From Penicillus capitatus (lineage: Eukaryota > Plantae > Chlorophyta): a DNA stretch of 64,000 bases. Both the position numbers and the translations under genes were made by a program. This document shows, in pieces, positions 1 to 64,000 of this stretch. The notes beneath the pieces were generated by a model, which saw only the letters and a program-made list of their open reading frames with translations, was not told the DNA's origin and ran no database searches. The stretch is from assembly GCA_965649825.1 (NCBI GenBank), contig OZ287703.1:1204740-1268739 (forward strand). The letters are read 5' to 3'. Position 1 is the first letter of the stretch, and every line of letters begins with the position of its first letter.

Positions 1-3000
1 TTTGTTGAATGAGAGAATTCCTGCTGTAAGTCGTGAACGAGCAGGATCTGAGAAGCATTGGCCACAAATGTGTTGACATCGATCCATTTTCGTTCGTCGC
101 TCGAAGTTTCAAGTTGCAGAAGAGACGATCGCTGATACTTCATGACAGAGGATGCCCATGTCTAACGGAAGAGGGTTTTCACAGGAGAACGGCCTCGTGG
201 ATAACCGCACCTGTGAACTGCCTATCTCTTCTATTTCTGAACACAAGCGAATACTGGTGGCTTCTGCCTCAAGGGCGATGAACTCCATAGCATCTTTGAA
301 AAGCGTTTCCTCATCCTTATTGGCTTGCAGTGTTTGGGATATGTTGAACGCTTTCTTTTTCAGACCAGTAAGTGAGTCTTCATAAGCGTGTTGCCTCATC
401 TGATAGCGTGTGCAATCGTCTTTTCCTCCTGTCGCTATCGTTGCATCTACAAGACATCTTTGTGAAGAAAGAGTTCCATCTCCGGGATCACATGCAATGT
501 GTTGGATGTATAGCCAAACACGCGACCTTGGAACAAGGGTTTGTTACCTTTGACGATTTGCATTTCTGTCTCTTGTTCATTCTCTGACGAGATTTCTGTT
601 CTTTCAAGAAAAAGGACCTTATCTGGAAAGACGTTTTGCAGTTCGAGGGCCTTTATTTGTGATTCCGTGTGTGGGAATCCATCGAGAATCCAACCACGAC
701 TCCAGCAATCTCCTATTCTGAGTTGTCTTGAGACGATGGAGATAAGTAAATCTTCGGGAATGACGTCGGACCGATTCACGATCTCTTTTGCACGCAGTCC
801 GCTCTCACTTTCGCCTACACATGACAAGCACAGGAACATAGATTCTATCAGATCATTCATTAAGTGAGGTATTTACTCATCATTTCTTTCTGGATAAGTT
901 GCCCCAATGTGAAGCAGGGAACCGTGAGTACTGAGGATAATTTCTTTGCCAATGTCGTCTTCCCAGAACCAGGAGGCCCAAGGATAAAAATATGAATCGG
1001 CTTTCGGCCATCTTGACGCTCTCTTTTGTCCCAGAGAGGTCTCCCGAAGCCCCACAACGCTTTCGGGGGAAGATGAGAAGGATACTTTTTGCTGATCGCT
1101 TGTAAAAAGCGATGATAAAGAACAGAGGCGTCATCACTCCAATCAACAACAACATTGTCAACGACAGCAGATCGTTGGAGCAGTCGATTCGACAGAAAGT
1201 CGGCAGCGGAGTGGTGCATTTGGAGTTGTGGATGGATCTCCTGCCACAGTATACAGAATCATAACGATATATCAGACTCAATGCAGTGAACCTTGTCGTT
1301 AAGGTTGCGATCTGGACTGTGCAAATCAGCAGTCGTTGGCAAACCGGATTGAACGTAGATTGCTGAGAAGGCAATGGTTTTCTCGATTAATTGTGTCAGA
1401 TCTTCTTCGTGCTCCAGAGCGATAACACAAACTTTCCCAGAGCTCTGAATCTGACGAATGTCTGAGAGGCGGTATCCATACAAGAATCCCCTGATTTCTT
1501 GATGGATGGCAAAGTCTCCTGCTTCTATTTCGTTGCTCAGGGTGTCTGTGTCTCTAATCATCCAAAATGGGAGCGAGGTATGCGAATCGGTTCTGTCGTT
1601 CTTGTCTGTATGGACCAGAGCTTGCTTGAAACTCCCTGGAAATTCTGTGACCATTCTGGAAATAAGCGATCTCTTTCTGGATCCTTTAAAGGAGAAAATG
1701 GCACATGAAGAGGCAATTATCAAAATGAGGTTCATACCATAGGGCCCAACAACTGCTAAAACATGTGAAAGTGTGTCAGCAATGCTCGGAACTAAGGTCA
1801 TTATGGTACGTAGTGCCTCTTCCATCAGACTGTGCTTTTCATTGCCAGTGATGTGGGCATCACATTTTCCAGAAGGGTGGTTTTCATTTGATGGAGAGTC
1901 CGTATCGTGCCAGTCGCAAGCATTTTCCTGATGTAGAGGTCAAGCAGTCGAAAACAAACAATCCGATCTCACCTGCGCTTCGTCCACGTAGACAAGTTTG
2001 AAACCTTCAGACGCATGTAATTTGATGCACTCGATGTCTGGATTCTGGCATGGCACCAGGTATACTGCATTGTTTGATAATGGCCCAGAGGACACATCTT
2101 CCAGACGGATTCCAACTGCAGACCCTGATGCATCTGCGCTGACATGGACGATTCTTTGTTTGCTTATCATCTCCGACATGTCATCATGACTGACGATATA
2201 TGTATCGTCAGAGACTCGTTCCGGCGCAGAGAGAGGTTCCGTTTTGCACAATCGTGCACGACAAAAGGATGTTGGAAATGTATCGAGAAGATCGTGCGCA
2301 AGTTGGCTGACAGCATCATCGTTTTTTCCGCATAGAAAGATGGCTTTGGGAGATTTCTGGAAGCCATCTGCCGCTCTGAGGGGAAATATGCAAAATGTAT
2401 ATACTGATACCTCATTCTTCTGCGATGTCTCTGAAGCCGTGTCGATGATGCGTGATCTGTCCAATGACGATAGACTTTGCAGAATAGACTCCACCATGCT
2501 TTCGGTACTCATATCCACGAACAATTGATACAATTCTGAGCAGTTGCCTTCCCTGTTAGATATCATATTATCTTCGGATATCTGAACCACTTGTTTCTTC
2601 AACTGATCTTCCAATTTCTTCTTCAGCATCTGCGTTTATAAGAATGGAGAATTGCACCATGAAAGAGTGAACAAGAAAGACTCGGTCTCACCTCCGCAGG
2701 AGGTGGATGAACAGATACCTTCAGAACTTCAGATCCGACATATTCTAAGCACTGGGCTGTCTCTTGAAGTGGGAGACCCACGATGGAAAGTTTTCCTGAA
2801 GAGGGCCATTGCTGAATTCTACTTGAAGGCATCACGCATGAAACCTTGTCGACTGTTTTGTACGACATCTTGCCACTTTGTTCCGCAACGTTTTCTGTTT
2901 AGAGGGTGAAGCCATGGCACCTCATGGCACTCCAAGAACTCATCAGCTTGTTTGCATGCTTCAAAGTCGTCGGCGGACAAATGAACCTTCAATCGGGCGC

Positions 3001-5145
3001 TTTCCTTCGCACCTGGGGCGCAATTCTGGCAGAAAGTAAGTGGCCTTGCGTGACAGACTTCTGTCGAAATCTCTTCTTTGCTCCCATACATAGCTCTTTG
3101 GAATGCACATGGACTCTCCCAGATCATGGACGAGTCTGCTGGCTAACACATCCATATCCCCCGATAACACTCCGCAGATGGCGACAGCTATAGGATGGGA
3201 AGTTTGATCGATAGAAGGAGGAAGAAAGTCGCAGTTTTCCAATGCTTTAGGTGAGTACGTTCGATTTCCCTTTCCATCGAGTTGACACTTGTCAACAATG
3301 GCATTCTTCAATGAGCAGTAGATTTGTTCTTCGTCTTCGAAAGGAATCTCGATATCAAATACACTACTCGAAGCAATAGTCGCAGCCTACATACAATCGC
3401 CCAAAAGAAGAAACCTCGAGAGCTTTATCACTACCTCTTGAATCAACTGATCCATTCTATCTCTTATTCTCTCAGGCACTTGGGTCTCAGAAGGCAAGGA
3501 TTGATTGCAGTAGCAGAAGAAAGCATGGATCTTCTCGTGTTTTAAAAGCAAATCGGCCTGGAGGACGGAAGCATGCCTTCTGCACTAATCCCATGAGGAC
3601 ACACGTACGTACCATTTCTTTTGACAGTACGATAACGGGGAACTTCCCAGTAGAGACAGCCGATCGAATGGAATCAAGGGTAAGAGCACTGCGTGTCATT
3701 CCATTTGGGGAGCAATGGTTCAGCAAGACGTCTTCCAATTGCAAAAGACTGTCAAACTGGTCTTCATCGACGAATTTGTGTGTGAGACTATCGATCTCAT
3801 AAATCGATGGAGTCCTCGTCTGACAAGGCCCCAAAGTGCATCAGTGTGAAAGATGTCACTCGCAAGGAATTGCTTACGGTGTGACAGGGGACCAGAACGA
3901 AATCGTCGGAACGTCTGCCGATGAGTGAATTGGCAACCTCCTCGGCGGCATTTCCAGATAAAACTAACAATTGCGGTCCTGATCTATCTTCCACCGAGGG
4001 CTGTTTCAGGCTACAAAGGGTAAATGGAATGGCCTTTCTGTTTTCCTCTTGTCCACGCATTCCAAGACTGTCGAGATAGTCGAAAAACTGCATGCCCTGA
4101 TGCACACATCACTACTGTGTTCAATTTTGGTGCTATTATTTTGACGCACAGGTTTGTCTTTTCCCACAAAGCGATGCGCGATGGTCTCTGTCGGCCAGCC
4201 TGTCAGCCAATGCAGTATGGGAATCTGTTCACGCTGTATTGAGTGACATCGCGTGCAAAAAGATCCAACATTTGCACCTGGCTCGTCTCCTTCTCATCTT
4301 GAAGGCCAAAAGCATGAAGGACTCGATACAGAGCCTTGATGATCAGAACAGGCCACAACTGAAACGGTTGAGTGGTTGGGAGTAGCGATGACCCTGAACA
4401 TAAGGTTGAACACGTTCTTATATATAGATCTACATAGATAGATGTATTACCGAAGAGGTCCAATGGCAAAGCATCATCCACCAGGACGTGTCTCCATTGA
4501 CCCTGTAAACAATTGCCTGACTTGCCTGAACAGGCAGAAGATGTCCTTGCCATTAGGTGAAGTTGGACCGTATACAATGATCCGCTTTCTGTTTGCACAG
4601 GCTGAATTGTTTCCCAGAGAAAATACTCCCTGTCGACGCGTTCCTAATTTTCTATCTAGTGATGCTTTGGATTCCCGTCCGCGTCTGGAGAGACCTTCAA
4701 TCGATAGACGGATTGGATCGCTTCTAACACCCAGTCGACAGAAGGATGCCCTCTGACCATATCGCCGTCGACAGTTCTGTCCTCGTCAGTACCACGAAGA
4801 ACTACAAGGCGTCATTTATGACGCCGTTTCAAACAGCATGCGCTTTAAGTACTTCTCGTTGGGATGAACGCCTCGCTTGGCCATAAATCGCAGGGCCGTT
4901 TCCAATGGTCGACTTGGGCGCGTAGACGTCGTGGCAGTGTCTTTTCGGAGACACCTTCGACGTCGCATGCTTCACAGAATGCATGGCGACTGGTGTCGTC
5001 TCAGCGATCTGTTCTTACTGTCTTTTCGTGTCGAGGCATGATCGTTGTCGCATGGAGGGAATAAGACATCTAGGTAGGAATGGGGAATGGTGGCATTGCT
5101 CGTCCCGGGTGAGGTGGATGTTTTCTTTGCTTTCTGAGGTGGCAT
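1..5145 (-). CDS. Large multi-exon protein: calpain/androglobin-like N-terminal region, several guanylate-kinase-like domains and an adenylate kinase domain (resembles flagellar central-pair FAP42-type proteins); 3' end runs off the window
   Basis: ATG at 5145 (MPPQKAKK). Exon peptides: QWRHVLVDDALPLDLFG and LWPVLIIKAL (calpain-like), VVGPYG..KRSLISRMVTEFP and GFLYGYRLSDIRQIQSSGKVCV (GK-like), FILGPPGSGKTTLAKKL and RGWILDGFP (AK). FAP42 resemblance is from recalled domain architecture, not a search. Confidence 0.6.
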
Positions 5146-5961
5146 CTTAAAGCGAATTAAATTGTCGACAATCAAATGATGTGAAAATCGTCATTGATGG
5201 ATCAGCCCGTGTTTGAAGAGATACTTTCTGACGAAAAATGACCGTTTATTGTCGAATGAGATTTCTTTTCGCCGTCAGCCATCTTCCTGCGTTTAACAGT
5301 TTTAACAGGACCATCAATCTTCCAAGGTCGATAAGAAATCTCGATGCTCGCTGTTCTAAAATAATCAATTCCTGCTCAAGGAAGTCGCCTATGAGTTTTT
5401 GTGGTCCGAATGTCCGAAAATGTTCTTTTAATGATGCCGCTGAGTCTTACGAAGGCGCCACTGCTTTGAATGCTGAACTAAAAATATTGATGATGACCAC
5501 AATTCATAGAAGAACAACGAACGCCTCGACCAGAGAGCGATCCCACGTGTTGTCACTTAAGAGAAACCAAGAGAACAAGCAAAGCCGGCTCATTCATGAT
5601 CAAAACAGCGACCACGATTGTGATTATCGACCCCGGCGCTTAGACAAGGGTCAAAGTCTAGCAAAAAACAATCCATACACCAAACTGGGAGCATCTGTAA
5701 GCACCCGTCCAGCCCGCCGAACATTCTTAGCATTGCTGAATTTGTATCATGACATTGTCATGTGGAATCCAGGAAAATAGGGTGGCTATGGGCCTTATTG
5801 ATATCTTACAGAAAAAAAGAACACGTGGTTCATCACAAGAGTCTTGACAGAAGAAATAGGATGGAGAACGAGTTCTAAAACTGGCAATGTCAAGGAAAAA
5901 GCGGTGCTCCCCCATTGCATGGGTGCATACAGGTGCGTGGTTATTGAACGAGTAAATCTAT

Positions 5962-6341
5962 CTAAGCAGTGTGTCCGTCCATGACAGCTGAGCCGTGATC
6001 CATATCTGTTCTCGTGTACTGCAGAACAGATGGCGGTCGGGCTGTAGCATTGTCCGAAGGCTCAGGACACAGTTTGGGTGACAACTGATCCATTGATACG
6101 TCAAGAGGAATTTCGTCCTTGCATCGAAGTCCCGCTCGCTCCATGCACCAATCACCCGAGTCAAAACGCTTGTGTGTGCTTCCCTAAACAGTGAGGAGTG
6201 AGTGATGGGAGTGACATCTGGGAGCAATGATTGCATGAGAGACATTCACCTGCTTTAGCAATCTGAGCCTTGCTCCGGTTGACTGACAGCGTGACAAACC
6301 CCTTCGAGGAGATCCAAAAGAGGATAACCGAACGGCGTCCT
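5962..6341 (-). CDS. Putative endosulfine/ARPP19-family small phosphoprotein (start codon not located)
   Basis: Splicing a GT-AG intron at about 6184-6251 gives ..LLKQ-GSTHKRFDSGDWCMERAG.., matching the FDS(G/A)D(W/Y) Greatwall-site motif; stop TAG at 5962. Confidence 0.45.
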
Positions 6342-7401
6342 GCGCACACAAATAGAACGGTCTTGATGCAAACGGTCAGCATCGAAATCACAAAGCGTGA
6401 CGCGAAGTGAGAAGGAGGAAGGACAAGAATCGCGTTTTTGTGTACAGACATGGAGAAAACGATGGTTTCGTGGAGAGTGGCTGGCGTAGCCCCATCGGAA
6501 GACGTTCAACCGACGATGGAGTGGCCTCGTCAACAAGACTCGAATGACACCGTGCGTTTTCTTACTCCGACGTTAGAAGGAGAAAATGCCGCAGGGGAGG
6601 GTTCCATGCTCATCATCGAGTGCGAGTGGCAAGCGCAAGTGTCAACTGAGCCAGAACGCCGAAAGGCAGGCTTCAGTGCTTTCCCCGATGGCCACTTTTT
6701 CGGACTTCGGAAAGCGAACGAAAAGGCGATAAACCGATGAGTCGCGAGAAGATTGTTCCTCGTCGCAGGAAATCTACAGCAAGGGTAAATGTGAAGAAAT
6801 ACGCTGTCCTCGATGTCAGGTGTGGGTTCGAAATGCTTTAAAGCTCATAACCGCCAATAATCAACTACATGGTATCTTCTGGCACAATTGCCCACCAACA
6901 CACATCTCAATTGTCTCTCAGTGGCAAGCAATAAATTGATCCCCGCTTTTAACTCAGTTTCTTTTCTTTTACCTTAAGCGGAAATCCTACAGACCCAACG
7001 GACTTGCAATCTATTATCACCCCCTCCCTCGCTCCTCAAAGCGTACTTACTGAACGATTTGGTGATGCTAGAGTATCATACATACATGGAACTATGAGTC
7101 AGAAACGAATACATCAATCCAATTGACACATGCAGGTGTGGTTCCTTAATCCTTCACTCATGTCGATGACTAGACAAAGTGAAAGGGTCAGCCATGTTCA
7201 GCAAAGAATATGTCTTGTTTTGCCAGGTTCTTCGAAGGAACTCAAGGGAATTGTTTTACTAGATAGGTAAAGAAAAAACAAGTGTCGTGCAAATGCTCTG
7301 ACAGACACGAACAGAGAGCTTGAAACCTAGATTGACTGTGGATGATTGCGCATCCTCAAGAACCAGTCTTGGTCCATATGCGCAAACTGTTCATGAGTGA
7401 G

Positions 7402-10112
7402 TCAGGTGTTGCAGTGTGTTCTGCGGCTTGTGTCGACTCTGGAGCTGAATTCTCTTCCAATTCTGCGACCTCTGCGGTCTCTCGGTCTCCAGATTTCCGT
7501 TACAATATCATTCGTTCCATACTTGATGTCCGCTTCCAAGGCCTTTCTCATTTCTTCTTCAGATTCGAAATTCACGCACGCATAACAGTTAGTCAGTCCA
7601 GTAAAGACCCTAAATAAAACCGAACACCGCTGCTACAGATTTATTGGAAAGTGTCTACTCTAGTTCTCATCGGAGAGCAGTGTACCTGACAGCGTTTTCC
7701 TTCTTAAGCTTGCCATAGGCCGAGAAGAGTAAACTCACGGTTGCTGGGGTAATTCCAATGGGAAGCCTGAAACAGAGAGCATGGATGATACATTGCTAGA
7801 ATGCACAGCGTTCTGCTTTGGCATAGAGAGATCTACCTTGCAGCAAACAGGCTTGTAAGTTCAGGCATTCGGGCGTGGCTACTTGGTGTTTGTGTTGCAG
7901 AATCTCCAAGGCGGCGATGCTCATCGTTCCCATTCGGATCAACCTGACCGAGTGGAGTCAAGGCTGAAGGCGCGGACATCGCAGTCCTCGTGCTTCCACT
8001 CGTCATGTTGACATCTCTCGAAAGCGAGTGCATCGCCAGATGCAGTCCTTCTTGTGAACTGGTCCGGCAGTGGATTCTGAATGGAATGGATTTGGGTTTG
8101 GATGGTCCTTCCTCACTCGTCACTGTGTTGTGTGATTTCACTGGCGTCAGCACTTCTTTCTTCTCATTGTCAGTATCCATTGCATTGGAGGCCTTGGCAA
8201 CAATCTTAGAAGGTGGCTGGTCCATTCCGCCATGAGAGCTGAGCTCCGCGTGGCACTCGAAGCAACTATCGTTAGGTTGATGGCGTCCGAGGTATCCTTT
8301 TTTCGTCGACTCTGTTGGAGTTTCGTTTGGTGCTTTCTGTGACGATTTCTCTGGAACAGAAGCAGGTAACAGGTGAAACTACAGCACATGAAACACAATG
8401 TCCCCTCAGAGCACGTCCTCTCCGACGAACAGCATGTGTCTCACTGCAAGCGACCGTTCGTACGACATCACATGCATAGTGTCTGTCTTTATGTAGTACC
8501 CTTTGTTCTGCTTTCTCAGCAACAGGGTTTGGGTGAAAAAGCGTTCCTCATTGCAGCTCTACATCACCATCGAAGAAGTATATCACTGATTCAGAGATGC
8601 ATCAGGGAGGAGGATACTTTTCTCTTTATTCTTCCGGAGATGAGCAGGAGGATACTTTCATTCAATGAAATTTGTGGTATACAGGACAGGAGGTTAACGG
8701 TGACGTCGTTGTACATCCAACAGAGCAACGCCTGTACCGTCTACAGAGGCAACACAGCATTCAAAGCGTCTGCCGACCAAGAATGGGGCTGGTGTCAATT
8801 TTTGGCACCTCTCGCGTTGTGGCCTGCATTGAAAGCGGCTTGTCATCGTCGCGCGATTCCGAAATAACGACAGTCGAATCTTGCTCGTAGAACAGATAGA
8901 GGTATGCCGAGTAGGAATTCATAACCTTGTAGTAAAGGCGAACGAACTCCCTTCCGACCTGATTTCCGAAACGGAACTCCGATGGACATAACACACCGAT
9001 GTTGTCCTTACCAATGGGGCTCTTTCCAATGGCTGCTTGTTTGTCGTCATTCTGTTGCCGGCAGACAGTCTTTTTCGAATGCTTTAATGCGAGAAACCAC
9101 CGAGAGGAAGAAGTATACACCACACGGAATGTCTCGCCCCGGTGTTTTCGGTCTTTAATACGGCTCAGCACCCAATAGCAGGCGAAGGACGGTTAAAACG
9201 AAAGATTATTATGCGCTTAATCTACATCGCGCCGCAAACAATCAGCTACAAAACGGGCATGGCCTCCTAACCGACCACGATGAACGACTGGACACGCGAA
9301 CGTTATTAGGGCACACATGATGGGGAGGCTGCCGCACAAGAGCTGCTGGCACGATAAACAAAATCCGCCTCGTTCACTGTCACACAGCACAAGTGGCTTG
9401 AAAGAGCCAACCGTAGCAGTAGGTGAGTACTTGGCAAACCCTTTGACGGCATACTGCTTCTTTCTGCTGCTTTTCGGACAAGGAGATCATCTGACTGAAT
9501 GTAGAATCCAGATTCATTGCACGCGAGGGTCACTGTTTGCTGAAACGATCGATCCGCTGCACGATCCTGCAACACCACTCACTCATCTATCAAAAGAAGA
9601 AAGAGGGTTGTGTGCACCACGGCGAACATGGTGCCAGTGATATCGAGTTCAATGGAACCGTTAGGCAGCCTCGTGGAATGACACCCAGACGGCCGCATGG
9701 AAACATTGAAGTACGCTTCAAACAACAGATCCTTGATGCCCTAGGAACACCCATCTCATCCGAGGCAAACAAGACAGAGTCAATGTCGATCCATCGACGG
9801 ATTCGGGGACATGTCTGACTGCAGAGTGTCGCATCGAGAGTCTACTGCCAAGGCACTGCATGTATCACTTACGTTCAGAGAATCGGCTCTGCGGACATGG
9901 ACGGCGTTATCTTCCGTGACCTCGCTGACGGAAATGGCGGAATCTTCGTCGTAGAACTTGTATAAGAAACTCGTGTAGTTGTTTAGCATCTTATAGTACA
10001 GACGCAAAAAGGCGCGCGTAATCTGTAACACAGCATGTCGGACGGAGAGACGAGACGAGATGTGACGCACTCGTTTCATCTCGGTGTCCATAAGAAATTC
10101 TCTACCATCCAC
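7402..10112 (-). CDS. G3BP/NTF2-RRM-like RNA-binding protein with two NTF2-like domains; start approximate
   Basis: NTF2-1: RAFLRLYYKMLNNYTSFLYKFY..SFQQTVTLACNESGFYIQSD. NTF2-2: VGREFVRLYYKVMNSYSAYLYLFY..FFTQTLLLRKQNKGYYIKTD. Low-complexity linker, then RRM LFAARLPIG..CYACVNFESEEEMRKAL. Joined by short GT-AG introns. Confidence 0.75.
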
Positions 10113-10302
10113 AAGAAAAGCTCACGCTTCGCGCTCGTTTGAAGAAGCAGAAGGCACTAGAGAAGACGGAAATGGTGTCGCGAATGACACGGAACAGAAC
10201 CGCGTTTCTGCGAAACAGCCTTGTTTGAATGCTGTCATTTCATCCATTAAACACCGAATAACATACACACGATTGCAAAACGCCTTCTCTGTCGACAGTG
10301 TT

Positions 10303-10978
10303 ATGAAGTTGACAGCTCTGAGCCTTCTGCGCTGGAATCCAGATGCAGAGCCGACTGTTTTGGGACAGGCTTTCGATGTTGCGAACTTTGGATTCTTTCA
10401 GCGGTCCTCCGTTCGAGAAATGATCATCTTCGTTTGTCGCACCATTGTTCGGAGAACACAGCCAGGACAGAGACAAACAGTGCAACATGAGAATTACTTC
10501 TGTCATGTTCACATCAAAGAGAATCAGATAGCAGCCATTGCAGTGGCTGATGAAGAGTATCCTTCCAGAGCTGCATTTTCTGTTCTGTCTGGAATTCTTG
10601 ATGACTATGATACCCGGGTGAGAACTATCGGTGCCGCTCTCTTCTCTGGCATCCACTTCGAATCTGTGCCTTCAGACTCGAGGCGGTGGAAGTGGGTCCA
10701 TGGGTAGCAGTTCAGAAGGAACTGAGGATAGTGGATTGAATGCAATGTTGGAAGCGGCCTTGGCCCAGTACCAAGATCCCCTGAATGCCGACAAGATTGG
10801 CAGAATACAGAAAGAATTGGATGAGACAAAGATCGTTCTGCACAAAACCATCGAGAGCGTGTTGGAAAGGGGAGAGAAGTTGGATACCCTTGTTGAAAAG
10901 AGCAATGACCTCAGTCTAGCAAGCCAGATGTTCTACAAGAGTGCGAGGAAGACGAATTCGTGTTGCAAAATGATGTAG
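10303..10978 (+). CDS. YKT6: R-SNARE longin YKT6 (intron 10618-10675)
   Basis: [22 protein letters not shown] longin domain; [42 protein letters not shown] motif; C-terminal CCKMM* lipidation motif. Confidence 0.95.
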
Positions 10979-11041
10979 ATTGGATACATCTGTGTGTATG
11001 TCATTTAACGCCCCGAAGAATCTGGCTGGCCCTAGGCTGCA

Positions 11042-13008
11042 ATGTCGCTTGGTTACGCCAGTCGTTTGTCCTATCGCGAAGACCTTGGCGGTCAACTAGG
11101 TGCTCCAGAACACAGAGAAACACCACAACAGCTGAAAAGGAAGATCGACGTCCTGACGGAGCTGGTAGAGAAACGCTCGTTGCCTGTCTCTGGCATAAGA
11201 GCGCGCCGTGTTTCGAATCCAGATTCGTGAGAGTGGGAAAACGATTGTGTTCACTGGAGCTGGGATTTCAACTTCGTGCGGGATACCAGATTTTAGGTAG
11301 TAACTGCCCATTCCACCAGAATCGGTCTCGCATCGCGAAACGCCGAAATGGATTAGGCCTATACATTCGCAACCGCCAATCTCTTAGCGATCTAACTCTT
11401 TTGCCCTAAATGCATCATGTTCTGTCGGTCAGCTATGCATGAGAGATTGTCATTGAAGGAGGGTGTGGTCAGATCTACGCCATTTGATCTCTCTCTGGAT
11501 GGACAGCGATCGAAGGGCGAACGGTGGTGTTTGCTTTATAGGGGACCAAAAGGCATATGGACATTGCAAAGGGCTGGAAAAGAACTGCCACAATTGAAAA
11601 CCAGTTTTTCCTTTGCGGTTCCAACTCTAACACACCAGGTCGATGCTGATTCGCATGTATGGTTGCTAATACGCATTCTGTGGCGTCAGGCACTGAGATG
11701 TCTTGTTGAGAGGAATATGGTTGATTTCGTCGTCAGTCAGAATGTCGATGGATTGCATCTTCGTTCGGGGTTGCCTCCAGAAAAACTGGCGGAGCTGCAC
11801 GGCAACTGTTTCTCGGAAAAGTGTTCTGTCTGTCAAGCAACCTATGTGCGAGATTTTGAGATGGAAACCGTGAGCAAGCAATCACCTTGGTTCCATGCAG
11901 TGATCTACAACTGTCGTCTAGGTGGGGTTTTGCTTGACGGGTCGACGGTGCGTTGCAGATGGATGCATTGGACGATTGAAAGACAATATTCTGGATTGGG
12001 ATGACGCCTTACCCGAAGATAAATTGCAGCTATCGGAAGAAATTGCAGCTTCAGCTGTAATGCTTAATCAATAGCATCATTGAATCATTCACTCTTGACA
12101 TTGCAAAGGACTTGGCGCTGTGCCTGGGGACAAGTCTACAGATAAGGCCAGCATGCAATGTCCCACTGGAAACCGTGCAATCAGGTATCATCTTTGCATA
12201 ACGACTGTATGGATAGAGTGTTGATGCATGCTCTAGGCGGCAAGCTGGTCATCGTTAATTTGCAGAAGACGCCAAAGGACAAGAAAGCCTTCCTCGTGAT
12301 TCGGCATGAGGTGGACAAAGTAGGGCCATCTTGAACAAGGCCGGTATTCTTTGTGGGACACATCTGCAGGTCATCGCTGGCGTCATGAAGAACCTGCAGC
12401 TAAAGGTGAGTAATGTGATCTCCCTCTGTTTTGGACAACTTACTTCCTCGTCTAGATTCCGAGATACCTCAGAATAGATAAATTGATTATTCTCCATCGG
12501 CAAGGAGCTCCAACGCGTTCACTAAAATGGAGTTCGATTGCTATCGAGATTATTAGTCAACATGGCTTCTGTTGTCCCATCCCAGCCATCTCTTCAGTTC
12601 AAATGAAGCTTCGAACATCTGCGGGAGAGATCGAAGAGACAGAACTTGAACAGTGGCCCTTTACGTTCACATCCAAGTACGCCTCGACGCATGGAGCGCT
12701 GACGGACTGCTCTGTACAGGTGTCAGGTTGGAACTGTAATGGATGTTGTTTGTTGCATTCGTTTAGCTGATGAGCTTGACAGAAAGTCGGTCGAAGTGAA
12801 GTATTCGGTCGAGGTTTTGAAGAAGACAGATTATGAATCCTTTCTCCAGACAGAAAGACTGTTGACACATCCAGCCTTTCAGGTGTTGCACTTCATCACC
12901 TTGCATTCTCTGGGAATCTCTGCATGGCAGACAAAGTCGAGGAGTCGGTTGCCTGTTATGAAACATAAGGAATGTTCTTTTGTGACCCAAGAGGTCGGAT
13001 TTGAGTAG
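11042..13008 (+). CDS. SRT1: Class IV sirtuin (SIRT6/plant SRT1-like), multi-exon
   Basis: MSLGYASRLS N-terminus; [24 protein letters not shown] (across intron 11297-11541); VVSQNVDGLHLRSG; AELHGNCFSEKC; LDWDDALP; LCLGTSLQIRPA; IVNLQKTPKDKKA. Confidence 0.9.
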
Positions 13009-13039
13009 AGGAGACACAGATGAATAACGCATACAGGCA

Positions 13040-14130
13040 TTACAACGATGGATGCCGTTTTCTGTACGCTTCGTTTTTCATGGCCCAGTCTTTCATGTGG
13101 CCTATGATGGACGCAGTCAGCTGCTCTGATGTGAAATTCTTTCCATAAAACGTCAGAAATTCTGCTTCTGGATCCAATAGATACTACACCAATTGCATAC
13201 TGTCACCAACGGACTCAAAAGAGACAAAACATTGCATACTGTGATGATCGAATGGTCAATAAGATAATCATTTCCATACTCGTTCGCTTTCGAGTGATAA
13301 ACACGGAATGTTCTTGCAGCCTTGTTGATATCTGCACGACTGCCTGTCAGTCCAATCATCTCCTTATCGAATTCCTGCACATAGCTAAGAGCATTCCACT
13401 GTAAGTGAACAGAAGCGTAAAAACGCATGAGGATGACCTCTTGACAAGTTTGGGATGATCTCTTTCGGGATCAAGGGTAATAAAAACAGACTGAATCCGA
13501 ACCCCTGTCTGTTTTTCTGCAAGCCAATCGACAAGACAAGCAACACAAGAAGCGTTGTCTTACGGATCAATCCAATGGCTTCTGAGATTTTATCGAGTTC
13601 GTCTGGACAGATGTCGGGACATTGCGTGAATCCAAAGTACAGTATCGAGAATTCCTTCTTTAGCTGATCGCTGGAAAACGGTTTCCCGTCTTGGTCGATC
13701 AGAGAAAAGGGACCTCCCACTGCTGCCGCACCAACAGACTTTGTCTGTGCATCTATCATGTCTGCAATCAGGTTTTGTTGGCAAGTGCGAGATCCAAGAT
13801 GCTGTCAGTGCCTTGACGCTTCTTCTCCTTCAGTTTCTCGTAGGTATAGAGGCAGCCAATGCCAGTGGCCAATGCCAAACCCAAACTGAGAAAAGAAAGC
13901 GGCTGTGCAACAGACAGAACCTCATTCGAATCCATCAAAGCAGAACATCTCACCCCTCTGAATGCTCTCGTCGTCGAGAATGATCTGTGAAGGGCGACGG
14001 GCGATATCCATTTCATCTGCAGCGGTAGATGAAGGGCTCTCTCTGACAAGGCGTTCCCCAAAGATGGAGAGTAAACGCCTCCACTGCGAACAAGGAAACT
14101 GAATCTGTTGAGTACAGCCCTGGCAGACAT
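13040..14130 (-). CDS. SCO1: Mitochondrial copper chaperone SCO1/SenC
   Basis: Presequence-like N-terminus, one TM segment, GGPFSLIDQDG, YFGFTQCPDICPDEL (CxxxC), YLIDHSI; stop TAA at 13040. Confidence 0.9.
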
Positions 14131-14256
14131 GCTGTCAAATGTACGACGATGCGACTTGTTGAGAGATAGATAAAGAGCATGTTGCTCATCTCAGGGCTTA
14201 GACGTTACCAATACGTGTTCGCCTTTCGAAAGCAGCGCGCCCGCCCGATATCTTCG

Positions 14257-15299
14257 ATGATTGACGCCGACGACTTTGACGATCTGATCTCTAAGATCCA
14301 CGAAGAGGATGGGAAACGAGAACGTCTGATAAAGAAGAGCAGAGGTGATTTGTTCCGTACAAGTATCGGATATAGATCATTCCACACTTGTCGTTCATAG
14401 ACATCCAGCGATGGTCCAAGCAAGCCATCTTCTCCTTGCACCGACAAGACTTCACCGAAGCGTCGACCAGACTCGGATCTGCAGGCGGCCGTCGGATGAG
14501 ATCTCGATTACTTGTGAGACGTTGTTGTTCTTGTTTTTCAGTTCAATCAGTGGAGGAGGTGCGTGACATCGTCGAGGCGAATCCTCTTCTGGGAATCGGA
14601 TCCTTTTCCAGTGCTCTGGAAGAGGTGAGCATCCCAGTCCATCTGCATTTGATCTTAACAATGGACTCCATCCATCCAGTATTCTGAGGCGAGACTCTTC
14701 GAACACTACTTGAATCATAAGCGTTTGCTCCCAAAGAAGGATCTGCCTTTTGTCAAGACAGAAGAGTCAGCTTGATGATCTTTGTCGAGCATCTGACGCT
14801 GATGAAGGACTTTTAGGTATCTGGGCGGAGTTCTGGACTTCACGGGAGAGCTTCTGAGATATGCCATTCAGCAAGCGACAGCCAGGAATGAAGGGGCTGT
14901 GAAGCAGGCGCGGGATTTGGTGCAGGAACTGATGGGTTATTTTTTACAGGTAACAAAGGAAGTCAGATGTGCTTTGCCGTGCCAGTGCAAATGGCTGTTC
15001 TAGTTTGATTTGCGCAACACTCCCCTTAGGAAAAAGTTCGATGCTTTGAAGTATACTCTGAAGAAACTCGAGGTACACTCACTCACGCACTTACGTCAAT
15101 GTCATCTGCTCGTGGCTGAGTGTCTGCGCCTGTACAGAACACTTTGTATGAAATGTCATTATCCAAAGGACGTATCTTCCCAGATCCCACATTGAAGGTA
15201 CAGACAGATCTCCAAGATTTGGTCGTCCTATTAATAACGCCATTATGTGGACATGATTTGCAGGAAACAGAAGAACGGGAAGACGAAGAATCTTTCTAA
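14257..15299 (+). CDS. Translin/TRAX-family protein, multi-exon
   Basis: RERLIKKSRDIQRWSKQAIFSLHR, YLGGVLDFTGELLRYAI and RKKFDALKYTLKKLE motifs across short introns. Confidence 0.85.
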
Positions 15300-15499
15300 A
15301 TCAGAAGAAGAAGAGACAGGACAACGAAATCCAAATTCACTGAACTCTTCTCAGCAAAGGAACTGTTCGGGAACATTCATTGTTAAGAAATACGTGCCCC
15401 CATTCAGCCTGCCAGGGACAAAGGTTTCGTCAGGGATCTGCTATTGCTGTCAGAGAAGAATCGAAAGTGGACACAGAGAGAGAGAGACCTCAGAGATTG

Positions 15500-17101
15500 C
15501 TAAGCAGTATGAGATCCTTCTGAATCAACGCCATCAAAAATGAGTCTGAGAATCGTCGTTATCCTCAGACTACGAGAAGGACTCAAGTATTTTTCCAGAT
15601 CAGAATCGTGCAAAAAGCGGGAATATCCCTTGTTGTTGTGTGGCACTTCCAGTCTTCCATCTAGTTCAATAAGTTCCAACATCCGAGTCCCGGCGATGAA
15701 CTCCACGTGAACATTGACATTGGAACGCGGATCGCAGAATTGCCAAGATTCTTCGTTTGAGATGATGGTTCGCTGCAGGAACATACCAACAAAGTGATCT
15801 TGGTTGGCTTCATCAAAGCGCAAGGTTAAGACAATGCGGAACAATGAGCCACAAAAATAGAATTGCTCAGAAGTGAAATCTCGATTGGAGCGAAACTGTT
15901 CGATATCTTCAATCTCAGTGCTGTAGCGGAAACAGGGACACAGATTGTCGTCGGAGGCACTCATGATCCTTGCTGAATCCATATCCGCTTTTGCATCGAT
16001 GGATCGATGGCATCGAACGTCTCCAAGCTTCGTTGCTTCAGATATAATCATGCTCTCCAAGATGGATTTCGTCCACAGACTCTTTTCAATACACTGAACC
16101 ACTTTTCTGAGCCCCAGACGTTGTGCTTGATTTCGTGCCTTTATCAGGTCAAGAAAAGAGAAACATGCATAAAAGATCTTATCGTCGCACAAAACGGATT
16201 CCAGGAACTCGCAGTCTGCTGCAGGAAGGCAGTTCTTGCAACTGTTCGTCTCGCAACCAGCGTGGATCGGTGTTGAATTGACACGGTTGAAATCCGACAG
16301 GCGTCCATTATCTTGCCGAACGGGATTCTCTGTTGAAGCACTGCGTCCAATTTCGTATGGACAGGATGTTGTTGCCTCGCGATGTGACAACCCAAGGAGC
16401 CTAAAAGAAGGTGTTCTTCTGGCCTCTGGTTTCGCCACTTGATCGATGGATTCGGCTTCCTTAAGGGCCATCTTGCGCATGGAACGATATACTTCCATGA
16501 TCAACTGAAATCTTTCAGATTCGCTTGGCACCCACAGTGCATTGGAGGAAAAGAGTGATCGAAGTTGATCACAAGGAAGCCTGTGCAAAGAGGATCGCAG
16601 TTCGTTGTAAGCGGTCCGGCATAGATATCTCTCCAGCAGATCGGTCACCAGCATGCTATACTCTTTTCCTTCCCATGTCTCATTAAACGCATGCAGCTTC
16701 AGAAAGAGGGTAGGTGTGAGAAGGTTAGGAAGAAATGAGATGCACATGTCACATAGCATGTCGAGCTCCAGTACAAAAGCTGTTGCTAACACAGCAATGA
16801 CATTGTCTTCGTCGAGAACAGGCTCCAACCCATAAAGCGTCGACAGACAGATATTGAGAGCGTCGACAGACATGTTCGAATCGTGCTTTGGCAGCTGCAG
16901 GGTGGACTTGGCGTGTGACGTTTTCTCGAGGAGTCTCTTGAGGAAAGGACTCTGGCACAACAATAGTCGGTGTAACCGAAAATCATGGTCAGAGAACTCA
17001 AGCTTGATATCCGAGAAACAGTGATCCTTCCACAATGACTCCGTTAGGAACGAAAGTGTAGCCGTCGCCATGTTTTCTCGAACATACGCGGGTTGGGGCA
17101 T
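15500..17101 (-). CDS. BTB/POZ-BACK protein with C-terminal MATH/TRAF-like domain (GMCL1-like), single exon
   Basis: FSDIKLEF..FRLHRLLLCQSPFLKRL BTB; LRSLFSSNALWVPSESERFQL BACK-like; SEQFYFCGSLFRIVL..FVGMFLQR MATH-like. First ATG at 17101. Confidence 0.8.
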   Translation of the reverse strand: MPQPAYVRENMATATLSFLTESLWKDHCFSDIKLEFSDHDFRLHRLLLCQSPFLKRLLEKTSHAKSTLQLPKHDSNMSVDALNICLSTLYGLEPVLDEDNVIAVLATAFVLELDMLCDMCISFLPNLLTPTLFLKLHAFNETWEGKEYSMLVTDLLERYLCRTAYNELRSSLHRLPCDQLRSLFSSNALWVPSESERFQLIMEVYRSMRKMALKEAESIDQVAKPEARRTPSFRLLGLSHREATTSCPYEIGRSASTENPVRQDNGRLSDFNRVNSTPIHAGCETNSCKNCLPAADCEFLESVLCDDKIFYACFSFLDLIKARNQAQRLGLRKVVQCIEKSLWTKSILESMIISEATKLGDVRCHRSIDAKADMDSARIMSASDDNLCPCFRYSTEIEDIEQFRSNRDFTSEQFYFCGSLFRIVLTLRFDEANQDHFVGMFLQRTIISNEESWQFCDPRSNVNVHVEFIAGTRMLELIELDGRLEVPHNNKGYSRFLHDSDLEKYLSPSRSLRITTILRLIFDGVDSEGSHTA

Positions 17102-17178
17102 TTTAATACGGAAGCCGCGCGCGAATCGGATAATGAACGCAGACGTTACTAGATTCTGTGCGTCAAACAAACAGACAA

Positions 17179-18326
17179 TCAGTCATCGTCGTCATCGTCG
17201 TCATCATCCTTCTTCTTTCTCTCGTGTTCGACTTCTTCTAAGTATTTCTCCACTTGCATAGCCGCCATGCACCCTGAAGGAATGGAAGGCGAATTAGAAT
17301 AGATGAGTGGTTGGTGGGGACACAGAGGATTGGAGTATTACCCAGTCCAGCCGCCGTAATGGCTTGTCTGTATCTCTTATCTTGCACATCGCCTGCTGCG
17401 AAGATACCCTTCACATTTGTTTCCAAAGTTACTTGATCTGTCTTGATGTAGCCTTCCTCGTCCACTTCTATGAATTCTTTGAAGTATTCTGATGCTGGAT
17501 CGTGGCCAATGGCAAAGAAGAGTCCGGCCACCTCGATCTCGCTTTCTTCGTCGTTCTTGGTAGATTTCAGTTTTAGAGAACTGAGATATCCTGCGACAAA
17601 GACGTTCTGGTCACTGATGCATAGCAACGGACAACGTCAGAAACCTGCATCGTTGCCGTGTGCTGCCGCAATGACTGTAGACCACAGGAACTTGATTTTT
17701 TTGTTCTCCATTGCCTTTGTTTGCAGCAAACGATTTGCTCGGAGTTCATCTCGGCGATGAATGACGTAGACAATGGATCCGAACTTTGTCAAGAACATTG
17801 CCTCCTCCATGGCACTGTCTCCACCTCCAACGACTGCCAGTGGTTTGTCTCTGAAGATGGGCAGAGGACCATCGCATACAGCACAGGCTGAAATGCCTTT
17901 GTTCCAATAACCGTTCTCTTCATCAGATCCTGGAAATGTCAGCTTTCTAGCCTTGGCGCCTGTGGCGATGATGACAGAGTCTGCGTCGACTCTTCTATAG
18001 TTCGTAAAGCACAAGTAAGGCTTTTCACTGAATTCGACATAATTGACGGTCTCCGATAGGATTCTGGTTCCAAACTTTTCTGACTGCTTCCTGAGAAGGT
18101 CTGTCAATTCGACACCGCCGACACCATCCGGGAATCCTGGAAAGTTTTCGACCAGATGTGTCGTGGTTAGCTGTCCACCAATGTTGAGGCCTTCTGTGCC
18201 GTCTCCTTCAAAGAGGACGGGATTGAGTTCAGCACGTGCACAGTAGATGGCAGCTGTGTGGGCGGCCGGTCCAGAACCGAGAATGGCGACCTTTGCTTTG
18301 AAACATCTTTCAGCCGACGTTGACAT
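17179..18326 (-). CDS. NTR: NADPH-dependent thioredoxin reductase (low-MW NTR); N-terminus may extend to in-frame ATGs at 18455 or 18557
   Basis: VAILGSGPAAHTAAIY, GGQLTTT..VENFPGFP, GISACAVCDG (CxxC), AVVGGGDSAMEEA, GLFFAIGHDP, FAAGDVQDKRYRQAITAAG; acidic tail then TGA at 17179. Confidence 0.95.
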
Positions 18327-19061
18327 TTTGTCGAGGGCACGGAGAACCGTGCGGAGTCTTCTGGAGACGATCTTGTAGAAGTAACGGAACTCGGTGCGAA
18401 AGGGTGCTGAAACGACTGGCAAATCGTGCTGACACACTTGTCTTAATGCACGCATCCTTGCTGTCTTCGTTTGCTGTACCTGCTTTGGCGGCTGCGTGGA
18501 CAATCTATCATTGGCATCGATGGAAGAGAGGGAAAGGAGAACAGCCAAAGGCCTCATGCACTGAGAGGGCACAGAAAAAGAAGGTGCGTGGACAACAGTG
18601 ATGCTACAATGGGGATGCACGCGTCCATGTTGGTGATCTCAGGCGCGATCCTTAAAACGGGACAATGCGAATCGAAGTTTACCTCGGTGAGTTATCGATC
18701 TCCGCGGTTCACTGTGTACCTAACCAAGTGCTTGCTTAATGCAGAAATAAGATGGGTCGCAATCAACGATCAAAAAAGAAGCTCCTTGATAGGAAGCCAT
18801 CGAATTCGCAGCAAGAGTCCTCGAAGAAGAAAAAGAAGGGGTAAGCAAAAGCCTTGGGCAGACACGCGTGTATGCATGCTCAACATGTGTGTTCTTTCAG
18901 AAAAGAGGCGCAATCGGATGGGGATCGCATGAGACAAGGGGCTTCACAAGAAGATATGACGTTATACTTTCGTCATTCGTACCTCGACTCTCGACCTCGT
19001 GTCTAACGACGGTGCCATCACATTTGAGCCATGCTTCGATTCATGCACTGTCCAATGGAGA

Positions 19062-20780
19062 ATGATGACTATTTTTTGTAACAAAGAAATGAAGACTTTG
19101 AATGGACGTTTATGCGAGATGACATCTCGCCTGTCCCACACGCGACAGTGTTTGTCGCGGCGACCAGGCCCTCGAATCCAAAACCGATCTCTTTGCGTGC
19201 AGAAGGCGATCCATGCGCAGGACCGTCGTCATGCGAGTGACAGATTCGTCGAGGAAACGGACATCGTTGTCATCGGGTCTGGAGTGGGAGGACTAAGCTG
19301 TGGTGCACTGTTGGCCAAGTATGGATACAATGTCTCTGTACTCGAAGCACATTCCATTCCTGGTGGCTGCGCTCACGGATGGAGTCGGGGAGACTGCCAT
19401 TTCGATTCAGGGACATCACTCTTCTTTGGAATCTCGAATAGAGATCTGGATAATCCATTGACTTCTGTGCTGGCCCTCCTCGACGAACACGTCGACATGA
19501 TCCCTTACGACCAGCAGAAGACACGGCTCTTCTGGGAAGATCGTTTGTTTAACACACAGATTGGATCAACAGAATTCAAAACTGTTATCGAAGATTTGTG
19601 GGGGAGCGAGGCGAGACAAGAATGGACAAAGCTGCAGAAGATCTGCCTAGACTACGATGCCGTTGCTGGATCGATTCATCCGATGGCTGTCAGGTATGAT
19701 AACTGGATTGGACTCACTGCTGTTGCTCGGTCTCCACTTGCCTTTCTAAAATTGCTGACGGCCGATCCCAAGGTGTCGTCGGCGGATTTCTCCACTGTCG
19801 TCAATGACGCTGTTCACTGTGAGGCATTGAGGAATTTTGTCAACGTTCTTTGTCAAGGCACGTCTGGTCTTGCATCCGACGACATTGTTTCTTCTTACAT
19901 GATCCGAGCATTCAATCGTTTATATCAGCCCGATGCACAGTGGGAGATTCCTCTGGGAGGAAGCCAGAGCATTGTGGATGCACTTGTCAGGGGACTGCGG
20001 AAGTTTGGTGGCAAACTCCATCTCCAAACTCGTGTCGAGGAGATTGTTGTTAAGAATGGAAATGCCGTTGGCGTTCGTTTATCTGGAAATCGTTATATCT
20101 CGGCCAAGAAAGCAGTGGTGTCGAATGCCACCATATGGGACACAGCCAGGCTGATCTCTCCAGAGATCATTGATTCAGATTTCAAGCAGTACATAAGCGA
20201 AGTGGAACTCAATGCCAGTTTCTTACACCTCCACTTGGTGTTCGACGAGGATGGACTTCCGGATATGCCTCTGCACTCTTTTTTCTTCGACGATAGCTTG
20301 ATTGGAGACAGTGGTTGGCCGACAATCTGTATACCGACATCCGTGGATCCTTCCCTTGCTCCATCAGGAAAGCACATCTTACATGCCTATCTTGCAGAGC
20401 CTTATGACATCTGGAAGGGCATGGACACCAAAAGTCGTGGGTACAAAGACTTCAAGGACCAAAGGACAGAGGTTTTATGGAAACTTATCAAAAGAGTGGT
20501 ACCAGACATCGAAGACAGAGTCTCACTCTCCCTGGCAGGAAGTCCGTTGACACATGAGCGTTTCCTCAATCGTATCCAAGGAACGTATGGGTCCAAGAAC
20601 TTGTTAAAAGTCCAAAAGACACCCACTGGAATTCAACCATTGCACAATGTCTATTGTGTCGGGGATTCGACATTTCCTGGAACAGGCACACCTGCTGTGG
20701 CAGCCTCAGCCATGTGGGTGGCCAATACATTAACACCAATTCATAAACACTGGCAAGTATTAAACAAACTCAATGTGTGA
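19062..20780 (+). CDS. Carotenoid isomerase / phytoene-desaturase-family FAD oxidoreductase (CRTISO-like), single exon, probable transit peptide
   Basis: VVIGSGVGGLS..LEAHSIPGGCAH..FDSGTS FAD-binding region; PLGGSQSIVDALVRGL; SPLTHERFL..GTYG; YCVGDSTFPGTGTPAVAASA. Start could be any ATG from 19062 to 19119. Confidence 0.85.
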   Translation: MMTIFCNKEMKTLNGRLCEMTSRLSHTRQCLSRRPGPRIQNRSLCVQKAIHAQDRRHASDRFVEETDIVVIGSGVGGLSCGALLAKYGYNVSVLEAHSIPGGCAHGWSRGDCHFDSGTSLFFGISNRDLDNPLTSVLALLDEHVDMIPYDQQKTRLFWEDRLFNTQIGSTEFKTVIEDLWGSEARQEWTKLQKICLDYDAVAGSIHPMAVRYDNWIGLTAVARSPLAFLKLLTADPKVSSADFSTVVNDAVHCEALRNFVNVLCQGTSGLASDDIVSSYMIRAFNRLYQPDAQWEIPLGGSQSIVDALVRGLRKFGGKLHLQTRVEEIVVKNGNAVGVRLSGNRYISAKKAVVSNATIWDTARLISPEIIDSDFKQYISEVELNASFLHLHLVFDEDGLPDMPLHSFFFDDSLIGDSGWPTICIPTSVDPSLAPSGKHILHAYLAEPYDIWKGMDTKSRGYKDFKDQRTEVLWKLIKRVVPDIEDRVSLSLAGSPLTHERFLNRIQGTYGSKNLLKVQKTPTGIQPLHNVYCVGDSTFPGTGTPAVAASAMWVANTLTPIHKHWQVLNKLNV

Positions 20781-20986
20781 TGTGACTGACACATACATAC
20801 ACAATCAATCTGCGCCAAAAAGAAGGGCGGCAGCTGCGTCCTCATTTCCATGCGTCGCTTTCAAGGCATTCGCACATCTTTGTCGATCGAACCCCAGAGC
20901 CATTAGACGCTGCACTTTCTCTTCAAAGACGCTATCTCCGCTTTCTGATGGAGGTCCATTTGCAGACGATGTCGCTGCATTGCTGT

Positions 20987-22286
20987 CTATACGAAGAAGA
21001 AGAAAGCAGGAGTAGCATGCAAACGGCCAGATGCACCTTCTTGTGGTTTAAACGAAGTTTCTTGATCTATCTGATGCTCAGCAAGAAAAGGCACCTCTGC
21101 GTTGACGCTGCCGATGACCAATTTCATGGCCTTCAAATCTACAGTACACTGAACCACACATAACAGTAAGAGCGGGTGGAGAGAGCACCAAGTAAACAAG
21201 TACCTGATGTCTGACGAGATTGTCCAATCCGAAGATGAATGGCGGACCAGTGTTCTGTTCGATCACGGATAGGGAAGATGCCATGTACTCTCCCCCTACT
21301 TTTAATTGTGCTTGATGGACTCTTCCCAACAACTTGCTCTGTCCCACTCCATATGCCATTCCTGCGTATCGCTTGTCGATCAAACGCATGAGAGAACATT
21401 TTTCTGCGAAATCTGCTGACATAATCGTCATCTGAGCTCCAGTATCCACGAAGGCTTGAACACGGACGCCATTCACTTCCATGTTCACATAGAGCATCGT
21501 CACAATTCCAAACATCTCTGGTGTATGCTCGAGTGCCTGTGTTTTTCTCGATGAATTAAAACACGGGAATTTGGCAACTGTGAAACAACCAACACCTGTT
21601 GATAATTCTCTTCGATGTTCGTCTTTTGAATCTGCTCCCATATCTTCTTCTGAGCTTCGGCTCCCATAGGGTCTGATCTGATCTGTTCCATCTCTTGTTG
21701 TCTAGATGTGAAAAATGTTGGTGTTGCAGGCACGATGTGCATAAACAGTGTCTACTGATCACCTGGCGAGTTCTCCTGCTTCAATCAGAAGGGCCATAGC
21801 TCTCTCGCTATCGTTCGATCGAATGGCCGCAGCCAATTGAGGATTCTCTGCTTCAATTCGAGACAAGAGTTCTGGATTCGCTGTGGCCCGCTCAACGAGC
21901 TGCTGTCCCATGAGAGTCCCTAAGGCCCCGGCGCCACCGCGAGTCCTCTGCTCCACTACTGGTTGCTGTTCCAGCATCAGCAGATCTCCGTCTGCCATCC
22001 CAATGGATGCTATCGTCTGACTATCAAAAACTTGAAACAACAGTCGTGCGGTAAATCGAGCAAACACACTTGTTTCCCAGGGGACGGCCTTGAAAGAAAA
22101 GCTGCTGTTGCGCCGCTGGGATTCCAATTTGATTTGCCACCGAATTCTTGACACTCGCCACAGTGTCGTATGGCTCACACTAAGAGCAAACATCCGACGC
22201 TTTTGCTGTAGGCGGAAATCCAGTCGCAAGCCGTGTACGTTTATGTTGACTACAAGGTCTGATTCCGTCGCAACGGTGAGAATCAT
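20987..22286 (-). CDS. DDI1: DNA-damage-inducible 1 (UBL plus retropepsin-like aspartic protease)
   Basis: UBL-like N-terminus (MILTV..DGDLLML); [71 protein letters not shown]. No UBA seen. Confidence 0.92.
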
Positions 22287-22365
22287 CTTTCTGCAGAAAT
22301 GAAACCGTCGAGGCACATTTTAAACATCCACAAACAATCACATTTTGTCGCGGAGAGCTTGAACA

Positions 22366-23773
22366 ATGTCATCGAGTGAGGAAAGTTCCGAGGCGGAAGA
22401 GATCTACGATCTTTCCAATGCAAGACGCAGCACCTCATGGAGATATGTACCATCTGACTTGTGTCTGTAGTCCGACGTGGTGACAAAACACAAGGCGGCT
22501 GCCGAGATTTGCAACAGTACGTCTTTGGAAGAGTGTTTACTGGAGTGCTCGACGGACTCTGAACGGTGTTCTGTTCTTCCTCTTGTACAGATGCTGTGGC
22601 TACCGTGGTTGCCCGCATCGAAGCCGGGGTGAAGGTCACGGACCTGATCAAACTCGGGAACACTTTTGTGGAAGAGTAGAGATGGACACGCACACATTTC
22701 TGAGCGTCATGATCCTCTGTACGTTGCAGGAGTATTGCGAAGATTTTCAAAGGGAAGAACGTGGAGAAGGGGATCGCCTTTCCGACATCGATTTCCATCA
22801 ACAAGTACCTGCCATCACCACTGCAACCTACGTTGTGCGTCTGATGTCGCTGAGATGTCTAGTGTGGTTGGTCATTTCTGTCCTGTGGAGAGCGATCTTG
22901 CTGTAAATGATGGAGACGTTGTAAAAGTGTAAGAAGAATGGGATGATGTGCATTTCTCATCAGGCTTATTATTGCCGTTGTCTTAGGGACATTGGGTGTC
23001 ACATTGATGGATTCATTGCGATTCAAGCGGGGACTGTTGTCGTCCAGGCAGATAAGAACGCTTCTGTGAAGGGAAGATATGCAGACGTGCTTCAGGCTGC
23101 ACGCACTGCCTATCAAGCGGCGCTTAGACTGATTCGACCAAGGAAGAGTATATCCGGCGTCCATGCAGTACTGAATCAGATTGCAGAGATCTATGGATGC
23201 AATCTGGTCGATGGAGTCATGACACACCAACTCAAGAGATTTGTGATTGATGGCAACAAATGTATTCTGAACAAACCAACACCAGAATACAAAGTGGACG
23301 ACGGTGAATTCGAGGAGAACGAAGTATATGCAGTGGATATTGTGATGAGTACTGGAGACGGAAAAACGCGAATCATGGACGAAAAAGAAACCATGATCTA
23401 CAAGAGAGCCCTGGACAGGGAGTACAATCTCCGGATGAAAGCATCGAGATCCGTGTTTGCCGAAATCAATCGTCGATTTCCGACAATGCCGTTTACCATC
23501 GGGGCACTGCCAGATCAGAAACAAGTTCGATTGGGACTGGTTGAGTGTCTGAATCATGGACTGCTGCATCCGTATCCAGTCCTACATGAGAAAGCGGGCG
23601 AAGTGGTTGTACAAGTGAAGGGTACAGTGCTGCTGATGCCATCTGGTTCAGACATTATCACAGAATTTCCAGAACAAGTGATTGAACCCACTGTTCAATT
23701 AGATGATCCAGAGATCCAAGCTCTGCTGAAAGAAGAAATATCAAAGAAGAAGAAGACAAAAAAGAAGAAGTGA
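22366..23773 (+). CDS. EBP1: EBP1/PA2G4 (MetAP2-like, ErbB3-binding protein 1)
   Basis: DLSN-SDVVTKHKAAAEIC; KGIAFPTSIS; DIGCHIDGFIA; THQLKRFVIDGNK; EENEVYAVDIVMSTGDGK; LKASR..RFPTMPF; LHPYPVLHEK; poly-Lys tail. Confidence 0.93.
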
Positions 23774-23823
23774 AATCGCTGATTAGATGAGAACGTGCAT
23801 TTAATCCGCCAACAGTCTCGCGA

Positions 23824-26553
23824 ATGGAAAACACGGCGTCCACAGAACTGTCTCCGCGGTCGCGCCCTTTCCTGACGTCTGAACAAAGAGAAGCCCTCGA
23901 CGCCGCGTTGGCCGAGAAACAGGGTGCTCGCTATATACACGGACAAGAGCATCCATCCATCCGTTCGCGATTGTGCTCGCAGATGTCGAGAAAGTCGAGA
24001 GTGAAGGTCGGCGTTGGATGGTTCACCGACGTAGTCGAAGCCGTGATTTCTACGAGAAGATGGATAGAAAGAGCAGATCTGGGAAAGGGACCGGTGGTTC
24101 GAAGAAAGGGGGTGCTGGCGGCAAGTATACGTGGGGCAGTTATGTGGACGATACCGGAGTGGCGGTTCTCGACAAGAGTGACCCAAACTATGATTCAGAC
24201 AGCGAAGAAGCAAAGGTGAAGTACAGAGGGAGCAGCAAAATCGTACAGGAGGTCGAGGAGTACAAGGAAAGGGTATGTGAAGTTATCATTGGATGGACGG
24301 AGATCGCACGCACTGTCAATTGGGTGTTCAGGTCGCCAGCATCATCTCAGAGTACTATGACAATGGAGATATCAATGAAACGGCCACTTTGCTCGACAAC
24401 CTTCGCCGTCCACACTTTGCTCAGTACTTTGTCAAGAAGGCCATTACGATGGCGATGGATCGAAGAGATAAGGAAAGGGAGATGACCTCTTATCTATTAT
24501 CATCACTGTACAATGAAGTGCGTGTGTGATAATCTGCACTGAGGTGGATGGGATGGTTGACGACGGTCTTCTTTGGGCAGGTCATTTATCCAGAACAGAT
24601 GCGCAAGGGTTTTGAGGCGACGATCTATTCCGTTGACGATTTGCGATTGGATGTGCCAGAGGCTGCTGAGCTCATTGCCTTGTTTGTGGCACGTGCTGTT
24701 GTGGATGACGTGCTTCCACCAGCCATGGTCCAGAGAATTCATGGAGATGAGGAAAGCACTGTCATGGAAGTGCGCAAGAGAGCAGAAGTGCACCTGTCGG
24801 CACGTCACTGCACAGAGAGAATGTTGCGTTGTTGGGGCGCAGGTGACGACGCACATGTCGGCTTGTATGACTGTCCTTCCCTTTCAGGTGCCGGTGTTCA
24901 TTATCAAGACACAAAAGACAGTATTGCTAAGATGTTGTTTGAATACACAAGCAGTCACGACATTGAAGAAACCCGTCGATGCCTCAGAGCATTAGATCTG
25001 CCTTTCTTCCACCACGAGGTAACAAACCAGACGTCGTTTGAATCATCTCGATTTTGGTGTGTCGATGGGTCGTTTCGAATCGTGTTGTTCTCTCTGATTG
25101 TGACTTCTACCATCACGCCTGGTGCGACGCTAACAGTTGTGTTTGTACATAGTTTGTGAAACAGGCAGTGCATTTGGCGATGGAGAACCAGATGCACCGT
25201 GGAGCTTTCATCGAGATGTTGGCAACTCTGACGAAGAACGGAGACATTAGCGAAGGACAGATCAGCAAAGGCTTTGAAAGGTCCATCCAACCAACACGAG
25301 AGAAGTCTTCTCCCTTACTAAATACATTCATCCTGTCTTCAGAGTGGCCATGCGTCTCGATGATACCATACTGGACAACCCCTCTGCCGAACAACAGTTC
25401 AGTGAAGTGGTAGACGACGCAATGAAGGAAGGGATCATTGACAAAAACGCTAACGTACTGCTGCAGGAGATCAAAGTCATAGACAGGGGGTGGTGGTGCA
25501 TTGTGGTGTGTAGGATATTGTAAAGGCCGTTGCTGGCCAATCAGAATCTGGATTTCCCGTACATCATCCTCATTCAATACAGTTATTCAAGGAAGCAGCG
25601 TTGGCTGCCATCGAAGAATTCTTCGAATCATCCGACATGGATGAGGTCGCTGAAAGGATATTAGAATTGGAAGATCCTGGCCTCCATCACATCTTTGTCA
25701 AGCACGCTGTTCAGAAAGCAATGGACAGACGCGATAGAGAACGCGAGATGATATCAAACCTCCTGAGTTTTTTGTATCCTCAGGTCCTTTCAGGTGATTT
25801 CATTGTTATCATGGAACAGTTTTCTGAGTCGAAGGGTATCATCTTGTTGGGTGGTTGCAGGGGATCAATTGGGACAGGGGTTTACACGTTTGTTGCTTGC
25901 GGCAGAGGATCTTGTCCTCGACAATCCGGAAGCTGTTCATTTTCTCACAAATTTCTTGGGACGCATCATTGTCGATGAAATCGTGCCACCATCGTTCTTG
26001 ACGAGTGTTTTGGGGTCACTAAAAGATCATTCGCTTGGAATTCAGATCGTCAAAGAGACAGGTATGTGTGTGCATACCCTGTCCTCCCTCACTCTCTTTG
26101 CACTGAGACATGGTGTCAGGTTCCATGTTGAGTGCTCGCCATGCCGCAGAGAGAATGCTCAACTGCTGGCACGGCGGCTCAAAAGACATAGAAGAAATCA
26201 GAGGTGAGATACACACGATGCTCAAGGAGTATCTGGCAAGCAAGGATGTCGATGAAATTGCACGATGTCTCCACGAACTTGCTGTCCCCTTCTATCACCA
26301 CGAGTTTGTCCGACGAGGACTGGAGATGGCTTTGAATAGCGATGCCGATTTGGAATTGGTCGAAGCACTGTTGTCTGTGTTTGCAAGCAGAGGTGAAATA
26401 AGCGAGACGCAGATGAAGAAAGGTTTTGAAAGAATGGAAGCATTAGTCGAGGATCTGGCACTGGACTATCCTCATGCCAGAGAGAGGTTCTCGAAAATGA
26501 AGGAACGTGCGATTGAGGAAGGGTGGACAGAGATGAGAGAGGTGGCTTCGTGA
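23824..26553 (+). CDS. Four-MA3-domain PDCD4/MRF-like eIF4A-binding translation regulator
   Basis: FLTSEQREALD; RKSRSGKGTGGSKKGGAGGKYTWG; DPNYDS; repeated MA3 units (IISEYYDNGD, FVKKAITMAMDRRDKERE, IEEFFESSDMDEV, FYHHEFVRRGL). Confidence 0.9.
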
Positions 26554-26717
26554 GAAGAGGAAGGCTTTACACTGGCGCGATAATGATTCGCTTGCCACTA
26601 TTTTGAGCATCTGTTCAGTAGAACACTGAATCTTGGATCAGCGTGTGAAACGCCTTAGGAGACTGATTGAATAGAAGAAGTTAAATCATGCCTCTTTCTA
26701 CCTTCCCTCCTATCCCG

Positions 26718-28737
26718 TCAAGGAGACAACAATACGTCTTGATAAGTGTACAGCAATTCCTTGACAATACGACGATCAGGAACACTGCAGGCCGTTCCAT
26801 AAATGGCAGCCGTGCCGTTGCGAGATCCTTTTGGATCTTTCTTCATGGCCTCAATGGATATGCGGAGATCCTGTAACAGACCATAGATCAATCAGTCAGT
26901 AGATATTGTGATACACTCCTTGTCTATCACCTGAACCAAGCGATCGACTGTGTTGACATGGCGTGCCGTGAAGCTGATATGTAAAGCTGGTGGAAACTGC
27001 AAAGGAGTCAAATGCCATCCCTTTTCGCTCATGATATCATTGACCTGCAAGGGAAAATGTGTCTCGAACATGCAAGTAGCTATGATTCCAATACGTAGTA
27101 GATTCTTTCAGGATGCTTCTTGAGCATGACTGCGACCACAGGACCAATTGGATTCCCAATGATCTTCAGTTCTGGAACATACGACAGCTTTGATTTGAAG
27201 TCCAGCACCACATTCAGAATATCATCTGCATTCTGCAAATATCCTTGCTCTCCGATATGCATTAAACTTGCCCATGCCGTTGCAATCAAAGCTCCAGATC
27301 GACTTCCGGCGAATCCTGAAAGCGGAATAGAAGAAATCAAACCTTTGGTTTACTGCAGAATCTATCCACTCGCCTGGCGATATGTACATTCCTCCAGTCC
27401 AATCGCTGACAGCTGTGTATTGATATTTTCTCAAAAGAGGTGATCGATAGAGCACAACTGAAGTGCCTTTGTGCGCCATTCCGTATTTATGGGTGTCGAT
27501 CGAGATCGAAGTGACACCTAAAACACAAATTTCGTACTAACGAAAAATCCTAGGGAATAAGAGGTCTTCGCCTTTTAGTGAAAAATCGAACGGCGGAACA
27601 GACTGGCCTGACTTCTGAACGAACGGCAGAAAGAAACCTCCCAAACAACAATCGACGTGTAGAAGAATGCCATTTTCAGTCGCAATTTTGGAGATTGCTT
27701 CGACAGGGTCAATCACTCCATGGGGGAACCCGGGGGCCGATGCAACAATCAAGATGGTGTTGTCATGGACTCTGCGTCGGACTTCTCTAACTGGCATCTG
27801 ATAGTTCTTGTCGACCTTCAGTATAACGAGCTTTATCTTGAAATATTCTGCTGCCTTGTAGTATGCCGCGTGTGCAGACTCAGCGATGATCATCTCTGGT
27901 TCTGTTATGCCTCGTTCGCTTTCCATGTAATCTCTCGATGCCTGCGATGGACAATATCAACGCATGCATGCTCAATGCATGAATTCAAAGGCAACTATCG
28001 TGTCACCTTCACTGCCAAGAGGATGCTTTCAGATCCTCCCGACGTCATGCATCCACATACATTCTTTGCTGTGTTCTTTGCATTCATGAGGCTGCCGCAG
28101 ACGCTGACAACTTCAGCCTCCATTTGTCGAACGCTTGGGAAAACGTCTGGATGAAGAGGATTTGTCAAACTGAAGAGATGGTATACATCGCAGAGCAGGG
28201 TCTCCAGCTCACTGCCCGCCAGGTAGACAGTACCTGACACCTTGGAATCCTTCTCACTCACTGGAACGTCCCTCTTGTTCCGTTCCCTCAAATGGTTTAG
28301 AACTGTACGACTTGACCATCCTTGAGCAGGCAAGCTGTGGATTGGTTTCTCATCTTGCAGAAATGCTTTCTTTCTGCGATTCAGATGCTGCTTCAGCTTT
28401 TCTCGTTCCCTTCGAATCAACCTTCGCGTCAGGGGAAACGATCGCACCATAGCAAAGAACGTTTCTTTCACTCCTAAATGACGACATGCATCGACATTGC
28501 AGAGGATTGGAGAAGGAAACGACTCAGAGAGAACAGCTTTTTTATGATCAGACAGACGGCGACAGTGAGCAATGTCGAGATGACTGTTGCTGCCACGATA
28601 AGAGATGGTCTTAAATGCGTGTCCAGGATAGCTCTGTCCAGGACGTAGGCGCAACGCTTTGCGAATTGAGTGACGACAAAACGAAGCGCCTCCAGAGACT
28701 CGACGACAGTCTCGAAGACGACGTCAGATGAGGCCAT
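26718..28737 (-). CDS. SPL: Sphingosine-1-phosphate lyase (PLP-dependent)
   Basis: N-terminal TM; KVSGTVY; [20 protein letters not shown]; [12 protein letters not shown]; [13 protein letters not shown]; [13 protein letters not shown]; [10 protein letters not shown]; [13 protein letters not shown]-lysine motif. Confidence 0.93.
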
Positions 28738-30660
28738 CGTAATGCGAGAGAGAGTTCAAGTGTTCTTTAAGTGCTGTATACAATCTGCGGCGCACGATGC
28801 AACGCAAAGATGCCCGAAGAGGTGGGCTTCCTTTACTTCAACCTGTCGTACAGGCGATTGAAAGGACGCAACCGTGTAAATGAAGGTAAGCCGAAAGCGA
28901 CGTCTTTGTCGATTGGGAGCACTTATGACCGAAACTTATGCCTGAATGGTCGCGACACTGACTAGCAATCCTCTTTGTGTTCGTTCGTGCTACATGATAC
29001 TGTCTTGCTTTCGAATGACTGCATTCTCCTCTGTCCATAGAAAACTACCATGTGTTCCATATTTGAGGTTGCTAAAAGCTCTGTTTGTGCAGTTGTGCCG
29101 CGGACGCTTATGAATGTTCTGCGTTCACAGATTTTGATTTGTCCGTGTTAGCAGAAGGCGAGACAGCAGATGTAGAGGACGGATTACCTTATTGGAGCAG
29201 TGACTTAATGGAACAAGAAGATCATATAACACACCTTGTGCAGGGCACGAAGAATGACAGCCACGCTCAGATTGTCATCCAACGAATGATCTACAGGAAG
29301 GTGTAAGTTGAACCGGACTTCGAATGTCGTTGGGAACGTCAGTAGTAACAATTTCCACAGAGATCTCATACTGAGGTTCTTCACTTGCATAGCGTAAGAG
29401 CTTGCCAGTACAACAACCACCACACTCCAAACAACAGTCTGCTTTTTGATGCGACAGTGTACAGAATCGTCGTCAGATTGCTTTCCCAAATAAGGTGAAC
29501 TATTGAAGCACTGATGTGTGATGACTCGACAAACACACCTGTCATACACTTATCGGAAATATGTAAGCATTCAGGAAAGTGTATCTGAAGAACAACAATC
29601 CCGCTACAATCAGGAGACTGGCAGCTTATAATCTACGGAGACGACAGAGTCTTCTAAGTATCTACCATCAACGGTGACTCTTTCTCTCTCAGGACCCCAA
29701 GAAAGTGACTCATTTGTAATGTGTCTGCGGACCAAATGACTAAAGAAAGTGCTTTATCGATACTGGATCATTGACAATATGAGTGTGGAACCAATACGCA
29801 TGCTCTGTCGGCTACAATATGTCGAACAACATGGTAAATGGAGAAATGGCAGATTATCCGCCCAGCTTGAAATCGAGGTGTTTACATGGGATTGCATTCG
29901 CAAAGCAGTCAAACCAGCGAAGAAAATCTTGTATTGGCAGAAGACATCCATTCGACGACTAAATGCATGTATCTGTTTCCTTTCTTCACAAAGTGGCTTT
30001 TGTATGACAATGGCAATCCGGCAGTTTGTCTCTCTCCACACGACACCCTGTAGAAGATTTGGCTTCGTTGCGTTTCGATGGCGAATTAACTGTTAATGCT
30101 AACTGGAAGCAATCGAGTTAAAATGGATAAAACTTCTCCAATCTTGCAAAATCGATACTCAACAAGTCGAAAATGTCATTCTCCAGTCTTTGTTTTCAGC
30201 CGAAGCCATCTAATCTGGACAAGATGTAAGTAATGTCTTGATGTGTGTATTACTGGTGACACCATAGAAACATGGTGATGTTGATGGTGTAGGTTACTGG
30301 AGGGGATTGTCAAGGCACTCCATGCAAGCATCTGTTGTTCTCCCGCATTCTCAAAGGGTTCGCGATGAGCTAACCGGCCGATTGCTCCGAGAATCGTCTT
30401 ATCGATATGTCTGTAATCTGATGCGAATGCGACATCACCGTCTCTTCCGCACAACTGTGTCAGCAGCGTGTATTTGTGAATTTGATTGCCGCTCCAGTTA
30501 AACACCTTTTGGATTTTTCATCGTTTGTATTCTCCATCCAAAGAGGATCCAGGATAGAAAATGAATGCGGAACGTGGGGACGTCGACAACGAAACACACG
30601 TGAGAAACCGTTTGGGTTTCTCTGCAGCCAATTCTATTCATTTGCAAAAAGGGCGCTTGG

Positions 30661-32146
30661 TTGAAACAAGTGTCCGAAGCTGTGAAGAAAAACTCGTTCG
30701 TCAAGCGGGGTCTTTCCAAACAATCCTTGAAGGCGTGTGACGAGGCAACGAGTGCACCGAGGGAATACCTTTGTCCCATTTCGTTGGAACTGATGCAAGA
30801 TCCTGTGCTTCTCGTGGAGACTGGACAAGTCTACGATCGTTCTTCCATTGAAGGCTGGTTTGCGACTGGGAAAAGGAGCTGTCCCGTTTCCAGAACGGAA
30901 GTGAAAAAAGTGCTTCTAAGCCCGATTTTCCCGTTGCGATCAGCAATTCAAGCATATGCAAAAGAACACCAGATTGAGCACGAATGCGTTGGAGGCCAAT
31001 TGGCAGTGGACAACGCATTAACGACGGACAGCCTTGTCCTGTCTGGGAGATTGTTTGATGGAGTCTCTGTGTATGATGTCCGTGGATTGTGCCGAATGAT
31101 TGATGCTTCAGATGTTGAGCAACAGGCAATCGCTCTGAAGTTGCTTATCGAGATGTGGCGGTGCAATCCACGCAATCCTAAGTCATGGTGTCATGAATAT
31201 GTGTGATTGGGCTCGTAGATTTAGTGATGCTTCTCAGCGGGCGAAATTGAGTCGACTGTTATCCAGGGACAAACTTGGATCTGTTTTCCAAGATTCTGAA
31301 ACGGAAACAATAAGAAACTGTGCAGCTAGACTGCTCTTGCACTTACCTGGACGCTATTTTGATGGGCAGCAACAGCTGAAACTTCTGACACATGATGACT
31401 CCGTCCTGCAAGAAGAAGTTTTGATGAGGTTGTGGAACTATGGATATCGGCATCGATCAAGGATGAGAGAACTCGCAACGTTCATGTTGAGGAATGGAGC
31501 GGACGAAATCATCGCAATCTGCCGAAAGCTTGCAGACCCGACTGAAGACACAGACATCACAGATGAGGTTTGCGTAGGCATGGAGTGCTGCTGAGCAGCT
31601 AACTCATGATGTTTGTGCGCTTTTCTGCTAAGTAGGTTAGGATGCACGCAGCGTTTGTGCTCGCTTGTGCTGCCTTTAGAAAAACCTCACGTTACAAAGC
31701 AATCGGTCAAGGAACCGTACCACTGTTGGTGAACATTCTACAGTCGACATCGAATCTCGGCTTTAGATTCTGTCTCATGAAGGCACTACAATACATGTCG
31801 AAAGACAGTGATGGAGGAAACCAAATTATTCGTGCTGGTCAGCACCAACTTCTGTGGCATCTGTGTCTAGGGAGATGCTCAATGTGTCATAGGAGGCATT
31901 CGTAGTTTTGTCACACATTTGCCAGAGAGAAATAACAGCGTTCATTACTACACACGAATCTATCTGGACTGGTTCGCTTGGGTGACAGTAGCTGAGACGG
32001 CGGTAAAGGCACTCTACTGGTTAGCATTTGACAGACAAGGCTTGGCGGAATTGAAGACAAGCTCAACGATGAAGCTGCTTCGCTTAATGGCCAAACACCG
32101 CGTACTGCCCAAACCCTGCTATTCCAAGTGCGATAATACTCAATGA
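30661..32146 (+). CDS. U-box/ARM-repeat E3 ubiquitin ligase (start uncertain, possibly 30561)
   Basis: EYLCPISLELMQDPVLLVETGQVYDRSSIEGWFATGKRSCPVS..LSPIFPLRSAI U-box, followed by helical ARM-like exons (GTVPLLVNIL, AVKALYWLA). Confidence 0.85.
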
Positions 32147-33400
32147 ACCGAGCCACTTTCTGTGCCATCGGGGATTTCACACCTGAAATCTCTCATTGGA
32201 TGATGCTGTTATTAGGTATCTGATGCCTTTATTGCACATGCTGTCGGCAAGCATATCGTGACTGCGCAGATCTCAAAACCGATGTCGTCCTGTCCTGGAC
32301 TTGTGTATTGATTGTATCACTAACAGCATAATTAATTACCACGTCATTGCTGGTTTTGATTGTAAGCCTTCTGATGTTTGAACTGATTGCTTGTCGTGAT
32401 ACTCAAACGAGAGAAGCGGCGTGTCGAAGCAGAAAAGGCTTCTCCGCCGCAAACACATGTCCGCGATACTCCGAAGAGACGGCTTTCTAGATGTTGGCAC
32501 ACAAAGTTCCGGGACCACCGAAATTGACAGACAAATCTACATTCACGCTAAGGAAATCATATTAGCTCGTGCCGTATCCTTTGATATGCAGAAGCAGAAT
32601 ACGCGTCTATCTTGTTAATGGAGTCGGTGATCGGTATCAAAGGCTATGTGACTTTAATCTCAACCAGCAGTTGTAGAATCTGTCCACAGCTGCTAAGCCA
32701 TGCATGACAATAGATTCACATCCATGACAGAAAGCTAAACGATAAAAGAAATCTAAGAAGATCTCCACATTCGCTGTGTTTCGCAAATGTGGCATCCTTC
32801 GTGAGCAGAAAGAGATGTGAAAAGTTAAAAAGATAGTTTGCCTTTTGCGTGTTAAACTTCCCCTTTCTCTGAGTACAAGACTATGCGCCTTGGTTTCTTC
32901 GGAAGTGATTGTCGCCAAGATTTCCATCGGCGATGTGACTGTCTCGTCAGCGATGGGTCACGTGTTGAAGAGAACACCTGGTGTTCTATCAAGAGGGGTC
33001 TGTTCTGTGAAAGGGTCCTTTCTTCTGGCTCTGGATACATGATGACTCATCGACCTGGACAGTCACGTCACTAGGCGCGTATATAATGGTTAATCTGAAC
33101 CTTGTTTTACTTGCTCTATAAACAACAAAAAAGTCTTCCGCGTTTGAGTTTTCGCTGCGCGGCACCTCCGCGTGACATGCGCCGGCAAAAGAAACATCCA
33201 AAGAGCACTGCTTTTTGGAGATCCTGGTTCAAGGGAGACTTGCATCAGTAAAGCCTTTGCGCACAAATGACTCATCCAAGGAATCCTGCATGTTAGTTAG
33301 ATGCAACTCAACTCACTTATACAAAGTTAGCCTCACTCTGGCCGCTCATCCGGCTTTGGGCGCTGTCGTACGGCGTTGAAATCGGGGCCGTTACGTCACA

Positions 33401-34180
33401 TCAGGTGTAACCTGGCCTGTCAGTACGATCTGGAAGTGCACGATGACGCCAAATCGACGGTTGTTCGATTCGGCCGTAATTAACGCGGACAGCGACGGGC
33501 GTAACGCGCGCGCCGTACGACAGCGTAAAATGATCGAATCGTGTTAATCGATTCCTCCTGTCGGAACCGTTATCACCATTTGAAGCCTTGCAAAGCGGGG
33601 CCGGTGATGTCGATGGTCGAAAGAGTAATGTTACATTCCTCCGCCAGACGGCAACCATCGGAAGGTGGGCTCTTGAACTCGATATGTCAGCCAGGACGTG
33701 CTCTGTTTGCGTTCGAGCACATTCGGAGAAGTCCAGCAGATATCTTAGTCTTTGTTCCGACAGTGCTGCCGATTCGAGACGAATCTGGGGTCCGGACACG
33801 AAATACAGATTATGCAGTTTTTCGCTGGCTTTCGAATCGTCTTACATTCGCCGCCGGCCGGTACCTCCAGACCGAGACAGCCCAGTCCTAAGTCCAGAAC
33901 GGATCTCATGTCATGCTTCGAGGTGCGGGCCGTTGTTTGCGGGTTCTTCGGCAATTTTCTACGGTCACAAGAGGAGCGAGCATTGTCTTTTTCTCCCAGG
34001 AGTAGTACAGTGTCGAATCGACGCTTGATCTGGCGGAAAATGATCCTCTTATCACTGACTGATTCGCAAAGTATGTCGCCGAATTCTGATGAATACTCGG
34101 CATTCTATTCCAGACAAATCACCGAGCAAGTCGCCCCTAGTTGTTGGCCCCAATACGCCATGCTACGTCTGGTTACAGCG
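33401..34180 (-). pseudogene. Unidentified spliced coding fragment, probably lacking its 5' end
   Basis: Open frames ..FGDILCESVSDKRIIFRQIKRRFD..LGLE and IRLESAALSEQRLRYLLDF.. join in phase 0 across a GT..CCCAG intron. No family recognised. Confidence 0.3.
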
Positions 34181-34220
34181 CGAACATCCGGATCGGGACA
34201 AGACAAGTGCCGATCCGCCT

Positions 34221-34863
34221 CCGGTGACGCCGATGGACACAGCCGACATTCGAGAAGGACTGGATGTGGTGGAGCGGATGGGCATCGAGCGTGCTGCCGC
34301 GACAGCAAGAGGGGCAGATGTGGTCGTCATGGTGATGGATGTCGATGAGGGATGGACAGAAAGCGACGGGGCTGTTTTCAATGGCCTATGGAAAATTGGC
34401 GTCGAATTGCCTTCCCCTGCCATCCTAGTCGCCAACAAAGCAGACAAATCAGGTCCGTCCTTCCTGCTGCGACCAATATGTCATCTTCGATGTCGCAGGC
34501 CACGAGAAACTGCCCTCCTTACCGCTCACCGTCTCCGAGACATTCGAATCCATCATCCTCGCCAGTGCCTTGCAACACGAGGGACTGGAGGATTTGAACA
34601 CAGCTGTGATGAAGACCATTGAGCAAGAATCTGTGGTCGCGGGTGGAGTTGCCTGGGCCATCAACGAACGTCAGTCCGAGGCGCTGTTCCGATCACATGC
34701 ATCTATGGAACGAGTCATCGAGAGCATCAAGAATGAGTTGCCAATGGATCTCTGGACGATCGATCTGCGCGATGCGCTATTGTCGTTGGGCAAAGTTAGC
34801 GGAGAGGACATTAAGGAAGAGATCCTCGACAACGTTTTCCAACGCTTCTGCATTGGGAAGTAA
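34221..34863 (+). pseudogene. mnmE: 5'-truncated tRNA-modification GTPase MnmE/TrmE fragment (C-terminal part, intron retained)
   Basis: PVTPMDTADIRE (canonical LLDTAGIRE; G3 glycine lost), VERMGIER, ILVANKADK (G4), DLWTIDLR..GEDIKEEILDNVFQRFCIGK*. No G1 P-loop upstream. TGTAA at 34922. Confidence 0.8.
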
Positions 34864-35045
34864 TAAACGACTGGACTCAGACTAGGCTTTCTAGAGAGAC
34901 ATCGATCCGGAGATGCCTCGATGTAACACAGAAAAGAGATTGGCCGTGTCTTGATTCGTCTTCTGTTCTTTATTTGCTGCGTTTCTCTCTTTTTGAATCT
35001 GTTGAAACGGCGTTTTGTTGTCTCCACTGTTCACCACCGAGTCTA

Positions 35046-35573
35046 TCATTCTCTTGAATCGGGAGTCTTTAGCAGACGCCGAATGAAAGCTACTTTGTGG
35101 TCAAGACATTCAGTCGATTCTTTAATGGACTTTGAAATCTCTTTTGCTTTGGCCAATTCGGTGCGCGAGGTATCGAGAACGACAGTATGCATGCTTTTGG
35201 TTCCTGGTTGAGGATTGAATTTAGATAGATCTTCTATCTCCTTCTGCAGCTCAGCGAAAACGTCCTCCGCGACCAGATCTACTGTTTCCGAGACTGATGG
35301 TCTTGCCCTTTCGTCTTCTCTGTCGCTGCCGACGCCTGAAAACACGTTAGTAATACAAAAGAGAGCGAGTGTCATACCGATTATTCTGTGACTGTGTGTT
35401 TCGAGGCTGTGTGTGACCGTCTTGATGCTGTAGCCACGTTCGTGTACCCAGTACGTCAACAGTTGACGCAGTTCCGCGCTTTTTTGGAGGTCCGTCGCCA
35501 GTTCGGTCTTTGCGGGCTCACAAATCCGCCCGTTGCTAGTCTTCTTCAAATCTACAACCGAACTCCGCGACAT
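35046..35573 (-). CDS. Orphan two-exon gene (about 161 aa, coiled-coil-like C-terminus); intron 35336-35377
   Basis: 42-nt intron with GTATGA donor, TACTAAC branch point and TTTTCAG acceptor; ATG at 35573 with TATAAA 35 nt upstream. Confidence 0.6.
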   Translation of the reverse strand: MSRSSVVDLKKTSNGRICEPAKTELATDLQKSAELRQLLTYWVHERGYSIKTVTHSLETHSHRIIGMTLALFCITNVFSGVGSDREDERARPSVSETVDLVAEDVFAELQKEIEDLSKFNPQPGTKSMHTVVLDTSRTELAKAKEISKSIKESTECLDHKVAFIRRLLKTPDSRE

Positions 35574-37383
35574 TTCAGAGAGCTAGAAATGGTGCCGCCA
35601 CAGCGTCTTTATAGCCGTGGCAGTGGCGGCACTACAACGCGTCGAATGCCGACCACGCCGTAGCTTAGTCATCCCGCCTTGATCCGTTCGACGGATCAGG
35701 ATGAGCGAACGAATCAAGGCGAAAGCAAACGATAATCGCGCGGAACATTGACCTCACACACATTGTGACAATACTCGATTATTCGAATGACCGAGGTTCT
35801 AATTTTATCCACGTCCACAGAAATAGTACGCATAACAAGTATATTAATCAGTTCTTTTGCGAGATGCCCGTAGTTTGACGTCGTTTCTCTGAAGCTGATT
35901 CCCGAGATGTCTCTAACAACAGCAAAAATTATCAACCATTTGTCAGGATGTATTTTGCAAGCTAGACCTTCGCAATGGGTTCCATCGGGTGCCGCTGGAA
36001 GCGGCCATGGGAAATGTCTTCGCCTTTGGGACCCGACGGCGTTTTTTCCGTTACAAGGTTTTGCCCCAAGGGTGGTCAGCGAGCCCTCACCTTTTTCATG
36101 CGATCGTCATGGAGATCTGCGCGGGGCACCCTGTCCTGCATTACATTGACGATCTGGTCATAGGGGCGCGGACACTGAAAGAACTCGAGGGACGTGTGTC
36201 CGCCCTATTGAGGACCCTAGAACATTATGGGCTCCAAGTACAGAAGAGCAAATTCGTATTTGGTCGGCGGGAGATAACATTCCTGGGGCTAGAGTTGATT
36301 CATTTGTTGAGTTCATGAGCACGTGGGGGTAAGGGGGGTAAAATGTTCAAAATTAAACGCGACAGCGTATTGAAACAGTGTATTTTAAACGTTTTTGTAA
36401 ACATCAGAAATCTTCATTCGTCATATTTATGCGAACATGACGTTGCTTGGCTCGTTCGTCCGTGCTCCATGACACTCACTGTCTCGGGTCACATAAATTG
36501 CAGAGTTCTATGACAATCTGAAACGTAAGCAAACAATAATCGCGCGGAACATTGACCTCACACACATTGTGACAATACTCGATTATTCTGTGACTGTGTG
36601 TTTCGAGGCTGTGTGTGACCGTCTTGATGCTGTAGCCACGTTCGTGTACCCAGTACGTCAACAGTTGACGCAGTTCCGCGCTTTTTTGGAGGTCCGTCGC
36701 CAGTTCGGTCTTTGCGGGCTCACAAATCCGCCCGTTGCTAGTCTTCTTCAAATCTACAACCGAACTCCGCGACATTTCAGAGAGCTAGAAATGGTGCCGC
36801 CACAGCGTCTTTATAGCCGTGGCAGTGGCGGCACTACAACGCGTCGAATGCCGACCACGCCGTAGCTTAGTCATCCCGCCTTGATCCGTTCGACGGATCA
36901 GGATGAGCGAACGAATCAAGGCGAAAGCAAACGATAATCGCGCGGAACATTGACCTCACACACATTGTGACAATACTCGATTATTCTGTGACTGTGTGTT
37001 TCGAGGCTGTGTGTGACCGTCTTGATGCTGTAGCCACGTTCGTGTACCCAGTACGTCAACAGTTGACGCAGTTCCGCGCTTTTTTGGAGGTCCGTCGCCA
37101 GTTCGGTCTTTGCGGGCTCACAAATCCGCCCGTTGCTAGTCTTCTTCAAATCTACAACCGAACTCCGCGACATTTCAGAGAGCTAGAAATGGTGCCGCCA
37201 CAGCGTCTTTATAGCCGTGGCAGTGGCGGCACTACAACGCGTCGAATGCCGACCACGCCGTAGCTTAGTCATCCCGCCTTGATCCGTTCGACGGATCAGG
37301 ATGAGCGAACGAATCAAGGCGAAAGCAAACAATAATCGCGCGGAACATTGACCTCACACACATTGTGACAATACTCGATTATT
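35386..37383. repeat. 398-bp unit (345-bp orphan-gene promoter/exon 1 plus 53-bp hairpin): copies at 35386-35783, 36588-36985 and 36986-37383
   Basis: Essentially identical sequence; spacing 36588 to 36986 = 398; the unit is bounded by the direct repeat CGATTATTC (35378-35386 and 35776-35784). Confidence 0.95.
35608..35613 (-). promoter_or_regulatory. TATA box of the orphan gene; duplicated in each 398-bp repeat copy
   Basis: TATAAA on the minus strand just upstream of the ATG at 35573. Confidence 0.45.
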
Positions 37384-38728
37384 CGAATGACCGAGGTTCT
37401 AATTTTATCCACGTCCACAGAAATAGTACGCATAACAAGTATATTAATCAGTTCTTTTGCGAGATGCCCGTAGTTTGACGTCGTTTCTCTGAAGCTGATT
37501 CCCGAGATGTCTCTAACAACAGCAAAAATTATCAACCATTTGTCAGGATGTATTTTGCAAGCTAGACCTTCGCAATGGGTTCCATCGGGTGCCGCTGGAA
37601 GCGGCCATGGGAAATGTCTTCGCCTTTGGGATCCGACGGCGTTTTTTCCGTTACAAGGTTTTGCCCCAAGGGTGGTCAGCGAGCCCTCACCTGTTGAGTT
37701 CATGAGCACGTGGGGGTAAGGGGGGTAAAATGTTCAAAATTAAACGCGACAGCGTATTGAAACAGTGTATTTTAAACGTTTTTGTAAACATCAGAAATCT
37801 TCATTCGTCATATTTATGCGAACATGACGTTGCTTGGCTCGTTCGTCCGTGCTCCATGACACTCACTGTCTCGGGTCACATAAATTGCAGAGTTCTATGA
37901 CAATCTGAAACGTAAGCAAACAATAATCGCGCGGAACATTGACCTCACACACATTGTGACAATACTCGATTATTCGAATGACCGAGGTTCTAATTTTATC
38001 CACGTCCACAGAAATAGTACGCATAACAAGTATATTAATCAGTTCTTTTGCGAGATGCCCGTAGTTTGACGTCGTTTCTCTGAAGCTGATTCCCGAGATG
38101 TCTCTAACAACGGCAAAAATTATCAACCATTTGTCAGGATGTATTTTGCAAGCTAGACCTTCGCAATGGGTTCCATCGGGTGCCGCTGGAAGCGGCCATG
38201 GGAAATGTCTTCGCCTTTGGGATCCGACGGCGTTTTTTCCGTTACAAGGTTTTGCCCCAAGGGTGGTCAGCGAGCCCTCACCTGTTGAGTTCATGAGCAC
38301 GTGGGGGTAAGGGGGGTAAAATGTTCAAAATTAAACGCGACAGCGTATTGAAACAGTGTATTTTAAACGTTTTTGTAAACATCAGAAATCTTCATTCGTC
38401 ATATTTATGCGAACATGACGTTGCTTGGCTCGTTCGTCCGTGCTCCATGACACTCACTGTCTCGGGTCACATAAATTGCAGAGTTCTATGACAATCTGAA
38501 ACGTAAGCAAACAATAATCGCGCGGAACATTGACCTCACACACATTGTGACAATACTCGATTATTCGAATGACCGAGGTTCTAATTTTATCCACGTCCAC
38601 AGAAATAGTACGCATAACAAGTATATTAATCAGTTCTTTTGCGAGATGCCCGTAGTTTGACGTCGTTTCTCTGAAGCTGATTCCCGAGATGTCTCTAACA
38701 ACAGCAAAAATTATCAACCATTTGTCAG
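35731..38728. repeat. Proximal cluster of the 591-bp chimeric unit, interleaved with the 398-bp unit
   Basis: 53-bp hairpin module at 35731, 36535, 36933, 37331, 37922 and 38513; the last three are spaced exactly 591 bp apart. Confidence 0.95.
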
Positions 38729-40244
38729 GATGTATTTTGCAAGCTAGACCTTCGCAATGGGTTCCATCGGGTGCCGCTGGAAGCGGCCATGGGAAATGTC
38801 TTCGCCTTTGGGATCCGACGGCGTTTTTTCCGTTACAAGGTTTTGCCCCAAGGGTGGTCAGCGAGCCCTCACCTTTTTCATGCGATCGTCATGGAGATCT
38901 GCGCGGGGCACCCTGTCCTGCATTACATTGACGATCTGGTCATAGGGGCGCGGACACTGAAAGAACTCGAGGGACGTGTGTCCGCCCTATTGAGGACCCT
39001 AGAACATTATGGGCTCCAAGTACAGAAGAGCAAATTCGTATTTGGTCGGCGGGAGATAACATTCCTGGGGCTAGAGTTGAGATCGAATGGAAGAGTGAGC
39101 GCCGAAAAGTATCTAAAGGAGCGAAGGGAAAAGGTCGGAAGTGTGGTGGAGACGAAGAAGGAGCTCCAAGGGCTGCTAGGGGTATTCAATGTCGCCAGGC
39201 ATTTTGTCCCAGAACTAAGCCAGAAGACGCGGGACCTACAGGAACTGCTGACGACGCTGAGAGGCAGTTCGTTGGAAAGGGAGGAGAGAGAGAAGGCCCA
39301 CGCGCTGGCGGAGAGGGCATGGGAGGAGGTCCTGAGAACCTGCGTCTCGGTGCAGATGGCCGTTCCGGAGGACGCCCGATTCGAGTTGTTTACCGATTGG
39401 TCCACCGAGGCATTAGGATATGTCCTCTTCGTGGACGGTGAGGGCGGACGCCAGATCGTGGATATCAATTCCGCCAAGACGGCCGACCAGGCCACGGTGA
39501 GCAGCTTCCTGGGGGAATTGCGCGGGATCGTATGGGGACTGAAAAAGGTCCGACACATTGTCTGGACAGCCCCGATCAAGGTCTGTTGTGACAACCAAGG
39601 CACAGTGTCCCGGCTGCGGAAGGGGGAGACTATGGGAGACGACGTGCGCTGCTCGCGCCTCATGAGCTGGATCCTGGAAAACTTCCCACAGGCTTGCTGG
39701 GAATATGTTCCTGGAGCGATCAACCAGGTGGCCGATTTCCTTAGCAGAAAGAGGGCCCAAGAGGACAGGGGAGAAAGAGTCGTAGGGATGCTTTCCCTTA
39801 GTCAAAGACCCCCCGAAGATGTCGTCCGACAACGATTGGAAAAGGCTCATCGGGGTCACTGGCATGCAGAGAGGACCTGGCAGCATCTCAAACGAGACGG
39901 GCCAATTTGGCCTGGAGCAAGAAGGGAAGCACTTCACTATGCGAAGCGGTGCCCTACATGCCAACGCTTCCGCAGTCTCGAACATCGGGAGCCTTGGGAA
40001 GGCATGGAGATGACACGGCCGAACGAGGTCGTCTTTGGAGACTTCCTCGGGCCCATTAGGTTGAGCCGGGGACGAGGGAAGAGAGTGATCCTAGTACTAG
40101 TTGACGGGTTCAGTCGATACACCCATCTACACATGGCGGTCACGCCCACAGAAACAGCGGTGTTGAGGGGCTTACGCCGTTGGGAACGGACGTTGACCTG
40201 GAGACACGGCCACGTCAGACTCTTCATGGCAGACAGGGGGGCCG

Positions 40245-40249
<5 letters not shown>
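38729..40249 (+). mobile_element. Ty3/gypsy pol fragment (partial RT, RNase H, partial integrase), truncated at both ends; family distinct from the element at 44353
   Basis: FCKLDLRNGFHRVP, YKVLPQGWSASP, HYIDD, ITFLG; RNase H FTDWS..GELRG..CCDN..VADFLSR; integrase H..H/C..C, FGDFLGP, VDGFSRY, ADRGAAF, cut before the catalytic Glu. No gag, PR or LTR. Confidence 0.93.
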
Positions 40250-41592
<1,343 letters not shown>

Positions 41593-41664
41593 CAATCGAC
41601 CATCATCGTGATGATACATCGATTGCACTAAATTCTTCGGCGCGATAGACAACGCATAGACGCA

Positions 41665-43991
41665 ATGGGTGGAGCCTATTCCGTTAAAGACACGACGGGT
41701 TCACTGATAGTACGTGGCGAGTCGGAACGTCGCGAACGGGTCGATGCCGTCGCTTTCGGCACGGGAACGAAGGACTACAGTCTCTGGGTGCGCCTATCGC
41801 CCTCCGTGCAAAATGTCCCCCACAGTGCGCGTGAAGGTCGAGGAGTTGAGCTTTGCCTGCACAAATCTCGTCAACAGAGATATCCTCAGGTATGAAAATC
41901 TCACACTTATCACTCTTCATGACTGCGCCACACACCATGTGTAGTTTATCTGACCCATTTGCCGTCCTCTATACAGCAACGGACGACGGTCTGCGAGAAG
42001 TGGGCCGCACAGAGGTCGTACCCAATAATCTGAGTAACGGATTGGAATCGCGTCGAGAAAAGAGTGCGTGAAATGCTCACGGTTTTGTAGATCCGAAGTT
42101 TGTTCGGTCCTTCCAAGTGCTCTACGAATTTGAGCGTCTTCAGCAAATGAAGGTCGTTCTGTACGATGCCGATGAAGACCGAAGTGTCAAAGATCTGAAA
42201 CTGGACGATCAAGTGCCGATTCAGTCGTCCCATCCATTGCACTGATGTGTCGCATCACGGGCTAGGATTTCTTGGGCTCTGCTGCGTTTACGTTGGCCGA
42301 TATCGTCACCGAGTCCCAGGGACACTGCACGTTGCCTTTGCTCGGTGAAAACAATACTCCGATGAGCGAGAGCAAAGTTCTCACTCTTTCTGTCACATCA
42401 AGGAAGATGCATGTCACATCAGGTTTCGATCTACTACGAAGAGCAAAGCAATCAGTCCGATGAAGTGAAGCTCATTCTTGGAGCGCGTCTCAACAGCAGT
42501 CGAGCATCCGGCGTCTTCTACAGAATCAGTAAACAACATGGCGATGGGGAAACGTGGATCCCTGCCTATCGATCCGAAGTCCTGCGGCCGTCGGATGGCA
42601 ATCCGCCGTTGATCTGGAAGCCGCTCGAGACGCGACTGAGAATTCTGTGCAATGCAAATGTCACCCGTCCGCTGCTCGTCGAGGTCGGACGCTTGGAAAC
42701 GGCGATTGACTGAAATGTGGCTCTCTAGCTGTTCTACTTCAAAAGCCGAGGCACGCATCAGTCCGCCGGCAAAATCACGCTCTCGCTCAACGACATCGAA
42801 AGCGCCGCCAAAGGTAAAGTATGGAGAGATTCTGTGATGTGACAGGTCTGTCTTCTGAACAGGATCCGTGGCGTCGCCGGTTTTGAACAAAGATGGGCAA
42901 AGCGTCGGAGAGATCTTTATCAGAGGTGATCCCCATCGACAAGATTCCCAACGGACCCATCCCTCTGTGTCCATCAGGATACGAGAGAACACCTGCTCCT
43001 TCGTTTTTGGAGTACATTGCATCCGGTTTTGAGATTTGTTTTCTGGTCGCCATCGATTTCACGCGATCCAATGGACTGCCCGAGTATCCTGGATCCCTTC
43101 ACCACATATTGACGGAGACCACAGATGGCGAGCGGAGGTTGAACGTCTACGAAGAAGCTCTTTTTGGAGTCGGACGTGTGTTGGAGGCCTACGACACCGA
43201 TCAGCTCTTCCCGACGTGGGGCTTCGGAGCAAAACTCCCCGGAGAGGACAAAGTCGTCAGTCATTGCTTTGCTGTCAATGGCGACGATTCCGCTCCCGAG
43301 TGCCAAGGCGTCCGTGGGGTCCTGGATGCTTACAGGCACGCATCTCTCTCTCGACAGGCCTTTACGCGTTTGCATCTGGTAGGGATGCACTGGATCGCGT
43401 CACACTGGCCGGACCGACATTTTTCAGTCCAGTACTTAAGGCGGCGGCGACGATGGCGGCTAGAGATTCGCATCGAAAGTACTACTGTCTGCTCATGATC
43501 ACCGATGGCGTTTTGCTGGACATGCCAGTGCGTCGCGATCCATTCTCTATTCCTATGATGCACGCCGTTCCGTGTGGCTGTCTGTCTCTAGCGTGTGAAA
43601 CGCGAGATCATTGCCGCTTCGAGTCTTCCGTTATCGATCATGCTCGTCGGCGTGGAAAGGAAGATTTCTCGAAGATGGTCGAGCTGGATTCGGACGACGT
43701 CTTGCTGTCCGAAGACGGGGTCTACGCCGAAAGAGACATCGTACAGTTCGTCGAATTTGAAAAATACAAGAACAATGGCGAGGCACTCGCCAAGGAACTC
43801 TTAGCCGAGTTCCCCGGACAATTCCTCACCTATATGAAGTCAGACATCTCACTCTTTGTCACACGTTTGACAGGACTCGTAACATTTTGCCGTTCGAGAG
43901 CAACGGGCAAACAAAAGAAGAGGAGGTGAAGAGAGAAGAGGATTCGCACGCAGAGACCGTATCGGTCACAGAAGATCTGCAGACGACGTAA
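41665..43991 (+). CDS. Copine (BONZAI-like; two C2 domains plus vWA), apparently complete
   Basis: MGGAYS N-myristoylation-like start; SDPF, YEFERLQ, DFLG (C2A); C2B; FLEYIASGFEICFLVAIDFTRSNG..SLH, FPTWGFGAK, LAGPTFF, LMITDG, LPLSIMLVGVG, RDIVQFVEF, ELLAEFPGQFL. Confidence 0.88.
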
Positions 43992-44149
43992 TGGCATGGC
44001 ATTGTTGGCGAAATGCAGTACTTAATCACACACTTCAGGAATCAGAGTATCTGTTCACAATGACGCCGCCTTCGCCGCTGTCTAATACTTCGCTCTCATC
44101 GGCTGTCCACACCTCTTCATCTCCTCCTGCACTCCGAAAACACTCAGGA

Positions 44150-44290
44150 GTGCTTGCGTGATCGAAGCAGCTGCCAGAATGCTGAAGAGGAAAACGAGAC
44201 CGGAGCCCGCGTCGACGCAGAAATGTGTGATTACTGGTTCGCCGGCGAAGTACAGAGATCCGCTCACGAAGCTGCCGTACGCAACGATCG
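44150..44290 (+). pseudogene. YL1_C-domain fragment (VPS72/SWC2-like), truncated on both sides
   Basis: KCVITGSPAKYRDPLTKLPYAT matches the YL1 C-terminal motif; no room for the rest of VPS72 after the copine stop; the following AFK helix is absent. Confidence 0.7.
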
Positions 44291-44352
44291 TGATCGTCGA
44301 TGGCGATGTACCCAGTAGTGTATTAATGAGAAACTTAAACGCGACAGCGTAT

Positions 44353-44534
44353 TGTGATACTCGAATTCAGAAACAAAGCAAGCAAACAGAGTGTGTTACA
44401 AAATACGAATCGTGTTTCTCGAACATCGTATTTATACTACTCAGCATGACGTTATGATGTCGTCATGCCTCTTGTAATGATGTGACTGATGTTTCTTCCT
44501 TTCCTCTTCCCGCTTCATCTTCAGATCCACGACA
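44353..44534 (-). repeat. 3' LTR (182 bp)
   Basis: TGTGATACTC..CCACGACA, identical by eye to 49071-49252; minus-strand TATAAATA at 44429-44437; hairpins AAATACGA/TCGTATTT and GCATGACG/CGTCATGC. Confidence 0.97.
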
Positions 44535-47324
44535 ATCGCTTCCCTGCGTTGGACTCCGATGAAAGAAAGGTCGGAGATGATCTCGGTGGGTCAGGAAAGG
44601 CTTCTTGGATTGCGAAGTGAAAAGGTAGTAAAGTTGAGGAGAGAATTGTTTGTGAATAATGTATGGTCCAAGCCACTGTGGGGCTAATTTATTGCCGTGT
44701 GTGTGGGCATGCTGATGGTCAAAAAGGAGGACAGAAGAGCCAACTGGGAGAATCGAGGAACGATCCGGGCGATTTTGTTGGCGATCTTGTTGGTGCTGCA
44801 TTTGCTGATCGATAGCATGCCAGCGGGCGGCGAGAAGGTCATGGTGTCGAGTGGGATGTGGTGCTTCAGATTGAGGTGCGCTGATGGATGCTGAGGCTTC
44901 TGGCACGGGATGCAGGCGCGGCTGATAGCCGAATGCGGTCTGTGCAGCACTGAGCTTGGTGATAGTATTCGGATGTGCGTTGAGAAAGGCTTGGACTTGG
45001 GGTAGGTGCCGGGCCCATCGGCCCTGTGTCGGAAGTCGTTGGAGGCGGCGGATTACTTCCTGATTGAGACGCTCCACTGTGCCATTACATTGCGGCCGAT
45101 AGGCAGGGATGGTGCGACGAGTGATGCCGTGAGTGGTCATCCAGTGAGAGAGCTGGTTGCCGACGAAGGCTGGCGCGTTGTCGGTCTGGATGGTGGCTGG
45201 GTTGCCAAAGAGTGTCTTCCAATGTTCCAGGAGCTTGATAATAGCGGTGGCGTTGGCCTGGGAGGCTGCGGAGAGGAGGCAGAAGCGAGTACAGAGATCG
45301 ACGGCGGCGATAATGAAACGCTGAGAGCCGTCGGGCTTCATAGGTCCAATGACGTCGAGGCCAACGCACTGATTCATGTGTTGCCAGGTGTTGTAGGAAG
45401 GGGCAACTGGTGGGTCATGTCTTGCGAAACGCTGGCATTGAGGACAACTGCGTACCCATTGTTGGACATGGGAGGTGGCTTGGGGAAAGTAGATCATGCG
45501 CTGAAGCTTCTGGGTGGTGGTCTGAGTGCCGTAGTGACCGCTGTCTTCATGGGCGAGGGTGAGCCAGTGCGAGATTTCGTGTGGGTCGAGGCAACAGGGT
45601 GTCCAGAGCAATCCGTCGGCAGAGTGCTCGAAACGGTTATGACGGAGGCGAAAAAATTGGGCGCGGTGCTTGAGGCGGGCGCGCTGTTGTGGTGTCAGGT
45701 CGTCAGGGCATCTGCCGGTGTGCAAGTAGTCCTCCATCTGGAGGTACCAGCTGGGCCAAGTAACTGGTGGGGCGTCGGCGCGTTGTGCGGGAGCGACGAC
45801 TGGGGTCTCCGTGAGCGTCTGGCGCCACCAGTGGCTTCGACTGAGAAGATCGGCGATGACGTTTGCCACGCCATCGACATGTTTCACTCGACCCGCGGCC
45901 AAGTTGAGCGCGTCCAGATGTCGCTGGACAAGGAAGCTCTGGTCTTTACTGCCGCTGGCTTGCTTCACAACAGTGGCATCTGTGAAGATGGTAAGGTGTT
46001 TACCCATGATGTCGTGTCGGACTTCCTTGAGAGCTCGTTCGAGACCGAGGAGTTCTGCCTTGCCACTGGAGCGGAATTTCGCTCTCTGAAATCCCCCGGC
46101 TCCAAGGCGGATAAGCTGCTTGTTTTCGGCGTCAAAAAGTGCGTAGCCAAAGCCGTCTCTACTGGCGTCGACGTATAGATCGACGGAAGCCCCGACGGCG
46201 TCCGGTCGGTTGTACCAGACGCGTCCGAATGAGCGTATGAGTGTTTTCCACCGACTGGGTTCCTCCTTCCAGTACTGCTGTATTTCTGCGGCTTCAGCAT
46301 TGGCAAGCTTCTGGAGATCTGCTAGGCTCCTTATATTGCAGCGGCAGTAGTTGAGCACCGTTCGGATCAGGCCGATGAGGGAGCGGACTTCGGTCTTCGT
46401 TTGCGGGGGTGTTGCTGCAAGCAGTTGTTGCATCGTTGTTCGGGGCGGCAGCACCCCTTGTTTCGTGAATCGGTGGCCCAGGAACTCTATTTCTTCTACC
46501 CCGTATTTGCATTTCTTCGGGGATGCTGTCCACCCGTACTTTTTGTACACCGCCAGAAGTTCCTTCACTGCCTCCGCGAGTCCCTTTTCCGTCTGTGCAC
46601 CGACACAGACATCGTCAGCGTAGCTCTCGATCGTTGCCCGTATTCCCTTGTTCTTCAGCAGGTCCCGTGCTTCTGCGATGGTTGTTTGCACCGCCTGATC
46701 GAAGAACGCCATTGAGTTAATCCAGCCCATGGGGAGTCTTGTAAAAGCGTATGGCTGGCGGTCGAAGACAGTAATGAAATACGGTTGGAGATCCTCCGCG
46801 AGCGGGATCTGGTAGAATCCGTGCCTGAAGTCGAACTTTGCAAAGATGTTCATTCCAGCCAAACCATGCTTCGCTCCTTCCCGGTGCATGGGGAGTGCTG
46901 GTCTCCGAGTCGTCAAAGTGTTGAGTCCTCGGAAGTCGAGTACTACTCGCCTCTCGAGCGAGTCCTTCTTCGCGACTGAGAACCACGGGATGACGTGTTT
47001 CGGCTTCCCGTGGAATCGCTTCACAATTCCGGCGTCTATGAGCTGGTCGATTTCCTTCCGGCATGCCGCAGTTTCGGCAGCAAACGCGTAGGGGACTTTT
47101 GTGGCCACTGAGTGCAGCTGCCCCCGTACGTCGTCCATGCTGACCTCCCATCCCCGAAAACGTCCAATTCCTTCACGGATGACGTCCGGGAACATAGCCA
47201 GCAGCTGTTCCATGCTGCAGCAGTCATTCTTCTTGTCATGCGACAGCAGTCCTGACTGCAAGTCTACTGCCGCGTGGGAAAATGTCTTCTTGTGCTGCGA
47301 AGCTGATGTTGTTTCCCGTTGCAA
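44463..47324 (-). CDS. pol: Pol: RT - RNase H - DDE integrase with GPY/F motif, no chromodomain; in the -1 frame relative to gag
   Basis: RRVVLDFRGLN, FAKFDFRHGFYQIP, FTRLPMGW, YADD, IEFLGH; YVDAS..AELLG..FTD..ADLLSR; HHCC, GLDVIGP, TDNAPAF, VERLNQ; PQWLGPY. Stop lies inside the 3' LTR. Confidence 0.95.
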   Translation of the reverse strand: MQRETTSASQHKKTFSHAAVDLQSGLLSHDKKNDCCSMEQLLAMFPDVIREGIGRFRGWEVSMDDVRGQLHSVATKVPYAFAAETAACRKEIDQLIDAGIVKRFHGKPKHVIPWFSVAKKDSLERRVVLDFRGLNTLTTRRPALPMHREGAKHGLAGMNIFAKFDFRHGFYQIPLAEDLQPYFITVFDRQPYAFTRLPMGWINSMAFFDQAVQTTIAEARDLLKNKGIRATIESYADDVCVGAQTEKGLAEAVKELLAVYKKYGWTASPKKCKYGVEEIEFLGHRFTKQGVLPPRTTMQQLLAATPPQTKTEVRSLIGLIRTVLNYCRCNIRSLADLQKLANAEAAEIQQYWKEEPSRWKTLIRSFGRVWYNRPDAVGASVDLYVDASRDGFGYALFDAENKQLIRLGAGGFQRAKFRSSGKAELLGLERALKEVRHDIMGKHLTIFTDATVVKQASGSKDQSFLVQRHLDALNLAAGRVKHVDGVANVIADLLSRSHWWRQTLTETPVVAPAQRADAPPVTWPSWYLQMEDYLHTGRCPDDLTPQQRARLKHRAQFFRLRHNRFEHSADGLLWTPCCLDPHEISHWLTLAHEDSGHYGTQTTTQKLQRMIYFPQATSHVQQWVRSCPQCQRFARHDPPVAPSYNTWQHMNQCVGLDVIGPMKPDGSQRFIIAAVDLCTRFCLLSAASQANATAIIKLLEHWKTLFGNPATIQTDNAPAFVGNQLSHWMTTHGITRRTIPAYRPQCNGTVERLNQEVIRRLQRLPTQGRWARHLPQVQAFLNAHPNTITKLSAAQTAFGYQPRLHPVPEASASISAPQSEAPHPTRHHDLLAARWHAIDQQMQHQQDRQQNRPDRSSILPVGSSVLLFDHQHAHTHGNKLAPQWLGPYIIHKQFSPQLYYLFTSQSKKPFLTHRDHLRPFFHRSPTQGSDCRGSEDEAGRGKEETSVTSLQEA

Positions 47325-49042
47325 TCGCGGACCGTGTAATCCACTCCCATTTGCGCCGGCACTTCAAAGATCGTGGTTTTTCCGGTTATGCGGATCGGCT
47401 CCTTGCGATGATTCGTGAGTGTCAGCGTGGAGAAATTCTCGTACTGCACACCGAGATGGACTGAAAAATGTGGTGCAACAATAGGTGTCCTCTTGTGCGT
47501 CATCGACCTCGGGAGGACAATTGGCGTCTTGATCATCCTGCTCTCTGCCGGTCCGAGTACCACCGATCGGTTGAGCGGGATCTGGATCCTGTCTCCTTTG
47601 ACCCCTGGTAGATGGGTCACCTTTTCCGTGATTCTGCCCACCTCTTCGTGGATTATCTCATTGACCGCGTCCTTGTCAGCTTTGGGCCCCGCGAAGAGGC
47701 ACCTGACGTTCCGTCCTCGAATGCAGATCGAACGATTATGCGGGTGTGCCGAGATTTGGTTCTCAGCCATCGCATCGATTCCCAACAGCAGATCGTATCC
47801 TGGCTTCGGCAGCACCAGGCAATTCAAGTGAAAACCCTGGTTCGTCGATTTTTCGACGGCAACGTCCACTCCGCATCTGCCTGTGACCTTCGCCGTCTCT
47901 CCGTGAGCGAGCAGGAGTCGCGTCCCATCCGGCTTGACTTCCAGTCCAAGTTCCTTCGCTAAAGCAAGGGACATGATTGAGGATTCGGCCCCTGTATCGA
48001 CGAGCGCCTCTATCCTCCTCGGGTATCCGAGATGGCTTTGGGCCACCAGTCCCAGCTTCATGACTCGTCGGTTCTCTTTCTTTCCCGTTGCCTTGGCCAT
48101 ACAGGCGAAAGAGGTATCTTCTCCCATTATCTCCTCCTCTCCTTCGCTGAGCGTCTCGCATACATGCTCCCCGCTTCCTTCTGGTATCGCATTCTCCACT
48201 ACAAACGCACGACGTCCTCCCCATCTCCTTTGCTGCGTCGTCGGTCTGCGATTCCCTGCCGGCCCATCTCCTCCGTTTAGTATCTTTTGGAGGAATCGCA
48301 TCATATTTTGGGCTTCCCGGCGCGAGGTCTTGCAAATTTCGCGTGCCCCGACCATGACTCTTCCGGCGTTCGTAATCGCCGTGAAATTGATTGCTCCGTT
48401 TTGTCCTATGACTCGCCCATCAGTCGCGACGTTGGCCTGCACGACGCCCATGTCGATTTCCATCAGGTCCTCGTCTGTCTCCGCCTTCTGGGAGGTAGCA
48501 CTCGATTCCCAGAAACTTGCGTTTCTTAGGACGGTGCTCATATCTGCCACGGTTGCCGTGGCTGGCAGAGGTAACATGAGCTTCCTGAGGTTGTTCGGCA
48601 ACCTGCGGTATAGCGTCTTCACTTGCGTCTCTCTGGACGCTGCCGATCCCACGCACGTCGCCATGTAGCGGTCGACGAATTCCAGCCATGTTTCCCCCTT
48701 CGTCTTCGTCATCCGCCCTAGCTTTTCTTCCGCGGATAGCGTCGAGGCTGGGCATGCCCCGAGCGTGAGCTCCTTCACAACTCTCCACTTGTCTGCGGCT
48801 TCGACGTGTCCCAGGTTCGCGCCGAAAAAGGCGTGAACTGTTGCTGCCGCCCCTGCGAAAGCCGCATTGAAGGCGGCGAGTCCACTGAAGTGTGGCTCGA
48901 CACGCTCAAGGACCTGGCGTATGAGGTCGAAGGCTGGCGACCTAGGCTCGAGCCTTTGAACCAGGTACTTGACGCGAGGACGGTAGTCGTCCTCGACGAA
49001 AGCTGCAGCGTTGAGAAGGGACGCGAACTCGTCGCGGTCCAT
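47264..49042 (-). CDS. gag: Gag - aspartic protease - possible dUTPase-like domain
   Basis: Helical capsid-like region without a CCHC knuckle; IEALVDTGAESSIMS and YDLLLGIDAM protease motifs. ATG at 49042; an upstream ATG at 49069 overlaps the PBS. Confidence 0.88.
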   Translation of the reverse strand: MDRDEFASLLNAAAFVEDDYRPRVKYLVQRLEPRSPAFDLIRQVLERVEPHFSGLAAFNAAFAGAAATVHAFFGANLGHVEAADKWRVVKELTLGACPASTLSAEEKLGRMTKTKGETWLEFVDRYMATCVGSAASRETQVKTLYRRLPNNLRKLMLPLPATATVADMSTVLRNASFWESSATSQKAETDEDLMEIDMGVVQANVATDGRVIGQNGAINFTAITNAGRVMVGAREICKTSRREAQNMMRFLQKILNGGDGPAGNRRPTTQQRRWGGRRAFVVENAIPEGSGEHVCETLSEGEEEIMGEDTSFACMAKATGKKENRRVMKLGLVAQSHLGYPRRIEALVDTGAESSIMSLALAKELGLEVKPDGTRLLLAHGETAKVTGRCGVDVAVEKSTNQGFHLNCLVLPKPGYDLLLGIDAMAENQISAHPHNRSICIRGRNVRCLFAGPKADKDAVNEIIHEEVGRITEKVTHLPGVKGDRIQIPLNRSVVLGPAESRMIKTPIVLPRSMTHKRTPIVAPHFSVHLGVQYENFSTLTLTNHRKEPIRITGKTTIFEVPAQMGVDYTVRDCNGKQHQLRSTRRHFPTRQ

Positions 49043-49056
49043 TTTGGAAATACGCA

Positions 49057-49068
49057 GCTCCGAAACCA
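49057..49068 (-). promoter_or_regulatory. Primer-binding site, probably initiator tRNA-Met
   Basis: TGGTTTCGGAGC versus plant iMet PBS TGGTATCAGAGC (one mismatch, one G-U wobble), 2 nt from the LTR. Confidence 0.65.
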
Positions 49069-49070
49069 TT

Positions 49071-49252
49071 TGTGATACTCGAATTCAGAAACAAAGCAAG
49101 CAAACAGAGTGTGTTACAAAATACGAATCGTGTTTCTCGAACATCGTATTTATACTACTCAGCATGACGTTATGATGTCGTCATGCCTCTTGTAATGATG
49201 TGACTGATGTTTCTTCCTTTCCTCTTCCCGCTTCATCTTCAGATCCACGACA
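49071..49252 (-). repeat. 5' LTR (182 bp)
   Basis: Identical to 44353-44534; followed 2 nt later, on the minus strand, by the PBS. Confidence 0.97.
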
Positions 49253-52200
49253 GTATTGAAACAGTGTATTTTAAACGTTTTTGTAAACATCAGAAATCTT
49301 CATTCGTCATATTTATGCGAACATGACGTTGCTTGGCTCGTTCGTCCGTGCTCCATGACACTCACTGTCTCGGGTCACATAAATTGCAGAGTTCTATGAC
49401 AATCTGAAACGTAAGCAAACAATAATCGCGCGGAACATTGACCTCACACACATTGTGACAATACTCGATTATTCGAATGACCGAGGTTCTAATTTTATCC
49501 ACGTCCACAGAAATAGTACGCATAACAAGTATATTAATCAGTTCTTTTGCGAGATGCCCGTAGTTTGACGTCGTTTCTCTGAAGCTGATTCCCGAGATGT
49601 CTCTAACAACAGCAAAAATTATCAACCATTTGTCAGGATGTATTTTGCAAGCTAGACCTTCGCAATGGGTTCCATCGGGTGCCGCTGGAAGCGGCCATGG
49701 GAAATGTCTTCACCTTTGGGATCCGACGGCGTTTTTTCCGTTACAAGGTTTTGCCCCAAGGGTGGTCAGCGAGCCCTCACCTGTTGAGTTCATGAGCACG
49801 TGGGGGTAAGGGGGGTAAAATGTTCAAAATTAAACGCGACAGCGTATTGAAACAGTGTATTTTAAACGTTTTTGTAAACATCAGAAATCTTCATTCGTCA
49901 TATTTATGCGAACATGACGTTGCTTGGCTCGTTCGTCCGTGCTCCATGACACTCACTGTCTCGGGTCACATAAATTGCAGAGTTCTATGACAATCTGAAA
50001 CGTAAGCAAACAATAATCGCGCGGAACATTGACCTCACACACATTGTGACAATACTCGATTATTCGAATGACCGAGGTTCTAATTTTATCCACGTCCACA
50101 GAAATAGTACGCATAACAAGTATATTAATCAGTTCTTTTGCGAGATGCCCGTAGTTTGACGTCGTTTCTCTGAAGCTGATTCCCGAGATGTCTCTAACAA
50201 CGGCAAAAATTATCAACCATTTGTCAGGATGTATTTTGCAAGCTAGACCTTCGCAATGGGTTCCATCGGGTGCCGCTGGAAGCGGCCATGGGAAATGTCT
50301 TCGCCTTTGGGATCCGACGGCGTTTTTTCCGTTACAAGGTTTTGCCCCAAGGGTGGTCAGCGAGCCCTCACCTGTTGAGTTCATGAGCACGTGGGGGTAA
50401 GGGGGGTAAAATGTTCAAAATTAAACGCGACAGCGTATTGAAACAGTGTATTTTAAACGTTTTTGTAAACATCAGAAATCTTCATTCGTCATATTTATGC
50501 GAACATGACGTTGCTTGGCTCGTTCGTCCGTGCTCCATGACACTCACTGTCTCGGGTCACATAAATTGCAGAGTTCTATGACAATCTGAAACGTAAGCAA
50601 ACAATAATCGCGCGGAACATTGACCTCACACACATTGTGACAATACTCGATTATTCGAATGACCGAGGTTCTAATTTTATCCACGTCCACAGAAATAGTA
50701 CGCATAACAAGTATATTAATCAGTTCTTTTGCGAGATGCCCGTAGTTTGACGTCGTTTCTCTGAAGCTGATTCCCGAGATGTCTCTAACAACGGCAAAAA
50801 TTATCAACCATTTGTCAGGATGTATTTTGCAAGCTAGACCTTCGCAATGGGTTCCATCGGGTGCCGCTGGAAGCGGCCATGGGAAATGTCTTCGCCTTTG
50901 GGATCCGACGGCGTTTTTTCCGTTACAAGGTTTTGCCCCAAGGGTGGTCAGCGAGCCCTCACCTGTTGAGTTCATGAGCACGTGGGGGTAAGGGGGGTAA
51001 AATGTTCAAAATTAAACGCGACAGCGTATTGAAACAGTGTATTTTAAACGTTTTTGTAAACATCAGAAATCTTCATTCGTCATATTTATGCGAACATGAC
51101 GTTGCTTGGCTCGTTCGTCCGTGCTCCATGACACTCACTGTCTCGGGTCACATAAATTGCAGAGTTCTATGACAATCTGAAACGTAAGCAAACAATAATC
51201 GCGCGGAACATTGACCTCACACACATTGTGACAATACTCGATTATTCGAATGACCGAGGTTCTAATTTTATCCACGTCCACAGAAATAGTACGCATAACA
51301 AGTATATTAATCAGTTCTTTTGCGAGATGCCCGTAGTTTGACGTCGTTTCTCTGAAGCTGATTCCCGAGATGTCTCTAACAACGGCAAAAATTATCAACC
51401 ATTTGTCAGGATGTATTTTGCAAGCTAGACCTTCGCAATGGGTTCCATCGGGTGCCGCTGGAAGCGGCCATGGGAAATGTCTTCGCCTTTGGGATCCGAC
51501 GGCGTTTTTTCCGTTACAAGGTTTTGCCCCAAGGGTGGTCAGCGAGCCCTCACCTGTTGAGTTCATGAGCACGTGGGGGTAAGGGGGGTAAAATGTTCAA
51601 AATTAAACGCGACAGCGTATTGAAACAGTGTATTTTAAACGTTTTTGTAAACATCAGAAATCTTCATTCGTCATATTTATGCGAACATGACGTTGCTTGG
51701 CTCGTTCGTCCGTGCTCCATGACACTCACTGTCTCGGGTCACATAAATTGCAGAGTTCTATGACAATCTGAAACGTAAGCAAACAATAATCGCGCGGAAC
51801 ATTGACCTCACACACATTGTGACAATACTCGATTATTCGAATGACCGAGGTTCTAATTTTATCCACGTCCACAGAAATAGTACGCATAACAAGTATATTA
51901 ATCAGTTCTTTTGCGAGATGCCCGTAGTTTGACGTCGTTTCTCTGAAGCTGATTCCCGAGATGTCTCTAACAACGGCAAAAATTATCAACCATTTGTCAG
52001 GATGTATTTTGCAAGCTAGACCTTCGCAATGGGTTCCATCGGGTGCCGCTGGAAGCGGCCATGGGAAATGTCTTCGCCTTTGGGATCCGACGGCGTTTTT
52101 TCCGTTACAAGGTTTTGCCCCAAGGGTGGTCAGCGAGCCCTCACCTGTTGAGTTCATGAGCACGTGGGGGTAAGGGGGGTAAAATGTTCAAAATTAAACG

Positions 52201-55200
52201 CGACAGCGTATTGAAACAGTGTATTTTAAACGTTTTTGTAAACATCAGAAATCTTCATTCGTCATATTTATGCGAACATGACGTTGCTTGGCTCGTTCGT
52301 CCGTGCTCCATGACACTCACTGTCTCGGGTCACATAAATTGCAGAGTTCTATGACAATCTGAAACGTAAGCAAACAATAATCGCGCGGAACATTGACCTC
52401 ACACACATTGTGACAATACTCGATTATTCGAATGACCGAGGTTCTAATTTTATCCACGTCCACAGAAATAGTACGCATAACAAGTATATTAATCAGTTCT
52501 TTTGCGAGATGCCCGTAGTTTGACGTCGTTTCTCTGAAGCTGATTCCCGAGATGTCTCTAACAACGGCAAAAATTATCAACCATTTGTCAGGATGTATTT
52601 TGCAAGCTAGACCTTCGCAATGGGTTCCATCGGGTGCCGCAGGAAGCGGCCATGGGAAATGTCTTCGCCTTTGGGATCCGACGGCGTTTTTTCCGTTACA
52701 AGGTTTTGCCCCAAGGGTGGTCAGCGAGCCCTCACCTGTTGAGTTCATGAGCACGTGGGGGTAAGGGGGGTAAAATGTTCAAAATTAAACGCGACAGCGT
52801 ATTGAAACAGTGTATTTTAAACGTTTTTGTAAACATCAGAAATCTTCATTCGTCATATTTATGCGAACATGACGTTGCTTGGCTCGTTCGTCCGTGCTCC
52901 ATGACACTCACTGTCTCGGGTCACATAAATTGCAGAGTTCTATGACAATCTGAAACGTAAGCAAACAATAATCGCGCGGAACATTGACCTCACACACATT
53001 GTGACAATACTCGATTATTCGAATGACCGAGGTTCTAATTTTATCCACGTCCACAGAAATAGTACGCATAACAAGTATATTAATCAGTTCTTTTGCGAGA
53101 TGCCCGTAGTTTGACGTCGTTTCTCTGAAGCTGATTCCCGAGATGTCTCTAACAACGGCAAAAATTATCAACCATTTGTCAGGATGTATTTTGCAAGCTA
53201 GACCTTCGCAATGGGTTCCATCGGGTGCCGCTGGAAGCGGCCATGGGAAATGTCTTCGCCTTTGGGATCCGACGGCGTTTTTTCCGTTACAAGGTTTTGC
53301 CCCAAGGGTGGTCAGCGAGCCCTCACCTGTTGAGTTCATGAGCACGTGGGGGTAAGGGGGGTAAAATGTTCAAAATTAAACGCGACAGCGTATTGAAACA
53401 GTGTATTTTAAACGTTTTTGTAAACATCAGAAATCTTCATTCGTCATATTTATGCGAACATGACGTTGCTTGGCTCGTTCGTCCGTGCTCCATGACACTC
53501 ACTGTCTCGGGTCACATAAATTGCAGAGTTCTATGACAATCTGAAACGTAAGCAAACAATAATCGCGCGGAACATTGACCTCACACACATTGTGACAATA
53601 CTCGATTATTCGAATGACCGAGGTTCTAATTTTATCCACGTCCACAGAAATAGTACGCATAACAAGTATATTAATCAGTTCTTTTGCGAGATGCCCGTAG
53701 TTTGACGTCGTTTCTCTGAAGCTGATTCCCGAGATGTCTCTAACAACGGCAAAAATTATCAACCATTTGTCAGGATGTATTTTGCAAGCTAGACCTTCGC
53801 AATGGGTTCCATCGGGTGCCGCTGGAAGCGGCCATGGGAAATGTCTTCGCCTTTGGGATCCGACGGCGTTTTTTCCGTTACAAGGTTTTGCCCCAAGGGT
53901 GGTCAGCGAGCCCTCACCTGTTGAGTTCATGAGCACGTGGGGGTAAGGGGGGTAAAATGTTCAAAATTAAACGCGACAGCGTATTGAAACAGTGTATTTT
54001 AAACGTTTTTGTAAACATCAGAAATCTTCATTCGTCATATTTATGCGAACATGACGTTGCTTGGCTCGTTCGTCCGTGCTCCATGACACTCACTGTCTCG
54101 GGTCACATAAATTGCAGAGTTCTATGACAATCTGAAACGTAAGCAAACAATAATCGCGCGGAACATTGACCTCACACACATTGTGACAATACTCGATTAT
54201 TCGAATGACCGAGGTTCTAATTTTATCCACGTCCACAGAAATAGTACGCATAACAAGTATATTAATCAGTTCTTTTGCGAGATGCCCGTAGTTTGACGTC
54301 GTTTCTCTGAAGCTGATTCCCGAGATGTCTCTAACAACGGCAAAAATTATCAACCATTTGTCAGGATGTATTTTGCAAGCTAGACCTTCGCAATGGGTTC
54401 CATCGGGTGCCGCTGGAAGCGGCCATGGGAAATGTCTTCGCCTTTGGGATCCGACGGCGTTTTTTCCGTTACAAGGTTTTGCCCCAAGGGTGGTCAGCGA
54501 GCCCTCACCTGTTGAGTTCATGAGCACGTGGGGGTAAGGGGGGTAAAATGTTCAAAATTAAACGCGACAGCGTATTGAAACAGTGTATTTTAAACGTTTT
54601 TGTAAACATCAGAAATCTTCATTCGTCATATTTATGCGAACATGACGTTGCTTGGCTCGTTCGTCCGTGCTCCATGACACTCACTGTCTCGGGTCACATA
54701 AATTGCAGAGTTCTATGACAATCTGAAACGTAAGCAAACAATAATCGCGCGGAACATTGACCTCACACACATTGTGACAATACTCGATTATTCGAATGAC
54801 CGAGGTTCTAATTTTATCCACGTCCACAGAAATAGTACGCATAACAAGTATATTAATCAGTTCTTTTGCGAGATGCCCGTAGTTTGACGTCGTTTCTCTG
54901 AAGCTGATTCCCGAGATGTCTCTAACAACGGCAAAAATTATCAACCATTTGTCAGGATGTATTTTGCAAGCTAGACCTTCGCAATGGGTTCCATCGGGTG
55001 CCGCTGGAAGCGGCCATGGGAAATGTCTTCGCCTTTGGGATCCGACGGCGTTTTTTCCGTTACAAGGTTTTGCCCCAAGGGTGGTCAGCGAGCCCTCACC
55101 TGTTGAGTTCATGAGCACGTGGGGGTAAGGGGGGTAAAATGTTCAAAATTAAACGCGACAGCGTATTGAAACAGTGTATTTTAAACGTTTTTGTAAACAT

Positions 55201-55710
55201 CAGAAATCTTCATTCGTCATATTTATGCGAACATGACGTTGCTTGGCTCGTTCGTCCGTGCTCCATGACACTCACTGTCTCGGGTCACATAAATTGCAGA
55301 GTTCTATGACAATCTGAAACGTAAGCAAACAATAATCGCGCGGAACATTGACCTCACACACATTGTGACAATACTCGATTATTCGAATGACCGAGGTTCT
55401 AATTTTATCCACGTCCACAGAAATAGTACGCATAACAAGTATATTAATCAGTTCTTTTGCGAGATGCCCGTAGTTTGACGTCGTTTCTCTGAAGCTGATT
55501 CCCGAGATGTCTCTAACAACGGCAAAAATTATCAACCATTTGTCAGGATGTATTTTACAAGCTAGACCTTCGCAATGGGTTCCATCGGGTGCCGCTGGAA
55601 GCGGCCATGGGAAATGTCTTCGCCTTTGGGATCAGACGGCGTTTTTTCCGTTACAAGGTTTTGCCCCAAGGGTGGTCAGCGAGCCCTCACCTGTTGAGTT
55701 CATGAGCACG
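49253..55710. repeat. 591-bp tandem macrosatellite, about 10.9 near-identical copies; the first unit begins at about 44335, left of the retrotransposon
   Basis: Hairpin module at 49421 + n x 591 up to 55331 (11 copies); only scattered SNPs. Confidence 0.98.
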
Positions 55711-58700
55711 TTCTATATTGGATGTAGAGGATGTTCGAAGTGGAGGATCGAAGAAATTGGAAGCTAACCGCCGGGGCCTGAAGTTGATTTACCCTTTTGA
55801 GTTCACGAGCACGTTACTACATGGGGGTAAGCCGTCCTAATCCAACATAGAGGATGTTCGAAGAGGAGGATCGAAGATATTGGAAGCTAACCGCCGGGGC
55901 CTGAAGTTGATTTACCCTTTTGAGTTCATGAGCACGTTCTATATTGGATGTAGAGGATATTCGAAGTGGAGGATCGAAGAAATTGGAAGCTAACCGCCGG
56001 GGCCTGAAGTTGATTTACCCTTTTGAGTTCACGAGCACGTTCTATATTGGATGTAGAGGATATTCGAAGTGGAGGATCGAAGAAATTGGAAGCTAACCGC
56101 CGGGGCCTGAAGTTGATTTACCCTTTTGAGTTCACGAGCACGTTCTATATTGGATGTAGAGGATATTCGAAGTGGAGGATCGAAGAAATTGGAAGCTAAC
56201 CGCCGGGGCCTGAAGTTGATTTACCCTTTTGAGTTCACGAGCACGTTACTACATGGGGGTAAGCCGTCCTAATCCAACATAGAGGATGTTCGAAGAGGAG
56301 GATCGAAGATATTGGAAGCTAACCGCCGGGGCCTGAAGTTGATTTACCCTTTTGAGTTCATGAGCACGTTCTATATTGGATGTAGAGGATGTTCGAAGTG
56401 GAGGATCGAAGAAATTGGAAGCTAACCGCCGGGGCCTGAAGTTGATTTACCCTTTTGAGTTCACGAGCACGTTACTACATGGGGGTAAGCCGTCCTAATC
56501 CAACATAGAGGATGTTCGAAGAGGAGGATCGAAGATATTGGAAGCTAACCGCCGGGGCCTGAAGTTGATTTACCCTTTTGAGTTCATGAGCACGTTCTAT
56601 ATTGGATGTAGAGGATGTTCGAAGTGGAGGATCGAAGAAATTGGAAGCTAACCGCCGGGGCCTGAAGTTGATTTACCCTTTTGAGTTCACGAGCACGTTA
56701 CTACATGGGGGTAAGCCGTCCTAATCCAACATAGAGGATGTTCGAAGAGGAGGATCGAAGATATTGGAAGCTAACCGCCGGGGCCTGAAGTTGATTTACC
56801 CTTTTGAGTTCATGAGCACGTTCTATATTGGATGTAGAGGATATTCGAAGTGGAGGATCGAAGAAATTGGAAGCTAACCGCCGGGGCCTGAAGTTGATTT
56901 ACCCTTTTGAGTTCACGAGCACGTTACTACATGGGGGTAAGCCGTCCTAATCCAACATAGAGGATGTTCGAAGAGGAGGATCGAAGATATTGGAAGCTAA
57001 CCGCCGGGGCCTGAAGTTGATTTACCCTTTTGAGTTCATGAGCACGTTCTATATTGGATGTAGAGGATATTCGAAGTGGAGGATCGAAGAAATTGGAAGC
57101 TAACCGCCGGGGCCTGAAGTTGATTTACCCTTTTGAGTTCACGAGCACGTTACTACATGGGGGTAAGCCGTCCTAATCCAACATAGAGGATGTTCGAAGA
57201 GGAGGATCGAAGATATTGGAAGCTAACCGCCGGGGCCTGAAGTTGATTTACCCTTTTGAGTTCATGAGCACGTTCTATATTGGATGTAGAGGATATTCGA
57301 AGTGGAGGATCGAAGAAATTGGAAGCTAACCGCCGGGGCCTGAAGTTGATTTACCCTTTTGAGTTCACGAGCACGTTACTACATGGGGGTAAGCCGTCCT
57401 AATCCAACATAGAGGATGTTCGAAGAGGAGGATCGAAGATATTGGAAGCTAACCGCCGGGGCCTGAAGTTGATTTACCCTTTTGAGTTCATGAGCACGTT
57501 CTATATTGGATGTAGAGGATATTCGAAGTGGAGGATCGAAGAAATTGGAAGCTAACCGCCGGGGCCTGAAGTTGATTTACCCTTTTGAGTTCACGAGCAC
57601 GTTACTACATGGGGGTAAGCCGTCCTAATCCAACATAGAGGATGTTCGAAGAGGAGGATCGAAGATATTGGAAGCTAACCGCCGGGGCCTGAAGTTGATT
57701 TACCCTTTTGAGTTCATGAGCACGTTCTATATTGGATGTAGAGGATATTCGAAGTGGAGGATCGAAGAAATTGGAAGCTAACCGCCGGGGCCTGAAGTTG
57801 ATTTACCCTTTTGAGTTCACGAGCACGTTACTACATGGGGGTAAGCCGTCCTAATCCAACATAGAGGATGTTCGAAGAGGAGGATCGAAGATATTGGAAG
57901 CTAACCGCCGGGGCCTGAAGTTGATTTACCCTTTTGAGTTCATGAGCACGTTCTATATTGGATGTAGAGGATGTTCGAAGTGGAGGATCGAAGAAATTGG
58001 AAGCTAACCGCCGGGGCCTGAAGTTGATTTACCCTTTTGAGTTCACGAGCACGTTACTACATGGGGGTAAGCCGTCCTAATCCAACATAGAGGATGTTCG
58101 AAGAGGAGGATCGAAGATATTGGAAGCTAACCGCCGGGGCCTGAAGTTGATTTACCCTTTTGAGTTCATGAGCACGTTCTATATTGGATGTAGAGGATGT
58201 TCGAAGTGGAGGATCGAAGAAATTGGAAGCTAACCGCCGGGGCCTGAAGTTGATTTACCCTTTTGAGTTCACGAGCACGTTACTACATGGGGGTAAGCCG
58301 TCCTAATCCAACATAGAGGATGTTCGAAGAGGAGGATCGAAGATATTGGAAGCTAACCGCCGGGGCCTGAAGTTGATTTACCCTTTTGAGTTCATGAGCA
58401 CGTTCTATATTGGATGTAGAGGATATTCGAAGTGGAGGATCGAAGAAATTGGAAGCTAACCGCCGGGGCCTGAAGTTGATTTACCCTTTTGAGTTCACGA
58501 GCACGTTACTACATGGGGGTAAGCCGTCCTAATCCAACATAGAGGATGTTCGAAGAGGAGGATCGAAGATATTGGAAGCTAACCGCCGGGGCCTGAAGTT
58601 GATTTACCCTTTTGAGTTCATGAGCACGTTCTATATTGGATGTAGAGGATGTTCGAAGTGGAGGATCGAAGAAATTGGAAGCTAACCGCCGGGGCCTGAA

Positions 58701-61700
58701 GTTGATTTACCCTTTTGAGTTCACGAGCACGTTACTACATGGGGGTAAGCCGTCCTAATCCAACATAGAGGATGTTCGAAGAGGAGGATCGAAGATATTG
58801 GAAGCTAACCGCCGGGGCCTGAAGTTGATTTACCCTTTTGAGTTCATGAGCACGTTCTATATTGGATGTAGAGGATATTCGAAGTGGAGGATCGAAGAAA
58901 TTGGAAGCTAACCGCCGGGGCCTGAAGTTGATTTACCCTTTTGAGTTCACGAGCACGTTACTACATGGGGGTAAGCCGTCCTAATCCAACATAGAGGATG
59001 TTCGAAGAGGAGGATCGAAGATATTGGAAGCTAACCGCCGGGGCCTGAAGTTGATTTACCCTTTTGAGTTCATGAGCACGTTCTATATTGGATGTAGAGG
59101 ATATTCGAAGTGGAGGATCGAAGAAATTGGAAGCTAACCGCCGGGGCCTGAAGTTGATTTACCCTTTTGAGTTCACGAGCACGTTACTACATGGGGGTAA
59201 GCCGTCCTAATCCAACATAGAGGATGTTCGAAGAGGAGGATCGAAGATATTGGAAGCTAACCGCCGGGGCCTGAAGTTGATTTACCCTTTTGAGTTCATG
59301 AGCACGTTCTATATTGGATGTAGAGGATATTCGAAGTGGAGGATCGAAGAAATTGGAAGCTAACCGCCGGGGCCTGAAGTTGATTTACCCTTTTGAGTTC
59401 ACGAGCACGTTACTACATGGGGGTAAGCCGTCCTAATCCAACATAGAGGATGTTCGAAGAGGAGGATCGAAGATATTGGAAGCTAACCGCCGGGGCCTGA
59501 AGTTGATTTACCCTTTTGAGTTCATGAGCACGTTCTATATTGGATGTAGAGGATATTCGAAGTGGAGGATCGAAGAAATTGGAAGCTAACCGCCGGGGCC
59601 TGAAGTTGATTTACCCTTTTGAGTTCACGAGCACGTTACTACATGGGGGTAAGCCGTCCTAATCCAACATAGAGGATGTTCGAAGAGGAGGATCGAAGAT
59701 ATTGGAAGCTAACCGCCGGGGCCTGAAGTTGATTTACCCTTTTGAGTTCATGAGCACGTTCTATATTGGATGTAGAGGATATTCGAAGTGGAGGATCGAA
59801 GAAATTGGAAGCTAACCGCCGGGGCCTGAAGTTGATTTACCCTTTTGAGTTCACGAGCACGTTACTACATGGGGGTAAGCCGTCCTAATCCAACATAGAG
59901 GATGTTCGAAGAGGAGGATCGAAGATATTGGAAGCTAACCGCCGGGGCCTGAAGTTGATTTACCCTTTTGAGTTCATGAGCACGTTCTATATTGGATGTA
60001 GAGGATGTTCGAAGTGGAGGATCGAAGAAATTGGAAGCTAACCGCCGGGGCCTGAAGTTGATTTACCCTTTTGAGTTCACGAGCACGTTACTACATGGGG
60101 GTAAGCCGTCCTAATCCAACATAGAGGATGTTCGAAGAGGAGGATCGAAGATATTGGAAGCTAACCGCCGGGGCCTGAAGTTGATTTACCCTTTTGAGTT
60201 CATGAGCACGTTCTATATTGGATGTAGAGGATGTTCGAAGTGGAGGATCGAAGAAATTGGAAGCTAACCGCCGGGGCCTGAAGTTGATTTACCCTTTTGA
60301 GTTCACGAGCACGTTACTACATGGGGGTAAGCCGTCCTAATCCAACATAGAGGATGTTCGAAGAGGAGGATCGAAGATATTGGAAGCTAACCGCCGGGGC
60401 CTGAAGTTGATTTACCCTTTTGAGTTCATGAGCACGTTCTATATTGGATGTAGAGGATATTCGAAGTGGAGGATCGAAGAAATTGGAAGCTAACCGCCGG
60501 GGCCTGAAGTTGATTTACCCTTTTGAGTTCACGAGCACGTTACTACATGGGGGTAAGCCGTCCTAATCCAACATAGAGGATGTTCGAAGAGGAGGATCGA
60601 AGATATTGGAAGCTAACCGCCGGGGCCTGAAGTTGATTTACCCTTTTGAGTTCATGAGCACGTTCTATATTGGATGTAGAGGATGTTCGAAGTGGAGGAT
60701 CGAAGAAATTGGAAGCTAACCGCCGGGGCCTGAAGTTGATTTACCCTTTTGAGTTCACGAGCACGTTACTACATGGGGGTAAGCCGTCCTAATCCAACAT
60801 AGAGGATGTTCGAAGAGGAGGATCGAAGATATTGGAAGCTAACCGCCGGGGCCTGAAGTTGATTTACCCTTTTGAGTTCATGAGCACGTTCTATATTGGA
60901 TGTAGAGGATATTCGAAGTGGAGGATCGAAGAAATTGGAAGCTAACCGCCGGGGCCTGAAGTTGATTTACCCTTTTGAGTTCACGAGCACGTTACTACAT
61001 GGGGGTAAGCCGTCCTAATCCAACATAGAGGATGTTCGAAGAGGAGGATCGAAGAAATTGGAAGCTAACCGCCGGGGCCTGAAGTTGATTTACCCTTTTG
61101 AGTTCATGAGCACGTTCTATATTGGATGTAGAGGATATTCGAAGTGGAGGATCGAAGAAATTGGAAGCTAACCGCCGGGGCCTGAAGTTGATTTACCCTT
61201 TTGAGTTCACGAGCACGTTACTACATGGGGGTAAGCCGTCCTAATCCAACATAGAGGATGTTCGAAGAGGAGGATCGAAGATATTGGAAGCTAACCGCCG
61301 GGGCCTGAAGTTGATTTACCCTTTTGAGTTCATGAGCACGTTCTATATTGGATGTAGAGGATATTCGAAGTGGAGGATCGAAGAAATTGGAAGCTAACCG
61401 CCGGGGCCTGAAGTTGATTTACCCTTTTGAGTTCACGAGCACGTTACTACATGGGGGTAAGCCGTCCTAATCCAACATAGAGGATGTTCGAAGAGGAGGA
61501 TCGAAGATATTGGAAGCTAACCGCCGGGGCCTGAAGTTGATTTACCCTTTTGAGTTCATGAGCACGTTCTATATTGGATGTAGAGGATATTCGAAGTGGA
61601 GGATCGAAGAAATTGGAAGCTAACCGCCGGGGCCTGAAGTTGATTTACCCTTTTGAGTTCACGAGCACGTTACTACATGGGGGTAAGCCGTCCTAATCCA

Positions 61701-62655
61701 ACATAGAGGATGTTCGAAGAGGAGGATCGAAGATATTGGAAGCTAACCGCCGGGGCCTGAAGTTGATTTACCCTTTTGAGTTCATGAGCACGTTCTATAT
61801 TGGATGTAGAGGATATTCGAAGTGGAGGATCGAAGAAATTGGAAGCTAACCGCCGGGGCCTGAAGTTGATTTACCCTTTTGAGTTCACGAGCACGTTACT
61901 ACATGGGGGTAAGCCGTCCTAATCCAACATAGAGGATGTTCGAAGAGGAGGATCGAAGATATTGGAAGCTAACCGCCGGGGCCTGAAGTTGATTTACCCT
62001 TTTGAGTTCATGAGCACGTTCTATATTGGATGTAGAGGATATTCGAAGTGGAGGATCGAAGAAATTGGAAGCTAACCGCCGGGGCCTGAAGTTGATTTAC
62101 CCTTTTGAGTTCACGAGCACGTTACTACATGGGGGTAAGCCGTCCTAATCCAACATAGAGGATGTTCGAAGAGGAGGATCGAAGATATTGGAAGCTAACC
62201 GCCGGGGCCTGAAGTTGATTTACCCTTTTGAGTTCATGAGCACGTTCTATATTGGATGTAGAGGATATTCGAAGTGGAGGATCGAAGAAATTGGAAGCTA
62301 ACCGCCGGGGCCTGAAGTTGATTTACCCTTTTGAGTTCACGAGCACGTTACTACATGGGGGTAAGCCGTCCTAATCCAACATAGAGGATGTTCGAAGAGG
62401 AGGATCGAAGATATTGGAAGCTAACCGCCGGGGCCTGAAGTTGATTTACCCTTTTGAGTTCATGAGCACGTTCTATATTGGATGTAGAGGATATTCGAAG
62501 TGGAGGATCGAAGAAATTGGAAGCTAACCGCCGGGGCCTGAAGTTGATTTACCCTTTTGAGTTCACGAGCACGTTACTACATGGGGGTAAGCCGTCCTAA
62601 TCCAACATAGAGGATGTTCGAAGAGGAGGATCGAAGATATTGGAAGCTAACCGCC
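55693..62655. repeat. Satellite family AB: 103-bp (A) and 123-bp (B) monomers, mostly a 226-bp AB dimer (about 32 A and 30 B)
   Basis: A starts at 55713, 55939, 56042, then 56145 + n x 226 to 62473. Shared body GAGGAT(G/A)TTCGAAG..TAACCGCCGGGGCCTGAAGTTGATTTACCCTTTTGAGTTCA(C/T)GAGCACGTT. Confidence 0.98.
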
Positions 62656-64000
62656 AGGCCCTGAAGTTGATTTACCCTTACATGTTCAAGAGCACGTTCT
62701 ATGTAAGGTATCGAGGATGTTCAAAACGGAGAACACAGGATATTGGATGCTAACCGCCAGGCCCTGAAGTTGATTTACCCTTACATGTTCAAGAGCACGT
62801 GGTAAATGGGATGTAGAGGATGTTCAAAACGGAGAACAGAGGATATTGGATGCTAACCGCCAGGCCCTGAAGTTGATTTACCCTTACATGTTCAAGAGCA
62901 CGTTCTATGTAAGGTATCGAGGATGTTCAAATCGGAGAACACAGGATATTGGATGCTAACCGCCAGGCCCTGAAGTTGATTTACCCTTACATGTTCAAGA
63001 GCACGTGGTAAATGGGATGTAGAGGATGTTCAAAACGGAGAACAGAGGATATTGGATGCTAACCGCCAGGCCCTGAAGTTGATTTACCCTTACATGTTCA
63101 AGAGCACGTTCTATGTAAGGTATCGAGGATGTTCAAAACGGAGAACACAGGATATTGGAGGCTAACCGCCAGGCCCTGAAGTTGATTTACCCTTACATGT
63201 TCAAGAGCACGTTCTATGTAAGGTATCGAGGATGTTCAAAACGGAGAACACAGGATATTGGAGGCTAACCGCCAGGCCCTGAAGTTGATTTACCCTTACA
63301 TGTTCAAGAGCACGTGGTAAATGGGATGTAGAGGATGTTCAAAACGGAGAACAGAGGATATTGGATGCTAACCGCCAGGCCCTGAAGTTGATTTACCCTT
63401 ACATGTTCAAGAGCACGTGGTAAATGGGATGTAGAGGATGTTCAAAACGGAGAACAGAGGATATTGGATGCTAACCGCCAGGCCCTGAAGTTGATTTACC
63501 CTTACATGTTCAAGAGCACGTTCTATGTAAGGTATCGAGGATGTTCAAAACGGAGAACACAGGATATTGGATGCTAACCGCCAGGCCCTGAAGTTGATTT
63601 ACCCTTACATGTTCAAGAGCACGTGGTAAATGGGATGTAGAGGATGTTCAAAACGGAGAACAGAGGATATTGGATGCTAACCGCCAGGCCCTGAAGTTGA
63701 TTTACCCTTACATGTTCAAGAGCACGTTCTATGTAAGGTATCGAGGATGTTCAAAACGGAGAACACAGGATATTGGAGGCTAACCGCCAGGCCCTGAAGT
63801 TGATTTACCCTTACATGTTCAAGAGCACGTGGTAAATGGGATGTAGAGGATGTTCAAAACGGAGAACAGAGGATATTGGATGCTAACCGCCAGGCCCTGA
63901 AGTTGATTTACCCTTACATGTTCAAGAGCACGTTCTATGTAAGGTATCGAGGATGTTCAAAACGGAGAACACAGGATATTGGATGCTAACCGCCAGGCCC
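62656..64000. repeat. Satellite family CD: two 103-bp variants in irregular order (C,D,C,D,C,C,D,D,C,D,C,D,C), continuing off the window
   Basis: Body TAACCGCCAGGCCCTGAAGTTGATTTACCCTTACATGTTCAAGAGCACGT, 103-bp period; collinear with AB but clearly diverged. Confidence 0.98.

Follow-up and report, generated by a model that had tools for sequence, protein, structure and literature searches.

The last part of a 64,000-nucleotide stretch of Penicillus capitatus DNA (the window) is occupied by a tandem satellite whose monomers differ in a short segment following the word GAGCACGT, which raises the question of how such segments arise. The original prediction described a constant body with a variable segment swapped in at a fixed junction and complementary to the repeat's own upstream motif, and proposed either recurrent breakage repaired by self-templated fold-back synthesis or selection for a folded structure. 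We analysed this one locus in one species. The observation was confirmed in part and its interpretation found partial support; the locus is probably an ordinary, young retroelement-derived satellite, in which clustered mutations were amplified as dimers by unequal crossing-over.

Arrays and variable segments

The predicted array and all five segment strings are present as written. GAGCACGT occurs 75 times from 55704 to the end of the window and 14 times upstream, 12 of these 14 copies being within 591-bp unit copies, in and upstream of the 591-bp array. Cutting at GAGCACGT between 55704 and 64000 gave 74 monomers that fall into four types: A, C and D measure 103 bp and B 123 bp. They make up two successive dimeric higher-order repeats, first A-B and then C-D, and the 591-bp repeat lies in register before them.

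49253..55703, + strand: 591-bp tandem repeat (U), 10.9 units, in register with the A/B array
55704..62689, + strand: A/B satellite array, 226-bp dimer (A 103 + B 123 bp), about 31 dimers, irregular start A B A A A B
62567..62689, + strand: hybrid monomer, of type B in its head and body as far as GCTAACCGCC and of type C/D in its tail, AGGCCC...CTTACATGTTCAA
62690..64000, + strand: C/D satellite array, 103-bp monomers, C and D mostly alternating, continuing past the window end

Ten U(591) units (49794-55703) come first; the A/B array opens with A B A A A B and goes on as (A B)n up to 62689, and the monomers from there to 64000 read C D C D C C D D C D C D C. Tandem Repeats Finder (TRF) reported a period of 226 (29.9 copies, 99% matches), compared with only 77% for a period of 103, and a secondary period of 2,034 bp was found within the A/B array. 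The 591-bp unit starts with GAGCACGT GGGGGTAAGGGGGGTAAA ATGTTCAAAA and ends with TTGAGTTCAT. All three arrays join in register, U to A at 55704 and A/B to C/D at the hybrid (62567); this last monomer of the A/B array, part B and part C/D in type, is an in-register recombination junction between the two arrays. No open reading frame longer than 58 aa was found in the satellite.

55712..55726, + strand: segment A, first copy, TCTATATTGGATGTA, holding ATATTGGATG, an exact direct copy of a C/D-body sub-repeat
55815..55849, + strand: segment B, first copy, 35 nt, CTACAT + 19-nt insert GGGGGTAAGCCGTCCTAAT + CCAACATAG
62698..62712, + strand: segment C, first copy, TCTATGTAAGGTATC, in which ATGTAAGG is the reverse complement of upstream CCTTACAT
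62801..62815, + strand: segment D, first copy, GGTAAATGGGATGTA, in which GGTAAAT is the reverse complement of ATTTACC

In the 591-bp unit the corresponding piece is GGGGGTAAGGGGGGTAAA, preceding ATGTTC. Between GAGCACGT and ATGTTC the spacing is conserved, at 18 nt in the retroelement parent described below and 19 nt in A, C and D. The segments are related to each other, with identities over 19 nt of 13/19 (A-C), 15/19 (A-D) and 10/19 (C-D), and A differs from C at 6/15 and from D at 4/15 positions. A matches C in its 5' five bases and D in its 3' part, so that it reads as a clean 5'-C/3'-D intermediate. A fixed junction was not borne out: the five bases TCTAT after GAGCACGT are common to A and C, and the last 7 segment bases (GGATGTA) to A and D. 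At the junction, a perfect CACGTG is read in D and in the 591-bp unit, and CACGTT in A, B and C. The match of segment A to the C/D-body sub-repeat is exact over 10 nt (p=0.0006). As predicted, ATCCAACATAG in B is an inverted copy of CTATATTGGAT in A with one mismatch; read along the sequence, the inversion extends to 14/15 of CTATATTGGATGTAG (A's 15-mer), is interrupted by the 19-nt insert, which is found in B alone, and inverts the discriminating positions in 5/5 cases. This in-place inversion is probably the footprint of a template-switch or quasi-palindrome event.

The original prediction also likened the array to a repeat-spacer or swap-in system. The array shares with CRISPR-like arrays a constant part alternating with a differing part. 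Unlike them, it lies in a eukaryotic genome, its 74 monomers contain only four segment types, each confined to one higher-order repeat and present 6-32 times in a fixed order, and its 'spacers' show relationships among themselves as well as with the repeat body; the likeness was not upheld. The 'constant body' held within each dimer, where the two monomers are 96-99% identical outside the segment, but not between the A/B and C/D families, whose bodies differ by about 20% (17-18/88 positions). The differences between C and D number 9/15 in the segment against 1/88 in the body (Fisher p=1.9e-8), and the A and B bodies differ at 3-4 positions. Because within-dimer differences are so sharply clustered, uniform point-mutation drift does not explain them, in agreement with the original prediction. 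Between families, the segment was not significantly more variable than the body (A vs C, p=0.11; A vs D, p=0.50).

Retroelement parent of the monomer

36001..36318, + strand: truncated reverse-transcriptase (RT) fragment, the monomer 'parent', Pfam RVT_1, profile positions 95-205/205, ending ...ITFLGLELIHLLSS*
36317..36352, + strand: parent junction, GAGCACGT + GGGGGTAAGGGGGGTAAA (18 nt, at the variable-segment position) + ATGTTCAAAA
38782..39080, + strand: second RT copy, 99.7% identical to the first, running on into RNase H and integrase, not GAGCACGT

The RVT_1 match (E=1.5e-16) runs to the profile end at ...FLGLEL, and the last 31 coding bases of the fragment align with TGGAAGCTAACCGCCGGGGCCTGAAGTTGA of the satellite. 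Since the second copy is continuous from RT through RNase H to integrase (38782-40564), the 31 shared bases are genuine pol sequence. An anchored alignment of these bases with the satellite gave 21/30 identities (p<5e-5 for A/B, 5e-4 for C/D), and p values over the full 38 nt 5' of TTGAGTTCAT were 5e-5 and 1e-4. The parental 18-mer TTGAGTTCATGAGCACGT is exact at the B-A junction, and parental ATGTTCAAAA is exact in C/D, at 18 vs 19 nt from GAGCACGT. Positions 208-583 of the 591-bp unit are retroelement-derived and end in RT coding sequence. By these alignments, the ~103-bp monomer descends from a rearranged Ty3/gypsy-like retroelement and consists of the last ~31 RT coding bases, the fused TTGAGTTCAT GAGCACGT, an 18-19-nt stretch and ATGTTCAAAA; the 591-bp unit is, by the same evidence, a second, longer derivative of the same parent.

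Compared position by position, the 18 nt of the parent and the 19 nt of A, C and D showed no significant similarity (p=0.5-0.97), hence the homology of these segments to the parent rests on flanks and conserved length. B and C share words with the parental segment, the 9-mer GGGGGTAAG, located in the insert of B (p=0.0001), and GTAAGG in C (p=0.008). The satellite is 30-40% diverged from the parent, compared with the near-identity of the two RT copies, so that its source may be a related, older element.

Examples of LTR-retrotransposon-derived repeats are the potato centromeric satellites and, in maize, tandem repeats that stem from centromeric retrotransposons. As in satellites of this origin (reviewed in PMC9659126), a Ty3/gypsy-like piece has been tandemly amplified here, the array adjoins copies of the parent element, and derivative units of several lengths (591, 226 and 206 bp) lie side by side; unlike in those, the amplified piece is the 3' end of the RT coding sequence with a rearrangement junction, not LTR or UTR.

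Complementarity and folding

starts 55787, + strand: upstream motif, A/B form, ATTTACCCTTTTGAG
62670..62683, + strand: upstream motif, C/D form, ATTTACCCTTACAT, 13 copies

The upstream motif ATTTACCCTT occurs 74 times, in the satellite only. Four of the five variants had been predicted to pair back on it. The 591-bp unit has no ATTTACCCTT 5' of its own segment, where GAGCCCTCACCTGTTGAGTTCAT is found instead, so that at most three variants can pair in cis. When reverse complementarity to the upstream 30 nt was compared with shuffles, the predicted excess was observed for C (p=0.0014-0.004), was marginal for D (p=0.04-0.06), was not significant for B (p=0.09-0.3) and was absent for A (p=0.98) and for the 591-bp unit in cis. 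A composition-matched control without mechanistic meaning, complement without reversal, reached p<0.0002 with D, 0.016 with A and ~0.05 with B. Through its changed bases C has acquired the reverse complement of CCTTACAT over 8 nt (10/11 when a gap is allowed), and by this sequence comparison its complementarity to the upstream motif is real. Direct relations (of segments with the parent, with the body sub-repeat and with inverted A) equal or exceed the fold-back ones in strength, and matches of 7-8 nt fall in a range often due to chance in the template-switch literature (PMC5453318; PMC8604942). Partial complementarity to ATTTACCCTT is best read as a by-product, either of inheritance of the parent's G-rich word or of one or two template switches, and a selected hairpin or cassette mechanism behind it was set aside in favour of this reading.

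The proposal of a hairpin, cruciform or structured RNA under selection, in which the upstream motif pairs with the segment, is close to refuted, and we consider it highly improbable. Folding predicts 6-8-bp stems in B, C and D, but fold energies were no better than those of dinucleotide shuffles, both for junction windows folded as DNA (-0.7 to -8.8 kcal/mol, z -1.07 to +1.16) and for whole dimers folded as RNA (z +0.43 and +1.02). A has no such stem, the paired positions vary by variant so that no common structure is conserved, and the loops measure 17-30 nt, a length unfavourable for cruciform extrusion. An Rfam search of the satellite gave no match at E<=1.

Origin of the segment differences

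In the account that we favour, the monomer and the 591-bp unit would have arisen from a longer tandem unit through different internal deletions, the 'variable segment' being an 18-19-nt stretch whose parental form, GGGGGTAAGGGGGGTAAA, is G-rich. Each array would then have undergone one complex multi-base mutation within this stretch: for A/B, the in-place inversion of the 15-mer with a 19-20-nt insertion; for C/D, 9 clustered substitutions, divisible into two adjacent sub-clusters relative to an A-like intermediate. Co-amplification of the mutated monomer with an unmutated neighbour by unequal crossing-over would leave the two monomers of a dimer nearly identical elsewhere. The clusters most likely stem from replication errors acting over a short range, namely template switching at quasi-palindromes together with slippage or conversion between the ~13-nt GGAT-type sub-repeats that each monomer contains. 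As in template-switch mutations and quasi-palindrome correction, base changes are clustered in about 10-15 nt, and C gained a reverse-complement copy of nearby sequence; as in inverted-repeat spacer inversion, B is inverted in place between short inverted words (CTA...TAG). The differences are that copied stretches are 7-8 nt exact here (the cut-off for confident calls is 14 bp), that the arms are 3-6 nt (in yeast, spacer inversions were observed solely at arms >9 bp; PMC5453318, PMC8604942), and that the inversion in B is accompanied by the insertion.

For 2-3 complex events of independent origin to strike one ~19-nt stretch of the 103-nt monomer, the chance is about 2-15%, which leaves room for a true hot spot or selection. 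Site-specific recurrent templated mutagenesis would supply a hot spot: a nascent strand stalled or broken after GAGCACGT would copy the upstream ATTTACCCTT(ACAT) by fold-back, the segments would be fresh products, and every new higher-order repeat would start from an event of this kind. We regard this as unlikely, though the least improbable of the alternatives. The match of C to CCTTACAT, 17 nt upstream, includes the C/D-specific ACAT; the D match, the pairing of GGGTAA in B with TTACCC and the in-place inversion of A's 15-mer agree with it, as do the presence of the B, C and D pairings in minimum-energy folds, the confinement of every event to the same ~19 nt, and the known ability of template switching to make such clusters and spacer inversions (PMC5453318, PMC8604942). 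Given an A-like ancestral segment, the C and D clusters would both have gained complementarity to adjacent parts of one motif (p ~0.002 and 0.04), and templated synthesis would then fit better than random clusters. Evidence on polarity conflicts: the parent favours a G-rich ancestor, and the identity of the A segment with the C/D-body sub-repeat an A-like one. The matches are 6-8 nt, and matches below 12-13 bp are often fortuitous, 7-bp arms being significant in only ~20% of cases (PMC5453318, PMC8604942). The results for B and A, the lack of the motif in the 591-bp unit, the control without reversal and the small number of segment types also speak against recurrent templating; the words that B and C share with the parent mean that complementarity can be inherited from one ancestral relation. 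Nothing indicates a repeated break at GAGCACGT, contrary to the original prediction.

Selection could instead maintain a dimorphic box while the remainder of the monomer is homogenised, the two segments being candidate sites for different DNA-binding proteins. The monomers of two independent higher-order repeats indeed alternate regularly, a 15-35-nt box in a set position distinguishing them, with CACGTG or CACGTT at the junction, and there is a formal analogy with dimeric alpha satellite, in which A-type and B-type monomers carry a pJalpha motif or a CENP-B box of 17 bp (PMC4585704). The two satellites are unrelated in sequence, the CENP-B box core was searched for in this satellite and is absent, and monomers within a dimer are much closer here than the A and B types of alpha satellite. 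Runs of A A A, C C and D D break the alternation. In a relative with 87% identical flanking genes, an unrelated 329-bp satellite is found past a synteny break at ~32.8 kb, which suggests rapid satellite turnover between species; this relative, which has another satellite at the syntenic place, offers no conserved box in support, and we find this explanation improbable. There is comparably little to commend, even taken jointly, two explanations based on conversion. In one, the segments date from the family split and patchy homogenisation erased body differences, blocked by the heterologous segment; in the other, ectopic conversion imported the A-like segment of D from an A-like array. Segment divergence is similar in order to between-family body divergence, body variants are patchy (position 29 is G in B and in 9 copies of A and is A in the remaining 23; the B copy at 60985 has the GAAATT of A; position 46 has the A/B state in D, not C), and the hybrid at 62567 attests to in-register recombination between arrays. 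Against the former, monomers within known higher-order repeats diverge over their whole length, and a recent dimer origin is simpler for near-identical bodies; against the latter, D body positions 23-45 are purely C/D-type, so that a single conversion tract does not fit, and no donor array with the exact D segment was seen.

No described satellite with this sequence was found for green algae in or near Bryopsidales. In an independent P. capitatus assembly (ENA ERZ25074695 ctg340476), 99.6-100% identical, the start is again U to A B A A A B A B; in this second sample, 5 U units are present vs 10, and the A sub-variants occur in another order.

Monomer order and sequence of the variable segment

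The satellite consisted of 74 head-to-tail monomers of 103 or 123 bp (55704-64000), a long array of similar units that runs beyond the window end. Tandem Repeats Finder reported a single array (about 55848-63994, period 103, 77% matches) and a sub-array at 56054-62800 with a period of 226 (29.9 copies, 99% matches). The order of monomers A, C and D (103 bp each) and B (123 bp), and of the 591-bp tandem unit U that precedes them, was obtained by cutting the sequence at each GAGCACGT.

Order of units across the repeat zone
49794-55703: ten copies of the 591-bp unit U
up to 62689: A B A A A B, then regular A-B dimers
62567-62689: hybrid monomer, the last B copy, with the B head and body to GCTAACCGCC, then a C/D tail
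62690 to window end: C D C D C C D D C D C D C

The hybrid monomer indicates that the A/B and C/D arrays were joined in register, and the junction between the last U unit and the first A is likewise in register. Copies of the dimers were more alike than the monomers inside them, as judged from the 226- versus 103-bp periods and from the C-D alternation, which defines them as higher-order repeats. The G-rich top strand had a GC skew of +0.18 to +0.24. The original prediction had described a repeat-spacer-like pattern. Only four segment types were present among the 74 monomers, in set alternation, unlike the many different spacers between identical repeats of a CRISPR-like array; the repeat-spacer look is that of dimeric higher-order repeats whose monomers differ by one complex mutation each.

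The five variant strings quoted in that prediction were all found in the window. The monomer body, said to be constant, was so inside each dimer and not between the A/B and C/D families. C and D differed at 10 positions, and nine of these fell in the 15-nt segment behind GAGCACGT (Fisher p=1.9e-8); A and B differed in this segment (15 versus 35 nt) and at 3-4 body positions. Of the 88 body positions, 17-18 separated the A/B from the C/D family, grouped in blocks such as GATCGAAGAA against AACACAGGAT or TTGA against ACAT. Between families, no significant excess of variability was observed in the segment compared with the body (A-C 6/15, p=0.11; A-D 4/15, p=0.50). Nor did the proposed fixed junction exist, as TCTAT after GAGCACGT is common to A and C, and the final GGATGTA to A and D. 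Over the 19 nt to ATGTTC, identity was 13/19 for A-C, 15/19 for A-D and 10/19 for C-D, with A matching C in its 5' part and D in its 3' part. The segments are graded, related sequences of constant length rather than unrelated cassettes. As A, C and D are each exactly 15 nt long, an ancestral 24-mer obtained by overlapping C and D, and then shortened by deletions, was judged unparsimonious and rejected.

Complementarity, folding and complex mutations

Four of the five variants had been proposed to pair back on a conserved motif about 20 nt upstream of the segment. Each reverse-complemented segment was scored by alignment against the 30 nt preceding GAGCACGT, with 5,000 shuffles as the reference. 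The C segment matched significantly (CCTTACAT/ATGTAAGG, 8 nt exact, 10/11 with one gap; p=0.0014-0.004), and the D segment marginally (ATTTACC/GGTAAAT, 7 nt; p=0.04-0.06). The 6-nt reverse-complement match of the B segment was not significant (p=0.09-0.3), the A segment had no match to the upstream 30 nt beyond shuffles (p=0.98), and the 591-unit piece, which matched the C/D motif (p=0.007), did not match its own upstream sequence, where the motif is absent (p=0.94). The proposed pairing of four of the five variants does not hold. A first control, reversal without complementation, gave no match signal; it is not matched in composition, because the segments are purine-rich and the motif pyrimidine-rich. 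The composition-matched control, complementation without reversal, corresponds to no mechanism and gave values as strong as the reverse-complement matches (D p<0.0002, A 0.016, B about 0.05). The control match of D is in part the same 7-mer, since GGTAAATGG is identical read either way; the values of A and B show the background level.

Direct relations among segments, parent (the truncated reverse transcriptase fragment at 36001-36318 with its fused sequence) and body are as strong as the complementarity, or stronger. The ATATTGGATG of A is an exact copy of a sub-repeat of the C/D body (p=0.0006), B and the parent segment have GGGGGTAAG in common (p=0.0001), and C and the parent segment share GTAAGG, almost in register (p=0.008). 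The G-rich word of the parent is roughly the reverse complement of ATTTACCCTTAC, so that a single old relation, passed on by descent, can account for the pairing of B, C and D without its repeated creation. GGGTAA was also considered as a telomere-like sequence; by inspection it is not a TTTAGGG-type unit.

The D segment TAAATGGGATGTA (62801-62815) is also the unreversed complement of ATTTACCCT(T)ACAT (62773-62786), at 13 of 14 positions (p<0.0002). The mirror symmetry of GGTAAATGG and ATGTA accounts for only part of the match, and we know of no mechanism that produces unreversed-complement repeats.

The junction windows were folded as single-stranded DNA and gave -0.7 kcal/mol for A (z +1.16), -8.8 for B (z -1.07), -5.5 for C (z -0.94), -2.9 for D (z +0.70) and -3.9 for U (z +1.14). 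As RNA, the dimers folded no better than shuffles (A-B z=+0.43, C-D z=+1.02). The putative hairpins have loops of 17-30 nt and pairing partners that vary by variant, and a search of Rfam over 49-64 kb returned no match at E<=1, on which ground an origin from a tRNA or another structured RNA was also rejected. Selection for a hairpin, a cruciform or a structured RNA, one of the two explanations originally put forward, is unsupported by these z values and by Rfam.

B reads TA CTACAT [GGGGGTAAGCCGTCCTAAT] CCAACATAG AGG, and the CTATATTGGATGTAG of A has CTACATCCAATATAG as its reverse complement. The inverted copy of A predicted in B was confirmed, the reverse-complemented 15-mer being present at 14/15 with all five discriminating positions inverted; at one more position B is unlike both the 15-mer of A and its reverse complement. 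The inversion is interrupted by a 19-nt insertion that has no second occurrence within the window. Judged from sequence comparison, B appears to combine this insertion with an inversion in place, bounded by the short inverted words CTA and TAG. A template switch at a quasi-palindrome is expected to leave such a pattern, although the arms (CTA/TAG only, or a quasi-repeat of 6 nt) are shorter here than those on record. A template switch copying the upstream motif would fit the mutation cluster of C and, only weakly, that of D. The longest exact reverse-complement match is 8 nt, below the copied fragment of at least 14 bp used as a threshold against chance in work where template-switch matches shorter than 12-13 bp were often chance and a control of the same kind was applied (PMC5453318). 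For yeast, significance was reached by arms of 7 bp in about 20% of cases and by arms of 8 bp in 69% (PMC8604942). Furthermore, the 5' half of the monomer is made of GGAT-type sub-repeats of about 13 nt (ATATTGGATG TA / GAGGATRTTCGAAG / GGAGGATCGAAG / AWATTGGAAG); the segment is the first of them, which makes slippage or conversion among sub-repeats another ready source of change.

The original observation is thus borne out in part, and its interpretation has partial support. Of the fold-back, self-templated repair originally proposed, there remain a real clustering of changes and one or two events that resemble template switches, without the cassette-like array, the fixed junction and the hairpin. 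The distinguishing mutations of both dimers and the divergent stretch of the parent nevertheless all lie in the same 19 nt, and this coincidence leaves residual room for a hot spot or for a dimorphic box. The 19-nt stretch after GAGCACGT would in the first case be a hot spot of templated (fold-back or template-switch) mutagenesis, each event seeding a new higher-order repeat, which we regard as unlikely. If so, higher-order repeats here would owe their birth to template switching and not to point mutation; genome-wide confirmation would tie the origin of such repeats to short template switching, a link of interest for centromere and satellite evolution. In a weaker variant, to which we give a somewhat smaller chance again, the two boxes per dimer would be functional protein-recognition sites, as in alpha satellite. 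As in the A/B-box dimers of alpha satellite, alternating monomers are marked by a short box at a fixed place, but there is no CENP-B box core in the array.

Relation of the monomer to a reverse transcriptase fragment

The open frame of the parent (36001-36318) ends in ...YIDDLVIGARTLKELEGRVSALLRTLEHYGLQVQKSKFVFGRREITFLGLELIHLLSS* and matched Pfam RVT_1 (E=1.5e-16) to the last profile position, FLGLEL. The stop codon of this reverse transcriptase (RT) fragment overlaps a GAGCACGT, followed by GGGGGTAAGGGGGGTAAA ATGTTCAAAA. A second RT copy (38782-39080), 99.7% identical to the parent, runs on into RNase H and integrase, and the two copies diverge after ...GGGGCTAGAGTTGA.

Anchored comparisons of monomer and transposable element showed significant homology: 31 RT-coding bases compared with satellite TGGAAGCTAACCGCCGGGGCCTGAAGTTGA gave 21/30 matches (p<5e-5 for A/B, 5e-4 for C/D), and the 38 nt upstream of TTGAGTTCAT gave p=5e-5 and 1e-4. 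The TTGAGTTCATGAGCACGT of the parent is identical to the B-A junction, and its ATGTTCAAAA is identical in C/D, at a distance after GAGCACGT of 18 nt in the parent and 19 nt in A, C and D. Unanchored local alignment of the body alone to the parent was not significant (p=0.08-0.2), and the case for RT homology therefore depends on the anchored comparisons. Position-by-position homology of the parent's 18 nt to the A, C and D segments was not significant. The common bases are conserved RT coding sequence (FLGLEL), and RNase H and integrase follow in another copy, which favours descent of the satellite from a transposable element. As the satellite is 30-40% diverged from the parent, compared with the near-identity of the two RT copies, an older relative of the parent element may have been the actual source.

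The 591-bp unit carries the first 31 residues of the parent RT fragment at its 3' end and lacks the 209 bp at 36096-36304. The parent's TTGAGTTCAT is retained in A/B, its ATGTTCAAAA in C/D, and GG after GAGCACGT in D, which argues that both families come from a monomer nearer to the parent. A longer tandem unit formed from a rearranged Ty3/gypsy-like element would have given rise to the 591-bp unit and to the ~103-bp monomer as two deletion derivatives.

The parent form of the variable segment is GGGGGTAAGGGGGGTAAAA then TG (36325-36347, and in every 591-bp unit). It resembles a polypurine tract with the start of an LTR behind it, in which case the 591-bp array would be an LTR-internal-LTR tandem; the sole support for the LTR reading, an inverted match of 5 nt (TGTTC...GAACA) some 200 nt further downstream, does not amount to evidence. 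Upstream of the main array, 35374-39080 is a patchwork of partial 591-bp units. It includes a 398-bp repeat (36527-37384, 2.2 copies) made of 591-unit positions 208-272 and a 333-bp sequence, and two copies of the RT extension (36096-36304 and 38878-39080).

Variation of the locus and neighbouring sequences

A metagenome contig of the same species in ENA (ERZ25074695 ctg340476, 944,726 bp) was 99.6-100% identical to the window over 9-46 kb and terminates inside the A/B array. Its last 17 kb contain the same passage from U to A B A A A B A B as the window, with five U units against ten, and the order of A sub-variants differs further in. The presence of the array in this contig, with a changed U count and A order, indicates that it is no assembly artefact and is polymorphic. 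The changes in copy number and variant order that accompany unequal exchange were found in the U count, the A order, the hybrid monomer and a repeated 2,034-bp pattern.

The A sub-variants carry G or A at monomer position 29. At 57944-62011, the pattern g g a g a a a a a is seen twice, 2,034 bp (9 dimers) apart, indicating a recent 2-kb duplication inside the A/B array; the sub-variant pattern of the second sample differs from that of the window. A stretch of 118 bp (39082-39198), just past the RT copy at 38782-39080, is missing from the otherwise 99.8-100% identical second-sample contig.

A contig from a related alga (ERZ26696514 ctg303716) was 87% identical across genes, and synteny was lost at about 32.8 kb of the window. 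Beyond this point it carries an unrelated 329-bp satellite, and no 103-bp satellite was found in its syntenic region. Two exact-pattern scans of JGI metagenome contigs and a search of viral contigs gave no match to the 103-bp satellite; prokaryotic genomes gave one lone 20-mer in a bacterium, which equals chance expectation, and a literature search for the satellite sequence returned nothing relevant. Neither the 40-aa ORF of the satellite nor the 145-aa one in the 591-bp unit was present in called-protein records; a 143-aa version was recorded at this locus only.

The locus is best classed with an already known kind of satellite, namely one derived from a retroelement and organised in dimeric higher-order repeats; it is seen here at an early stage and in fast turnover. 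Its value is that of a clear, nearly undecayed example of satellite birth, in which a retrotransposon pol-gene fragment joined to foreign sequence adjoins three of its own tandem derivatives (591, 226 and 206 bp) in register. Turnover is seen in the copy numbers, which vary between two samples of one species, and in the wholly different satellite of a close relative at this place. Descriptions of satellites from siphonous green algae are, to our knowledge, few.

The 329-bp satellite of the related alga occupies L010:15731-20201 and L009:5-1924, two contigs ending within it, and its array switches orientation at about L010:16858-16875. A 54-bp relic of its unit is present in the window at 33393-33445. 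Between 9131 and 32823, about 24 kb of genes are collinear with L001/L010 of that alga at 85-87% DNA identity (longin SNARE, SIR2, SCO1, a BTB protein, oxidoreductases, a carotenoid-isomerase-like gene, a Ddi1-like protease, an M24 peptidase, an MA3-domain protein and a U-box protein), and synteny stops abruptly at the start of the repeats. The longin SNARE, BTB protein and pyridine-nucleotide oxidoreductase genes of the window are spliced. The best named homologue of the carotenoid-isomerase-like gene (18999-20780) was from Caulerpa lentillifera (62%), with other green algae and cyanobacteria next, and the U-box gene was 40% identical to Ostreobium quekettii proteins. The window is thus eukaryotic, and these homologues place its host among the green algae, probably within Bryopsidales or close to that order.

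A mobile element interrupts the repeats:
44353-49252, minus strand: LTR retrotransposon, two identical 182-bp LTRs (44353-44534 and 49071-49252), TG...CA

It carries a 601-aa gag-protease ORF, and its RT is only 32% identical to that of the satellite's parent. Its insertion site is position 51-54 in the first of the 591-like units, where 4 bp of target (GTAT) are duplicated; the insertion is also present in the second sample's contig, so that it is very young but shared. Directly before the repeat zone lies a 653-bp fragment of an MnmE/TrmE GTPase gene (34220-34872), which is 97% identical to a fragment at a contig end of the related alga (L009:3409-4061) and 86% identical to an apparently intact gene elsewhere (L007:9703-10548). 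These two relatives indicate that a piece of the gene has been duplicated and dispersed; a mobile element may have carried it.
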